Source: Vulcanimicrobiota bacterium
GTDB taxonomy: Bacteria > Vulcanimicrobiota > CADAWZ01 > Ess09-12
DNA length: 38,781 nucleotides
NCBI GenBank assembly: GCA_031082125.1
Contig: JAVHLM010000011.1
Coordinates: 159,054-197,834, forward strand
Reading direction: 5' to 3'
The notes below the pieces were generated by a model that searched no databases, had not been told where the DNA came from, and saw only the letters and a list, made by a program, of their open reading frames with translations. How positions within the stretch are numbered: the stretch's first letter is position 1; the number at the start of each line of letters is the position of its first letter. A program made the position numbers and the translations under genes. Shown here piece after piece: positions 1-38,781 of this stretch.

Positions 1-380
1 CAGGTGCAGCCACAGGTGCAGCCACAGGTGCAGCCACAGGCAAGGCCACAGGTGCAGGCACAGCCACAGGTGCAGGCACAGCCACAGGTGCAGCCACAGG
101 CAAGGCCACAGGCAAGGCCGCAGGTGCAGGCACAGCAACAGCCGCAGGTGCAGGCACAGGTGCAGCCGCAGGCAAGGCCACAGGTGCAGGCTCAGCCACA
201 GGCTCAGCCACAGGCGCAGGCACAGCAACAGCCACAGGCAAAGCCACAGGTGCAGCCGCAGGCAAAGCCACAGGTGCAGCCACAGGTGCAGCCACAGGTG
301 CAGCCACAGGTGCAGCCCCAGGTAAGACCCCAGGTGCAGGCGCAGCCACAGGTGCAACCACAGCAGCAGCCCCAGACCCA
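1..380 (+). repeat. In-frame tandem array of ~30 imperfect 12-nt units (CAGGTGCAGCCA / CAGGCAAGGCCA / CAGGTGCAGGCA) encoding (PQVQ/PQAR/AQVQ)n
   Basis: The 12-nt periodicity is visible by eye from nt 1 to about nt 370. It translates to PQVQPQVQPQARPQ... in the frame of the HD-GYP ORF. Confidence 0.9.
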
Positions 381-2448
381 GGAGAGACACCAGGCCCCTG
401 CCGCCCGGCAGCCTTCAGGGGAGAGCTCTTTTCCCTGGACAGGGCTCTCTGCTTCACCGGTAAAACCTGCCCCTCTTGGTGATCAGACATGGAAGCCCAT
501 TCCGGGATCATTGCCGCAGGACAGGAGAGCCCTGACGCCAAGAAATGAATCCCTCACGCAGGGAGGCGACATTGCCCTCAGGGAGTGGACAAACCTGAAA
601 GGGGAAAAAGTGAAGGTTCCCGACTCCCCGCAGCAGCAGAGAGCCGCTGCACCGAAGCCTGAGGCAAAGGAGCCCCCTGCTCAGGAAAAAGCCGCCATCC
701 TGCAGGAAAGAGAGCCTTCGCCGAAACCCCAGGTGCCCGGGAAAGATCAGATCCCGCCTGGCAAAAGCGAAGCCACTGACATATACCGCTCGGTCCTTAA
801 GAGTCTCATAGCTGACAAGGAAATTGAGCCATCTCAGCAGGGCGGGCTGTCGCAGAAAGCCAGGGAGAGCCAGACAGAGCAGCCAAAACCACAGGAGCTT
901 CCAAGAGAGCTTCAGCGCCTGGCTCCACAGCCCCCTGGAGCCAGGGAAAATGAGACACCTCAGGATATCAGCAGGAAAGCTCCCTCATCCAGGGAGCAGG
1001 TGACGGCTGATAAGCTTGCGGAGCAGGAGGAAACAAGGGCTCCCCAGGCTAAAGATCCTGCCCTTGCCCCCCGCGAGGAGCGGCTTATGCTGAGAGGCTC
1101 AGACTCGCTCAGGGAAGCCTTCAGGAAAGAGACGGAACAGGCCAGGAAGCCTTCCGAGCCATCCGAGGCCCCTCCCCGTGAAGAGCCTCTGGAAGCGCCG
1201 AGAGCGCCGATCAGCAGCAAGACATCCATACCGGCTGCCAGGGAAAGAAAGACCGACGAAGGCCCGTCCAGGCAGGCCATCGAGGGACAGCAGCGCTCTG
1301 CAGGCCAGGGAGCGGAGAAACCCCAGATCATGGCAAGCTGGGTAGCCTCATCGGCCCTTCCCGATGAGGGAAGGCCTTACCTGTCCAGGGGAGCCGCGCA
1401 TAAGGAACAGGATAAGTTCGCCTCCTTCAGCGATAAACAGATGATAGAGCGCGTCGAGAAGCATGAGAGAGGCTCCGGAGGCCAGGGACAGGAACAGGGC
1501 TCCTCAGGTGACGGGCAGGAGCGGGGAAGGTCCCGGTGGTCCTCAATGCCGCAGAATGCCCCGGCAAGGAGCGAGGCCCAGAAATCCCAGCCGGCGCCGC
1601 AGCAGGCAGCCGTGGAGACATTCAAGAAAGCTGCCGTGGAAAAGCAGAGGGAAACGGTAACCAGGATAGTGCAGGCGAGCAGGCAGGCGCCCATCAGGCT
1701 CACCGAAGAGGCGGCAAAGCACGCCGCCACCTCTATTGAGAGCATCCTCAAGAAATCGCAGAAAGAGACCTGGACAGGCGATGAGATGGCCACCAAGCTC
1801 ATAGCGCTTCTGATGAAATCCAGCAGCGAATATACTTATGACCACAGCACCCGTGTCATCGATCTCTCGGTAATGCTGGCGAAAGAGATGGGGATAACGG
1901 AAGAAGAAACTCTCCGGGATATCGAGGAGGGTGCCATGTTCCACGATATAGGTGAAGTGGAGCTTGATCTGAGGATGGCTCCTCCGCAGGTGAAGTCACG
2001 CCTTGCGCACTATATCGGCGTCACCGATCTCAAGAACTGCAGCTTCCTCCATGACATAGGGAAGATAAAGATTCCCGAGGAAGTGCTCTACAAGCCCTCA
2101 AGGCTTACCGACGAGGAATACGAGATCATCAAGCAGCACCCCCTGATAGGGGAAGAGATACTGAGACCCATCCCTGCCATGCAGCATGTCCTGCCCGTGG
2201 TGCGCCACCATCATGAGCGCTGGGACGGCAAGGGCTACCCTGACGGCCAGAGCGGCAGCGATATCCCACTTCCCGCGAGGATAATAGCCATCACTGATGC
2301 TTTTGACGCAATGGTGTCGGACAGGCCTTACAGGAAAGGGATCCCCCTTGAGGATGCCCTGGCGGAGATCAGGAAGAATTCCGGCGTCCAGTTTGACCCT
2401 GACCTGGTGCAGGCATTCCTGCAGGTGGTGGATAAGCACTACCGCTGA
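1..2448 (+). CDS. HD-GYP domain protein (putative c-di-GMP phosphodiesterase), 5'-truncated at the window edge. It has a P/Q-rich low-complexity N-terminal region.
   Basis: The C-terminal ~200 aa carry the HD motifs (HDIGE/HDIGK) and 'HHERWDGKGYPDG' (the GYP motif). The ORF runs open to nt 1 with no start codon, so it is partial. Confidence 0.85.
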   Translation, partial: QVQPQVQPQVQPQARPQVQAQPQVQAQPQVQPQARPQARPQVQAQQQPQVQAQVQPQARPQVQAQPQAQPQAQAQQQPQAKPQVQPQAKPQVQPQVQPQVQPQVQPQVRPQVQAQPQVQPQQQPQTQERHQAPAARQPSGESSFPWTGLSASPVKPAPLGDQTWKPIPGSLPQDRRALTPRNESLTQGGDIALREWTNLKGEKVKVPDSPQQQRAAAPKPEAKEPPAQEKAAILQEREPSPKPQVPGKDQIPPGKSEATDIYRSVLKSLIADKEIEPSQQGGLSQKARESQTEQPKPQELPRELQRLAPQPPGARENETPQDISRKAPSSREQVTADKLAEQEETRAPQAKDPALAPREERLMLRGSDSLREAFRKETEQARKPSEPSEAPPREEPLEAPRAPISSKTSIPAARERKTDEGPSRQAIEGQQRSAGQGAEKPQIMASWVASSALPDEGRPYLSRGAAHKEQDKFASFSDKQMIERVEKHERGSGGQGQEQGSSGDGQERGRSRWSSMPQNAPARSEAQKSQPAPQQAAVETFKKAAVEKQRETVTRIVQASRQAPIRLTEEAAKHAATSIESILKKSQKETWTGDEMATKLIALLMKSSSEYTYDHSTRVIDLSVMLAKEMGITEEETLRDIEEGAMFHDIGEVELDLRMAPPQVKSRLAHYIGVTDLKNCSFLHDIGKIKIPEEVLYKPSRLTDEEYEIIKQHPLIGEEILRPIPAMQHVLPVVRHHHERWDGKGYPDGQSGSDIPLPARIIAITDAFDAMVSDRPYRKGIPLEDALAEIRKNSGVQFDPDLVQAFLQVVDKHYR

Positions 2449-2490
2449 CCCGGCACTTCCTGCCCCCCTCCCCCATAAAGGAGAGAGCCT

Positions 2491-3405
2491 GTGGATATTT
2501 TCCTCGAGGAGCGCACCAGGAGAAGAAACTTCACGAAAAACATCGCCCTGGGAGGCATTCTCACCGGCATTGCTGTCATTTTCACCATTGTGGGAAACCT
2601 TTTTGCATTCCTGGACATCCTGCAGTTCCTCGCCGTGACCCCCCTCATCATTGCCGGAGCTTCAAGAGGCCTCGCCTTCAGCGCCAAAGTCACGGCGGCT
2701 TCGACGATACTGGTGGGCATCATATACGGCTTTTTCCCTGCAGGGCTCTTCTTCTTTCTTGCCAACGGCCCGCTTGGCCTTGCCCTGGGCTGCCTCTTCA
2801 GGGAGAAGGCGGGCCCAAAGGCCATTGTCCTCACTACGATGGCACTGATTGCCCTGAACATCGTGCTTGTTATCTTCATAGGCATAAAATTCATGGGAAT
2901 ACATCTCGAGAAGGAGCTTGTCGAGACGGCTGCGTACTTCCACATGGAGGGGAGCCGCCTCATCAGGCAGTTCTACCTTTTCTGCCCCTCGCTCCTGTTC
3001 TTCGCCGCCCTTGCCTACGCCTTTTACATCTGGCTCTTCAACACTTATCTCCTCAAGAAGATGAAGCTCTCATCAGAGAAGCCCCTCTTCCATGATTACC
3101 TGGAAATCATGGACTTCCCCCGCTACTTCATCATTATTGTGACAGGCTCCCTGCTGGTCCTGCTCCTCAGCAGCACGCTCAAAAGCGGCCTCGTCCATTT
3201 CATAGCACTGAACGTCACCTGCATTTTCTGCATACTTTTCTTCTTCAAGGGCGTCTTCTTTATCAACAGTTCCATGCCCGGCAGGCTCCACTGGAGCCTC
3301 CGCATTGTCCTTTTCCTTTTCTCGGTGACGGTGGGAATACCCGTCATTGTCCTGTCGGGAATTGTTGCCACGATGCTTCCCAGGGGGAGGCCTGCCCCAC
3401 TTTAA
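2491..3405 (+). CDS. Polytopic integral membrane protein with about 8 hydrophobic helices; function unknown
   Basis: GTG start at 2491 is preceded by the RBS AAAGGAGAGAG (2477-2487). The protein is dominated by hydrophobic segments. Confidence 0.6.
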   Translation: MDIFLEERTRRRNFTKNIALGGILTGIAVIFTIVGNLFAFLDILQFLAVTPLIIAGASRGLAFSAKVTAASTILVGIIYGFFPAGLFFFLANGPLGLALGCLFREKAGPKAIVLTTMALIALNIVLVIFIGIKFMGIHLEKELVETAAYFHMEGSRLIRQFYLFCPSLLFFAALAYAFYIWLFNTYLLKKMKLSSEKPLFHDYLEIMDFPRYFIIIVTGSLLVLLLSSTLKSGLVHFIALNVTCIFCILFFFKGVFFINSSMPGRLHWSLRIVLFLFSVTVGIPVIVLSGIVATMLPRGRPAPL

Positions 3406-3487
3406 AAGGCCCTCTGTGGGAAGGTAACGGGCCCGTCAACAGCAAATAACAAGATACATGCCGCAGGCAGATTGTAAGGAGGAACCT

Positions 3488-4027
3488 ATGGACGTCATCG
3501 ATGCAATAAAGACCAGGAGAAGCATCAGGAAATTCAAAAGCGACCCGGTAAAGCGGGAGCTCCTCGAGGAAGCTCTTGAGAGTGCCAGGTATTCACCGTC
3601 ATGGGCAAACACCCAGGTATGGGAGATAATTGTCGTGGAAGATCAGAAGATAAAGGAAGCCCTCTCGGAGACTCTTCCCCCGGGGAATCCTTCAAAAAAT
3701 TCAGTGAAGGAGGCCCCGGTGGTGCTGGCGGCCTGCGGGAAAAAGGGGGCCTCAGGCTTCTACAAGGGAGCACAGTCCACGGTGCTCGGCGACTGGCTCA
3801 TGTTCGACGTGGCGCTCTTTCTCTCTACCCTGAACCTCGCGCTCCACGCGAAAGGCCTGGGAATGGTCCATGTAGGGCTCTTCGATATTCCAGAGGCGTC
3901 GGAGATCCTTGGCATTCCCGATTCAGTGCAGCTGGTGGAACTGCTGCCTGTCGGCTTTCCCGACCAGGCTCCCTCCGCGCCAAAGCGCAGGGAATCCAGC
4001 GAGTTCACCCACTGGGGGCGCTATTGA
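3488..4027 (+). CDS. Nitroreductase-family (FMN-dependent) oxidoreductase
   Basis: The protein begins 'IDAIKTRRSIRKF...' and has a nitroreductase fold signature. ATG 3488 lies 7 nt after a perfect AGGAGG. Confidence 0.75.
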   Translation: MDVIDAIKTRRSIRKFKSDPVKRELLEEALESARYSPSWANTQVWEIIVVEDQKIKEALSETLPPGNPSKNSVKEAPVVLAACGKKGASGFYKGAQSTVLGDWLMFDVALFLSTLNLALHAKGLGMVHVGLFDIPEASEILGIPDSVQLVELLPVGFPDQAPSAPKRRESSEFTHWGRY

Positions 4028-4041
4028 CCAGGAGCCTGAAG

Positions 4042-4707
4042 GTGACTGCCTTGAAGCATCCCGGACTTGTGGGGGCTTTTCTTCTCGCTGCCCTGGTGCT
4101 GCTTCTCCCTTACCCTGCTCCTGGAGCGCCTGCAATGCCCGCCTCCCCAGAAAGCCTCAAGGCGCTTGTCATCACCGGCCTGGCCGATGCGGAGAAAGGC
4201 CTCAATGATTATTCGTCGCAGGTGAAGCTCAAGCTTTCGGTGAGCTTCGGCTCCCTCTCGACGCGGCTTGACCTGGACGGCACCTTTTACTATAAGTCTC
4301 CCCGGCGCTGCGCCCTCAAGGTGCACAACGGGCCTCCCCTCATCAACAAGTACCCCCAGGTTTTCTCGTGGTGCCTCAGGCGCTGCGACACAGGCCTCTG
4401 GAAAGTGAAGGGGCTTAATGACGGCTTTTACCTCGCGGAGTGCACCCCCGGGAAGGGAGAGCTTGAGAAGCAGGAGCTCTGGATTGATAAAAAGGACTTT
4501 ACCATACCTTATGAAGAATTGAGTTATGCCCGCGAAGGGAAGGTGAAAATCACCTCCACCTTCAGAAATGTGGAAGACTTCACTCTCTACGACACCGTCA
4601 AGGCGTCCGTGAGCTTTCCCGCCTCGCAGGTAAAAGCCTATATCCATATGAAGCACGGAGCATGCTCGATAAACAAAGGAATTCCCGAATCGGTCTTCGA
4701 AAAATAA
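4042..4707 (+). CDS. Secreted hypothetical protein with an N-terminal signal peptide, possibly a LolA-like fold
   Basis: An in-frame GTG at 4042 gives 'VTALKHPGLVGAFLLAALVLLLPYPAPGAPA', a signal-peptide-like N-terminus. The longer 3601 start would overlap the nitroreductase gene and was rejected. The stop overlaps the TldD start (TAATGA). Confidence 0.5.
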   Translation: MTALKHPGLVGAFLLAALVLLLPYPAPGAPAMPASPESLKALVITGLADAEKGLNDYSSQVKLKLSVSFGSLSTRLDLDGTFYYKSPRRCALKVHNGPPLINKYPQVFSWCLRRCDTGLWKVKGLNDGFYLAECTPGKGELEKQELWIDKKDFTIPYEELSYAREGKVKITSTFRNVEDFTLYDTVKASVSFPASQVKAYIHMKHGACSINKGIPESVFEK

Positions 4708-6107
4708 TGACGCCTCAAGAGAAATCCATGATACAGTCCAGTGAATTCCGAAGCCTTCTCAAGGAGCTCACCTCGCTGCTCTCGGCGAAGATTCCTTACA
4801 GCTCGGCCCTTGCAATGGAGAAATCAAGCCTTACCATCACCATTGACAGCAAGTCCCGCTCCATCGAGGAGCGCACCTACGGTACCGGCACAGTCTTCAG
4901 GGCTTTCAACGGCTCATTCTTTGAGGAGCTGTCGGTAAACTCCATGACAGGCGAGTCACTGGCAAGAGAGGTAAGGAACTTTCTTCCGGGGCTTTCTCAG
5001 GGAAGCAGGGGCGGCCATTACGATGCCGTGAGCTACGGTACCCGTGATTTCCTGACACCCGTCATGATTGATCCGAGGTCCGTGCCTCTCGGGGAAAAGA
5101 TTGAAAGCCTCGAGAACCTTAAAGAAGTGCTCATGCACCTGGACAGCGCCATCAAGGACGTGCAGGTCTCCTACAGGGAAGCCCGGGAATTCGCAACCTT
5201 CGTGGACGGGGGCAGCGACCTTCACCAGGAGATCATCAGGACCCACATAGTCATAGTCGCCTTTGCAAATGCCGAGGGGAAAACAGTATATGAAGCCCTC
5301 GCCCAGGGAGGCGCCACGGGATATGAAGTGCTCTCCTTCGACGCCGCCGAATTTGAAAAGCTCAAGGACAATCTCCAGGCACTCTACCGCTCAGATTTCA
5401 TCACCCCCGGCGTTTACACGGTTATCATGGCTCCGCTGGTGACGGGCATCATCGCCCATGAAAGCTTCGGCCACGGTGTCGAGATGGACCTGTTCCTGAA
5501 GCGCAAGTCGAAGGCCCGGCTCTACATGCATAAGGAGATAGCCTCACCCCTCGTGACGATGAAAGATGACCCGTCGCTCCCCGGCTGCAGCGGCACCTAT
5601 TTCTTCGATGACGAAGGGATCCTATCCCGCCCTGCCTTGATTATTGACGAGGGGATCCTGAAAGGCGGCCTCTCGGACCGGGCATCAGCGGCGGCGCTTG
5701 GCGTGCCTGCCACAGGAAATGGCCGAAGGGAAAGCTATGCGAGAAAAGTCTACGCAAGGATGTCCAATACCTTTATAGAGCCCCAGCACGCCAGCATTGA
5801 AGATCTTATGAGCCTGGCCGGCGACGGGATTTACATTGACAGCCCTATGGGAGGCATGGAGGATCCCCAGGGATGGGGCATCCAGGTCACGGCAAAGATT
5901 GGAAGGGAGTTCAGGAAAGGGAGATTCACCGGGAAGGTCTTTTCTCCCCTCGCCATCACCGGTTATGTGCCCGACCTCCTGAAAAGCATCAGCGGCGTCG
6001 GCTCTGATTTCAGGATGTACCCGGGCACATGTGGAAAGGGCTATAAAGAGATGATACCGGTGGGTATCGGGGGACCGCATATTCTCGCGAGGTGCAGGCT
6101 TGGATGA
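4707..6107 (+). CDS. tldD: TldD-family metalloprotease
   Basis: It has the 'IAHESFGHGVE' HExxxH-type motif and the length of the TldD/PmbA family. It is translationally coupled on both sides. Confidence 0.8.
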   Translation: MTPQEKSMIQSSEFRSLLKELTSLLSAKIPYSSALAMEKSSLTITIDSKSRSIEERTYGTGTVFRAFNGSFFEELSVNSMTGESLAREVRNFLPGLSQGSRGGHYDAVSYGTRDFLTPVMIDPRSVPLGEKIESLENLKEVLMHLDSAIKDVQVSYREAREFATFVDGGSDLHQEIIRTHIVIVAFANAEGKTVYEALAQGGATGYEVLSFDAAEFEKLKDNLQALYRSDFITPGVYTVIMAPLVTGIIAHESFGHGVEMDLFLKRKSKARLYMHKEIASPLVTMKDDPSLPGCSGTYFFDDEGILSRPALIIDEGILKGGLSDRASAAALGVPATGNGRRESYARKVYARMSNTFIEPQHASIEDLMSLAGDGIYIDSPMGGMEDPQGWGIQVTAKIGREFRKGRFTGKVFSPLAITGYVPDLLKSISGVGSDFRMYPGTCGKGYKEMIPVGIGGPHILARCRLG

Positions 6108-7414
6108 AAGAAAAGCTTATTGATCATATCGCGAGGAGCCTGGAAAAACACCCCGACATCTCCCAGTGGTGCGTAAGGCAGCACCGCGAGAAGGAGTTCC
6201 AGCTCTTCGCCTCCCGGGAAGCCCCCGAGGAGAAAAGAACGGTCATTACCCAGAGCTTCTCCGTTGACCTTTACTTCGTTGAGGGCAAGCACCAGGGAAA
6301 GAGCTCCTTCACAATTCTTCCCCATGAAATCGACGGACTCCCCGGGAAAATTGAGAGCGCCGTCAATTACGCGAAGAAGCTCCCCTGCAACAGGCTCTTC
6401 TTCCTGCCGCCGCCGCAGCGTTACAGGAAAGTCGCCGCCTGTGACAGGAGCCTCCTCGCCGACCCTCAGATGAACGCGGAAGCCCTCTGGCATGGCGTCA
6501 CGAGGCCCTTCAGAGGGAAAAAGCATGAAAAGCTCGCCACCTGCGAGATATTCATCACCAGCGCCGTTTCTAACATCCGCAACAGCAGGGGGCTTGCGGG
6601 CTCCTTCGAGGAGACGCGCCTCCTGCTGGACCTTGTCGTAATGGCGCAGGCCGGGGAAAACGAGGCTGAGTCCCACAGCGAGTCCTCAATGCGGACTCCC
6701 AGGGATTTTTCACCTGAAGGGGCCGTCAGCGCTCTCACCCTGTCGGCCCGCGAGAAGCTCGGCGCCTCTTTACCGCCCTCGGGGAGCTTCCCCGTGGTCC
6801 TCAGCAGGGAAGCGCTCCTCACCCTCTTCACCCCTTTCATTTTTCATGCCTCGGCTGCGGCCTTTGACAAAAGCCTGAGCGTCTTCAGGAGAGGAAAGCC
6901 CGCGTGGAAGGGAGGAGCTCTCAAAGGCGAGGGCCTCACCGTCATATCGGACCCTCACATCCCCCTGGGCCTGAAAAGCTTCCCCTTTGACAGGGACGGC
7001 ACCGCTTCGAAGAAGGTCAGGATCATTGACAAGGGTATCTTCAGGAACATATGGGCACCCTGCGAGCATGCCGAATATCTCAGAATGCCTCCCACGGGAG
7101 CCTTTGGCAACACCGTTGTCGCCGCCGGCGAGACGCCCATGGAATCGCTCCTCGCAGAGGGAAGCGAAGTGCTCCATATCAAGGAGTTCTCCCACATGGA
7201 GCCCGACGTGACGTCAGGAAATTTCACAGGGGAGCTTCGCCTGGGCTCGTGGCGCTCGAGAGGGAAATCGCGGGCCGTCAAGGGAGGAAGCGTGTCGGGA
7301 AACGTGTTCGAGGTCTTCTCGCACGCCCGCTTCGCCCGGGAGCCCTTCTCGATGAACTCCTATTACGGCCCGGTGGCCATAAGGTTTGAAAGCATCGCCG
7401 TCTCGGGAGCTTAG
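6104..7414 (+). CDS. tldE: TldE/PmbA-family protein, the partner of TldD
   Basis: It lies immediately downstream of tldD with an ATGA overlap. It has PmbA_TldD-family length and composition and no HExxxH motif, as expected for TldE. Confidence 0.7.
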   Translation: MKEKLIDHIARSLEKHPDISQWCVRQHREKEFQLFASREAPEEKRTVITQSFSVDLYFVEGKHQGKSSFTILPHEIDGLPGKIESAVNYAKKLPCNRLFFLPPPQRYRKVAACDRSLLADPQMNAEALWHGVTRPFRGKKHEKLATCEIFITSAVSNIRNSRGLAGSFEETRLLLDLVVMAQAGENEAESHSESSMRTPRDFSPEGAVSALTLSAREKLGASLPPSGSFPVVLSREALLTLFTPFIFHASAAAFDKSLSVFRRGKPAWKGGALKGEGLTVISDPHIPLGLKSFPFDRDGTASKKVRIIDKGIFRNIWAPCEHAEYLRMPPTGAFGNTVVAAGETPMESLLAEGSEVLHIKEFSHMEPDVTSGNFTGELRLGSWRSRGKSRAVKGGSVSGNVFEVFSHARFAREPFSMNSYYGPVAIRFESIAVSGA

Positions 7415-7430
7415 GAGTGGGAGGTCCGGT

Positions 7431-7499
7431 ATGAGCGTGAACGTAAAGAGCGTAGAGTTTTTCAGCAGCGGTTGTCTCCGGACCCTCGAACGGCCCTGA
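7431..7499 (+). CDS. Possible 22-aa small ORF (MSVNVKSVEFFSSGCLRTLERP) 16 nt downstream of tldE
   Basis: GGGAGG at 7419-7424 is spaced 6 nt before ATG 7431. The ORF is too short to appear in the ORF track. Confidence 0.15.
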   Translation: MSVNVKSVEFFSSGCLRTLERP

Positions 7500-7850
7500 T
7501 TTCCTGGCATCCCTGATGGAGCCGCAGGAATGGGAGCTCCTGCTTGAGGAGATTGAGACTGATCGCTCGAACCGCGCGGTGACCGGGAAATCAAAGGCAG
7601 GTCGCCCTCTCTCTCCAGTGGTTTGACAGGCACCTGAAAGCTCCCCTCCCCCCCAGATCATAGCTTCCCCGTTATTTCCATCCCTCTAAAAAAAAGTTCC
7701 GCCCGGCAGCAGACCGGATCTGAAACGCGGGGAAACCGGCCTGGTCCTTCACTGACTCTCGCTTCATGGCATTCAGAGTCATTTTTGACCTTTTAACCTC
7801 TTCCGGGCCCTCTGGAGGGCATCCTGTGACGGCCTTTTATCCTCTCTGTG

Positions 7851-10427
7851 ATGAGGTTTAAGAGGGGTAACCTGTTTGATGTTTTCTGGCTGATATGCTA
7901 TGATATAATCATGGATACACATGAGACCCGTTCCGTTGCTGCCCTGTTCCTTCCCGATGAAGAAGAGCTTCTTCACCTCGGTGATTCTCTGTCTTCAAAG
8001 GATTACGAGGACATGCTGCTCCTGCCTGAGCCTTATGAGCTTCCCGCAGGGGCCAGCTTCAAACCCGAGCACCTGGTGAAGATCACCAGGGAGGGCCTCA
8101 TCCCCGAAGCCGAAAAGCTCTCGGAGGAGATCTCATTCGGCTCAATCGACAGGGATGAGCGGGCATCACGGATCGATTTCACCCTCTGCGAGGCAGTACG
8201 CGGCCGCCTGGCGCTTGACCTTACACTCGGCGGTCTTCTCATTACTCTGAAACCGAAAGGGGTTGATCAATTAGGGTATCGCTCCATGGGGACCTTCGCC
8301 ACGGAGCATCTCTCGTTCTCGGGGCGCACCGCGTCGGAGCTGATGCACAATTATGAGCTTCTCAAGTCGCTCCCCCTCACCCGTGAGGCTTATCTCCAGG
8401 GCATGATCGCAAAGAGCGCCCTCAGGCACCTCTCGAGGGTCATCACGCCTGAGAATGAGGCCAGGTGGCTCAACATTGCACAGGAGCGCTCCCTGTGCGG
8501 CCTTGAGAGGGAAGTGAAGAGGGCCCTCGCGGAAGGGAAGGCCTATGAGGCCACCGGCGCTTCCTCCGGGCGCTCAGGTGTTTCAGGCGGCGGCAGTGAG
8601 GGGCATTCTCAGGAAGCGTCCCGCAGCCATGCGCTGGATTCCCAGAGCGGGGAGTGCCCTGATGCTCAAAGCGACGGGCTTGAGGACGAGGGCACGATGA
8701 TGTATTTCAGCGTGACGCCCTCCCTTGCGCTCACCTGGGACTTCGCCCTCTCCCTCTTCCGGGACAAAGAGCACTATGACGGGCCCCTTGCCGGGTTCGT
8801 AGAGGCGCTCATTGCGAACTTCCTGGCATCAGGGAACAATGCTCCGGAGCTTCCGGCTCTCGATAGAGAGGGGAATCGGCCTATATTCTCCCGGGTGCCT
8901 CTCTTGAAAAGGCGGATGTGGAATCGCCGCATCAGCGATCCCGGTGAAGTCGCCCGGGAGGCTGGCGAGGGGCGGGGTAACGAGGGTCAGGCCGGCGAAA
9001 ATCCGTGGTCATCACCCTGGAGCATCTTCTTCCCGTCGTGGCTGGAAGAGTGCCGCATGGGCTGTGAAGCTGGCGCGGTCTCTGCCAGGGCCGTTGCCGG
9101 GAGACTCATCAGGGCCGCCTCGATCCGACAGAGGCTCGACGTGGCGATGGGGATGCTGCTCCGGGCGATGGATGCGCGGCAGCTCCAGCGCCTTCTCGGC
9201 TTTGAGTTCATCGAGGACTACGCAACTGAGCGCTGCGGCTTCTCAATGGCACAGACCCGCCAGCTCATAAGGCTCGCCGAGGGCTTCCGCCGCCACTCCC
9301 TCACCGAAGATGCCTTCAAGAAAGGTGTCATCACCAGGGAGCAGGCACGCCTCATTCTTCCCGTGGTGGACTCCAGGAATGAATCCCAGTGGATTGCATA
9401 TGCGGTCAGTGTGCCTACCGTTGACCTCAGGGAAGAGGCGAGGCGTGTCGCCAGAATCCTGGAGTATGACTGTTTCGCCGCCCATAATTACACTCTGCTT
9501 CCCGGGTTCCGCTACATCACCGACGAGCGGTTTCACAGCCTCTCTTCGGAGGTGCAGGACATCATACGCGATGGGTCGTGGTACACAGGTCTTTCCCTCA
9601 ATCCCTCGTGGCCTCTCGCAACAGATGACGAGGAGGTCGTCGCTTCCCGCGACAGGCGCTTTGATGCGCCCTGGAAGTATTTCAGCGATGTGGAAGAGAT
9701 GATGGCCGCCGGGATTTCCATAAAAATTGAAAAAGATTCCACCCTGTGTGCGTGCCTCGGAAACCAGGCACCCCATAGGCAGGGATGCCAGAATCCCCTG
9801 TGCTCCTGTCATCAGTCAATGGAAAAGGCCATGGAAGCCTGCACCATTCCCATGGGTGAGAGGCCCGAGGAGGTCTTTCTCAGGGACATCCTCTCGGCAG
9901 GGAGCCTCTCAAGAGCTGCCACAGGCATCATGATGATCAAGTTCTTTCTCCCCCGGGAGCTCCATGAGATATGGGACCTTGCAGCCTATGCCTTTCTCGG
10001 CCGCCTTGCCCTCGCGGAAGCAGCCGGAACCTCCGATGATTTCCTGAGGGGCCCGGAAGAAAAATTCCTTGCCGCCCTCCTCGCCGACTATCTCAGGACC
10101 GAAGGAACTATCAAAAAAGCGGCCCATCATCACAAAATCCTGAAACGGGACCGGTTTAAATGCCAAACCCCGGGTTGCCGCTGTCGGCGGGGCCTCCACG
10201 TGCACCACATCATCAGGCGCTCCCAGGGGGGCACCGATGACGAGTGGAACCTCATCGTGCTCTGCGAGGCCTGCCACCTCCACCTCCTCCATGGCCTCAG
10301 GACTCTCACCGTGAAGGGCAGGGCGCCTTACGAGCTCACCTTCACCTTCGGCTCCCCATCGGAAGGCACCCCTTTCCTGGTCTATGAAAAGGGAGTCCGG
10401 CGGGGAGCTGCGATCCGCGCCGCCTGA
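7851..10427 (+). CDS. Large (~859 aa) protein with a C-terminal HNH endonuclease domain. A DUF222/REP13E12-like helical region precedes the HNH domain. The N-terminal ~450 aa are unrecognised.
   Basis: The C-terminus 'FKCQTPGCRCRRGLHVHHIIRRSQGGTDDEWNLIVLCEACHLHLLH' is an HNH motif. The start is uncertain (GTG 7848, ATG 7851 or ATG 7911) and none has a clear RBS. Confidence 0.6.
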   Translation: MRFKRGNLFDVFWLICYDIIMDTHETRSVAALFLPDEEELLHLGDSLSSKDYEDMLLLPEPYELPAGASFKPEHLVKITREGLIPEAEKLSEEISFGSIDRDERASRIDFTLCEAVRGRLALDLTLGGLLITLKPKGVDQLGYRSMGTFATEHLSFSGRTASELMHNYELLKSLPLTREAYLQGMIAKSALRHLSRVITPENEARWLNIAQERSLCGLEREVKRALAEGKAYEATGASSGRSGVSGGGSEGHSQEASRSHALDSQSGECPDAQSDGLEDEGTMMYFSVTPSLALTWDFALSLFRDKEHYDGPLAGFVEALIANFLASGNNAPELPALDREGNRPIFSRVPLLKRRMWNRRISDPGEVAREAGEGRGNEGQAGENPWSSPWSIFFPSWLEECRMGCEAGAVSARAVAGRLIRAASIRQRLDVAMGMLLRAMDARQLQRLLGFEFIEDYATERCGFSMAQTRQLIRLAEGFRRHSLTEDAFKKGVITREQARLILPVVDSRNESQWIAYAVSVPTVDLREEARRVARILEYDCFAAHNYTLLPGFRYITDERFHSLSSEVQDIIRDGSWYTGLSLNPSWPLATDDEEVVASRDRRFDAPWKYFSDVEEMMAAGISIKIEKDSTLCACLGNQAPHRQGCQNPLCSCHQSMEKAMEACTIPMGERPEEVFLRDILSAGSLSRAATGIMMIKFFLPRELHEIWDLAAYAFLGRLALAEAAGTSDDFLRGPEEKFLAALLADYLRTEGTIKKAAHHHKILKRDRFKCQTPGCRCRRGLHVHHIIRRSQGGTDDEWNLIVLCEACHLHLLHGLRTLTVKGRAPYELTFTFGSPSEGTPFLVYEKGVRRGAAIRAA

Positions 10428-10589
10428 GTGCGCCCCATCCTGCTGCTCACTCGTTAACAACACATCAAGGGCAGGCGTCATAAGCCGGCGATCTGTGCAG
10501 TGGTCAAAGTGCTTGGAAAATGTGATCTCTGTGCGGGGATAACCATGGGAGCTATTGTTCAACGGATCGTTTTATGCTACACTTTGATC

Positions 10590-11081
10590 ATGGAAAGACC
10601 CTCACTCTATCTTGAGACGACCATTATCAGTTACCTTGGCGGCAGGATCAGCCGGGACGTGGTAGTTCTGGCTCACCAGGAGCTCACTCTTCAATGGTGG
10701 CACCAGCAGAGAGGCAACTTCGATATGTACACGTCAGAAATTGTGTTTAATGAGGCACAGCATGGCGATAAAGAAGCCGCAGGAAAGAGGGTTGCTTTGC
10801 TTGCCGGTATACCTGTGCTGGCGTATACTCCCGATGTAGAAAGGCTTGCACGACGATATTATGAAGAGCTGTCCTTCCCGGAGAAGGCACTTGCGGATTC
10901 TTTCCATCTTGCCTTTGCGATCCATTACAGCTTGGACTATCTCCTGACTTGGAACTGCAGGCACCTTGCAAATGAAATACTCCAGAGAAGGCTTGTCAAG
11001 CTGAATGAAAGCCTGCAGCTTGCGACACCTCTTATTGTGACTCCCGAAGAGCTTATTGCACTGAGTGAGGAGGAACCATGA
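10590..11081 (+). CDS. PIN-domain (VapC-like) putative ribonuclease toxin
   Basis: The N-terminal strand 'LYLETTIISYL', then 'TSEIVFNEAQHG', 'VLAYTPDVERLARRYY' and 'DSFHLAFAIHYSLDYLLTWNCRHL' match the PIN acidic/β-α pattern. The start was chosen so that the first β-strand lies near the N-terminus. Confidence 0.5.
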   Translation: MERPSLYLETTIISYLGGRISRDVVVLAHQELTLQWWHQQRGNFDMYTSEIVFNEAQHGDKEAAGKRVALLAGIPVLAYTPDVERLARRYYEELSFPEKALADSFHLAFAIHYSLDYLLTWNCRHLANEILQRRLVKLNESLQLATPLIVTPEELIALSEEEP

Positions 11082-11263
11082 CCTGGAATGATCCTATTGT
11101 CGAGGAAGTAAGAACCGTCAGAAGAGAGATTGAAGCGGAGCTGGGCTTCGACTTTGATTCATTTTCAAAGCACCTTTATGAAATGCAATCCAGGTCACCG
11201 AGAAAGCCTCTTGAATCCTCAGACCTGGAAAGCAGGAAAACCGGGAAAAAAGCAGGGGATTGA
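11078..11263 (+). CDS. Small 61-aa protein overlapping the PIN gene stop (ATGA); putative antitoxin-like partner
   Basis: There is a 4-nt overlap with the upstream PIN gene. The protein (MTWNDPIVEEVRTVRREIEAELGFDFDSF...) is small, charged and helical. The assignment rests on context only. Confidence 0.35.
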   Translation: MTWNDPIVEEVRTVRREIEAELGFDFDSFSKHLYEMQSRSPRKPLESSDLESRKTGKKAGD

Positions 11264-11396
11264 GCATCTAAGCGACATTATCATATCAGTGCTTTATGCT
11301 TCAGGGTCTCTGAGGGTGTCCACCATGGGCAGATTGGTGCCGTCAAATGAGCAGGACCACGGGGGGCGGCCGATGACACTCTGTGACCTCAGCGCC

Positions 11397-13487
11397 TCAC
11401 TGGTTGCCCCTCGGGATTGCCCTGCTCCACTTCTTCTCGCGGACCACCTTCCCGTTCTCCAGGAGCTCTCTGGTCTCTGTCAGGTTGAAATTCTTCTCAT
11501 CGGAAGCCATCCTGAAATGGACCTTGAGAGTGAGCTCCCTGTCCGGCGGTGTGATGGTATAATTCGTCACGGCCTCGTACGTTGCATGGGCCGGGTCGCT
11601 GTCGTTCACCTTCCAGGTGTTCTGCTCCACCATGTGGTACGTCGTCTCCCTGATGGTCATCTTCTGGTTGATGCCGCAGGAGTAGACTGCCGCGCCCGTG
11701 TCGGGGTTGTACTCTATCTTTGTCTGCCTGCCTTCGTTCTCTTCCTCGTACGAGGCATCGGGCGGCCACTCCTCCTCTTGCGGCTTTGGAAGATCACAGG
11801 TTCCCGTGAGGGTGTTCCTGATGACGACGGGGAGCTCGACCCACGTGTCGGCTCCCGGGAAGAGCGTTGTCGAGCCCTTGTACGGAGTGGGCCAGGCCAT
11901 GGGGAACTGGGCATTGCCGACGGCAAGGCGGATCCTGTGGCCCGGCCTGAACCGCCACGTCGTGTAATGAATTTCCCCCGTGAGCTTCACGGGCTTGCCG
12001 GGAATAAGGGGCACCTGCCGGAGCCGCGATTCCCTGTCAGCAGGGTTTATCAGCGTGCCGCTCACCAGCGATACCTTCCCATCGGGCCACACGTCCTCGA
12101 GGCGCACGGACCACTGGTAGAGAGGGGCATCGGCCGCCACATTGAGAGAAATCCTGGGAAGGCCGATTATCTCGACGGCTTCCTTCAATGGGGCTGAATC
12201 ATAAACCAGGCTGCACTCATCGTCAAAGGCCATGTCGCCCGAGGTCTCACCCCACCACCCATGGATGCCGGTCCCCGCTCCTGCCCTGTAAGAGAGCTTG
12301 TCGTCGCTCGCTCCCTCCGGCACGGAACTTCCCAGAGCATTCTCCTCCCCGGGATAAAAGCGCTCGCTCTTGATCCCTCCCACGGGCCAGTCTCCGCAGC
12401 GCCACTCTCCCGGCACCTTTTTTATCTCCTCGTCGGGCGGGCAGGCATCGCGGACAAAGACCATGAAACGGGGCTCTTCCATGATGCCGTTATCCTCATC
12501 CTTGAGCCAGTGGTCCCACCACCTGGCGGCCTTCTCACGCCACTCGTAGTTCGGGCCCGGCACCGCGTCGTGGGGCCACTCGTGCTTCCACGGCCCCAGG
12601 TCGGCCTTGACATTCTTATTGGATGAGTTCAGCAGGCGCGGGATCGTGTCGCGGTAGCCGTCAAGGAGCCCCCCGATGATATAGACGGGGACCTCCGCCA
12701 CGGGCCTGAAGCGGTTAGACTCTTTGCGCCAGAAGGGGCCGTCACAGAGCTTCTCCTTCCATATGAAATGCCATGGCTCCCTGTCAAAGCGGTTCGCGAA
12801 GTATTCAGGGGTGATGGCGAGGCTTTCAGGATCGGGAAGGGCGTTGTAGGTGTCTATCATGGCCTCCCAGACGTCGGTATGCATGACGCCGTCGATGAAA
12901 TGGACATCCTGGTAATAAAGGTCGTCGGCCACGTGGGCTATCAGGATGGCTTTCAATGCCGGGGGCTTCCGCGCGGCCACCATGAAGGAGTTGAAGGCTC
13001 CCCAGGAGAGGCCGTACATCCCCACCTTGCCGTTTGACCATTCCTTTTTCGAGAGCTGATTGATGACCTCCACGCCGTCGGAGATCTCTTTTTCAGAGTA
13101 CTCGGCCTCGGGGAGGACTCCCTCGCTGTTGCCGGTGCCCCGCACATCCACCTTGGCCACGACATAGCCACGCCTCGCAAACCAGGCACCGACGGGATAA
13201 TCCCAGGACAGGTAGCATAAATCGTCCTTGCGGTAGCCGTTCATCTCAAAAAAGACGGGAAATTTCTCGCCTTGTTCGCCCCTGGGCATCCAGTACGACA
13301 CTGCCAGCTTTACCCCGTCGGGCATCGTGAGCATCTCCCTCTGGATGGTGAACTCGTAATCAGCCCCTGAAGAGGCGCCTCCATGGGCCCCGGTCTTCAG
13401 GGAGGCGGCATGGGGGCAGCCTGCCAGGGATATGAAGAACAGCGAGCACAGAACGGCGATGGAAAGCCTTGGGATTATCCTTTTCAT
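11397..13487 (-). CDS. CocE/NonD-family (peptidase S15 / X-Pro dipeptidyl-peptidase-like) α/β hydrolase, lipoprotein
   Basis: It has the lipobox 'FISLAGC', the nucleophile elbow 'GMYGLSWGA' and a C-terminal β-sandwich domain. AGGAGG lies 7 nt upstream of ATG (13487). Confidence 0.75.
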   Translation of the reverse strand: MKRIIPRLSIAVLCSLFFISLAGCPHAASLKTGAHGGASSGADYEFTIQREMLTMPDGVKLAVSYWMPRGEQGEKFPVFFEMNGYRKDDLCYLSWDYPVGAWFARRGYVVAKVDVRGTGNSEGVLPEAEYSEKEISDGVEVINQLSKKEWSNGKVGMYGLSWGAFNSFMVAARKPPALKAILIAHVADDLYYQDVHFIDGVMHTDVWEAMIDTYNALPDPESLAITPEYFANRFDREPWHFIWKEKLCDGPFWRKESNRFRPVAEVPVYIIGGLLDGYRDTIPRLLNSSNKNVKADLGPWKHEWPHDAVPGPNYEWREKAARWWDHWLKDEDNGIMEEPRFMVFVRDACPPDEEIKKVPGEWRCGDWPVGGIKSERFYPGEENALGSSVPEGASDDKLSYRAGAGTGIHGWWGETSGDMAFDDECSLVYDSAPLKEAVEIIGLPRISLNVAADAPLYQWSVRLEDVWPDGKVSLVSGTLINPADRESRLRQVPLIPGKPVKLTGEIHYTTWRFRPGHRIRLAVGNAQFPMAWPTPYKGSTTLFPGADTWVELPVVIRNTLTGTCDLPKPQEEEWPPDASYEEENEGRQTKIEYNPDTGAAVYSCGINQKMTIRETTYHMVEQNTWKVNDSDPAHATYEAVTNYTITPPDRELTLKVHFRMASDEKNFNLTETRELLENGKVVREKKWSRAIPRGNQ

Positions 13488-13676
13488 AGATGCTCCTCCT
13501 TGGGGAAAGATATGCATGGGCAGGGCCGTTGACGGGGAATCGCCGACGCTTTCTCTCTTTTTGAAAAGAATACACCCGGCCCTGGAAGGAATCCTGCATC
13601 CCCCTGCTCCCCTGCTGACAGGAGAGTTCCTGCAGGGAGAGAAATCCTAAAGATCCAGAAAGGGGGGTAAGGCTCG

Positions 13677-14309
13677 ATGAGAAAAATTGAAGCAAGGCAC
13701 CTGAACTGCCCCTCCTGCGGTGCCCCGATAACGGTTGAGACGGCATACGCAAAGACAGTGGTGTGCCCTTACTGTGATTCCACGAACCTTATTGAGGACA
13801 AGGGGCTGAGCCCCGCGGGCAAAATGGCGAAGATATCAAGGGCGCCTTCAATCTTCAGCGTCGGCAGGTCGGGAGCCATAGAGGGGAAAAGGTTCAGGAT
13901 TCTGGGGCGCCTCAGGTATGACTATGAAGACGGTTTCTGGGACGAGTGGTACCTGAAGTACGAAGATGGAAAAGCAGGATGGATAAGCGAGGAAGAGGGT
14001 GAGTGCACGCTCTTCTTCAAGGAGGCCGTGACCGGGGAGATTGACCTGGGAAGCATCAGGGTGGGACAGAAGGTGATGGTCAACGGGCGCCAGGTCTTCA
14101 TCACGGAGATCCAGGATGCCACTCTTGCCGGCGGCGAAGGGGAGCTCAACTACCGTGCCGTTCCTGGAACGGCAGTAACCCACTATGAGGGCAATGCCTC
14201 GGGCACCCTCATATCAATCGAGGTGTGGCCCAGGGAGCTGGAGGTCCATGCAGGACACCCGGTAAGCTATGAGTCGATCCACATGGATGAGACGGAAGGT
14301 GAGCCTTAA
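13677..14309 (+). CDS. DUF4178 domain protein with an N-terminal zinc ribbon (CPSCG...CPYCD)
   Basis: It has a CxxC...CxxC ribbon, then the 'GKRFRILGRLRYDYEDGFWDEWYLKYEDGKAGWISEEEGE' DUF4178-type core. Confidence 0.65.
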   Translation: MRKIEARHLNCPSCGAPITVETAYAKTVVCPYCDSTNLIEDKGLSPAGKMAKISRAPSIFSVGRSGAIEGKRFRILGRLRYDYEDGFWDEWYLKYEDGKAGWISEEEGECTLFFKEAVTGEIDLGSIRVGQKVMVNGRQVFITEIQDATLAGGEGELNYRAVPGTAVTHYEGNASGTLISIEVWPRELEVHAGHPVSYESIHMDETEGEP

Positions 14310-14343
14310 ATCAGGCGGATAATCATAAAGGCGAGGTGATCCC

Positions 14344-14571
14344 ATGAATTTCATGATGATACTCAATGAATTTGTCAAAGATGTCGCGTGGGCCGTGACG
14401 GCGGCGATCGCCATGAGCGCGGCGCTTGCCATACTGCTTGCCATTTACAACAAGCTCACGCCCCAGCTTGACGAGATGCAGGAGCTGAAAAAAGGCAATA
14501 TTGCCGTGGCTATCGTGATGGCGGCAGTAATCCTCTCTTACGGATTTGTCGTGGGAATGATGGTGCGCTGA
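14344..14571 (+). CDS. DUF350-family small membrane protein (2 TM)
   Basis: It is 75 aa with two hydrophobic helices separated by 'KLTPQLDEMQELKKGN'. There is an RBS GGCGAGGTGA before the ATG. Confidence 0.65.
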   Translation: MNFMMILNEFVKDVAWAVTAAIAMSAALAILLAIYNKLTPQLDEMQELKKGNIAVAIVMAAVILSYGFVVGMMVR

Positions 14572-14582
14572 CCCGGGCAGGC

Positions 14583-16094
14583 TCACTCCCACTGGCTCCA
14601 GCCCTCGAGGTAATAGGTGAGAAGCACGGGATTGTCAAGCGTATTGATCTCCGTGCTCACCGGGCTGATGTCATCGGGGAAGGAAAAGAGCGAGGCCAGG
14701 ACGGCCGGGTTCAGGTAGCGCACAGGCACCTGCAGGCTGATTCTCTCAAGCTTTACCGGCAGAGGCGAGGCGAGGACGAAACCCCATTCGCCGAAAGAAG
14801 GCACGTTCACATGGAGAGGCTCCGCAGAGAAGCCGGCGTCCCTCACGGTATTGACTATGCACCAGAAGGCGCTGCGGGCAAAAAAAGGCGAAGTGGCCTG
14901 CACCGATACCATCGCGCCCTTGGCGCAATGCTGCCGCACCATCTGGTAAAACTGCGTGGAATAGAGCTTTCCGATGCTCTCATTGTTCGGGTCGGGGAAA
15001 TCCGCGATTATCACGTCATAAAGGCCGGGATTTCTCGAGAGCCAGGTGAAGGCGTCTTCAATAATCACCTCCATCCTTGCATCGCCCAGTGATCCCCTGT
15101 TGAGGCCTGCAATAAGGGTGTTTGTCCTGCAGAGCTTCACTATTTCACTGTCCAGATCGACGAGCGTCACATGCTTCACCCCGGGATATTTCAGGACCTC
15201 CCTGGCAGCCAGTCCGTCTCCGCCGCCGAGAATCAGCACCTGTTCCCGGTGAAGAGCCGCGCTCATGGCAGGGTGAACCAGCACCTCGTGATAGCGGTAT
15301 TCGTCGAGGGAGCAGAACTGGAGGTTCCCGTCGAGGTAAAGCCTCAGGTCTTCACGGTTCCTGGTGAGCACGATCCGCTGATATTTTGTCTGCCTCGTGA
15401 GGATAATCTCGTCGGCAAACATCCTGTTTTCGAAAAAGCCTGTGAGGCGGAAGGAATAGAAAAAGCCGCCAAAAAGCAGAAGCACGCTGATGACCGATGC
15501 GGCAAAGAGAGGCCGCAGGCTCTGAATTGAATTCCTGAAGAGGTTCATGAAAAGGAAGGCCACGACGATATTGAGGAGCCCGTAAAGGAATGAAGCTTTC
15601 ATGAGGCCCAGGTGAGGAAGCAGCAGCAGGGGGAAAAGAATGCTCGCTGCGAGGGCCCCGCAGTAATCGACGGCAAGCACCTGGGCCACGGCGGTGTTCA
15701 GGCTCCGGTATTCGTTCACCAGCCTTATGAGAAGGGGGATCTCAAGGCCGATAAGGCCCCCCACTATCAAGAGAAGGAGGAAAAAGGCCACGTAAAAGCT
15801 GCTTTCCGCAAAAGTATAAACAGAGAACATGACAAGAGAGAAGAAGCCGCCTGCCACGGCAATAAGCACCTGGGCCAGCACAAAGGCCCCCGCCACGTTC
15901 TTTTCAATCCGCCCCGATAAATAGGAGCCCAGGCCCATCGCGAAGAGAAATATGCCTATGGTGAGCGAAAACTGAAGGATGCTGTTGCCCAGGAAGTACG
16001 AGGTGATGGTGCCTGCGAGCAGCTCATATCCCAGCCCGCATAGGGAAATGACAAAGGTGATGACAAGGAGGACCAGGGGCGTTGTCGGTTTCAT
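14583..16094 (-). CDS. Polyamine aminopropyltransferase (spermidine-synthase-like) fused to an N-terminal multi-TM domain
   Basis: The N-terminal ~200 aa are hydrophobic. The C-terminal domain 'VLILGGGDGLAAREVLKYPGVKHVTLVDLDSEIV...VIIADFPDP' is a SpeE-type Rossmann fold. Confidence 0.8.
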   Translation of the reverse strand: MKPTTPLVLLVITFVISLCGLGYELLAGTITSYFLGNSILQFSLTIGIFLFAMGLGSYLSGRIEKNVAGAFVLAQVLIAVAGGFFSLVMFSVYTFAESSFYVAFFLLLLIVGGLIGLEIPLLIRLVNEYRSLNTAVAQVLAVDYCGALAASILFPLLLLPHLGLMKASFLYGLLNIVVAFLFMNLFRNSIQSLRPLFAASVISVLLLFGGFFYSFRLTGFFENRMFADEIILTRQTKYQRIVLTRNREDLRLYLDGNLQFCSLDEYRYHEVLVHPAMSAALHREQVLILGGGDGLAAREVLKYPGVKHVTLVDLDSEIVKLCRTNTLIAGLNRGSLGDARMEVIIEDAFTWLSRNPGLYDVIIADFPDPNNESIGKLYSTQFYQMVRQHCAKGAMVSVQATSPFFARSAFWCIVNTVRDAGFSAEPLHVNVPSFGEWGFVLASPLPVKLERISLQVPVRYLNPAVLASLFSFPDDISPVSTEINTLDNPVLLTYYLEGWSQWE

Positions 16095-16309
16095 TATTTT
16101 CCGCCGTGCAGTCCTCCCCCGCTGAAAGAGTGAAAGCCGCTCCTCCCGTGATGGTGATGGCCATGGCGGTAGGAGCCGTCCCTCACCGATTTTCCCGTTT
16201 TGTAAAGGGAGGGCACATCAAGGCCCAGGTAGGAATAAATACCCCCGAAGATAAAGAGCACTATGACGACAATCAGCACGATCCTGCTCACTATGGCATA
16301 CTTGTTCAT
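16094..16309 (-). CDS. Small membrane protein (1 TM) with a His/Gly-rich tail (HGHHHHGRSGFHSFSGGGLHGGK)
   Basis: AGGAGG is spaced 4 nt before ATG (16309). The stop overlaps the SpeE-like start (TAATG). Confidence 0.5.
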   Translation of the reverse strand: MNKYAIVSRIVLIVVIVLFIFGGIYSYLGLDVPSLYKTGKSVRDGSYRHGHHHHGRSGFHSFSGGGLHGGK

Positions 16310-16331
16310 TGCTCCTCCTGGAACGGGCACG

Positions 16332-17687
16332 TCAATCGATTTCGGTCAGATCTGAGCCCAGCATCGAGATGAACCCCACCACCACAACGTAGGCAAAAAG
16401 TAAAAAGAATATGATGCCGGTAAGAATTGACCATACTGCGGTCACAAGCCCCGGATAGATGAGGACCACTTTCCCGAAAGTGAAGAAGATCGGCGGCGAA
16501 AAGGCCTTCTCATAGACTGTGACATGGAATGCCCTGTCCTTGGTGTTTTCGGGCACAATCTGGAGATAATAGGTCCCCTTTTCCCTGGGGACAAAAAGCC
16601 TGGTGCACTTTATATCGGCGGTCTTTTCAAGGCCGCTGGACTCAAAGTCGGGATCTTCCTGCCAGAAGGTATGATCGAATGTGCCTACAGACTCCTTGTT
16701 CTTATTGAGGACATTGAACTCGCAGTATAGCTCTTCATTCTTCACTTCCGTTTGGATCACCGCCTTGTGCACCGTACCCGGGGACTTCACCTCAAAGGGC
16801 CCCAGGATGAGCTCCGGGCTCTTCGGGGAGACGATCTCGTGGTACTGCCGGGTAATCGCCGAGCCGTTGTAGGAGGAGAGCCACCACCCCGCGAGGAGGA
16901 AAATAATACCCGCGGCGAGAGTGACCCAGTAAACCTGCATTCCCATCAGCTGAATGGCAAACTCGGCATAACTGGTTTTCCTGGCGGGTGGGCTTTCCTC
17001 TTCGTCATCATCGTCTTTCTCGAAGGCGATGGGGGGAATGGCCTCGGTGATGTTGAAGGCCTTGTAGATGTCCCTTACATCCTTCTCCCAGCCCTTGAAA
17101 TACAGGATCTCCCGGTCGCTCCACTCTATTGAATAGACCGTGTCATTGCCTTTCCAGGCATCAAGGTAATTGACGGTATCACCGACCTTGGCAGCCCAAG
17201 TGAGCTCACCCTCAAAGAAGCTCACCACGGCTTTGGAGTATTCATCGACTTTCAGCTCCTGCCCCTCGAAGACCACGTGATAGCTTGATTTTTCAGGATC
17301 AGGCGGATCGTCGGGAGTGAATTTCTGGGTGACGATAAAGCTCCAGTCATCCTCCACGATCCAGAGGTAATCCCCCGACTCGGCCAGCAGAAGCCATTCA
17401 TCCCATTCCTCGAGCTTCACGTTCCGGTAATGGATGCGCCCGATAATCCGGAACTTCCCCTGCTTGAAATCGGCAACGGCTCCCACCTTCAGAGCGCTCT
17501 TGGGGGGAAGTATCTCCATTTCCCCGCCTTTCTCTTCTTCTTTGCCGTCCTTCATGGAGAGCGAGGAATCGCAGTGGCTGCAGTAAAGCGCCCTGGACAG
17601 CAGTGAGCTCTTCACCTCGAGAGATGATCCGCAGTGGGGACACTTGACCGATTTCGCACCTGTGGGTATCTGTTCCTGGGGCTCCAT
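16332..17687 (-). CDS. DUF4178-domain protein with an N-terminal zinc ribbon (CPHCGS...CSHCDS) and a C-terminal membrane-anchored domain
   Basis: The 'GKFRIIGRIHYRNVKLEEWDEWLLLAESGDYLWIVEDD' core is paralogous to the 13677 gene. There are internal and C-terminal TM helices. Confidence 0.65.
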   Translation of the reverse strand: MEPQEQIPTGAKSVKCPHCGSSLEVKSSLLSRALYCSHCDSSLSMKDGKEEEKGGEMEILPPKSALKVGAVADFKQGKFRIIGRIHYRNVKLEEWDEWLLLAESGDYLWIVEDDWSFIVTQKFTPDDPPDPEKSSYHVVFEGQELKVDEYSKAVVSFFEGELTWAAKVGDTVNYLDAWKGNDTVYSIEWSDREILYFKGWEKDVRDIYKAFNITEAIPPIAFEKDDDDEEESPPARKTSYAEFAIQLMGMQVYWVTLAAGIIFLLAGWWLSSYNGSAITRQYHEIVSPKSPELILGPFEVKSPGTVHKAVIQTEVKNEELYCEFNVLNKNKESVGTFDHTFWQEDPDFESSGLEKTADIKCTRLFVPREKGTYYLQIVPENTKDRAFHVTVYEKAFSPPIFFTFGKVVLIYPGLVTAVWSILTGIIFFLLFAYVVVVGFISMLGSDLTEID

Positions 17688-17766
17688 ACCCAAAATTTCT
17701 ACAGGAGCCCTGGCTTACCCTTTAGGGAGAAGAAACCTTTTCCTTGGCCAGTTTCTGGCTGGCCCA

Positions 17767-17958
17767 TCACAAGAATGAATCCAGTGTGCCCCGCAATAAC
17801 TCCTGCAGAAACGGTAAAACAAGTATTCTCTGATAGAGAGGGTAATTTTCATCCCAGGCTTCCTGAGTAAAACTCTTTGCCAGGGCTGTGGAGGATGCTG
17901 AAATAACGATGAAAAGGACAAGAAGCAGGACGATTGTTCTTCTATAACTGCAAATCAT
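17767..17958 (-). CDS. Small exported protein, 63 aa; predicted signal peptide MICSYRRTIVLLLVLFIVISASSTALA, mature ~36 aa
   Basis: There is an ATGA overlap with the upstream subtilase stop. It has a classical n-h-c signal peptide ending AxA. Confidence 0.45.
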   Translation of the reverse strand: MICSYRRTIVLLLVLFIVISASSTALAKSFTQEAWDENYPLYQRILVLPFLQELLRGTLDSFL

Positions 17959-20492
17959 GGATTCACTCCCACGGCGAGCTGCCGGGCGCGGAGCACGGCC
18001 TGCTCCGGGTCAACGACGCCTGCTCCCGCCGTGTGCGCCGGGATTCTTCCCCCCGAGAGCTTTGAGATATCGACGGCGGTGTCGCTCAGGATCTGCTTGA
18101 TCTGCTGCGGGGTGAGGCTTGGATTTACCTGCTTCATCAGGGCTATGACGCCGCACACGTAAGGCGCGGCAAGAGAGCTGCCCATGCCGCTCCCCGGGGC
18201 TCCGCCCGGCGCGTTGATGTGCACGCCGGGGGCAAGCACCGTGGGGTTGTAACCCCCGGGGCCCTGGCCGCTCGGAGGCGCCCCGCTGCCGTCAAGGCCG
18301 TAATGGGCAAGGCCGTCGTCGCCATAGCTTCCCGCCGTCCCTGAGCTGTCGGAGCCGCTCACGACAATCACGTGATTGCTCATTGCGAGAGCATTGAGAT
18401 CGGTGCCGGGCTTCACCTCGCCCCATGGCGGCCTGTCCGGGGGTCCTGGATCGCCAGGCCGGTAATTCCCATTGCCGTTCCCTGCGGCTACTACCACGCT
18501 CACCCCTGCCTCTGAGAGCCCGCGGGTGACCTCCTGGTATCTCTTGAGAGACTCGGAGAAGGCGCTCCCCGGCCTGTTATGCTCCTTATCCACGTAGCCG
18601 ATGATCTTTTCCATCTGCTGGCGAACCGTGAGCTTATCGCCCCCGCTGCCCAGGACCGCCTCCCTGATGCCCGGGAAGGCGAAGCTTCCGTCTTCCTTTT
18701 TCTCCCCGATTATCCGCAACACGGTGTTCAGGTCTGCAGAGCCGCCGCCGCCGATGGATATGTTGAGGGCGCTCATCTTCTCCTTCCCTGACCGCACGTC
18801 CTGGAGAAGGCTCTCAAGGCGCCTGTTGAGAAGGTCAAAGCTCCCTGACTTCGCAAGGAACCTGTTGAGCGATTCGGCATTATCTTCGAGCTTTTCGCCC
18901 TCGGGGTTCATGCCCGCCGGGGGTTTTATCAGGGTGTTGAGGTTGGGGAAGAAGTCGGGTCCCGCCTGCTGCATGCCGGTCCCGTTTTTCTCCAGGCCGA
19001 ATCCCTTTGTCGTGGCCCCGGGCGCCACGCCATGCTCAGCGTTATTAATCTTACCCGACACGCCGAAGGAGTGGCCTCCGCACTGCTGGGCAAACTCATC
19101 GAAGTCCACGTCCAGGAAGCCTATATTCTGGCCTTCCCCCGTGATCTGCCTTCCCTGGGCATCGCGCATTTTTGAATTGACGCGCTCCCGGATCACCCTG
19201 ATCTCGTCGTTGGCCTTACCCTGCTCGACGTCCTTCTCATTTATCCTCTCCCTGTACTCCATCGAGGTGGCTGTGCCGTCTCCCTTGAAATCATACAGGC
19301 TCAGCTTCCTGAACAGGCCGGGCTCTCCCCCGTAGACTGCCTCAGTGCAGGTGAGGTTACCTTCTCCGCTCATGCGGTATGTTCTTGACGGGCCTTTCCC
19401 CTCCATGGCGCCTGTGAAACCTGGACCGACGCGGAGCCTGTCCCGATAACGGTAGAGGGAGGTAATTTCTCCCGGGATCTTCTTCCCTTCGGCGTCCAGG
19501 GTGTCAGCGGCTTTTTCCTGCAGAAGGACCTGCCCCGGGATATCCTTGCTGAACTGCACCATCTTCGAGGATCCGTCCGGCAGTGAAGCCGTGATAACAG
19601 TGGACCCGTTGGCGGCAGTGCTCACTTCCTCTTTCTTGCTCCTCCCGTCAGGGTACGTGGTGGTGATCACCGTGGTGCCCTTGGCGGATTTCTTGATTTC
19701 TTCGCGCTCCCCTCCGGGGAGAATGTGCACGCCTTCGCCCTGGGAAGCCTTTTCTGCCACTGAGAGGCCGTATTTATATTCCTTATCGGCTTTTGCGCGG
19801 GCTCCCTCGTATTCCTTCCTCATGCTCTCTGCCTTTTTGGGATCGACGGGAGCGGGAGCGGGCATGTCATCCTGTTTTGCCGGGGCCGGGGAAGGCTGGC
19901 CTGCCCTGGGCCGGGGAGCCGGTGCAGGCGCGGCATCTTTGATCCGGGACTCGCTCTCCTCATCGTCCAGCATCAGGAGGGTGCCGTTGGAGCCCGCCTC
20001 TATCCTGGGAGCAAGATCATTCCTTCTCATATTGTGGGAGCTTACTGCCTGAGCAATGGCCCCCGGGACTGCGCTTTTCAGGAGCGACTGCGGAGTCGCG
20101 GTGCCATTGGGCTCCTGCGCGGGAGCGGCAAAGTCAGGAGAGCCATCGGTGCCTGCCGTTGCTCCTGGGCCGCTGTGGAAATCAGTGGTCTTTGCTGAAG
20201 AGCTCTGCTGCTGTTCCCTGCCGGTGCCACCCGCCATGCGCCAGAGTGCCTTGAATTTCTCAGCGGAAAACGATCCCGGCTTGAATGCCGTACCCGGGCC
20301 TTCAGGAACGCTCCCCCTCCCCACCTCGCCGCTTGGCGTGAATTCTTCCTTTCCATTGCAGCCGCTGCCCGCCTCTTCGCCGGGAGCCTGTGACGGTGCA
20401 CCAGGCCTTTTCTCATAAGCCCTGTGGCTCGTGATAGCCGGTATTGTGCCCTGGTGGCCGGGCACCCTCTGTCCTTCACCTATGGAGCTCAT
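17955..20492 (-). CDS. 845-aa protein with a C-terminal subtilisin-like (S8) peptidase domain and a ~480-aa non-protease N-terminal region; no signal peptide
   Basis: 'VSVVVAAGNGNGN', 'GVAPGA' and 'GMGSSLAAPYVCGVIALMKQ' align with the subtilisin Asn, His-region and Ser motifs. The N-terminus is hydrophilic. Confidence 0.65.
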   Translation of the reverse strand: MSSIGEGQRVPGHQGTIPAITSHRAYEKRPGAPSQAPGEEAGSGCNGKEEFTPSGEVGRGSVPEGPGTAFKPGSFSAEKFKALWRMAGGTGREQQQSSSAKTTDFHSGPGATAGTDGSPDFAAPAQEPNGTATPQSLLKSAVPGAIAQAVSSHNMRRNDLAPRIEAGSNGTLLMLDDEESESRIKDAAPAPAPRPRAGQPSPAPAKQDDMPAPAPVDPKKAESMRKEYEGARAKADKEYKYGLSVAEKASQGEGVHILPGGEREEIKKSAKGTTVITTTYPDGRSKKEEVSTAANGSTVITASLPDGSSKMVQFSKDIPGQVLLQEKAADTLDAEGKKIPGEITSLYRYRDRLRVGPGFTGAMEGKGPSRTYRMSGEGNLTCTEAVYGGEPGLFRKLSLYDFKGDGTATSMEYRERINEKDVEQGKANDEIRVIRERVNSKMRDAQGRQITGEGQNIGFLDVDFDEFAQQCGGHSFGVSGKINNAEHGVAPGATTKGFGLEKNGTGMQQAGPDFFPNLNTLIKPPAGMNPEGEKLEDNAESLNRFLAKSGSFDLLNRRLESLLQDVRSGKEKMSALNISIGGGGSADLNTVLRIIGEKKEDGSFAFPGIREAVLGSGGDKLTVRQQMEKIIGYVDKEHNRPGSAFSESLKRYQEVTRGLSEAGVSVVVAAGNGNGNYRPGDPGPPDRPPWGEVKPGTDLNALAMSNHVIVVSGSDSSGTAGSYGDDGLAHYGLDGSGAPPSGQGPGGYNPTVLAPGVHINAPGGAPGSGMGSSLAAPYVCGVIALMKQVNPSLTPQQIKQILSDTAVDISKLSGGRIPAHTAGAGVVDPEQAVLRARQLAVGVNP

Positions 20493-20722
20493 TGAATCAC
20501 CGCCTGAAAAATAAAAAAACCAGTAGATTCACGTTTCCCTGGCTCTCCTGCCCAATGTCCCTGTCTTTTCGTTCAGTTATCTTTTATATTATTATAAGGC
20601 CTCCATATTGCCATTGTATTACTGCAATGTAAATTTTTCTTGAAATGCGAAGACCTTTTTCCCGGCACATGGACAGCGGCACCTGTGTCATGGCTTCAGC
20701 GGCCTGTCAGAAAGCGGCTCTT

Positions 20723-22186
20723 CTAAAGAAGGCGTTCTTCAGGCCTGTTCTCCCCAAGCTTTTCCTTTAAAAGTGTTCCGTTATTTCCATAAAAAGGTTC
20801 TTCAAAGGCCTCAAGCTTCCTGATATAGTCCCGGTGATATTTTTCAGCCTGCCTGAGCGCCAGGCCGCAGGTGATCCTGTTCCCGTAGGTTCTCTCCAGA
20901 AACATTCTCTTGAAGCTGTAAAATTTCTTGTTGGCTCTCTGCACCGCTCTCTGGAGAACGCTTGGCCGCATATGCATGGGAAAGAAGACAGAATGATGAC
21001 AGTCGTAATATCTCCAGTCATAGGTAAAGATCCGGTTTTCCTCGACGCACTGAGTAAATACCTCCGATCCCGGCAGGGGGCAGAGTATGAAAAGCTGCAT
21101 GACGGCCATGCCAAGCTCAATGGCGTGGTCAACGGTTTCTGCCACCGTCTCTTCCGTATCGGAGTCCGATCCGACAATGAACATCCCGTTCACCTTGAGA
21201 CCGTGCTTTCTTGCCTGCTCCACGGCAAACCGGATCTGCTCGACAGATATGTTCTTCTTCCATTCCTTCAGTGAGCCTCTGCTGATGGACTCGAAGCCCA
21301 CATGGAGGAGCCCGAAGCCTGCCTCGTTGATAAGGGAGAGGAACTCCTCATCCTTGAAAGTCTCAACTCTGAGCTGCATGTTATAAAGGACATGACGGGG
21401 CTTCCCCAGCCTGATCATCTTCCTCAGGAGCTCTTTTGCGCGGTCCATGTCAACGGTGAAATTGTCATCGATGATCATTATGGATTTTCTCTCTTTTATG
21501 CCCTTGAGAGCATTTCTGATGTCGTCGATGCAGCAGTCAAGATCCCGGTAGCGCAGCTTCCTTCCCGCAAGCTTGATCACCGTGCAGTATCTGCAGTTGA
21601 ATGGGCATCCACGGGAGGTATAGACCATGGGAGTATAGAAGAACCTGCTTCCCAGTCCGTTCTTATAGGCTTCTATCCCCTTGACCCTGGAGAAGGTGGC
21701 GGGGACATTGATAAATTCATCACTAATCTCCCGGTCCTCATTGTGGACTATGGCCCCATCCTTTCTGTAGGAGAGCCCCTTTATTCCCTCCACGCCGCTG
21801 CCTGCATTGAGAGCGGCGAGAAGCTCCAGGAATGTCTTCTCCGCCTCGCCCCGGGCGACATAATCACAGTGGCCGAGCGCCTCGTCGGGCTGAAAGGTGG
21901 CGTGGGGCCCTCCCATGATGACGGTTTTCCCGCGCTTTTTCAGGGCATCTGCATACCGGTAGCCCTGATGCGATGAGTTTGTCAATATGGAGATTCCCAG
22001 GAGGTCATAGCCCTCAAGCTCACCCATCGAGGGCTTTCTTATCTTGTCGCTGAATATGTCAACTTCATATCCCTCATGCTCGAGCAGGTTCCCCAGCACG
22101 GGAAGGCCAAGCCGCGGAATTCCAATCAGCTTGTAAATATTGGGGATATCGGTATCAGGCTCGACAAGGGCAATCCTTTTTATCAT
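20723..22186 (-). CDS. B12-binding-domain radical SAM protein (class B rSAM)
   Basis: It has an N-terminal B12-binding-like Rossmann fold, then 'YTSRGCPFNCRYCTV' CxxxCxxC. There is a C-terminal extension of ~120 aa. Confidence 0.8.
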   Translation of the reverse strand: MIKRIALVEPDTDIPNIYKLIGIPRLGLPVLGNLLEHEGYEVDIFSDKIRKPSMGELEGYDLLGISILTNSSHQGYRYADALKKRGKTVIMGGPHATFQPDEALGHCDYVARGEAEKTFLELLAALNAGSGVEGIKGLSYRKDGAIVHNEDREISDEFINVPATFSRVKGIEAYKNGLGSRFFYTPMVYTSRGCPFNCRYCTVIKLAGRKLRYRDLDCCIDDIRNALKGIKERKSIMIIDDNFTVDMDRAKELLRKMIRLGKPRHVLYNMQLRVETFKDEEFLSLINEAGFGLLHVGFESISRGSLKEWKKNISVEQIRFAVEQARKHGLKVNGMFIVGSDSDTEETVAETVDHAIELGMAVMQLFILCPLPGSEVFTQCVEENRIFTYDWRYYDCHHSVFFPMHMRPSVLQRAVQRANKKFYSFKRMFLERTYGNRITCGLALRQAEKYHRDYIRKLEAFEEPFYGNNGTLLKEKLGENRPEERLL

Positions 22187-22502
22187 GGGAATCACCATGC
22201 TCCGGTTTCTTATCAGGATCCAATCTTAACAGATAATGGCCCGCAGTGCAAGGCCCAGAAAAAGGAGATATAGCCGGCAGCATTGCGAAGAGCAGGGCAC
22301 TCAGCCAGCTCAGCATGGAAAGCTCGACCCTGCGGCCCATCGCCCCCTGTGAGAAATGCAGGAGAGGCTTTCTGCTCTCAAGCTGGTATCCTCCCAGGAG
22401 GCGCGGATAAGTAAAGATGAAAACGATGAAGCATGCGATGAGCACCGCTGCCTGCACTAGCTTTCTGCGCAGGGGGAGGCCTCTTTCTGCCGGGGAAGGC
22501 AC
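22155..22502 (-). CDS. Possible small membrane protein ORF between the PilZ gene and the rSAM gene; it overlaps the rSAM start
   Basis: The ORF starts 15 nt after the PilZ stop. It has two hydrophobic helices. There is no homology, and its real extent is uncertain. Confidence 0.25.
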   Translation of the reverse strand: MPSPAERGLPLRRKLVQAAVLIACFIVFIFTYPRLLGGYQLESRKPLLHFSQGAMGRRVELSMLSWLSALLFAMLPAISPFSGPCTAGHYLLRLDPDKKPEHGDSHDKKDCPCRA

Positions 22503-22517
22503 CGGGAAATCAACTGT

Positions 22518-22916
22518 TCAGTGGCCGATGAGATAATAGCGGTCAATGAAAAACTCCAGCTTTTTAGCGTCCTTGTCACTGATGTTGACGAACTCTATCC
22601 CGCCTTCATAATGAAGCCCGGCCGCCGAGTGCCTTTCATCGCACCACACCACGCGCCCGGTTACCTCGAGCGATAAAAGCGCAGGGTGGAGCGCTATCCT
22701 GATAGTAAGAATCTCATCAGCGATCAGCATGTGGTGAGAAATAAAGTTCAGCCCCGCGGTGCTCACGTTCTCTGATTTCACCTCAAAGACTGACTCACTC
22801 CGAGGGCTGGAGCATTCCAGGGAGAGCACCATTTTGAATCGGCTGGCTTTTCTGCGCTCTGTTCCCGAAAAGACGCTTTTTGCATCGGGTATTCCGCCAT
22901 ATTTTGCAGTACCCAT
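22518..22916 (-). CDS. PilZ-domain protein (c-di-GMP receptor family)
   Basis: It has the 'RRKASR' (RxxxR) and 'NVSTAGL' (D/NxSxxG) motifs. The RBS AAAGGGG precedes the ATG. Confidence 0.65.
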   Translation of the reverse strand: MGTAKYGGIPDAKSVFSGTERRKASRFKMVLSLECSSPRSESVFEVKSENVSTAGLNFISHHMLIADEILTIRIALHPALLSLEVTGRVVWCDERHSAAGLHYEGGIEFVNISDKDAKKLEFFIDRYYLIGH

Positions 22917-23070
22917 TGATTCGCCCCTTTCCCTGGTTCTCTTACCGCGGCATGGCCTTCATCAGAACTTCAGATAAAGCCGCCGCGTAAAATGCATTCC
23001 CCTGTTTCCATTGTAATGCAGCAGCGCTGGCAGATCCTCCCTCATAAGACCTATTTTTACCGTACTGTAT

Positions 23071-23088
23071 GAACTATTCCGGTAGTTC
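23071..23088. promoter_or_regulatory. Perfect inverted repeat GAACTA-N6-TAGTTC in the divergent intergenic region between the PilZ operon and the MVP gene
   Basis: The 6-bp arms with a 6-nt spacer were read directly from the sequence. It is a candidate operator. Confidence 0.25.
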
Positions 23089-23126
23089 AAAGGACTGAGT
23101 GCACCGGTTGAGGGTATTCCTCAGAT

Positions 23127-25739
23127 GTGATGAATATCACAGACTTGTTCCGCAGATTTGCTACAATGAGTGCAAGACCAGAAAGAATCCAGAGGGAAGA
23201 AAGGAATACAATGTCAGAGAATACGCGAGAGAGAGATTTGGTGCTTGCCCCGAATGAATATGCCTTTATCCTCGATGAGACCAAGGGCCATGTGATTGCT
23301 TACGTGGGCCCCTTCAAAACAAGCCTTGCCAACACCGACAGGCCCGTCATTTTCGAGGAGCTGTCACGGAAGTTCAAGAGATGCAGCCTTGAAGAGGCGA
23401 TCACTCAGTTCCCCTTCGCCGAGGAGGGGTGGTACATAGTGCTTGAAAACCCGGTGAAGGAAGGAGATGAAGAGCATCCCAAAAGCGGCCCCGCGAGCCT
23501 TCCGAGGCTTGCGCCGGGAAGAAAGGTGAACATTCCCGGTCCCGTCACCTTCCCTCTGTGGCCCGGCCAGGTGGCCCATGTCATCCAGGGGCATCACCTG
23601 CGCTCAAACCACTATCTCGTGATCAGGGTTTACAACGAGGAAGCGGCGAGAGATAACTGGGCCAAGGCAGTCATCAAGCCCCAGAAAGCCTCTCCCGCGG
23701 GGGCACCTGATATAGACAAGGGAAAAGCCGATGATTCCGGCAAGCCGGCAGGCGGCACCACGGTGAAGCCCGATGTGGAGATACCCGATCTCACCATCGG
23801 CAAGCTCCTCGTGGTGAAAGGAACGGATGTCTCTTTCTATATCCCTCCCACGGGCATTGAGGTGGTAAGGGATGAAAACGGGAACTACGTGAGAGAGGCT
23901 GTCACCCTGGAACGGCTTGAATACTGTATCCTCCTGGACGAGGACGGCAACAAGCGCTTCATCGAAGGCCCTGCCGTGGTATTCCCGAGGCCCACGGAGC
24001 GGTTCGTCGAGAAGAGCGGGGCCAGGAAGTTCAAAGCCATTGAGCTGAACGAGATAAGCGGCCTCTACATCAAGGTGATAGCACCCTACAGGGATGAAAA
24101 GGGCACGGAATACAAGGTGGGAGACGAGCTTTTCATCACAGGCAAGGACCAGATGATCTACTTCCCGAGGCCCGAGCATGCCATCATCAAGTACGGCGAC
24201 CAGGAGATCCACTTTGCCGCAGCAATCCCCACGGGTGAAGCCCGGTATGTCCTCAACAGGGTCTCGGGGGAGATCAGCCTGAAAAGGGGCCCCTGCATGT
24301 TCCTGCCCGATCCCCGCAAAGAGGTGAACATCCAGCGGATCCTGGAGCCCAAGATCGTGCAGCTCTATTATCCCGGCAACCAGGAAGCCCTGGAATACAA
24401 CCTGAAGCTCATGGATCTCAAGAGGATCACCAGGAGCGACTTCATTGACACCACGCAGGTAAAGAAGGAGATGGCGGGCCAGGGAGCCGACAAAGGGCGC
24501 AAGCCTCTTTCAAGAGGAAGGAGCGAGGCTGAGGAAGCCCCGGACAGCTTCGCGGGCGATGACTTCAACAGGAAACAGGGATTCACGCCGCCCAGGACCA
24601 TCACCATGGACACCAAGTATGAGGGCGCTGTCTCGATCAACGTGTGGACCGGCTATGCCATCATGGTGGTGAACAGGACAGGAGAGCGCAAGGTCGTAGT
24701 CGGCCCCCAGACCCATATCCTTGAATTTGATGAGATGCTCGAGGCCATGAAGCTCTCCACGGGCACTCCCAAGAGCGACGACAACGTCATCAGGACAGTG
24801 TACCTGAGGGTCCTCAACAACAAGGTCTCCGATATCGTCAACGCCGAAACCCAGGACCTCTGCCAGGTGAGCATCCAGATCTCATACCGCGTCAATTTTG
24901 AAGGAGACCCCGTGAAATGGTTCGACGTGGAGGATTACGTGAAGTTCCTCACCGAGCACATGCGATCCGTTCTGCGCAATGCCATAAAGCACTATGGCAT
25001 CGAGGAGTTCTATGCAAATTCGATCAAGATAATAAGGGATACCATTCTCGGGACTGCCGGCGAGGAGTCGAAGCGCCCGGGGAAGCGCTTTGACGAGAAC
25101 GGCATGCGCATCTATGACGTGGAAGTCCTGGGAGTTGGAATCGGCGACGAGGTGATAGCGGGCCTTCTCATGGAGGCGCAGCACTCGGTGGCCCAGCAGA
25201 CCATCAGTATCACCAAGGAGCAGAAGAACCTGGAGATGACCAGGAGGCTCGAGGAGATAAAGCAGCAGATAAGCGCCGCCCAGTCCGAGACGATGCTGAA
25301 GCATATCACGCTTGAGATAGCGGAAGTGGAGAAAACTCTTGAACTGAGCCTCTCGAAAATAAAAAGCGAGGTTGATGCCGCCAACCTGCGCCTCGCCTCG
25401 CAGCTTGAGCAGCAGGGCAGGCTCAGCGACATCGCCGAAGCAGAGCTTGACAGGGAGAGGAAGCATAAGGAGCAGGAAATGGAGTTTGCGCAGGAAGCCC
25501 TCAAGCAGCGCATTGAGGAGCTCGGCGCCCAGGTGAAGGCAGTAGTCGATAAGGCAGCGGCCGTATCGCCTGATTTCATCGCCGCCCTGCAGTCCTTTGC
25601 AGACAAGAGCCTCGCGGAAAAGATGGCCGACACCATGGCCCCGCTTGCGATACTCGGAGGCAAGAGCATCGCCGAGGTCTTCGCCCAGCTTCTGAAGGAC
25701 ACGCCGCTTGAAGAGGTGATAAAGAAGAGAGCGAAGTAA
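23127..25739 (+). CDS. Major vault protein (MVP) homologue, 840-870 aa
   Basis: The N-terminal repeats 'PNEYAFILDETKGHVIAYVGPFKT' and 'FPLWPGQVAHV' resemble the MVP 'PPYHYIHVLDQNSNV..VGPKTY' and 'FPLYPGEVLE' segments. The C-terminal shoulder and cap-helix-like coiled coil (…IKIIRDTILG…LEEIKQQISAAQ…) and the overall length also fit MVP. The likely true start is ATG 23214 (MSENTRERD), which has a purine-rich RBS. Confidence 0.7.
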   Translation: MMNITDLFRRFATMSARPERIQREERNTMSENTRERDLVLAPNEYAFILDETKGHVIAYVGPFKTSLANTDRPVIFEELSRKFKRCSLEEAITQFPFAEEGWYIVLENPVKEGDEEHPKSGPASLPRLAPGRKVNIPGPVTFPLWPGQVAHVIQGHHLRSNHYLVIRVYNEEAARDNWAKAVIKPQKASPAGAPDIDKGKADDSGKPAGGTTVKPDVEIPDLTIGKLLVVKGTDVSFYIPPTGIEVVRDENGNYVREAVTLERLEYCILLDEDGNKRFIEGPAVVFPRPTERFVEKSGARKFKAIELNEISGLYIKVIAPYRDEKGTEYKVGDELFITGKDQMIYFPRPEHAIIKYGDQEIHFAAAIPTGEARYVLNRVSGEISLKRGPCMFLPDPRKEVNIQRILEPKIVQLYYPGNQEALEYNLKLMDLKRITRSDFIDTTQVKKEMAGQGADKGRKPLSRGRSEAEEAPDSFAGDDFNRKQGFTPPRTITMDTKYEGAVSINVWTGYAIMVVNRTGERKVVVGPQTHILEFDEMLEAMKLSTGTPKSDDNVIRTVYLRVLNNKVSDIVNAETQDLCQVSIQISYRVNFEGDPVKWFDVEDYVKFLTEHMRSVLRNAIKHYGIEEFYANSIKIIRDTILGTAGEESKRPGKRFDENGMRIYDVEVLGVGIGDEVIAGLLMEAQHSVAQQTISITKEQKNLEMTRRLEEIKQQISAAQSETMLKHITLEIAEVEKTLELSLSKIKSEVDAANLRLASQLEQQGRLSDIAEAELDRERKHKEQEMEFAQEALKQRIEELGAQVKAVVDKAAAVSPDFIAALQSFADKSLAEKMADTMAPLAILGGKSIAEVFAQLLKDTPLEEVIKKRAK

Positions 25740-25773
25740 CGGCCTGAGGGGAAAGACAGCTGAAAGCCTCGAA

Positions 25774-25815
25774 GGGGCGGCGGCCGCAAAGGTGCTGCCC
25801 CTTTATCTTTTCTTG
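25774..25815. terminator. GC-rich hairpin (GGGGCGGC...GCTGCCCC) followed by a T-tract, between the convergent MVP and 25803 genes
   Basis: The stem and TTTATCTTTTCTT tract were read from the sequence. They overlap the last codons of the minus-strand gene. Confidence 0.4.
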
Positions 25816-26198
25816 CGCCCTCCGTCGAGGAGGTCCCTGTAGATGGTGATCTCCAGGTTGGTCCCGCCGTAGTCGTCGGTGGTGATTGTGGGGATCCTGA
25901 GCAGGTACGACTCACTCGCCTCGAGCTCCTTCTCGGCCTTGAGGGCGGCATCGTGGAGGCGCCTGAGGCCCAGGGGGTATTTCCTGAGGTCAATCTTTTC
26001 CTTGCGGTAAAAATAGCCGAGGGTGTGCTCGACGATCTTCTTCGCCCTGGGGTTCAGCTCGGGAAGGGGGAGCTTTGAGACGGGCTCGTCAACGACCCTC
26101 TTTATCTCGGTTTTGGGGGCTATCATGAAGATGACGAGGTAGAGTACCGCAATGACTCCGATGACGCCGGCGACAATAACACCGATGCTTTCAAACAT
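25803..26198 (-). CDS. N-terminally TM-anchored protein of unknown function
   Basis: It has one N-terminal hydrophobic helix and then a charged ~100-aa domain. The RBS GGGGGAG precedes the ATG. Confidence 0.5.
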   Translation of the reverse strand: MFESIGVIVAGVIGVIAVLYLVIFMIAPKTEIKRVVDEPVSKLPLPELNPRAKKIVEHTLGYFYRKEKIDLRKYPLGLRRLHDAALKAEKELEASESYLLRIPTITTDDYGGTNLEITIYRDLLDGGRKKR

Positions 26199-26340
26199 TC
26201 TTCCGCTCCCCCCTGCCCTTTAAGCACCATTATACCACAGGGCCGGTGGTGAGTAAACCATCACTTCATAAAAAAACCCGGGGCACCGCGTGGATGCTCC
26301 GGGCGACAGAGGGAACTCTGTCATGAGGTATGCCTGCTGC

Positions 26341-26772
26341 TCAGAACAGTTTGTTCTTGGGATCAAACTCATCGAGACGGTACTTGTCGATGAATTTCTC
26401 GAAGAACCTCGTGTCCTCATCGCTCATGGAAATAATCTCGATTCCGCCCTCATAGAAGGACTTGCCGTACATCATCTTCCTGTCGCACCATACGACACGG
26501 CCCTTGGCAGAAATCGTCGGGAAATGCGAATGGAGCAGGACCTTCATCGCGATAATCTCGCCTGCGAAGAGCTTTTTCGAGGAGACAAATTTTATCCCGT
26601 GCACGTTGACATTTTCCGTCATAAGCTGGAAGGGATCCTGGTGCTCCTGGCTCTGGCAGCTCACTATCAGAAGCATCTTGATGCGCTTGAGCTTTCTCCT
26701 GTCCGTATCATGCGAGGAGGCCTGAGCTTTCACCGGGGCAGTCTCCTTCTGCCGTTTCAGTATTGGCCACAT
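26341..26772 (-). CDS. PilZ-domain protein, a paralogue of the 22518 gene
   Basis: It has the 'DRRKLKR' and 'NVNVHGI' motifs. The C-terminus 'GRVVWCDRKMMYGKSFYEGGIEIISMSDEDTRFFEKFIDKYRL' is nearly collinear with 'GRVVWCDERHSAAGLHYEGGIEFVNISDKDAKKLEFFIDRYYL'. Confidence 0.65.
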   Translation of the reverse strand: MWPILKRQKETAPVKAQASSHDTDRRKLKRIKMLLIVSCQSQEHQDPFQLMTENVNVHGIKFVSSKKLFAGEIIAMKVLLHSHFPTISAKGRVVWCDRKMMYGKSFYEGGIEIISMSDEDTRFFEKFIDKYRLDEFDPKNKLF

Positions 26773-26901
26773 ATAATCACCCTTTCTTGTTGTTTCCCCC
26801 TCTTCTATTGTAACGTATTGAGCTGAATTGTAATACCTGCACATGAACTATAGTGAAGCCGCCAAAAGAACTATTGAGAATTCTTCCCATTAATAACTTT
26901 G

Positions 26902-27746
26902 CTACGGTTTTTTTTCGGCAGGGAGCGTGAAGGCAGGGAAAAAATAGGCATAAAGGGTACGGATGGTGAAATTTTTCCAGTCAAGCCCGTCGGAGGCCTT
27001 TTTCTCGTAATCCCTGTGATAGGCAAGGGTTCTCTCCAGCACATGATCAAGGTTCACGCCGTAGAGAAGGTTGTCTGCATGGGCGGAAAATATGGTATGG
27101 ATTAAATAGCTCCTCTCGAGGGAAAAGCTCTTCAGCCTCGTGATGGACTCCTCTGCCTTGCTGCTTGCGGCCCTGTCCTGGCAGGGATCACCCTCAAAGA
27201 GCCACCAGTCGCCTGAGCACCATACTCCCCTGAAAACACAGTGAACATCGCCAAGAGAATGCTTGGGGCCGTAAATAAGAAAGAGAGGCTCACCGCCGAG
27301 GGTGAGCTCCAGGATATCAGAGAAGAAAATCTCGTTGAAGCTGGAGAGAAACCATTCCTTGCCGCTCTTCTCCTTCACCTCCGCCCAGGGGCTTCTTTTC
27401 GGCGCAAGGTGGCCCCTGGTCCAGTAATATTCAGACATCTTGAAAAAGAGAGGGGCCGAGTAATGGACCACAAAAAGAGCCTCTGGAAAGGCCTGCCTGT
27501 ACTCATGGATCGAGGCGGTATGATCCCAGTGGGGATGGGAGAAAAAGAGGTAACGGCATTTCCAGCGCCTCTTCTCGAGAGCCTTTTTCACCACCATTGC
27601 CGGGTGCTCGGCCCCTGTCGTGGGAGGAGGCATTTCAAAGACCGCGCACTCACCACCTGCCTGAAGGAGCCAGGCACCTACCTTCCAGGTGCTGAAACGA
27701 CCTGCAAGGAATATACCCTCTGCTTTTTCTTCCAGCTTGAAATCCA
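26902..27746 (-). CDS. MBL-fold metallo-hydrolase
   Basis: It has the 'FFSHPHWDHTASI' HxHxDH motif. The start was set at MDFKLEEK; the longer ORF beginning at 27855 has no RBS. Confidence 0.65.
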
Positions 27747-27805
27747 TTGTTTTTCTCTGGCCGGGGATTTTTCCTATTAGTTCTCTCTTGGTGCGGTGGG
27801 CCCCT

Positions 27806-27840
27806 TTATTTGGCAGGAAGGGAGGAAAATATGGTATAAT
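27806..27840 (+). promoter_or_regulatory. Putative sigma70-type promoter for the EcsC-like gene (TTGGCA ... TGgTATAAT extended -10)
   Basis: TGGTATAAT at 27832-27840 lies ~45 nt upstream of the ATG, and TTGGCA lies ~19 nt upstream of that. Both were read from the sequence. Confidence 0.3.
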
Positions 27841-27879
27841 GATGTGGTAAGACATGCCCTTGATATATGTGAAAAGGAG

Positions 27880-28749
27880 ATGCCTATGAACAGGGATTAT
27901 TTCATCGACTGGGCCGATTTTCTGGACGATGACGAGAAAAAGGCGTACGGCGAGATCCAGCAGTGGGAAGAGAGGCCCCCCTCGCAGCTTTCCCTCATGA
28001 AATCATTGACGGTGCCCCTTATCAACGAGGCAAGGAAGCTCTCGCCGGATCTTGCCGACAAGGTCGCCGCTGCGGTGAAGGAAGCCCTCACGTCCCTCAG
28101 GGACTACGCAGGGATGACTGTCATACCTGATTCCATTGAGAACAAGATCAAGGCCATTGCCTGCTCCATGCCCGCTTCAGGTGACGGCGCCGAGCTGTAC
28201 ACCCCCCTGGCATGCTTCGACAGGGCGGCAAGGGAATGCATACTCTTCAACACGGCCTTTGCCACCGTGGAGGGGGTGATGTCAGGAGCTCTCGGCATCA
28301 CAGGCATGCTCATTGACATCCCGATGCTCTACACGATGCTTTTCAGAGTCATTCAGGAAACGGGCCTCTGTTTCGGCTACTTCATCAACAGCCCCGAGGA
28401 GAAGCTCTACGTGATGAAAATCCTGGAGCTGGGCCACACTCCCGAGGACTCGGCGAGGAAGGAGGCCATAGGAGAGCTTTACACCCTCCACAAAGCCATA
28501 AGCGGGGGAGTATCCCTTAACACCCTTAAGGCAAAAGGCGCAATAACGGGCTTTGAGGCCGTCTCGGAAAAGATTGCCGCGGCCTTCTCCAGGAGAAGGC
28601 TGAGAAACATATTCATGCTCGCCGGGGGAATTCTCGGCGGAGCCGCGAACTTCGCCCTCACCCGCCAGGTGGCTGATGCCGCCTTCCATACCTACAGGAG
28701 AAGGTTTATCATGGACAGGGCCAGGGCCCGCATGAGCAAACGCCTCTAA
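27880..28749 (+). CDS. EcsC-family protein
   Basis: It has a glycine-rich amphipathic core 'GVMSGALGITGMLIDIPMLYTMLFRVIQETGLCFGYFINSPEEK'. The RBS AAGGAG precedes ATG 27880/27886. Confidence 0.45.
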   Translation: MPMNRDYFIDWADFLDDDEKKAYGEIQQWEERPPSQLSLMKSLTVPLINEARKLSPDLADKVAAAVKEALTSLRDYAGMTVIPDSIENKIKAIACSMPASGDGAELYTPLACFDRAARECILFNTAFATVEGVMSGALGITGMLIDIPMLYTMLFRVIQETGLCFGYFINSPEEKLYVMKILELGHTPEDSARKEAIGELYTLHKAISGGVSLNTLKAKGAITGFEAVSEKIAAAFSRRRLRNIFMLAGGILGGAANFALTRQVADAAFHTYRRRFIMDRARARMSKRL

Positions 28750-30239
28750 TACAGCCTGTTGGCAATTTTCGCGAGTTCTTCACCTACTGAGTTGTCCGTG
28801 GTGATCTCCTCAAAAGGTATGGAGCTTGTCTGGATCCCCCTGATGGCGGGCATCACCCTGGACCTGCCCTGTGAGGCGAGCTCCACCACTTTTTTCGCCA
28901 TCCTCTGGGTCAGGGCGATATCGATATTGTTGGGGCTCGCTCCCCTGATGTCCCTGGAGAAGGGCTCGCAGTATATCTTCATTCTGGTCTTGAGGCCCGC
29001 AGCGAGCAGCATATCCCTGAAATACTCGGCTGCGTTGCCGCAGAAGTTCTTCTCCTTCCTCTCCTCTTTCCTGTAGCCTTCGGCCACGACAATCACTGCC
29101 GATTCTTTTTCCTCGAGGGCCTTTGCTATGCGGGGAATGTCATACTCAAGGCCCGGGAGCACAGCCAGGTGTGCGCCGGCGCCGATACAGGAGTTGAGGG
29201 CGTGAAAGCCGCCCATGGCGCCCATCATCTCAACGATATAGCAGCGGTGATGAGTCCGCGCGTCGGCCATGTAGCAGCGCACCTTTTCCGAGCCCGCTTC
29301 CACGCCGGTATGCTGGCCGATTGTCTCGGTCCCATGGACATCGCTGTCGATGGTGACCGGCACGAAGAACACCTGGACATGGTCAGGCAGATGTGATGCA
29401 AAGGCCTTGAGCCCGCCGAAAGTGCCGTTCCCGCCCACGCCGATAACGATCTTCACATGGCGGCTCAGGGCGTTTTCCACGGCCTTTTTCTGGTTGGCTA
29501 CCTCCCTGAACTCCGGGAAGCGCTCGGACCTGAAATTCGCCCCGCGGGCATCGCGGAGCGGCGGTGTGAAGATCACGCCGGGAATGTGGTCAAAGAGGTT
29601 GAAAATCTTGGGATTATTGATGAGGCAGCGGAAGTCCTCATCCTTCCCGCTCACCAGCGAGCGGTAGCCCTCGGCAGTGATAAAGACCTGCCTTCCCGCC
29701 TTTTCCAGGGCTTCGGTGAGAAAGGCGATAATGGGGTTCTTGCCGGGGGCGCATCCGCCGTCCTCTATGATAAGGACATCCATGAACCGGTAAAGATCTG
29801 CTTCTTCTTGGAGATATGTGGCGATGTGCTTGCTGAATTCGCGGTAAATGCTCAGCATGGCTTTCGATGAGAGGATATCGTCACGAGTGATGAGATCATA
29901 TTCAATGCAGATTACCACGCTCTCTTCCAGGGCTTTCAGGATCCCCTTGACATTCTTTTCCTCAAAGAGGGGCAGGAGGCCGAATAGCTCGCCTTTATCA
30001 AAGGTCGTGGTGATTCGCCCGAACATCTCATAGGCGAAGATTCCCTTTTCCACCACATAGGCGCACTTCGCCTTTTCTCCCTGCTGGTACACATACTCGC
30101 CTGCGGAGTATTTCTCGCGGTAGAGGTGGGCGGCAAATTTCTCCATCTGCTCCCGCTCCAGGCCATTGAAGAACGGGGTGCTCAGCAGAAAATCCACCAT
30201 GGTGGGATCATCGGCCTTGAAATCAATTCTTTCTGACAT
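28746..30239 (-). CDS. Fusion of a cyclic-nucleotide-binding domain with a phosphofructokinase-family domain that has altered catalytic motifs
   Basis: The N-terminus 'TFDKGELFGLLPLFEE...' is a CAP/Crp-type cNMP domain. The downstream segments 'GGCAPGKN', 'FRSERFPEFRE', 'VIGVGGNGTFGG', 'VPVTIDSDV' and 'EMMGAMGG' correspond to PFK 'GGDAPGMN', 'ARFPEFRD', 'GGDGS', 'TIDND' and 'MGR', with substitutions. Confidence 0.65.
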   Translation of the reverse strand: MSERIDFKADDPTMVDFLLSTPFFNGLEREQMEKFAAHLYREKYSAGEYVYQQGEKAKCAYVVEKGIFAYEMFGRITTTFDKGELFGLLPLFEEKNVKGILKALEESVVICIEYDLITRDDILSSKAMLSIYREFSKHIATYLQEEADLYRFMDVLIIEDGGCAPGKNPIIAFLTEALEKAGRQVFITAEGYRSLVSGKDEDFRCLINNPKIFNLFDHIPGVIFTPPLRDARGANFRSERFPEFREVANQKKAVENALSRHVKIVIGVGGNGTFGGLKAFASHLPDHVQVFFVPVTIDSDVHGTETIGQHTGVEAGSEKVRCYMADARTHHRCYIVEMMGAMGGFHALNSCIGAGAHLAVLPGLEYDIPRIAKALEEKESAVIVVAEGYRKEERKEKNFCGNAAEYFRDMLLAAGLKTRMKIYCEPFSRDIRGASPNNIDIALTQRMAKKVVELASQGRSRVMPAIRGIQTSSIPFEEITTDNSVGEELAKIANRLY

Positions 30240-30327
30240 ATTCTGTTTTTCCTTTCCTCTCATTCCTTGCTCTGATAAACTCATTGAAGCCTGCAGTCAA
30301 TTCGGATTTTCCCTGCTCCCTGGCAGC

Positions 30328-31713
30328 TTACCCGAGAAAGCCCAGAATTTTTCGAAATGCCGGGCTCATGGCGGGATAAGGGGGATACCTGAAGGAGGGA
30401 TCGAGAAGCAGCGAGCGCTCCATCACGCTTTTCCTGTGGGAGAAGGTGTCAAAGGTATATTTCCCATGATAGGCCCCCATCCCGCTCTGCCCCACTCCAC
30501 CGAAGGGAAGCTCCCTGGTGCTTATGTGCACCAGCGTGTCGTTTATGCACATGCCCCCTGAAGAGGTGCCCCTGATAACCTTCCGCTGGGTCTCCCTGTC
30601 TTCGCTGAAAAGGTAAAGAGCGAGGGGCTTGGGCCTTTTTCTTATCTCGGCAAGCACCTTATCCAGGTTGTCAAAATAGATCACCGGAAGCAGCGGCCCG
30701 AAGATTTCCTCCTCCATGATTTTACTGTCCCACGTCACCTCGTCAATAACAGTAGGCGCAATATAGCGCGTCGCCGCATCCGCCGCGCCCCCGGTGATAA
30801 TGCGGCCCTCTTCCATAAGGGCCGTGAGACGCTTGAAATGCCTTTCATTGATGATTCTTGAATAGTCGGGGGATTTCTTCGGGTCGTCGCCGAAAAAGTC
30901 CGCAACGGTCTTTTGTATCAGCTTGATGATCTCGTCCGCTATGCCATCGTAAAGCAGCAGGTAATCAGGTGCCACGCAGGTCTGGCCGGCATTGAAGAAC
31001 TTACCCCAGACGATCCTCTTCACGGCTGCTTCAAAATGAAAGTTTCTGTAGAAGATACAGGGGCTCTTCCCCCCCAGCTCAAGGGTGAGGGGCGTGAGGT
31101 GCCTTGCCGCCGCCTCCATCACTATTCGCCCCACGGCGGGATTTCCCGTATAAAACAGGTAGTCAAGGCGCTCCTGAAGGAGATACCCGGACTCCTCGAC
31201 GCCGCCTTCAACGACATCTATATAGCCGGGCTCAAAATACCGGGGGATAAGGCGGGCTAAAAGCGACGAGGTATGGGATGATATCTCCGAAGGCTTCAGC
31301 ACCACGCAGTTTCCCGCAGCTACAGCCCCTACGAGGGGCGCCATCATGAGCTGAAAGGGATAGTTCCAGGGCCCTATGATCAGGGTTACTCCGTAGGGCT
31401 CGCTGTGGAGCGAGCTGGAGCCGGGTGAGAGAAGAAGGGGCGTTCCCACGGCTTTCGGCTTCATCCAGGAATGCAGGCAGGTGAGGGCATTCTCAATCTC
31501 ACCCTGCACGAAGAGCAGCTCGCCGAAAAACGTCTCGCTCTGCGGCCTGCCGAGATCGGCCCTGAGGGCCTCGTATATCTCGTTCTCGTGGCGGGTCACA
31601 AGCTCCCTGAGGGCTTTCAGCCTCTCGTGCCTGAACTGATACTCCCCGGTCTTTCCCGATTCAAAGAACGACCGCTGCCGCCTGATAACGGCTTCAATCT
31701 CCTGCTGTGTCAT
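30328..31713 (-). CDS. Aldehyde dehydrogenase family protein (class-3-like)
   Basis: It has 'LELGGKSP' and 'FFNAGQTCVAPDY' (the catalytic Cys). The RBS CAGGAGA precedes the ATG. Confidence 0.8.
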   Translation of the reverse strand: MTQQEIEAVIRRQRSFFESGKTGEYQFRHERLKALRELVTRHENEIYEALRADLGRPQSETFFGELLFVQGEIENALTCLHSWMKPKAVGTPLLLSPGSSSLHSEPYGVTLIIGPWNYPFQLMMAPLVGAVAAGNCVVLKPSEISSHTSSLLARLIPRYFEPGYIDVVEGGVEESGYLLQERLDYLFYTGNPAVGRIVMEAAARHLTPLTLELGGKSPCIFYRNFHFEAAVKRIVWGKFFNAGQTCVAPDYLLLYDGIADEIIKLIQKTVADFFGDDPKKSPDYSRIINERHFKRLTALMEEGRIITGGAADAATRYIAPTVIDEVTWDSKIMEEEIFGPLLPVIYFDNLDKVLAEIRKRPKPLALYLFSEDRETQRKVIRGTSSGGMCINDTLVHISTRELPFGGVGQSGMGAYHGKYTFDTFSHRKSVMERSLLLDPSFRYPPYPAMSPAFRKILGFLG

Positions 31714-31887
31714 CTTTTTTCTCCTGATCCCCGGTTGCTCCGTTTCTCATGAGTATTCTAAACTCCCGGTTCCTGTTCCTGTTTGAGTGCCTGTCCCTCC
31801 TTTTTAAAAGGATTTTAGCGGAGCTTGTCCGAAAGCTATATGTTCTGCTGACCAAGGTAAAAGATTTTCCCACTATAAGGAGGCATA

Positions 31888-32925
31888 ATGAAAGGATGCA
31901 GATTCGGCTCCCACCGGGTGATTGAACCTCAGGGGGTTCTCCCCCAGCCGGCCCAGAGAATTGATAACACCATGGAGATAAAGGACAACGAGATCCTGCT
32001 GGACGTGATACGCCTTAATATTGACTCGGCCTCGTTCCACCAGATTGTAGAGGAGGTGGGCAGGGATGAGCAGAAAGTGGCCGACAGGGTGCTCTCAATC
32101 GTGGCGGCCAGGGGAAAAATGCACAATCCTGTTACTGGCTCGGGGGGCATGCTCATTGCCAGGGTAGCAAAGATAGGGGCCGACCTCAAGGGAAAGATCA
32201 CACTCCATGAGGGAGACAAGATAGCGACCCTCGTATCGCTCTCCCTCACCCCACTCAAGATTCACAGGATCAAGAAAGTGCTGCTGGATCAGGACCAGGT
32301 GGAAATTGAAGGGCAGGCCGTGCTCTTTGAGAGCGGCGTCTATGCAAAGCTCCCCGATGACATGTCGGAGACGCTGGCCCTCTCGATCCTGGACGTGGCA
32401 GGGGCCCCTGCCCAGGTCAAAAGGCTCGCAAAGAAGGGACAGACCATATTCATACTGGGCGCCGGCGGGAAGTCCGGCCTTCTCTGCACGGCCATGGCGC
32501 GGGATATAATGGGGAAAGAGGGTAAGATTATCGGGATGGTCCACAGCGAGCGCTCGGTAAAAACGGCTGAAAAGCTTGCCATGGCCGATGTCCTCTTCAA
32601 GGCGAACGCCACCAATGCCCTGGAAGTCTACAATGAGCTCCACAGGCTCACCGACGGCAAAATGGCGGACCTTGTCATCAACTGCGTGAACGTGCCCGAC
32701 ACCGAGATGACTTCGATACTTGCCAGCAGGGACAGAGGCACTGTCTATTTCTTCTCGATGGCCACCAGCTTTACCAAGGCGGCCCTTGGTGCCGAGGGCA
32801 TAGGCTACGACGTGGACATGATCATCGGAAACGGCTATTGCAGGGATCATGCCGACATCTCCCTCGACATCGTGAGAAAATACCCGGTGCTCAGGCAGAT
32901 TTTCCAGGAAAAATTCTCAAAATAA
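31888..32925 (+). CDS. kdd: L-erythro-3,5-diaminohexanoate dehydrogenase-like (lysine fermentation Kdd)
   Basis: The N-terminus 'MKGCRFGSHRVIEPQGVLPQPA' and the Rossmann 'ILGAGGKSG' fit Kdd. It lies immediately upstream of kamA and has a strong AGGAGG RBS. Confidence 0.55.
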   Translation: MKGCRFGSHRVIEPQGVLPQPAQRIDNTMEIKDNEILLDVIRLNIDSASFHQIVEEVGRDEQKVADRVLSIVAARGKMHNPVTGSGGMLIARVAKIGADLKGKITLHEGDKIATLVSLSLTPLKIHRIKKVLLDQDQVEIEGQAVLFESGVYAKLPDDMSETLALSILDVAGAPAQVKRLAKKGQTIFILGAGGKSGLLCTAMARDIMGKEGKIIGMVHSERSVKTAEKLAMADVLFKANATNALEVYNELHRLTDGKMADLVINCVNVPDTEMTSILASRDRGTVYFFSMATSFTKAALGAEGIGYDVDMIIGNGYCRDHADISLDIVRKYPVLRQIFQEKFSK

Positions 32926-32954
32926 AAACAGCACTAAAGGAAAGGGATACCATC

Positions 32955-34217
32955 ATGCAGACTCATCATACTCAGTACAAACCGTGGCAGCACATCACCG
33001 ACAAGGATTGGTACGACTGGAAATGGCAGCTTGCGAACCGGATCACGACCATGAAGCAGCTCAGCGAGCTCATCAGGCTCAAGAAGGAGGAGGAGGAGGG
33101 CCTCATGCATGCCCTAAGAACCCTCAGGATGACTATCACCCCCTATTATTTCAGCCTTATCGATCTCAGAAATCCATATGATCCCATAAGGAAGCAGGCC
33201 ATTCCCACCATCAGGGAGCTTCACGTGAATCCCCATGATCGCCAGGATCCTCTTGAGGAGGATGTGGATTCACCGGTGCCGGGCCTTACCTACCGGTACC
33301 CCGACAGGGTCCTGCTGCTGGTGACCGACATGTGCTCAATGTACTGCCGCCACTGCACCAGGCGCCGCATGGCCGGCGAAAAGGACAGAACGCTGCCGAT
33401 GGATCAGATCCGCAGCGCCATCGATTATATCAGGAAGACTCCCGCCATAAGAGACGTCCTTATCTCGGGCGGTGATCCCCTCGTGATGGCCACCTCGAGG
33501 CTCGAGCAGATAATCCAGCTTATCAGGGACATCCCCCACGTGGAGATTATCCGCATCGGGAGCCGCGCACCCGTGGTGCTTCCCATGCGCATTGACAACG
33601 AGCTGGTGAGCATGCTCAAGAAATACCATCCCATTTACGTGAACACCCATTTCAACCACCCCCAGGAATTCACCGCCGATTCACAGGCGGCCCTGGCAAG
33701 GCTCGCCGACGCAGGGATCCCCCTCGGGAACCAGTCCGTGCTGCTGAGGGGCATCAATGACAATGCCGACGTGATGAAAAAGCTCATCCATCTTCTGCTG
33801 AAAAACAGGGTAAGGCCCTATTACATTTACCAGTGCGACCTCTCCAAGGGAATCAGCCACTTCAGGACTCCAGTAAGCGTGGGCATCCAGATCATGGAGT
33901 CCCTGCGGGGCCACACTTCAGGGATAGGCGTCCCCACTTACGTCGTCGATGCGCCGGGCGGCGGCGGCAAGATCCCCGTCATGCCCAATTACGTCATATC
34001 CCATGGACATAACAGGGTCATCCTCAGGAATTACGAGGGGCTTATCGTGTCTTACCCCGAGCCTGAAGACTACACTTACAGCAATGGCAACTTCACAGGG
34101 GTTATTGATGAGATTCACAAGTCCAAGGAGGGCATCATCACCCTCATGTCAGGGGATGATATTATCATAGAGCCCAAGAATCTTGACAGGAGGCGCACGC
34201 AGAGCCACTCAAAATAA
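32955..34217 (+). CDS. kamA: Lysine 2,3-aminomutase (radical SAM)
   Basis: It has 'CSMYCRHCTRRR' CxxxCxxC and a KamA-type length. The conserved 'YCRHC' context is present. Confidence 0.85.
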   Translation: MQTHHTQYKPWQHITDKDWYDWKWQLANRITTMKQLSELIRLKKEEEEGLMHALRTLRMTITPYYFSLIDLRNPYDPIRKQAIPTIRELHVNPHDRQDPLEEDVDSPVPGLTYRYPDRVLLLVTDMCSMYCRHCTRRRMAGEKDRTLPMDQIRSAIDYIRKTPAIRDVLISGGDPLVMATSRLEQIIQLIRDIPHVEIIRIGSRAPVVLPMRIDNELVSMLKKYHPIYVNTHFNHPQEFTADSQAALARLADAGIPLGNQSVLLRGINDNADVMKKLIHLLLKNRVRPYYIYQCDLSKGISHFRTPVSVGIQIMESLRGHTSGIGVPTYVVDAPGGGGKIPVMPNYVISHGHNRVILRNYEGLIVSYPEPEDYTYSNGNFTGVIDEIHKSKEGIITLMSGDDIIIEPKNLDRRRTQSHSK

Positions 34218-34232
34218 AGAGGCTGCCGTCTG

Positions 34233-34583
34233 TCAGGGAAGATCGATGCCCCCCGGGGACCAGGGATTGCATCTCATGATGCGCCAGGCTCCCCGGGCAG
34301 TACCGCGCAAAAAGCCGTGCTTTTGTATTGACTGCCTGGTATATTCGCTGCAGGAAGGGGTATAACGGCATATCCTTATGCCATGGGCCTCGTATATCCC
34401 GCGGGAGACAGAGTCCTGGTATAATTCGATGACCGCCACACCCGCCCTTGCGCTGAATTGATGCGAAGGGCTCTGGAGATTGTCAAGCAACAGAAGCAGC
34501 AGGGCGGCGCAGAAAAACCACGTGACAGCCCTGCGGCTGCTCTTCCCCGACGCGCTCTCTCTCCTGCATTTTTTGACAGGCAC
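34233..34583 (-). CDS. yidD: YidD-family membrane protein insertion efficiency factor, with an N-terminal hydrophobic extension
   Basis: It has the 'CRYTPSCSEYT...HG...G...RIMRCNPWSPGGIDLP' YidD signature. The true start may be internal. Confidence 0.55.
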   Translation of the reverse strand: MPVKKCRRESASGKSSRRAVTWFFCAALLLLLLDNLQSPSHQFSARAGVAVIELYQDSVSRGIYEAHGIRICRYTPSCSEYTRQSIQKHGFLRGTARGAWRIMRCNPWSPGGIDLP

Positions 34584-34635
34584 CCCTTCTCCCGCGCTGA
34601 TGATCCCTCACTTCCCCCTGGGTCAATGCCCTGGA

Positions 34636-35403
34636 TTACCTTCCAATGATGTATCTCTTGGGATCGATTTTGGTTCTCAGGACTTCAAGCTCTTCCGCAG
34701 TGGGAGCAGGCGTCTGACTGATATCGGAGGCCTTGAGGAGCTCGAATCCCGTGTTTTCCTGGACATTTTCAAAGGTACAGCCAGGATGAATCATCTCGAC
34801 GCGCATCCTCTTGGTCTCTTCATCATAGCCCATCACCGCCATGTCGGTGATTACCTTGTGAGGGCCCGTCCCTGCGGGGAGACCTGCCTTTTCCCTTGCG
34901 CCCGGCCCGTCGAGGAAGCCCGGCGTGGTGATGAAATCGACGCGCTTTACAAATCTCCTGCTGTCCTGCGGGGTAATCACCATGACCTTCCAGCAGAAGG
35001 AGGCGAAATCATTGGCGCCACCCGATCCGGGGAAGCGCACCTTGGGCCTGTTCCAGTCCCCGATGACAGTGGAGTTGAGGTTGCCGTACATATCTATCTG
35101 CGCGCCGCCCAGGAAGGTATAATCCACGAGCCCCCTCTGGCATGTCTCCATTATCTCGCACATGCCGCTCGCCATGATGGCCTTGTGGAAGGTCCTTGAA
35201 TCGCCCACCGAGATAGGCATCGTGGGCAGCACGGGAGAGATCCCCCCCGCCTCGAACATCACCACAAGGGAAGGCGAATGGATGTGCTGGGCAAGCATTG
35301 CAGCGGCGCAGGGAGCGCCCGTGCCGACTCCCACGGTGGCCCCGTCATCAAGGAACCGTGAAGCGGCTACAATCATCATTTCCATGGTGTTATATTCTGT
35401 CAT
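34636..35403 (-). CDS. CoA-transferase subunit B (glutaconate CoA-transferase GctB-like)
   Basis: 'FLGGAQIDMYGNLNSTVIGDW...RFPGSGGAND' is collinear with GctB. The start at MTEYNT lies 1 nt after the gctA-like stop. Confidence 0.75.
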   Translation of the reverse strand: MTEYNTMEMMIVAASRFLDDGATVGVGTGAPCAAAMLAQHIHSPSLVVMFEAGGISPVLPTMPISVGDSRTFHKAIMASGMCEIMETCQRGLVDYTFLGGAQIDMYGNLNSTVIGDWNRPKVRFPGSGGANDFASFCWKVMVITPQDSRRFVKRVDFITTPGFLDGPGAREKAGLPAGTGPHKVITDMAVMGYDEETKRMRVEMIHPGCTFENVQENTGFELLKASDISQTPAPTAEELEVLRTKIDPKRYIIGR

Positions 35404-35404
35404 G

Positions 35405-36406
35405 TCACTCACTCCTTTGCGGCGATTCGATAAGGAACTCCTCGCGGCGGATCTCCTGCAGCCTTTTGATGCCGCCGCATACCTCGAGATACTCGTTGAA
35501 ATCTCTGGTCTTGAGGATATGCTTTCCGAGGAACTCTGCGAACCGGGCCTCGTCCTTTTCCGTGCTGAGCCAAAGCGCGATATGGTCCTCATCGGAAAAA
35601 TACTCGTAGGGCATATTCCCGGGGTAGCTCCCGTAGGGCACTTCACAGACGGCATCGACAAGGTAGAAAGGAATAGTGGTGAGGGTGGGATCGCGCCTTA
35701 TCTCCTCATTGGGAACAAGGCGCTCGCATGTGATGATCAGGTGCTTTGCCGCCCTGGCAAGCTCAATATCAGCTACCGATATGCCCTTGAACCTTGCATT
35801 TCCATACACATCGGCCTCATGGACATGGATCGCGGCCACATCAGGCCACAATGCGGGGCAGAGCACATAAAGCTGTCCCGTGAAGGGGCATTTTATCACT
35901 TTCGAGGCGCTGTGCTTGAAGGTATCAGTTCCCATCATCACCCGGGCAGGGAGAAAGGAGACTCCCATCGCGGCAGCTTTGAAGCGGAGGGCCAGGGAGT
36001 AATTGGTCCACTCGCAGCACTGCACCTTGCCGCTTGCCATGTAGCGCCTTGCATTGGGTGAAAGCCCCCTGGCCTCGAGGCCCACAATATAGGCGATATC
36101 ACAGCGGTTGAAAACCTCGCCTGCCGAGAGTATCTGGAAATCATGGGTCGAAGTGTGGCCGGCGAAGCCCATATTCTTCCTCCCCTGCCTCACTATTTCA
36201 TGACAGACAGCCGTAGGGATCCTGTTAGCGCCAAAACCACCGATGGCGAGATAGTCGCCGTCATGGACAAAGAGCGACACCGCCTCTTTGACGGACATCA
36301 CCTTGTGGTAAAGGGACCGCTTTTTCTTTCGAAAAAACTCCCTGGCCTTATCTGCGTCGGGCTCTGCGAAAAGAGGGCCCTGGCCGCTTTCAATGACCTC
36401 GTGCAT
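35405..36406 (-). CDS. CoA-transferase subunit A (glutaconate CoA-transferase GctA-like)
   Basis: 'GDYLAIGGFG...' and 'ITCERLVPNEEIRRDPT' match the GctA 'TIVTCEEIISDEEIRRDPT' region. The RBS GGAAGGAAG precedes ATG 36406. Confidence 0.75.
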   Translation of the reverse strand: MHEVIESGQGPLFAEPDADKAREFFRKKKRSLYHKVMSVKEAVSLFVHDGDYLAIGGFGANRIPTAVCHEIVRQGRKNMGFAGHTSTHDFQILSAGEVFNRCDIAYIVGLEARGLSPNARRYMASGKVQCCEWTNYSLALRFKAAAMGVSFLPARVMMGTDTFKHSASKVIKCPFTGQLYVLCPALWPDVAAIHVHEADVYGNARFKGISVADIELARAAKHLIITCERLVPNEEIRRDPTLTTIPFYLVDAVCEVPYGSYPGNMPYEYFSDEDHIALWLSTEKDEARFAEFLGKHILKTRDFNEYLEVCGGIKRLQEIRREEFLIESPQRSE

Positions 36407-36630
36407 AACGCTTCCTTCCTTTCCTGTAGTGCCCCTGGCCCGCCCGCCACAGGAATACAGGACCTGCGGGCAGCATTCGGGAGTCGGGGAATCTCTGGTA
36501 TTTCTGATAAAAAGATTCTTTCTCCAGGGCTCCCCTTCCTGCGGTATTGAAGAGAGGCCCATCCCATGCTATAATGGTAGGGGCCGGCAAGATACGGGGC
36601 TCAATTTACGGGAAAAGAGGATATCCCTGG

Positions 36631-37262
36631 TGAACAGCAGATTCTTGAAGCATCTCCCCATTTTTTTTCTCATCATCGCAGTTATGGCGCCAATGATATT
36701 CACCATACTCACCCATCACTCAGGGGCTGCCCTCCTGAGGCACCCGGGAAGCGACAGGGGAACGGCCCCGCAGCAGGCAGGAAAATCCGTCATTACGAAA
36801 AGCCTGCCTGACAAAGAGCCCCTCCCCGCCGCGGGAGAAAAGCTCGCTGAAAAGATCTTTCTATTCATTGCCCTTATAGCCGTTCCTACCCTGATGATCG
36901 TCTGGTCCCTTTTCATCCTCCTCAGAAGAAGCAGGATGAAGCCGCAGGCCTCGCAGCCTTCAAAGAAAGTGCTTCTCAAATGCCCTTCCTGCGCGGCGGG
37001 GGTGAGCTGCCATGCACGGTTCTGTGAGCATTGCGGCATCCCCCTCTGCCATGTGAAAGATGCAGGCCCGGCCCTTCCCCGGTGCCATGTGTGCGGCATG
37101 GTCATAGGGACAGATTCCCATTCCTGCAGCAACTGCGGGACCCGCCGGGCCGACAGGGAGCGCGGCATCACCCAGGCCTCCCTTTCCCTGTGTCCCCTCT
37201 GCAGGATGCCTCTCAAGCCCATCTCGCGGCTCTGCGCCAGGTGCGGCATATCCCTGCAGTAG
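36631..37262 (+). CDS. Membrane protein with a C-terminal triple zinc-ribbon (double-zinc-ribbon-like) domain
   Basis: It has two TM helices, then 'CPSCAAG..CHARFCEHCG', 'CHVCGM..CSNCG' and 'CPLCRM..CARCG'. The GTG 36631 start avoids overlap with the antisense gctA gene. Confidence 0.5.
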
Positions 37263-37283
37263 CCCCGGCGTGAGAGACCTCAT

Positions 37284-37310
37284 AGGCGCTTCTCAGCGCC
37301 TTCCCCTTTT
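37284..37310 (+). terminator. Hairpin AGGCGC-TTCTCA-GCGCCT followed by TCCCCTTTT
   Basis: The perfect 6-bp stem was read from the sequence. It overlaps the last two codons of the convergent helicase gene. Confidence 0.35.
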
Positions 37311-38537
37311 CCTGTGGTGGGGAGCGAAGCTGTAGACCATTTTCCCGTTGCTCTGGCAGCGTGTGGAGAACTTGACAAGGCGCTTGAGCTCCTTTTCCTT
37401 TGCGGGGCTGTCCCCCTCAAGAAGCAGGGCCTCGGAGTCACGCTCTCTCCGGCCCACCCTGCCGATGAGCTGCTCCTTCTCCGAGGGAGAGAAAGAGTGG
37501 CTGTCAGTGATGACGATAAAATCAGCCAGGGGTATGTCGATGCCGGAGCCTATGAGATTGGTGGAAACCAGAATCGAGGGGCACGAGTTTCTGAATTCAT
37601 TCATCATGGGGATCCGGTGAAGCTTGGTCTTGATTGCTCCACGCTTCAGACGGGCTCTCCGCTGATGCTCCTGAGAATCGGCCATGTCGCCGTGGAGGGA
37701 AAAGACCGGCACGGAATATTGGCGCTTCAGATATTCTGCGATCACTGAGACTTCCCTTTTCAGCCGGGTGACGATGTATATCCTGCTTCCGCGCTCAATA
37801 TGCTCACGGAGCCTGTCGCTTGCCCGGATAAGCTGCAGCACAGGGCTGCTGTTTCCCACGTCCTCGGTTTCCACGACAGTAGGCGTGGTGTCAAAAGGCT
37901 TTTCCTCCATCTCGACCAGGTTCTCCCATGCACCGTCAGACTTGAGAAATGACGCCACCGCTTCAGGTGTGGCGCTCATGTAAAGTATAAGGCCCCGGTA
38001 TTTCTTCAAATGGCGCAGATGATCATACTCGTTGAAAGCGTTCACATCATCGACGACCAGGAGGCTTGCCGAGTCGAGAAGATGGCTGTAACGGGGGCTG
38101 TCTATCACCATTGCGCTGGTAATGATAAAGGCCGCCTTGCCATCGAGGCCTTCCCTGAGGGCCTTATCCCTTTTCCTGGGCTCTATTCCCCCGGTGATGA
38201 GGGAAATATTCTCAAGAGGCGTCCCACTGAGACGGGTCATGAGGTACTCGCTGTGCTGGCGGCACAGGTCCCTTGTGGGGGCAATGATGATCACGGGCCT
38301 CGAAGTGGCAATATGCTGCATCACACCAAGGCGCATCATGACCTCTGTCTTGCCCGAACCGGTAGGCGCCTTGAGAATGAGGCGCCTCTTCCCCTGCTTG
38401 ATGCCTGCATTCAGGGCAGCCAGGGCTTCCTGCTGGTCGTCGGTAAGCCTGAACTCCTCGCCCTCCCTGATGAGGGCTCCCTCCTCGGCGACCTTCTGGC
38501 AGTTTTTTTCAATCCTTTTCCAAATCTCTCTTATCAT
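37293..38537 (-). CDS. Superfamily-2 DEAD/DEAH-box-like helicase (motif II is DDVN rather than DEAD)
   Basis: It has 'KAPTGSGKT', 'IIAPTRDLCRQH', 'LLVVDDVN', 'MSATP', 'GSGIDIP' and 'QLIGRVGRR'. The RBS GAGGGAG precedes the ATG. Confidence 0.75.
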   Translation of the reverse strand: MIREIWKRIEKNCQKVAEEGALIREGEEFRLTDDQQEALAALNAGIKQGKRRLILKAPTGSGKTEVMMRLGVMQHIATSRPVIIIAPTRDLCRQHSEYLMTRLSGTPLENISLITGGIEPRKRDKALREGLDGKAAFIITSAMVIDSPRYSHLLDSASLLVVDDVNAFNEYDHLRHLKKYRGLILYMSATPEAVASFLKSDGAWENLVEMEEKPFDTTPTVVETEDVGNSSPVLQLIRASDRLREHIERGSRIYIVTRLKREVSVIAEYLKRQYSVPVFSLHGDMADSQEHQRRARLKRGAIKTKLHRIPMMNEFRNSCPSILVSTNLIGSGIDIPLADFIVITDSHSFSPSEKEQLIGRVGRRERDSEALLLEGDSPAKEKELKRLVKFSTRCQSNGKMVYSFAPHHRKRGRR

Positions 38538-38781
38538 ATGACTCCCTCTTATTTACTGACGCACAGTATGCCTCAAGCATAATGATGCCGTCTGGTATGC
38601 TCCCGAGTAAAAATAAAGGCCTCGCTTTTCAATGCGGGCCTTTCTTATACTTATCATTATAATCCAACCTTCGTGAAAAACCACGATTATAATACCATGA
38701 ACTCCCGGGAATGTCAAACCAGATGTTGGAGAGCCCTGCATAACTCGCAATGAAAATGCCTGTGGGAGATTGTGGACACAA

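Follow-up and report, generated by a model that had tools for sequence, protein, structure and literature searches.

A probable copy of a widespread DUF4178/DUF350/aminopropyltransferase envelope module, with a lysine-ending tail as candidate modification target

Positions 13677-17693 of the window, the 38.8-kb stretch of DNA analysed here, very likely hold one copy of a widespread envelope module known from computational descriptions. The same high confidence covers its parts, namely a soluble and a membrane-spanning zinc-ribbon DUF4178 protein, an anchored tail protein, a DUF350 protein and a 7-TM-fused spermidine-synthase-like aminopropyltransferase, as well as the placing of an S8-like protease and a 63-aa ORF outside the module. 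The invariant last Lys of the tail is a testable candidate for the target that the enzyme modifies. Module identity and lysine aminopropylation, taken as one statement, are put forward tentatively, with clearly less than even confidence. The sequence-only reading had described seven ORFs; six are real genes at the coordinates listed here, and one is doubtful on its GC3 and its lack of a homologue.

13677-14309, plus strand: short DUF4178 protein, 210 aa (Pfam DUF4178 1.6e-15, two CxxC pairs)
14344-14571, plus strand: DUF350 protein (YjfL-family), 75 aa (Pfam DUF350 7.1e-10, 39.5 bits against a cutoff of 26 bits)
14583-16094, minus strand: membrane-fused aminopropyltransferase, 503 aa (NCBIfam NF002956/PRK03612 626.6 bits against a cutoff of 472 bits; Pfam Spermine_synth 8e-37)
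16094-16330, minus strand: His/Gly-rich tail mini-protein, 71 aa from ATG 16309 (GC3 0.67, Shine-Dalgarno, homologues)
16332-17687/17693, minus strand: long DUF4178 protein, 451 or 453 aa (Pfam 8.8e-17)
17767-17958, minus strand: 63-aa ORF, doubtful as a gene
17955-20492, minus strand: S8-like protein, 845 aa (Pfam S8 2.5e-16, profile positions 111-286 only)

The one-strand layout proposed earlier holds for the extra genes, which share the minus strand with the enzyme, but not for the short DUF4178 and DUF350 genes, which lie on the plus strand and are convergent with all the others (11 nt separate the stop codons of the DUF350 and aminopropyltransferase genes).

Gene neighbourhoods were compared across 80 genome loci encoding a relative of the enzyme, together with two closest relatives (82 core loci). 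DUF4178 is present in 64 and DUF350 in 61-65 of the 80 loci, and the clustering of these two families with the enzyme exceeds chance by far. The order DUF4178 (~210 aa), DUF4178 (~440 aa), tail protein where present, DUF350 (~72 aa) and enzyme is found in most of the 80 loci and in many phyla. The pair of short and long DUF4178 genes occurs in 17 loci, and the succession of long DUF4178, tail protein and enzyme is kept in the closest relatives (L001, L012, L082, and L083). The trio of DUF4178, DUF350 and membrane-fused SpeE does recur across bacteria, as the sequence-only reading had stated, and no function is assigned to it in the literature searched. An AdoMetDC gene adjoins the module in 19 of the 80 loci and polyamine-oxidase-like genes in 28. 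A twin-arginine signal and a lipobox Cys mark nearly all of these 28 amine oxidases, which are thus predicted to reside on the outer face. The membrane-stress proteins PspA and Band-7/SHOCT are linked to the module in other genomes, both in the loci examined and in PMC11237479. The window itself contains no AdoMetDC, amine oxidase, PspA or Band-7/SHOCT gene.

The aminopropyltransferase consists of seven TM helices (residues 1-216) followed by a spermidine-synthase-like domain (~225-475), and NCBIfam assigns it to the equivalog 'polyamine aminopropyltransferase'. It carries GGGDG (15213-15227) and ADFPDP (14988-15005); GGGDG and DxxDP are kept at a level of at least 90% across the family, and the motifs for donor binding and catalysis are intact at the sequence level. 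Among solved structures, the best relatives are the thermospermine synthase 6bq2 (1e-36) and 1uir from T. thermophilus; the nearest ones are broad-specificity or long-chain aminopropyltransferases, and true polyamine synthases. Among 74 homologues, the loops of one side carry 2.7, 2.0, 3.1, and 2.4 Lys or Arg residues per loop and those of the other side 0.0, 0.09, and 0.09. Given these counts and the seven helices, a charge-based prediction puts the N-terminus inside and the catalytic domain outside. Four intramembrane acidic positions (E24, E75, E118, and D143) are kept at a level of at least 90%, and the catalytic domain shows no conserved Cys pairs across the family that would mark a periplasmic location.

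Directly upstream is the tail mini-protein, with a likely start at ATG 16309 behind a GGAGGA Shine-Dalgarno (the ORF reaches GTG 16330) and a stop codon that overlaps the ATG of the aminopropyltransferase gene (TAATG). A single N-terminal TM anchor is followed by SVRDGS (16172-16189), a His-rich stretch and the Gly-rich C-terminus GGGLHGGK (16097-16120), whose final Lys is invariant in the family. The protein matches no Pfam family, and homologues occupy the equivalent position in other phyla. The last residue is Lys in all 56 collected tails, with Gly or His at -2 and Gly at -6 to -8. In a test designed to be non-circular, where upstream means the 1.5 kb before the enzyme, Lys-ending Gly-rich C-termini were detected in 53/64 cases upstream of the enzyme versus 4/187 elsewhere (P = 7e-64). 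The mini-protein thus belongs to the module more firmly than was first proposed, with such a tail in 53 of the 64 DUF4178-bearing loci and in none of the 16 loci without DUF4178. The tail comes in three architectures, stand-alone (28), fused to the C-terminus of DUF4178 (22) or on DUF4247 lipoproteins (3), and its place is always just upstream of the enzyme. Among the 11 DUF4178 loci in which no tail was scored, L005, L017, and L050 do have a Lys-ending Gly- or Ser-rich C-terminus that the scoring criterion or its distance window missed, and the remainder are mostly a Verrucomicrobiota / Bacteroidota subtype ending in ...SDYSP..DDD. In the fused forms, an odd number of TM helices separates the tail from the zinc-ribbon/DUF4178 part, the DUF4247 forms carry a lipobox, and the tail is predicted to lie on the outer side of the cytoplasmic membrane.

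The short DUF4178 protein has an N-terminal zinc ribbon (CPSCG 13707-13721, CPYCD 13764-13778) and then the DUF4178 domain with the motifs WDEW and EGELNY. It is predicted to be cytoplasmic because no TM or hydrophobic segment was found in it. The long paralogue, starting at ATG 17687 (451 aa, the NCBI annotation) or TTG 17693 (453 aa), has a zinc ribbon (CPHCG, CSHCD) and a DUF4178 domain (WDEW, EGELTW), followed by a TM helix (~249-274), a predicted extracytoplasmic beta-sandwich of carbohydrate- or lipid-binding type (~280-395) and a hydrophobic C-terminal region. Its AlphaFold2 model is poor (mean pLDDT 57) and uninformative on the role of DUF4178. The two hydrophobic segments of the DUF350 protein correspond to two TM helices.

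Synteny, motif invariance and chemical logic raise the possibility, which taken alone we consider somewhat unlikely, that the enzyme aminopropylates the terminal Lys of the tail. The physiological acceptor would be the epsilon-amine of this invariant Lys instead of free putrescine, and the modification would leave a spermidine-like cation fixed at the membrane surface. The 7-TM domain, with its conserved intramembrane acidic residues, would pass the cationic donor through the membrane for use by the catalytic domain. Tail, catalytic domain and, in other genomes, amine oxidase are all predicted to lie outside, at the outer face of this membrane. The DUF4178 proteins may serve as a scaffold or sensor in which a cytoplasmic zinc-ribbon/DUF4178 part is joined to an outer beta-sandwich, and the amine oxidase, where present, would remove the modification. 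What the analysis shows is the gene content, the synteny, the tail motif with its position, the intact donor-binding and catalytic motifs and the charge-based topology, and the parts of the model that we infer are the acceptor, the export of the donor and the roles of DUF4178 and DUF350. To our knowledge, there is no precedent for an enzyme outside the cytoplasm that uses decarboxylated SAM, which counts against the model, as does the lack of an AdoMetDC gene for donor supply in the window. Conjugation of spermidine to the C-terminal GG of a protein is possible (PMC12270671).

Lysine aminopropylation has to be weighed against two other fates of the aminopropyl group. It is rather doubtful that the product is a polyamine, free or exported (spermidine, thermospermine, norspermidine or aminopropylcadaverine), which would protect the envelope. 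In that case the 7-TM domain would act as its exporter, the tail protein, DUF350 and DUF4178 would have regulatory or structural roles, and the terminal Lys would serve another purpose. The equivalog assignment, the intact motifs, the true polyamine synthases among the best solved relatives and the AdoMetDC and polyamine-oxidase-like genes that often adjoin are consistent with such a product, which leaves unexplained, however, the invariant terminal Lys, the three tail architectures and the fixed position of the tail. Moreover, such fusions reportedly make no spermidine and fail to complement an E. coli speE mutant, according to the 2019 work of Li, Kurihara, Kim, Liang and Michael. The available text of Ravi et al. 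also raises 'aminopropylation of other substrates' (PMC11237479). That the acceptor is a different envelope amine, either a phospholipid head group (phosphatidylethanolamine, lysyl-PG or ornithine lipid) or a peptidoglycan diamino acid, appears unlikely; the 7-TM domain would then present the lipid, and the tail would be a cationic tether to the membrane or cell wall, its Lys perhaps cross-linked to peptidoglycan. The C-terminal Lys of Lpp (Braun's lipoprotein) is the peptidoglycan attachment residue, a precedent for the latter. The predicted outer location of the catalytic domain straight after a polytopic domain, the linkage to PspA and Band-7/SHOCT in other genomes and the outer beta-sandwich of the long DUF4178 protein also fit an envelope amine, but conserved genes for lipid synthesis or L,D-transpeptidases are missing from the neighbourhoods of related loci, and the tail is found in monoderm and diderm phyla alike.

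A larger envelope module, in which the S8-like protease and a 63-aa secreted peptide join the core and the protease processes, for example, one of its components, is highly improbable and largely refuted by comparison. These genes share a strand, the S8 stop codon overlaps the start of the 63-aa ORF (ATGA), an AT-rich promoter-like region precedes the S8 gene, and scans of the 267-nt spacer between the S8 and long DUF4178 genes stayed at chance level, with no convincing terminator or promoter. However, the protease is absent from the 80 genome loci and the two closest relatives, and in L001, the nearest genome-scan relative with same-strand upstream sequence, the upstream gene encodes an acetyl-CoA carboxylase carboxyltransferase. 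Three full-length relatives of the protease that were checked (identities of 51%, 37%, and 36%) have unrelated surroundings on their contigs, and none of these includes a core gene. Given this absence and the location of its relatives elsewhere, the protease is best regarded as a lineage-specific neighbour, and its proposed membership did not survive the comparison. Furthermore, the tail Lys is genetically terminal, and no processing is therefore needed to expose it.

The 63-aa ORF, which had been read as a signal-peptide mini-protein of the module, is probably no gene. It has a signal-peptide-like N-terminus, a GC of 0.43 and a non-coding-like GC3 of 0.45, versus 0.61-0.78 in the neighbouring real genes; neither a homologue in the 80 + 2 related loci nor a Pfam match was found, and it probably sits in what is an AT-rich spacer. 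The S8-like protein is, judging by its sequence, a divergent member placed in a small separate family (an exhaustive search yields 13 relatives at E<1e-30, the best with 51% identity). NCBI lists a 100% identical protein under the name 'S8 family serine peptidase [Candidatus Eremiobacteraeota bacterium]'. Candidate catalytic motifs are FLDVDFD (459-465), GGHSFG (472-477), AAGNG (669-673), and GSSLAAP (771-777). Its C-terminal half matches subtilases (Peptidase S8), with AAGN and G-S-S-x-A-A-P common to both. Unlike subtilases, it has no detected signal peptide, begins with ~250 aa of low complexity and a middle region before the S8 domain, has a hardly recognisable N-terminal domain half and contains ~100 aa inserted between its candidate His and Asn residues.

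Among known systems, Ravi et al. 2024 (mSystems, PMC11237479) describe a PspA-associated operon with a 7TM-fused spermine/spermidine-synthase-like protein, whose archetype is the Shewanella oneidensis SO_3765 region. As far as the available text goes, that operon and the window have in common the 7-TM + Spermine_synth fusion, DUF350 (YjfL family) and DUF4178. The Shewanella protein labelled 'LipoSIG+Ctha_1186+Low-comp' there is anchored and has a low-complexity tail; its gene immediately precedes those of DUF350 and the enzyme, the place that the mini-protein gene occupies in the window. The window differs in lacking the CesT/Tir-PspA dyad and the RHH regulator, in having two DUF4178 paralogues, one of them membrane-spanning, in a tail carrier reduced to TM anchor and tail, and in the inversion of its DUF350 and short DUF4178 genes onto the other strand. 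The invariant terminal Lys is not mentioned in the available text of PMC11237479.

The soluble spermidine and thermospermine synthases (SpeE and ACL5; 6bq2, 1uir, and 1inl) have a homologous catalytic domain (E 1e-36 to 2e-20) with the same GGGDG and DxxDP, whereas the module enzyme has a ~220 aa 7-TM N-terminal fusion, a predicted extracytoplasmic catalytic domain and a dedicated operon with non-polyamine genes. Also comparable are the fusions of membrane protein and SpdSyn-like domain that Li and colleagues are said to have linked to AdoMetDC and DUF350, their acceptor reportedly being left unidentified; enzyme architecture and DUF350 linkage would be equal to those of the window, which differs in having no AdoMetDC gene. 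Polyamine modifications of lysine side chains include hypusine on eIF5A and the polyamine-modified lysines of diatom silaffins. Together with SUMO-spermidine (PMC12270671), these are precedents for an aminoalkyl or polyamine group on a protein lysine or C-terminus, although none concerns a terminal Lys at the surface of a bacterial membrane. Other enzymes (deoxyhypusine synthase, E1/E2) are behind hypusine and SUMO-spermidine, these systems are eukaryotic or archaeal, and the likeness is chemical only.

Finally, the likeness to the E. coli yjf cluster pointed out in the sequence-only reading stands, with yjfJ (PspA family), yjfL (DUF350), and yjfC (peptide--spermidine ligase). The clusters yjfIJKLMC and tolC-ygiBC encode the DUF350 protein YjfL, the DUF1190 proteins YjfM and YgiB, and the peptide--spermidine ligases YjfC and YgiC (Pederick et al. 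2023, as cited in PMC11762307), the physiological substrate of the ligase being still unknown (PMC11762307). Both DUF1190 proteins have Gly-rich tails ending in GG-COOH and are encoded directly upstream of a ligase gene, suggesting that the DUF1190 tail may be the ligase substrate. This parallel has a topology problem of its own, because ATP-grasp ligases must be cytoplasmic and the DUF1190 proteins look exported. The E. coli enzyme is a cytoplasmic ATP-grasp ligase using ready-made spermidine and that of the module an aminopropyltransferase; the E. coli tails end in GG-COOH versus G[GH]K-COOH, and the E. coli clusters have no DUF4178. Both bring together DUF350, an anchored protein whose C-terminal tail is Gly/Ser/Arg-rich, and a polyamine enzyme encoded right downstream, and their predicted products would be near-isosteric, with a spermidine-like chain at the protein C-terminus.

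The module in the window consists of a short and a long DUF4178 gene flanking a 7-TM-fused aminopropyltransferase (hereafter the enzyme), a DUF350 gene, and a gene for a His/Gly-rich protein with one TM segment, here termed the tail mini-protein. The sequence-only reading had proposed that an adjacent S8-like protease and a 63-aa signal-peptide mini-protein extend this core into a larger envelope module. The genes concerned are the following.

Genes of the module and its neighbours (window coordinates)
20492-17955, minus strand: S8-like gene (Pfam S8, 2.5e-16, profile positions 111-286, the C-terminal 60% only)
17958-17767, minus strand: 63-aa ORF (ORF call)
17693/17687-16332, minus strand: long DUF4178 gene (Pfam DUF4178, 8.8e-17)
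16330/16309-16094, minus strand: tail mini-protein gene (likely start ATG 16309, with a GGAGGA Shine-Dalgarno sequence)
16094-14583, minus strand: membrane-fused aminopropyltransferase (Spermine_synth, 8e-37; PRK03612, 626.6 bits against a cutoff of 472)
13677-14309, plus strand: short DUF4178 gene (Pfam DUF4178, 1.6e-15)
14344-14571, plus strand: DUF350 gene, a YjfL-family membrane protein (Pfam DUF350, 7e-10, 39.5 bits against a cutoff of 26)

The short DUF4178 and DUF350 genes are convergent with the minus-strand genes. The DUF350 and enzyme stops are 11 nt apart, and no terminator-like structure was seen between these two genes (window 14569-14585); transcripts of both strands may overlap. 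Promoter and terminator scans of 13300-20800 gave signals at chance level only. The mini-protein stop overlaps the enzyme ATG as TAATG, and the S8 stop overlaps the ATG of the 63-aa ORF as ATGA. GC3 is 0.61-0.78 across all neighbourhood genes (0.67 for the mini-protein); that of the 63-aa ORF is 0.45, with an overall GC of 0.43. No homologue of this ORF was found in the related loci searched (0 of 80 genome loci encoding an enzyme relative, plus the other loci compared), and we treat it, on its composition and distribution, as a probable chance ORF in the AT-rich 267 nt that separate the S8 and long DUF4178 genes.

Other plus-strand genes lie to the left of the module. An 814-aa protein (4-2448), which may run off the left window edge, carries some 35 tandem PQ[VA]Q-type repeats N-terminally, followed by a long disordered stretch and, at the C-terminus, an HD_5 domain of the HD-GYP type; the repeats account for the extreme AT skew (0.45) of the first kilobase. 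An 859-aa protein (7848-10427) carries a C-terminal HNH nuclease motif, and a PIN-domain gene (10500-11081), its end overlapped by a 61-aa ORF (11078-11263), has a toxin-antitoxin-like look.

A scan restricted to one genome per species yielded the 80 loci, whose enzymes are 43-57% identical to that of the window and which come from Eremiobacterota/Xenobia, Chloroflexota, Desulfobacterota, Verrucomicrobiota, Bacteroidota, Bacillota, Actinomycetota, Proteobacteria and others. All their six-frame ORFs were searched with iterated profiles built from the window proteins. The DUF4178/DUF350/SpeE core does recur, as the sequence-only reading had stated: DUF4178 was detected in 64 of the 80 loci and DUF350 in 61-65, and 17 encode a short and long DUF4178 pair. 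The recurrent order is DUF4178(~210) > DUF4178(~440) > (small ORF) > DUF350(~72) > enzyme. WDEW and EGELTW motifs are conserved and common to both DUF4178 paralogues; no solved structure matched DUF4178 by sequence, and a role as scaffold or sensor is a guess.

Additional partners include a flavin amine oxidase directly 3' of the enzyme (28 loci), a small AdoMetDC (19 loci), an upstream Band_7_1-SHOCT protein (15 loci) and, in Bacillota loci, PspA alongside a DUF4247 lipoprotein; none of these is encoded in the window. Nearly all 28 amine oxidases have a twin-arginine motif at the start and a lipobox Cys after it (e.g. 11460-13148 in L021 and 11653-13341 in L037, two of the 80 loci), which predicts lipoproteins exported by the Tat pathway. 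In the locus L020 the enzyme and the amine oxidase look fused; this is a read-through that retains the oxidase Tat signal and is no evidence for co-localisation. In the window itself, an 870-aa protein (23127-25739, plus strand; Pfam MVP_shoulder 1.2e-29, Vault_3 7e-8, Band_7 8e-6) is a bacterial homologue of the major vault protein of eukaryotes; its gene is located 2.6 kb from the module, past B12-radical-SAM and PilZ genes. Fifteen other loci have Band-7/SPFH proteins alongside the module, and a link to the vault homologue is unproven.

The locus L001, from a Xenobia bacterium and with a 54% identical enzyme, has DUF350 and the short DUF4178 gene inverted and convergent as in the window; where the window has the protease gene upstream, L001 has one for an acetyl-CoA carboxylase carboxyltransferase. 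The two closest relatives of the long DUF4178 protein, in L082 (45% identity) and L083 (Armatimonadetes), keep the order long DUF4178 > small tail protein > enzyme; upstream are an unrelated 165-aa gene and a divergent PASTA kinase, respectively. Scans of metagenomes for relatives of the S8 protein and of the long DUF4178 protein returned none, which suggests that the lineage is poorly sampled.

The S8-like protein was found in none of the 80 enzyme-encoding loci. It matches Pfam S8 with 60.3 bits against a gathering cutoff of 21.8. Its Ser motif GSSLAAP and oxyanion Asn motif AAGNG align with subtilisins; the candidate His (GGHSFG) and Asp (FLDVDFD) are alignable only in a weak BLAST segment, and the candidate Asp position is Glu in one relative. 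The protein has no signal peptide and begins with a 250-aa low-complexity region. Word-indexed searches found almost nothing beyond the protein itself, and the single weak match (P0002) is a subtilase of the usual kind with unrelated gene neighbours. An exhaustive profile-free search recovered a small family of 13 proteins at E<1e-30, the best being 51% identical across the whole non-repetitive part, and all members seen have long low-complexity N-termini. Three relatives could be placed on contigs. The best one (L085, 4919-9722) is followed by a second, 704-aa paralogue, so this divergent subtilase family can occur in tandem, and is also next to an aldo-keto reductase; another adjoins phosphoglucomutase genes (L086) and the third is on a short contig (L087). 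None of these three loci encodes DUF4178, DUF350, the tail protein or the enzyme. Judged by sequence and gene context, the S8-like protein is an orphan-like subtilase and a neighbour of the module only, and the comparison removes it as a false lead. Upstream of it on the same strand are a B12-binding radical SAM enzyme and a PilZ-domain protein (20723-22916, minus strand); the best match of the former is HpnJ-like (161 bits), far under the model cutoff. A defence-system reading was rejected, as PADLOC gave only generic methyltransferase-fold and subtilase matches.

The tail mini-protein has a different distribution. Profile iteration first gave 11 homologues, which all share a hydrophobic anchor at the N-terminus, the motif S-[IV]-R-x-G-S and the C-terminus GGG-x-x-G-K. 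A simple C-terminal pattern then matched 34 of 11,346 ORFs, 31 of which directly precede the enzyme gene in the same orientation. We define the tail family by an N-terminal membrane anchor, a Gly-rich C-terminus, a last residue Lys and a gene position directly upstream of DUF350/enzyme. The window protein, ending ...SGGGLHGGK, fits this description; no Pfam model recognises it, matches to DUF4247 being confined to the longer lipoproteins of Bacillota. These lipoproteins also bear the tail (...RGGGPGAGK), and in Burkholderiales, Sphingobacterium and others it is fused to the C-terminus of the long DUF4178 protein (...SGGSFGGFSGGGGHK). In loci whose tail has its own gene, the C-terminus of the long DUF4178 protein is a run of acidic residues (e.g. 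DDDD). The tails of the window (...SVRDGSYRHGHHHHGRSGFHSFSGGGLHGGK) and of L082 are both His-rich, a lineage trait.

Tails are present in 53 of the 64 DUF4178 loci (28 stand-alone, 22 fused and 3 lipoprotein forms) and in 0 of the 16 loci without DUF4178. In a non-circular test, all ORFs with a Gly-rich C-terminus were taken, whatever their last residue: 53 of 64 in the 1.5 kb upstream of the enzyme end in Lys, against 4 of 187 elsewhere (binomial P = 7e-64). Among 56 collected tails the last position is Lys in all 56, position -2 is Gly or His, and positions -6 to -8 are Gly. In eight loci (L006, L007, L020, L021, L022, L029, L071 and L079) from Verrucomicrobiota, Bacteroidota, one Eremiobacterota and Bdellovibrionia, the long DUF4178 protein ends ...RRW..SDYSP..DDD, and no Lys-terminated Gly-rich tail was found nearby by the criteria used; either the tail of this subtype is too divergent to detect or the module works without it. 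The neighbourhood comparison that had been suggested thus keeps the mini-protein with the core, whereas the protease and the 63-aa ORF are not conserved with it; the original observation was largely correct and its interpretation partly right and partly wrong.

The enzyme matches NF002956 over residues 6-502, above the curated threshold. Its N-terminal polytopic membrane domain (residues 1-216) precedes the Spermine_synth domain and has seven hydrophobic segments in the window protein, as it does when averaged over 74 homologues. The donor-selective decarboxylated-SAM binding motif GGGDG (residues 290-294) and the catalytic DxxDP (ADFPDP, 364-369) are intact by sequence, and G290-G294, D365, P367, D368 and P369 are conserved in at least 90% of the family. 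Among solved structures, thermospermine synthase and the Thermus enzyme of broad specificity come closest.

Mean K/R counts over the 74 homologues are 2.7 at the N-terminus, 2.0 in loop 2-3, 3.1 in loop 4-5 and 2.4 in loop 6-7, against 0.0 in loop 1-2 and 0.09 in both loop 3-4 and loop 5-6. Together with the seven TM helices, these counts place the catalytic domain on the outer face; the segment past TM7 is net acidic. Conserved Cys pairs, a periplasmic marker, were sought in the catalytic domain across the family and none was found. Inside the TM helices, the acidic/polar positions E24, E75, E118 and D143 are at least 90% conserved (E75 is Gln in the window enzyme), and such positions would suit the passage of a cation. 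Fused tail forms have either 1 or 3 TM helices, in each case an odd number, between their zinc-ribbon/DUF4178 part and the tail; since the DUF4178 part has no signal peptide and is presumably cytoplasmic, the tail is predicted to be on the opposite side of the membrane. Lipoprotein forms have a lipobox, and stand-alone forms resemble signal anchors. Three independent lines (enzyme topology, tail topology and the exported amine oxidases) thus point to chemistry outside the cytoplasmic membrane.

In aminopropyltransferases, a primary amine ending a four- or five-carbon chain attacks decarboxylated SAM, and the lysine side chain is a primary amine on such a chain. Given this chemistry, the intact GGGDG and DxxDP motifs and the thermospermine-synthase and broad-specificity relatives, we propose the terminal Lys as acceptor. 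The enzyme would aminopropylate this invariant residue, the preceding Gly residues would allow the end of the chain to enter the closed acceptor pocket, and the reaction would yield a spermidine-like cation tethered to the membrane, -(CH2)4-NH-(CH2)3-NH2, which a polyamine-oxidase-type enzyme could remove. As a specific mechanism, the terminal Lys as aminopropyl acceptor is a tentative inference that we consider possible, if on balance improbable. Its elaboration into a new post-translational modification, in which the terminal Lys would be aminopropylated (possibly repeatedly) at the outer face of the cytoplasmic membrane, decarboxylated SAM would reach the outer-face catalytic domain through the enzyme's own acidic 7-TM domain, and the Tat-exported lipoprotein amine oxidase would reverse the reaction, is doubtful. 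Weak points of the mechanism are that decarboxylated SAM must be delivered outside, that the window has no AdoMetDC gene, and that a subset of loci lacks a recognisable tail.

Synthesis of free polyamines by the enzyme is a rival that we also rate as rather improbable. Li et al. in 2019 are said to have found that membrane-fused enzymes co-occur with a functional AdoMetDC and DUF350, and that such fusions reportedly yield no spermidine and fail to complement a speE mutant. A different envelope amine as acceptor is unlikely in our estimate. Should the terminal-Lys prediction be wrong, the locus simply adds a further example of an operon that is already known but uncharacterised.

Genes for membrane-fused spermidine-synthase-like proteins, with DUF350 and DUF4178 beside them, are spread over most bacterial phyla, and M. 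tuberculosis Rv2601 is presumably among these bacterial "membrane SpeE" genes. In the literature searched, nothing useful was found on later functional work on the fusion or on M. tuberculosis Rv2597-Rv2601. Published work holds that such enzymes probably aminopropylate something other than putrescine; the invariant terminal Lys of an adjacent mini-protein is a concrete candidate acceptor that is cheap to test, and if the proposal is true it would answer what thousands of these genes do.

Ravi et al. 2024 (PMC11237479), who cite Li et al. 2019 on such fusions, describe an operon in which a spermine/spermidine-synthase-like domain is fused to a 7-TM "transporter-like" domain and is accompanied by DUF4178, a YjfL/DUF350 protein and the novel lipoprotein Ctha_1186; they suggest that the system monitors polyamines or "aminopropylation of other substrates". 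As in the window, the operon described there as a second group has DUF4178 and DUF350 beside the fused enzyme. Its "LipoSIG+Ctha_1186+Low-comp" entry, an anchored protein with a low-complexity tail directly upstream of the enzyme, may, judging by position and description, correspond to the TM-anchored Gly-rich tail protein of the window. The CesT/Tir-PspA dyad of that operon is missing from the window, where tblastn with locus PspA sequences found no PspA and no CesT/Tir-PspA Pfam domains are present among the cluster genes. PspA occurs in 4 of the 80 loci; as most loci lack the dyad, it defines a subtype rather than the core. The core operon is thus known, if uncharacterised, and what is added here is the terminal-lysine tail as an experimental handle on the acceptor.

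The E. coli yjf-type cluster comprises PspA, DUF2491, DUF350, DUF1190 and an ATP-grasp peptide--spermidine ligase, and shares DUF350 (yjfL) with the window module. The glutathionylspermidine-synthetase-like ATP-grasp domain of that ligase is absent from the window cluster genes, which encode an aminopropyltransferase instead. In E. coli K-12, the DUF1190 proteins YjfM (...SRGGYGRSSSARGHWGG) and YgiB (...TRGGFGES...SRSMGG) have Gly/Ser/Arg-rich tails finishing in GG-COOH, and each gene is directly upstream of a "peptide--spermidine ligase" gene (yjfM-yjfC, L088 12388-14192; ygiB-ygiC, L089 2745-4582). The physiological substrate of the E. coli ligase is reported as unknown in a 2025 review (PMC11762307), and the GG-COOH tails of YjfM and YgiB are candidate substrates of YjfC and YgiC. 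A eukaryotic precedent exists for conjugation of spermidine to a protein C-terminal GG (PMC12270671). A weak point of this parallel is that the ATP-grasp ligase is cytoplasmic whereas the DUF1190 proteins look exported. Spermidine on a C-terminal Gly carboxylate is nearly the same appendage as an aminopropylated C-terminal Lys, and the parallel supports the logic of the terminal-Lys proposal. If true, that modification would be the aminopropyltransferase counterpart of C-terminal spermidinylation by YjfC/YgiC on DUF1190 tails. The comparison also links, by one chemical logic, two enigmas that had been separate: clusters with an aminopropyltransferase and those with a peptide-spermidine ligase in E. 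coli, all of which contain DUF350.

Follow-up and report, generated by a model that had tools for sequence, protein, structure and literature searches.

Does a major vault protein (MVP) gene that lies between two genes for PilZ-domain proteins point to a vault-like compartment that a bacterium controls with c-di-GMP? A preliminary description of the window, which is the whole 38.8-kb stretch of DNA analysed here, raised this possibility from the gene order (features in Table 1). Decades of work have not settled what vaults do, and a bacterial vault model that offered a clear regulatory handle would be of value. If true, c-di-GMP control would give the vault family its first known regulatory input. 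The answer that we reach is that the window MVP joins a known, functionally unstudied family and that the gene arrangement around it is incidental.

Table 1. Features of the window that bear on the MVP gene and its neighbours (residue numbers refer to the 842-aa protein).
Feature	Position	Strand	Evidence
HD-GYP phosphodiesterase, 5' end cut by window edge	1..2448	+	Pfam HD_5 1.6e-40
PilZ_up, 132 aa, single-domain PilZ	22518..22916	-	Pfam PilZ 4.7e-12, 46.6 bits vs cutoff 22.5
Divergent intergenic region PilZ_up/MVP, 294 bp	22917..23210	.	Rfam, promoter scan, sequence
MVP-family gene, 842 aa	23211..25739	+	Pfam, PDB sequence matches, homologue starts, Shine-Dalgarno
MVP N-terminal half, residues 1-470, mostly beta-strand, MVP-repeat-like	23211..24620	+	Profile, Foldseek
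Last MVP repeat (Vault_3, R9-type), residues 489-532	24675..24806	+	Pfam Vault_3, 56/56 relatives
Shoulder, SPFH fold, residues 536-645	24816..25145	+	PF11978; model pLDDT 82-92
Cap-helix-like single long alpha-helix (predicted), residues 646-784	25146..25562	+	DSSP on AF2 model
Conserved C-terminal tail (SPDxIAALQ...MAPLAILGGKS...)	25563..25736	+	Alignments; pLDDT <50
131-aa protein, N-terminal membrane helix and Hsp70 NBD-IIB-like segment	25803..26198	-	HSP70 4.4e-7
PilZ_dn, 143 aa, single-domain PilZ	26341..26772	-	Pfam PilZ 3.8e-8, 34 bits vs cutoff 22.5
MBL-fold hydrolase, directly upstream of PilZ_dn, same strand	26902..27855	-	Pfam Lactamase_B 1.1e-7

The gene was first read as a mechanical ORF of 870 aa (23127-25739, +) that starts at GTG 23127. 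The true start is very probably ATG 23211, since MSENTRERDL forms the first residues of the database twin (P0001) and of all homologues and this ATG is preceded, at 5 nt, by the Shine-Dalgarno sequence AAAGGA; the 28-codon extension is unsupported. The assignment of the ORF to MVP was borne out by the Pfam profile search. MVP_shoulder (PF11978) matched with E-values of 1.1e-29 to 1.2e-29 (103 bits, cutoff 25, profile positions 2-117/118), at residues 564-673 of the longer ORF, which become 536-645 in the 842-aa numbering. Vault_3 (PF17795) matched with an E-value of 7e-8 (33 bits, cutoff 28.8), while the Band_7 match was far weaker at 8e-6. Both the shoulder and Vault_3 are present in all 56 relatives tested. 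Sequence matches in the PDB were vault proteins only, with E-values of 1e-16 for the single sequence and 4e-25 and 1.5e-42 for increasingly diverse profiles. In Foldseek the full model retrieved MVP chains as its top 12 matches at about 1e-20, ahead of HflK/C, prohibitin and stomatin at about 1e-7. Since the MVP-specific Pfam models far outscore Band_7, the PDB sequence matches are vault-only and Foldseek ranks MVP first, the window protein is a true MVP-family member, and a generic SPFH or coiled-coil assignment does not apply.

The N-terminal repeats, shoulder and cap-type helix that had been noticed beforehand could all be recovered. For the N-terminal half, the family profile matched the R1-R7 region of murine MVP (3gf5) with an E-value of 6.3e-5 and placed residues 242-365 collinear with rat residues 294-409 (i-E 0.0055). 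Pfam Vault (PF01505) was matched by 20 of the 56 relatives at E<=1, at best with 2e-4, and the window protein itself falls below its reach. The AF2 models of residues 1-470 were poor in both the full-length and the N-terminal runs (pLDDT 50-58) and were used for fold retrieval only and not for geometry. Still, the N-terminal model (residues 1-480) gave 16 Foldseek matches that were all MVP, the murine R1-R7 crystals among them (1.3e-7 to 5e-4), and the next match had E>1. When the profile was compared with itself, weak alignments off the diagonal (E 0.015-0.04) appeared at shifts near 55 residues; residues 1-535 have space for about nine such 55-residue units, nine being the number of repeat domains in rat MVP, with models too poor for domain counting. 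Two variable low-complexity insertions interrupt this half at about residues 157-192 and 425-470. Its extreme N-terminus is among the most conserved stretches of the bacterial family. In eukaryotic vaults, the extreme N-terminus of MVP makes the half-to-half waist contact.

In the R9-type repeat the S-T-G-x-P-K motif is invariant in the bacterial family (S516, G518, P520, K521). Its surroundings, LSTGTPKSDD, align with LSAGRPKRPH of rat MVP and with the 'keyhole loop' of the nucleotide pocket in human MVP. This adenine-nucleotide (NAD+/ADP-ribose) pocket at the shoulder and R9 of human MVP includes R504, K506, R507, P508 and H509 (PMC12280208). Only the G, P and K are kept in the aligned window sequence, where R504, R507 and H509 are replaced, and a pocket of the human type was rejected on this ground. 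Beyond the shoulder, the predicted helix runs uninterrupted, with a pLDDT of mostly about 71-85 that declines to some 55 at its very end, and the region aligns to the post-shoulder segment of rat MVP up to residue 805-811 or so. The tail that follows has invariant residues in alignments of 17 and 56 sequences (P787, L801, M809, P811, L812, A813, G816, G817, S819) and could be the equivalent of the cap ring.

We consider it likely that the window carries an ordinary MVP-family gene for a vault-like, self-assembling shell and that its PilZ flanks are incidental. The gene is solitary and most likely monocistronic, with its own ribosome-binding site and with the flanking genes on the opposite strand. 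By analogy to eukaryotic MVP, the copies would pack side by side via their repeat and shoulder domains and their cap helices would bundle. They would thereby form a hollow shell or half-shell, soluble and vault-like, without the help of a dedicated partner gene. It is less probable, and on balance unlikely, that the protein, though homologous to MVP by descent, does not close into a vault and instead forms an open SPFH-type ring or dome capping a membrane patch or another structure, in the manner of HflK/C, flotillin, prohibitin and stomatin, or serves as a non-cage scaffold. The SPFH fold of the shoulder, which also matches Band_7, and the SPFH cages as next-best structural matches are consistent with such an open form. 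So is the gene for a small membrane-anchored protein that adjoins MVP in convergent orientation; its Pfam match covers HSP70 positions 228-297, and NCBIfam DnaK models match it too. Furthermore, predicted Asgard homologues with fewer repeats were modelled as small closed cups (PMC12962969), and eukaryotic vaults have recently been reported to be membrane-associated in situ (PMC13100048). Several features argue against an open form. Firstly, no signal peptide or membrane segment is visible in the sequence of the MVP N-terminus. Secondly, the full-length repeat region is kept and the protein is MVP-sized, and conservation in the family is among the highest at the extreme N-terminus, where eukaryotic vaults make their waist contact. 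Lastly, about 160 other MVP loci contained no homologue of the membrane-anchored neighbour.

The view that bacterial MVP homologues are rare, which the preliminary description stated, has to be given up. The family comprises more than 6,455 clusters at 90% identity and 648 representatives at 50% identity (E<=1e-30), and the best 120 MVP clusters are all 805-897 aa long and at least 59% identical. With two peptide patterns only, MVP was found in 260 species-level genomes and 265 metagenome stretches. The sequences are 55-60% identical across many phyla, and full-length homologues with 44-48% identity are encoded in huge-phage genomes of 462-735 kb; phage MVPs have been reported (bioRxiv 10.1101/2023.11.10.566534). 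Bacterial MVPs have been described in silico since 2013 (PMC3762200; bioRxiv 10.1101/872010; 10.1101/2023.11.10.566534; PMC12962969), and the wording on their occurrence is 'few Bacteria' (PMC12962969). In size as in spread, the bacterial family goes far beyond what published accounts give, and MVP genes are common in uncultured bacteria.

The five closest MVPs (P0002, P0003, P0004, P0005 and L091), which are 83-85% identical to the window protein, have neighbours that differ from those in the window. The window neighbours named beforehand (the membrane-anchored protein, the MBL hydrolase, an EcsC-like protein and a B12-rSAM protein) are all real, and together with both PilZ proteins, orf115, cNMP-PFK, S8 and ALDH they served as phmmer queries against the six-frame ORFs of 80 genome and 80 metagenome loci with MVP. 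Only B12-rSAM paralogues (L016, L020, L027 and, weakly, L075) and one weak S8 match were retrieved, and the former were put down to how common the rSAM family is in the genomes concerned, L020 alone having five copies. No neighbour family recurred beyond close relatives in 77 MVP loci. All-against-all clustering of 596 neighbouring ORFs gave a largest cross-locus cluster of 9 of the 77 loci, which looked generic, and the remaining clusters were synteny of close relatives, for instance of L001-L005 with their lepA-hemN-type genes. A set of 222 neighbouring ORFs returned 238 family listings in two batches, none of them dominant. Bacterial MVP is a solitary gene without a fixed partner. A large and widespread family with such unusual conservation across phyla (55-60%) and a solitary gene fits a self-sufficient shell protein, which makes any of its genes a sensible choice for expression and imaging.

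A patchy but highly conserved distribution and an odd neighbourhood would also be explained if MVP had recently been mobile, as cargo of a phage or some other element, and had inserted by chance between PilZ genes that were already resident. The change of context even among MVPs that are 83-85% identical, the identity that is maintained across many phyla, the homologues in huge phages and a GC content of the gene slightly above that of its flanks (0.55-0.58 vs 0.50-0.53) are in line with recent mobility. Against it, no integrase or transposase gene adjoins MVP, and in the annotation of the ORFs no tRNA or repeat boundary was noticed beside it. Sister Xenobiia genomes hold the closest relatives of the window MVP, as vertical descent combined with rearrangement would lead one to expect. 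The PilZ genes are not mutually adjacent in sister genomes, so that there was no intact pair to split, and a tandem pair divided by insertion of MVP was rejected for this reason. Recent mobility is quite improbable in our view. A defence island was also considered and dropped, as the PADLOC defence models had no match for MVP or either PilZ gene.

The PilZ genes themselves are genuine and do stand on both sides of MVP. The mechanical ORF of PilZ_dn extends to 26844 (26341-26844, -), and the start at 26772, which leaves 143 aa, is backed by the conserved MW-IL N-terminus of its homologues. In PilZ_up both c-di-GMP-binding motifs are canonical (RxxxR as RKASR, [D/N]xSxxG as NVSTAG) and conserved in the orthologues. 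PilZ_dn has RKLKR for the first motif, and both RxxxR arginines are invariant in 17 PilZ sequences. Its second motif reads NVNVHG, and binding of c-di-GMP by PilZ_dn is uncertain because the motif serine is replaced by N in the whole orthologue group. The two proteins are paralogues, as had been proposed (41% identity over 111 aa, E 3e-32), but their C-terminal 45 aa, taken to be near-identical, are only about 50% identical (22/44). They fall in two separate, older orthologue groups, which rules out a recent local duplication. Orthologues of PilZ_up (54-60% identical) are found elsewhere, adjoining genes for a Ser/Thr kinase (Pkinase) and for ABC transporters, and two of them (P0124, P0125) are on other contigs than MVP in the same assemblies (GCA_053578235.1, GCA_029216075.1). 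Homologues of PilZ_dn occur elsewhere without MVP, adjoining TldD and DUF2232 genes; one (P0131) directly follows a Lactamase_B (MBL) gene, in the same order as in the window. The closest is P0130 (77%), for which, as for P0001, the contig index had no record. On the reading that we favour, PilZ_up and PilZ_dn are small genes for c-di-GMP receptors, each from an old paralogue group of its own, and their position around MVP is a product of extensive gene-order shuffling in the lineage and not a conserved functional module.

Could a PilZ protein nevertheless sense c-di-GMP, bind or regulate MVP assembly in the window's host and possibly in certain Riflebacteria, and so control the formation, opening or localisation of the particle? 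The flanking PilZ genes, the canonical motifs of PilZ_up and the presumed promoter region that it has in common with MVP are what speaks for it, together with an HD-GYP gene (motif HHERWDGKGYP) that does lie within the window as claimed. Its end at 2448 is 20.7 kb from MVP, a distance that counts against the idea. Both PilZ genes are on the minus strand and MVP is on the plus strand, with PilZ_up divergent from it. This orientation speaks against co-transcription, and a shared c-di-GMP-responsive element was absent from the Rfam scan of 20000-29000 (E<=1), which found no GEMM or other riboswitch and gave two matches only, both at chance level and within coding sequence. The intergenic region contained no strong sigma-70 match, and promoter and terminator scans remained at shuffle level. 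The 294 bp common to PilZ_up and MVP would allow co-regulation.

The preliminary description named a lack of conserved PilZ neighbours at other MVP homologues as a refutation, and this comparison of genomes came out against its idea. PilZ genes were sought in the flanks of 160 MVP loci with a narrow HMM and a strict motif, against a background PilZ density that is only roughly known. PilZ adjacency was absent from all five closest MVP loci, whose assemblies can carry the PilZ orthologues on other contigs, and from about 155 further loci, apart from L011, L016 and L020; one more PilZ gene lies 3.6 kb away in L113. The three exceptions belong to one Riflebacteria lineage and encode a protein of about 480 aa with an N-terminal PilZ domain at 0.3-1.3 kb from MVP. 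In L011 and L016 its gene follows MVP in the same orientation, whereas in L020 it lies upstream and is divergent. This protein had no phmmer match to the window PilZ genes, and the three loci count as about one event because the genomes are related. PilZ genes make up an estimated 0.3-0.5% of genes. One lineage-level event outside the window is about what general PilZ density would give.

The PilZ flanks are peculiar to this genome, and the arrangement is no more than chance would give. Since MVP genes are common and their PilZ neighbours genome-specific, the c-di-GMP-controlled vault is not supported, and with a PilZ link that lacks conservation, the locus supplies no regulatory handle. There may be a weak but real association of PilZ with MVP, given the second, independent adjacency in three Riflebacteria genomes and in two orientations. 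A lineage-specific link to c-di-GMP retains a small probability because PilZ_up and MVP have a divergent control region and the Riflebacteria protein stays beside MVP through local rearrangement. Regulation of MVP assembly by PilZ in this lineage is nonetheless very unlikely, and more doubtful still is that PilZ proteins make a vault-like shell assemble, open or take its place according to c-di-GMP levels, both in the Xenobiia host of the window and, independently, in some Riflebacteria.

In comparison with known systems, the two PilZ proteins resemble single-domain PilZ receptors (PF07238). Both are stand-alone and have RxxxR, while only PilZ_up has the canonical [D/N]xSxxG; in the window neither has a link to a known PilZ output, such as flagellar, pilus or cellulose genes. 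The SPFH/Band-7 cages (HflK/C, QmcA, prohibitin, stomatin, flotillin, erlin) have the SPFH fold and a long cap-bundling helix in common with the window MVP and are second-tier structural matches (E about 1e-7), but these proteins are of 250-420 aa, are membrane-anchored and lack the repeat array of about 480 residues of MVP. Bacterial MVPs were predicted in silico for Corallococcus, Plesiocystis, Microscilla, Saprospira and Herpetosiphon (Daly et al., 2013, PMC3762200; Sokolskyi, 2019, bioRxiv 10.1101/872010). The loci related to the window are in the same types of host, namely Myxococcota, Cytophagales/Microscillaceae and Chloroflexota, besides the window's own lineage (55-69%), and the window MVP belongs to the 'chemotrophic' bacterial MVP clade, which also matches Band 7. 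It differs from the published bacterial MVPs in its local PilZ flanks, unique to the window genome, and in coming from an Eremiobacterota/Xenobiia MAG, a lineage without mention in the cited accounts of bacterial MVPs.

The closest resemblance is to eukaryotic MVP (rat, human and rabbit; PDB 4V60, 4HL8, 7PKZ, 9BW5). The eukaryotic vault is a ribonucleoprotein of MVP, TEP1, PARP4 and vault RNA, whereas the window encodes no TEP1, PARP4 or TROVE-type partner; among the ORFs of the window no TROVE, PARP, vWA or NACHT-WD40 protein was found, nor any RNA family near MVP. Eukaryotic MVP is also without the two low-complexity insertions, and it has the basic keyhole-loop residues that are replaced in the window protein. 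Identity in structural alignments is about 20%, and bacterial and eukaryotic MVPs have been reported to be about 25% identical (Daly et al., 2013, PMC3762200). The size is similar (842 vs 861-893 aa), and the order of parts is the same, from N-terminal beta repeats through the R9-type repeat, the SPFH shoulder and the cap helix to the tail. The window MVP is collinear with rat MVP from residue 458 to about 811, with weaker stretches in R1 and R6-R8, and in Foldseek eukaryotic MVP is its best structural match, 13 orders of magnitude ahead.

The gene between the two PilZ genes encodes a genuine bacterial major vault protein (MVP), as the preliminary description had proposed, and this is borne out by Pfam, PDB profile and Foldseek matches. 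The open reading frame (ORF) of 870 aa exists as described, but its start codon needs correction. P0001, the database twin of the window protein (annotated as 'SPFH domain-containing protein', Candidatus Eremiobacteraeota), and every homologue start with MSENTRERDL, 28 residues inside this ORF, and an AAAGGA Shine-Dalgarno sequence lies 5 nt before ATG 23211. Therefore, the MVP gene spans 23211-25739 and encodes 842 aa. Pfam searches with the 870-aa ORF matched MVP_shoulder (1.2e-29) and Vault_3 (7e-8), with a weaker match to Band_7 (8e-6). Sequence matches in the PDB were to vault proteins only, whether a single sequence (1e-16), a 56-sequence profile (4e-25) or an 85-sequence profile of 50%-identity representatives (1.5e-42) was used.

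Sequence alignment showed that the protein is collinear with rat MVP from 458 to ~811, which comprises R9, shoulder and cap helix. The diverse profile also gave a significant stretch in the repeat region against rat 294-409 (i-E 0.0055) and separately matched the murine R1-R7 crystal sequence (6.3e-5). Shoulder and Vault_3 were found in 56/56 relatives, the classical Vault repeat model matched 20 of the 56 weakly (E<=1, best 2e-4), and profile self-comparison gave weak repeat signals at shifts of ~55 residues. The window protein has the full MVP-type domain order and no membrane segment, and conservation is very strong from one end of MVP to the other, with the extreme N-terminus and a C-terminal motif among the conserved parts. 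Confidence in the full-length AF2 model is confined to residues 470-780, where it shows the shoulder together with one helix of 139 residues. Foldseek ranked twelve MVP chains at the top (1e-20 to 3e-17), followed by a second tier at ~1e-7 of HflK/C, prohibitin, stomatin, flotillin and erlin. When residues 1-480 were modelled alone (pLDDT only 50), all sixteen matches below E=1 were MVP entries (1.3e-7 to 5e-4), R1-R7 crystals among them. An SPFH or generic coiled-coil protein devoid of MVP repeat matches is thus not what was found.

Bacterial MVP homologues had been considered rare, but they are neither rare nor undescribed. A word-indexed search of 90%-identity clusters returned >6,455 clusters at E<=1e-3, and an exhaustive search of 50%-identity representatives returned 648 at E<=1e-30, spread over many phyla. 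The best 120 of the >6,455 clusters are all 805-897 aa long and at least 59% identical, and derive from Eremiobacterota/Xenobia, Riflebacteria, Wallbacteria, Desulfobacterales, Magnetoovum and others. With nothing more than two short peptide patterns, relatives were picked up in 260 species-level genomes and 265 metagenome stretches, among them Myxococcota, Cytophagales, Chloroflexota, Sericytochromatia and Gemmatimonadaceae. Full-length MVP homologues are also present in three huge-phage records of 462-735 kb (44-48% identity, 84-100% query coverage), and huge phages are a possible route for the patchy spread of the family. The window MVP joins an already known bacterial family, described in silico since 2013 (Daly et al., 2013; PMC3762200) and also by Sokolskyi (2019; bioRxiv 10.1101/872010); phage MVPs were treated in a 2023 preprint (bioRxiv 10.1101/2023.11.10.566534) and a 2026 Asgard study cites the bacterial homologues (PMC12962969). 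No experiment on a bacterial MVP is reported in these four sources. Neither they nor any other paper from our literature search ties bacterial MVP homologues to PilZ.

Coordinates of the features discussed (window positions unless another record or locus is named)
Feature	Location	Strand	Remarks
HD-GYP gene	1-2448	+	HD_5 1.6e-40; motif HHERWDGKGYP; 5' end cut by window edge
DUF2232 and PmbA/TldD genes	2491-7414		~19 kb from PilZ_dn
859-aa protein with C-terminal HNH nuclease, then PIN-domain protein	7848-11081	+	weak DpdF-like PADLOC match
Two DUF4178 proteins, zinc-ribbon N-termini	13677-17693		either side of 14583-16094
Membrane spermine/spermidine-synthase-like gene	14583-16094		
PilZ_up	22518-22916	-	Pfam PilZ 4.7e-12
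MVP ORF	23127-25739	+	870 aa translated; Pfam matches
L-S-T-G-T-P-K motif	24753-24773		MVP residues 515-521; alignments
Membrane-anchored protein with Hsp70-like segment	25803-26198	-	131 aa; N-terminal membrane helix
PilZ_dn	26341-26772	-	Pfam PilZ 3.8e-8
MBL hydrolase gene	26902-27855	-	
Cyclic-nucleotide-binding domain fused N-terminally to phosphofructokinase-family protein	28746-30284	-	cNMP_binding 9e-11; PFK 3.6e-43
Lysine-2,3-aminomutase (LAM_C + radical SAM), zinc-type dehydrogenase and CoA-transferase together	31888-36562		
~480-aa PilZ protein, Riflebacteria	L011:11693-13147	+	adjoins MVP
~480-aa PilZ protein, Riflebacteria	L016:10742-12196	+	adjoins MVP
~480-aa PilZ protein, Riflebacteria	L020:5860-7299	-	adjoins MVP
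DUF2232 and PmbA/TldD genes	L090:8955-12616		~0.6-3.3 kb from PilZ_dn homologue
Huge-phage MVP homologue	LR756500.1 20952-23387		
Huge-phage MVP homologue	LR756501.1		
Huge-phage MVP homologue	LR756503.1 17581-19599		

The flanking PilZ genes had led to the idea of a vault controlled by c-di-GMP, for which we found no evidence. The decisive test, conservation of PilZ neighbours beside MVP elsewhere, fails in the five closest MVPs and, outside three related Riflebacteria loci, across ~160 loci. Next to P0002 (84% identical) are genes for an ion channel on one side and a C11 peptidase on the other; P0003 (84%) lies between the gene of an MFS transporter and hypothetical genes. In P0004, P0005 and L091 (83-85%) a NapH-like ferredoxin gene comes next, then UbiA and molybdate-transporter genes, with a PQQ gene in between in P0004 and P0005 and rplK-rplA upstream of MVP in L091. 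None of these five has a PilZ gene beside MVP. No neighbour family was common beyond close relatives in 77 genome loci, and PilZ was not among the recurrent families in Pfam scans of the 222 ORFs lying no more than two genes from MVP; MVP is thus without a fixed partner gene. Moreover, MVP and the two PilZ genes lie on opposite strands, and no riboswitch was found near MVP. The PilZ-MVP arrangement is therefore most likely incidental.

The flanking genes are indeed paralogues (41% identity over 111 aa), but their C-terminal 45 aa, described as near-identical, are about 50% identical. Orthologues of PilZ_up (132 aa, 54-60% identity) in GCA_053578235.1 and GCA_029216075.1 are located on a different contig than MVP and adjoin Ser/Thr kinase and ABC transporter genes. 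The homologues of PilZ_dn form a separate orthologue group, and one of them adjoins TldD and DUF2232 genes; the 6-8 kb to either side of it contain no MVP. Since both have orthologue homes away from MVP, they are old paralogues rather than the product of local duplication around MVP. The order of an MBL hydrolase gene followed by a PilZ_dn-type gene recurs on the metagenome contig of the PilZ_dn homologue P0131, and this MBL-fold hydrolase gene, not MVP, is the sole recurring neighbour of PilZ_dn observed. The different spacing of the DUF2232 and PmbA/TldD genes in L090 and the window suggests that the intervening block including MVP was rearranged or inserted relative to L090.

A residual signal comes from Riflebacteria. 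A PilZ HMM and motif scan of six-frame ORFs at all loci placed PilZ near MVP only in the related L011, L016 and L020, and a distal PilZ 3.6 kb away in L113. The Riflebacteria protein, 0.3-1.3 kb from MVP, has an N-terminal PilZ domain followed by ~350 residues that matched no family, and is unrelated to the window PilZ genes. It lies downstream of and co-oriented with MVP at two loci, and upstream and divergent at the third. Paired B12-radical-SAM genes are nearby in L016 and L020, with a DUF1858 gene in between at L020. The three adjacencies represent about one evolutionary event. In such bacteria, an estimated few tenths of a percent of all genes typically encode PilZ proteins; at that density, one lineage-level event in ~160 loci (prompting window excluded) is about what chance would give. 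Therefore, we keep a small probability for a lineage-specific PilZ-MVP link, and consider it very unlikely to exist.

The remaining neighbours (membrane-anchored protein, MBL hydrolase, EcsC and B12-radical-SAM enzyme) are present as claimed. The 131-aa protein contains a segment similar to nucleotide-binding subdomain IIB of Hsp70/DnaK (PF00012 positions 228-297, 4e-7; DnaK NCBIfam models ~1e-8), and it is unusual for an Hsp70 fragment to stand alone with a membrane anchor. The HD-GYP gene also exists, but it is not close to MVP, as it ends 20.7 kb away. The N-terminal part of its protein is very long, of low complexity and rich in QVQPQ/ARPQ repeats, and a strong AT skew runs alongside across the first 2 kb. 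Elsewhere, the phosphofructokinase-family fusion suggests a cNMP-regulated sugar kinase, the DUF4178 and spermine/spermidine-synthase-like genes could be a small conserved module, the HNH and PIN genes could be defence or mobile-element genes, and the lysine-2,3-aminomutase grouping resembles a lysine-fermentation gene set.

The bacterial MVP would probably self-assemble side by side, with its repeat and shoulder domains making the lateral contacts and its cap helices bundling, to give a hollow vault-like shell or half-shell. The main mechanistic rival is that it would form an open SPFH-like dome, the fold class of the second Foldseek tier. Within the L-S-T-G-T-P-K motif, S, G, P and K are invariant in bacterial MVP alignments of 17 and 56 sequences; this also holds for S and K in the 85-sequence set. 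In human MVP, the 'keyhole loop' (G-R-P-K-R-P-H) binds NAD+/ADP-ribose (PMC12280208). The bacterial loop aligns as LSTGTPKSDD and does not keep the basic residues, so that, judged from the alignment, the human-type adenine-nucleotide pocket is not conserved in bacterial MVP. Since S-T-G-x-P-K is nevertheless invariant within the bacterial family, the loop probably matters for something other than the nucleotide binding of its human counterpart.

What the first reader, a model, noticed from the sequence alone, without database searches (positions are those of the whole stretch)
28746..30239. cNMP-binding domain fused to a phosphofructokinase-fold domain with mutated catalytic motifs
The PFK-like domain keeps the fold landmarks (ARFPEFR, TID-D, VVAEG). 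It replaces GGDAPG with GGCAPG, GGDGS with GGNGT, TIDND with TIDSD, and the F6P-binding MGR with MGA. Together with an N-terminal Crp-type nucleotide-binding domain, this suggests either a nucleotide-regulated kinase of altered specificity or a pseudo-enzyme signalling protein. It sits between the c-di-GMP/PilZ-rich region and the fermentation genes.
Basis: seen in the sequence. Interest (0 to 1): 0.5.

Follow-up and report, generated by a model that had tools for sequence, protein, structure and literature searches.

The report
Sensor-fused divergent phosphofructokinase-like protein
This gene encodes a member of a well-conserved but unstudied bacterial protein family in which an unusual phosphofructokinase-type domain is fused to a signal-sensing domain (cyclic-nucleotide-binding or two-component receiver), which suggests direct signal control of a sugar-phosphate kinase; this copy's nucleotide pocket looks broken.

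Summary
The CDS at 28746..30239 (-) encodes a 497-aa protein with an N-terminal cNMP_binding domain (Pfam E 9e-11) and a C-terminal PFK domain (E 3.6e-43; predicted fold TM 0.90 to S. aureus PFK). It carries GGCAPG, GGNGT, TIDSD and MMGA.

These changes are not private decay. They are the signature of a conserved family found in at least 129 species genomes, almost all MAGs. In that family D12C, N128S, T156D and H249R are invariant, D103N is found in 71/84 members and R171A in 78/84. The catalytic base D127 and D129, T125, R72, G11, G104, R162, E222 and R252 are invariant. The classical ADP/PEP effector site is gone.

The same PFK-like module is fused either to a cNMP-binding domain (48/84) or to a response-regulator receiver domain (31/84). 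No curated NCBIfam model passes its cutoff, and I found no paper on this architecture; sources label it "6-phosphofructokinase".

My best reading is an active, ATP-type sugar-phosphate kinase (fructose-6-phosphate-like substrate) whose allosteric control has been replaced by an N-terminal sensor domain.

One twist concerns the window copy. It has lost both signature cNMP-contact residues (Glu to Leu88, Arg to Val97), which most relatives keep, so classical cAMP/cGMP control of this particular protein is doubtful. Function is untested.

The parts
28746..30239 (-). Complete CDS (497 aa plus stop) of the CNB-PFK-like protein
   Evidence: ORF. It is 100% identical to P0001. An RBS-like AGGAAAGGA lies upstream of ATG 30239. 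It aligns end to end with family members of 497-499 aa.
29895..30116 (-). Cyclic-nucleotide-binding (CNB) fold domain, residues 42-115 (Pfam core)
   Evidence: PF00027, 42 bits, E 9e-11. PKG/PKA-R hits in the PDB. The AF2 model shows a beta-sandwich at residues 40-113.
29931..29984 (-). Degenerate phosphate-binding cassette FGLLPLFEEKNVKGILKA (residues 86-103). The signature Glu is replaced by L88 and the signature Arg by V97.
   Evidence: Column counts over 120 relatives give E in 100/120 and R in 107/120; the window has L and V. Coordinates verified.
29808..29867 (-). Long C-helix and linker (residues 125-144) joining the sensor domain to the first strand of the PFK module
   Evidence: The AF2 model has helix H125-144 followed by strand E155-159 just before GGCAPG; pTM 0.83.
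28878..29777 (-). PFK-fold module (Pfam residues 155-454; the fold continues to the C-terminus)
   Evidence: PF00365, 148 bits. Foldseek TM 0.90, rmsd 2.5 to S. aureus PFK 5xz8.
29742..29759 (-). GGCAPG nucleotide-binding loop; G11 kept, D12 replaced by Cys (invariant in the family)
   Evidence: C in 84/84 and 120/120 members.
29505..29525 (-). ERFPEFR: R72 and the F76 and R77 ATP-site residues retained
   Evidence: R72 in 84/84, F76 in 83/84.
29421..29435 (-). GGNGT: D103 replaced by N, G104 kept (ATP-type, not the D of PPi-PFKs), S105 replaced by T
   Evidence: N in 71/84 and D in 13/84; G104 in 84/84.
29340..29354 (-). TIDSD: T125, catalytic base D127 and D129 retained; N128 replaced by S. 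The preceding residue is V where ATP-PFKs have G124 and PPi-PFKs have K124.
   Evidence: T, D, S and D each in 84/84; V124 in 82/84.
29217..29228 (-). MMGA: M169 and G170 kept, R171 replaced by A
   Evidence: A in 78/84, R in 5/84. Sister Xenobiia sequences P0004 and P0006-8 have R.
29076..29090 (-). VVAEG: the E222 sugar-phosphate ligand is retained. It is followed by a family-specific insertion of about 11 residues containing the invariant R394.
28938..28958 (-). SRDIRGA: H249 replaced by R (invariant), R252 retained
   Evidence: R249 in 84/84, R252 in 84/84.
30328..31713 (-). Aldehyde dehydrogenase immediately upstream on the same strand; a conserved neighbour within class Xenobia only
   Evidence: Pfam Aldedh E 4e-83. 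Orthologues sit upstream of the family gene in L006, L007, L013 and L018. No terminator-like site lies between the two genes.
26902..27855 (-). Metallo-beta-lactamase-fold protein. It is the conserved downstream neighbour in Xenobia; here it is separated from the gene by an EcsC gene (27796-28749, + strand).
   Evidence: Pfam Lactamase_B. Orthologues lie directly downstream in L006, L007, L013 and L018. There is only a weak glyoxalase-II-like PDB hit.

Best explanation
The gene encodes a member of an uncharacterised, strongly conserved subfamily of the phosphofructokinase (PF00365) superfamily. In this subfamily a divergent but probably catalytically competent ATP-type sugar-phosphate kinase module acts as the output domain of a one-component sensor.

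What is shown:
- The PFK fold is present.
- The phosphoryl-transfer core (G11, R72, T125, D127, D129) and most fructose-6-phosphate ligands (R162, E222, R252, M169) are retained.
- The classical ADP/PEP effector site is lost.
- The N-terminal sensor domain has been exchanged during evolution (cNMP-binding or receiver).

What is inferred:
- The module still phosphorylates fructose-6-phosphate or a very similar ketose phosphate, using ATP.
- The sensor domain, through its long C-helix that runs straight into the strand preceding the GGCAPG nucleotide loop, switches activity or oligomerisation. The trigger would be cNMP binding in CNB-type members and Asp phosphorylation in REC-type members. This would replace metabolite allostery with signal-transduction control of upper glycolysis.

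In this particular Xenobia (Eremiobacterota) copy the cNMP pocket has lost its Glu and Arg. The protein is therefore probably either constitutive or controlled by something other than cAMP/cGMP.
For: - Domains and fold.
- Family size and spread: at least 120 close relatives at 48-64% identity and 129 species genomes across Eremiobacterota, Calditrichota, Chlorobi-like Bacteroidota, Desulfobacterota, Bdellovibrionota, Planctomycetota and a Leptospiraceae MAG.
- Residue table over 84 species-level members: G11, R72, G104, G108, T125, D127, D129, R162, M169, G170, E222 and R252 are invariant, and there is an aromatic residue at Y41 and F76. G104 and V124 lack the D104/K124 signature of PPi-PFKs.
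- D103 and R171 toggle: the N/A, D/A, N/R and D/R combinations all occur, 165/12/9/4. The family's function therefore tolerates both states, whereas the catalytic base never varies. That pattern is the opposite of what a pseudo-enzyme would show.
- Purifying selection: the PFK module has a mean identity of 62-66% across phyla, against 29-36% for the sensor domain.
- Effector-site residues are replaced: R21A, R25E/Y, R154M/L, E187H.
- Sensor swap: cNMP_binding in 48/84 and Response_reg in 31/84 on the same module. The Desulfobacterota REC-type members form a clade with no CNB members inside it.
- Central-carbon neighbours occur in some clades. PPDK lies directly downstream in Chloroherpetonaceae and Thermochlorobacter. 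A 6PGD-like gene is nearby in Xenobiia. A PPi-PFK lies 3.3 kb away in L019.
- Degenerate PBC in the window copy.
Against: - There are no biochemical data for any member.
- D103 (Mg2+/ATP ligand) and R171 (transition-state and 1-phosphate ligand) are non-canonical in most members, including this one. From memory of the E. coli mutagenesis literature, changes at these sites reduce but do not abolish activity; I could not retrieve a paper to cite.
- H249R, G124V, the invariant Cys at position 12 and two family-specific insertions could mean a different acceptor or donor.
- The family scores far below every curated PFK equivalog cutoff.
- The patchy distribution with high identity across phyla, and coexistence with a bona fide PPi-PFK in L019, suggest an accessory rather than housekeeping role.
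- There is no conserved gene neighbourhood across phyla.
- I could not test whether host genomes carry another PFK.
Confidence: 0.5

Rival explanations
1. A kinase of altered specificity. The module is an active phosphotransferase, but its physiological acceptor or donor is not F6P/ATP. Candidates include another ketose or heptulose phosphate, or a product that is itself a regulatory metabolite. On this reading the family would be a new enzyme activity used as a signalling output.
For: - Family-invariant, non-canonical residues line the active site: C12, T105, V124, S128, D156, R249, and A171 in most members.
- There are two conserved insertions, residues ~198-232 and ~389-402, the latter with invariant R394.
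- The bit-score gap is clear: family at 338 bits or more, a stand-alone sister clade at 160-187, and canonical PFKs below 100.
- It coexists with a genuine PPi-PFK in L019.
- Its use as an output domain of REC and CNB sensors is typical of signalling enzymes.
- The distribution is patchy, about 129 of 185,579 species genomes.
Against: - The residues that bind the 6-phosphate and sugar of F6P in canonical PFK (R162, R252, E222, M169; R243 as K/R in 54/84) are conserved. The ligand must therefore be very F6P-like.
- No conserved neighbouring genes point to another pathway.
- Positions 12, 124 and 128 also vary among bona fide PFK subfamilies. This is my own knowledge and was not tested here.
Confidence: 0.27
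2. A pseudo-enzyme or metabolite sensor. The PFK-like module binds a sugar phosphate and/or nucleotide but does not catalyse transfer. The protein would relay metabolic state, in the way the C-terminal half of eukaryotic PFK-1 or the trypanosomatid PGK-like-CNB protein does.
For: - D103N and R171A are found in most members, including the window protein.
- There is a precedent for a catalytically dead glycolytic-kinase domain fused to a CNB domain, in trypanosomatid flagellar PGKL (PMC7729029).
- From my own knowledge, the C-terminal half of eukaryotic PFK-1 has turned its catalytic site into an effector site.
Against: - The catalytic base D127 and D129, T125, R72 and the G11 and G104 loops are invariant in 84/84 members across seven or more phyla. 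Pure binding would not need them.
- D103 and R171 revert to or retain canonical residues in several lineages.
- There is no partner protein or DNA-binding or other output domain to which a signal could be relayed.
- There is no conserved neighbouring gene.
Confidence: 0.15
3. An ordinary housekeeping 6-phosphofructokinase, as the database label says. The substitutions would be neutral and the N-terminal domain a minor add-on.
For: NCBI and JGI name it 6-phosphofructokinase. The PFK fold and catalytic base are present. It is a stand-alone gene, sometimes next to PPDK.
Against: - It scores below every curated PFK cutoff, for example 115.7 against 371 for PFKA_ATP and 144.8 against 253 for PRK03202.
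- The effector site is lost, and a dedicated sensor domain is always present and has been swapped in evolution.
- It occurs in only about 0.07% of species genomes.
- It coexists with a real PPi-PFK in L019.
Confidence: 0.08

Closest known systems
Bacterial ATP-dependent 6-phosphofructokinase (PfkA; E. coli 1PFK, G. stearothermophilus 3PFK/4PFK, S. aureus 5XZ8)
   Same: - Same fold (TM 0.90).
- Shared residues: the G11 loop, R72/F76 in the RFPEF motif, the G104/G108 ATP-type loop, T125-I-D127-x-D129, R162, M169-G170, E222 and R252.
   Different: - Only 21-25% identity.
- D12C, D103N, S105T, G124V, N128S, T156D, R171A and H249R.
- The ADP/PEP effector site is replaced (R21A, R25E, R154M, E187H).
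- Two insertions.
- An N-terminal sensor domain of about 150 aa.
- It fails the curated NCBIfam cutoffs.
PPi-dependent phosphofructokinases (Pfp; e.g. PRK14072-type as in L019 1474-2664)
   Same: It belongs to the PFK superfamily. An Asn at position 103 also occurs in the active-type GGNDS motif of the L019 PPi-PFK.
   Different: It lacks the D104 and K124 that mark PPi use (here G104 and V124). It scores only 35.5 bits against the PRK14072 cutoff of 273.
cNMP-regulated bacterial enzymes with an N-terminal CNB domain (e.g. the cNMP-sensing EAL enzyme Bd1971, PDB 6HQ2-6HQ7; mycobacterial cAMP-dependent protein acetyltransferase)
   Same: The logic is the same one-component design: a CNB domain followed directly by an enzymatic output domain. 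The Bd1971 CNB domain is a detectable sequence hit (E 7e-4).
   Different: The output here is a PFK-fold module, which I could not find described. The window copy lacks the PBC Glu and Arg that those proteins use to bind cNMP. The acetyltransferase comparison is from my own knowledge.
Trypanosomatid flagellar PGK-like protein (PGKL): PGK-like domain plus CNB domain
   Same: It is a glycolytic-kinase-type domain fused to a CNB domain, with non-canonical catalytic residues (PMC7729029).
   Different: The kinase fold is different (PGK, not PFK) and the domain order is opposite. It is eukaryotic. PGKL has lost its catalytic residues wholesale, whereas this family keeps the catalytic base and most ligands.
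Crp/FNR-family transcription factors
   Same: The N-terminal CNB beta-sandwich and C-helix (weak NCBIfam CRP hit of 22.9 bits; Crp-family PDB hit 4ev0, E 3e-4).
   Different: There is no C-terminal helix-turn-helix; the C-helix leads into a PFK module. It is not a member.

Membership tests
PFK superfamily (Pfam PF00365) | Match to the PFK domain HMM above the gathering threshold, and a PFK fold | tested here: met
   148.4 bits against a cutoff of 30.9. Foldseek TM 0.90 to 5xz8.
Canonical ATP-dependent 6-phosphofructokinase (PfkA equivalog) | Score above the curated equivalog or subfamily cutoffs (TIGR02482, PRK03202, TIGR02483) | tested here: not met
   115.7 against 371.35; 144.8 against 253; 122.7 against 430.55.
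Canonical ATP-dependent 6-phosphofructokinase (PfkA equivalog) | Catalytic base D127 with T125 and D129 (TIDND motif) | tested here: met
   T, D and D are invariant in 84/84; only N128 is replaced by S.
Canonical ATP-dependent 6-phosphofructokinase (PfkA equivalog) | Mg-ATP ligand D103 (GGDGS) and transition-state ligand R171 (MGR) | tested here: not met
   The window has N271 and A341. In the family, N is found in 71/84 and A in 78/84.
Canonical ATP-dependent 6-phosphofructokinase (PfkA equivalog) | F6P ligands R162, R243, H249, R252, E222 | tested here: inconclusive
   R162, R252 and E222 are invariant. R243 is R in the window but K/R in only 54/84 members. H249 is replaced by R in 84/84.
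Canonical ATP-dependent 6-phosphofructokinase (PfkA equivalog) | ADP/PEP allosteric effector site (R21, R25, R154, E187, K213) | tested here: not met
   R21A, R25E, R154M and E187H; only the K213 position stays basic.
Canonical ATP-dependent 6-phosphofructokinase (PfkA equivalog) | F6P 1-kinase activity | not testable with these tools
   This needs an enzyme assay or genetic complementation.
PPi-dependent phosphofructokinase | D104 and K124 (GGDD/PKTIDND) and a score above the Pfp cutoffs | tested here: not met
   G104 in 84/84 and V124 in 82/84. PRK14072 35.5 against 273; PFKA_PPi_Ttgales 83.7 against 550.
Cyclic-nucleotide-binding domain (Pfam PF00027) | Match to the cNMP_binding HMM above the gathering threshold | tested here: met
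   42 bits against 27.5.
Functional cNMP receptor (PKA/PKG/CAP-type pocket) | Phosphate-binding cassette with the conserved Glu (ribose 2'-OH) and Arg (cyclic phosphate) | tested here: not met
   The window has L88 and V97. Relatives have E in 100/120 and R in 107/120. Actual ligand binding was not tested.
Crp/FNR transcription factor | C-terminal helix-turn-helix DNA-binding domain | tested here: not met
   No HTH domain is present; the C-terminal 340 aa form a PFK module.
Sensor-fused PFK-like subfamily defined here (CNB- or REC-PFK) | N-terminal sensor domain plus a PFK module with GGC[AS]PG, GG[ND]GT, TIDSD, EMMG[AR], AEGY and SRD[IV]RG | tested here: met
   All motifs are present. The protein is 48-64% identical over its full length to at least 120 members. 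The module scores at least 338 bits within the family, against less than 100 bits to canonical PFKs.

The most novel reading that the evidence does not exclude
The PFK-like module is not a glycolytic PFK. It is instead a previously unrecognised signalling-output enzyme: a kinase with new substrate or product chemistry, defined by the invariant Cys12, Asp156 and Arg249 and the N103/A171 pair. Bacteria would have wired it to both cyclic-nucleotide and His-Asp phosphorelay inputs, making it a new class of one-component and two-component effector acting directly on central-carbon or regulatory sugar phosphates.
Probability: 0.25. Interest if true: 0.8.

Novelty: new variant of a known kind. Interest (0 to 1): 0.55.

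Why it matters
Bacterial PFK is a textbook example of metabolite allostery (ADP/PEP). This family appears to have discarded that effector site and attached signal-transduction input domains instead: cNMP-binding in some lineages, a two-component receiver in others. If the module is an active kinase, it would be a direct post-translational link from second messengers or phosphorelays to upper glycolysis. I found no description of such a link for bacteria in the searched literature.

It would also add a new enzymatic output domain to the census of response regulators and cNMP receptors. There is a practical consequence too. Hundreds of database entries labelled '6-phosphofructokinase' may be mis-assigned or over-assigned, which affects metabolic reconstructions of uncultured phyla such as Xenobia, Calditrichota, Chloroherpetonaceae and Desulfobacterales.

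The natural D103/N and R171/A toggling, and the naturally degenerate cNMP pockets, offer ready-made variants for mechanistic work.

Tried and rejected
- **Conserved operon partners.** I clustered all ORFs of 86 loci. The only 'conserved' clusters were antisense ORFs inside the gene itself, which are artefacts. Real neighbours are conserved only within clades: ALDH and MBL in Xenobia, PPDK in Chloroherpetonaceae, ProC and FTHFS in Desulfobacterales, UvrB and others in Calditrichia. None helps identify the substrate.
- **The MBL-fold neighbour as a class II cNMP phosphodiesterase.** Only a weak glyoxalase-II-like hit (E 0.003) and no NCBIfam family. Not supported.
- **Co-occurrence with canonical PFKs.** Only L019 carries one within the fetched flanks.
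- **Exact-sequence lookup of the window protein's contig.** Not on record.
- **AFDB architecture survey by Foldseek.** The library was unavailable.
- **Literature.** Nine searches for CNB-PFK or REC-PFK fusions, and for open-access papers on the PFK active-site residues, returned nothing relevant except the trypanosomatid PGK-CNB analogue.
- **Context of the stand-alone sister clade (P0136).** Uninformative.
- **D103/R171 charge-compensating covariation.** The association is weak (Fisher p = 0.018 without phylogenetic correction) and all four combinations exist. I do not rely on it.
- **The longer 512-aa ORF start (30284).** Rejected in favour of 30239, on the RBS and family alignment.
Full report
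**1. What is there**

The region 28746..30284 (-) is a single long ORF.
- It gives 497 aa, the length of essentially all relatives.
- It is 100% identical to an NCBI protein from a "Candidatus Eremiobacteraeota bacterium" MAG.
- It is preceded by AGGAAAGGA, whereas the upstream ATG at 30284 has no such site.

Pfam places a cNMP_binding domain at residues 42-115 (42 bits; cutoff 27.5) and a PFK domain at residues 155-454 (148 bits; cutoff 30.9). Sequence search of the PDB hits bacterial ATP-PFKs with the C-terminal two-thirds (E 7e-21) and PKG/PKA regulatory domains with the N-terminus (E 9e-8). An AlphaFold2 model built on a 59-sequence alignment is confident (pLDDT 88, pTM 0.83). It superposes on S. 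aureus, L. delbrueckii, G. stearothermophilus and E. coli PFKs with target-normalised TM scores of 0.84-0.90.

**2. The substitutions are a family signature, not decay**

A search of 5.8 billion proteins returned at least 120 full-length relatives of 491-547 aa at 48-64% identity, nearly all with both Pfam domains. A scan of one genome per species (185,579 species) found 129 species with a relative. Almost all are MAGs: Xenobia (Eremiobacterota), Calditrichota, Chloroherpetonaceae/Thermochlorobacter and other Bacteroidota/Chlorobi-like bins, Desulfobacterales, Bdellovibrionales, a PVC bin and a Leptospiraceae bin. The cultured planctomycete Ca. Uabimicrobium amorphum also carries one.

I aligned 84 species-level members with E. 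coli and G. stearothermophilus PFK. Results below use E. coli literature numbering.

| Class | Positions |
|---|---|
| Invariant, canonical | G11, R72, G104, G108, T125, D127, D129, R162, M169, G170, E222, R252 (aromatic at Y41 and F76) |
| Invariant, family-specific | D12C, S105T, N128S, T156D, H249R |
| Nearly fixed | G124V (82/84), D103N (71/84; D in 13), R171A (78/84; R in 5) |

Across 196 non-redundant sequences the D103 and R171 positions occur in all four combinations: N/A 165, D/A 12, N/R 9, D/R 4. The sister Xenobiia lineage (P0004, P0006-8) has N/R.

The PFK module averages 62-66% pairwise identity across phyla; the sensor domain averages 29-36%. This is the pattern of an enzyme under strong purifying selection. 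It is not the pattern of a relic.

**3. It is a distinct clade of the PFK superfamily**

No NCBIfam PFK model reaches its cutoff: best is PRK03202 at 144.8 against 253, and PFKA_ATP scores 115.7 against 371. The same holds for REC-type and other members.

A full HMMER scan of 1.84 billion cluster representatives with the PFK module alone gave three tiers:
- Family members at 338-549 bits.
- A sister clade of stand-alone proteins of about 375 aa at 160-187 bits (34-36% identity). Their motifs are related but more variable: GG[LDN][AS]PG, GG[DN]GT, S[TAIV]D[SN]D, MMG[NR].
- Canonical PFKs below about 100 bits.

The signatures that distinguish PPi- from ATP-dependent PFKs (D104, K124) are absent (G104, V124). 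The ATP-site residues (G11, Y41 replaced by F/Y, R72, F76, G108) are kept. The classical ADP/PEP effector site is gone: R21A, R25E/Y, R154M/L, E187H.

**4. The sensor domain is interchangeable**

Members from Desulfobacterales and Bdellovibrionales matched the query only from about residue 127 onward. Their N-termini are response-regulator receiver domains, for example L071 with Response_reg at 91 bits.

Scanning all 84 members gave PFK in 84/84, cNMP_binding in 48 and Response_reg in 31. In a neighbour-joining tree of the PFK module, the Desulfobacterota REC-type sequences form a clade with no CNB-type member inside. The same unusual PFK module therefore serves as the output of two different input domains. 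This is the strongest argument that the family is a signal-regulated effector.

I found no paper describing either architecture. The nearest published analogue is the trypanosomatid flagellar PGK-like protein that carries a CNB domain (PMC7729029).

**5. This copy's cNMP pocket is degenerate**

The family consensus phosphate-binding cassette is FGEIALIDARPRTGTVRA. The Glu is present in 100/120 members and the Arg in 107/120. In the window protein the cassette reads FGLLPLFEEKNVKGILKA, with Leu88 for the Glu and Val97 for the Arg.

Its closest relatives (P0002 and P0003 at 64% identity; P0004-8) keep both residues. A second Xenobia subclade (P0009-15, P0025, P0027) has also lost them. The window's N-terminal domain is also more divergent than average: 29% identity to relatives, against 36% among the relatives themselves.

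From established knowledge of CAP/PKA/PKG-type domains, these two residues contact the ribose 2'-OH and the cyclic phosphate. I therefore infer that canonical cAMP/cGMP binding is unlikely here. The fold remains and could bind something else, or act as a constitutive structural or regulatory element.

**6. Genomic context**

There is no neighbour conserved across phyla (ORF clustering over 86 loci). Clade-level synteny does exist:
- **Xenobia:** the order is aldehyde dehydrogenase, then this gene, then an MBL-fold protein (L006, L007, L013, L018 and the window). In the window an EcsC-family gene sits on the opposite strand between this gene and the MBL gene. No terminator-like site separates the ALDH gene from this gene.
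- **Chloroherpetonaceae/Thermochlorobacter:** pyruvate phosphate dikinase follows directly on the same strand.
- **A second Xenobiia lineage:** a 6PGD-like gene lies nearby.
- **One Deltaproteobacteria MAG (L019):** a bona fide PPi-PFK (PRK14072, 453.6 bits against a cutoff of 273) lies 3.3 kb away. The family can therefore coexist with a canonical PFK.

These links are compatible with a role in central carbon metabolism but do not prove it.

**7. Most likely mechanism**

The steps that are shown: the PFK fold; the retained phosphoryl-transfer core and F6P-type ligands; the loss of the metabolite effector site; the always-present, evolutionarily swapped N-terminal sensor; and a long C-helix (residues 125-144) running into the strand that precedes the GGCAPG loop.

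The steps that are inferred:
- The module is an ATP-type kinase for F6P or a very similar ketose phosphate.
- The sensor domain gates activity or oligomerisation, by cNMP binding in CNB-type members and by Asp phosphorylation in REC-type members.
- The window copy, lacking the PBC Glu and Arg, is constitutive or responds to another cue.

I put this reading at about 0.5. The rivals are:

| Rival | Confidence |
|---|---|
| Same scaffold but altered substrate or donor, possibly a genuinely new signalling enzyme | ~0.27 |
| Non-catalytic sugar-phosphate sensor | ~0.15 |
| Plain housekeeping PFK | ~0.08 |

**8. Novelty and verdict**

It is less unusual because the catalytic base and most ligands are intact and the architecture recurs in hundreds of sequences labelled "6-phosphofructokinase". 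It is more unusual because the module is a dedicated signalling output with interchangeable CNB and REC inputs and a lost classical allosteric site, and because this particular copy has a crippled cNMP pocket.

I classify it as a new variant of a known kind (PFK superfamily), uncharacterised, of moderate to good interest (0.55). The key missing tests are whole-genome co-occurrence with canonical PFKs and simple enzymology.

Noticed in passing
window 23127-25739 (+): An 870-aa ORF matches the eukaryotic major-vault-protein domains MVP_shoulder (E 1e-29) and Vault_3, plus SPFH/Band_7. A vault-protein-like gene in an Eremiobacterota MAG is unusual.
   Followed up: no
window 31888-34217 (+) and 34636-36562 (-): This is a lysine-fermentation gene set: L-erythro-3,5-diaminohexanoate dehydrogenase (NCBIfam KDD, 266 bits against a cutoff of 200), lysine-2,3-aminomutase-type radical SAM, and two CoA-transferase ORFs. 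Overlapping ORFs on both strands at 34480-36562 leave the gene calls there ambiguous.
   Followed up: partly
window 27796-28749 (+): An EcsC-family gene lies convergent to the CNB-PFK gene, with its end overlapping that gene's stop by 4 bases. It interrupts the ALDH / CNB-PFK / MBL order that is contiguous in the other Xenobia genomes L006, L007, L013 and L018.
   Followed up: partly
window 1-2000 and 18001-20000: The AT skew is extreme: +0.45 and +0.33 at 1-2000, inside the N-terminal part of an HD-GYP-type (HD_5) protein, and -0.21 and -0.30 at 18001-20000, inside a subtilase-family ORF on the minus strand. This suggests strongly biased, possibly repetitive, coding sequence.
   Followed up: no
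L071 5644-7146 (+), L052 5608-7131 (+) and about 30 other loci (L053-L085): These are response-regulator receiver domains fused to the same PFK-like module (REC-PFK). They are mostly in Desulfobacterales and have no adjacent histidine kinase. Pyrroline-5-carboxylate reductase and formate-THF ligase are recurrent neighbours.
   Followed up: partly
L019 1474-2664 (-): A genuine PPi-dependent PFK (PRK14072, 453.6 bits) lies 3.3 kb from the family gene in a groundwater Deltaproteobacteria MAG. Its GGNDS motif shows that Asn at position 103 occurs in an active-type PFK when D104 is present.
   Followed up: partly
P0126 (581 aa), P0127 (676 aa), P0142 (873 aa): There are longer variants. P0126 and P0127 are CNB-PFK-like proteins with long low-complexity N- or C-terminal extensions and a retained R171 (EMMGR); they may be eukaryotic. 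P0142 fuses a sister-clade PFK-like module to DUF547 and a VTT membrane domain.
   Followed up: no
window protein residues C163, C351, C424 (and family C306, which is T in the window): Besides the invariant Cys in GGCAPG, three further cysteines are at least 90% conserved in the family.
   Followed up: no
L004 9708-12575, L026 7569-10406, L028 7658-10516 (+): Pyruvate phosphate dikinase lies immediately downstream of the family gene on the same strand in several Chloroherpetonaceae and Thermochlorobacter genomes.
   Followed up: partly
L001 12519-14579 and L087 16314-17500: In the second Xenobiia lineage the locus also carries another large CNB-domain protein (about 686 aa) and a Ser/Thr kinase with ankyrin repeats, within 3-7 kb of the family gene. 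This hints at a local cNMP-signalling neighbourhood there.
   Followed up: no
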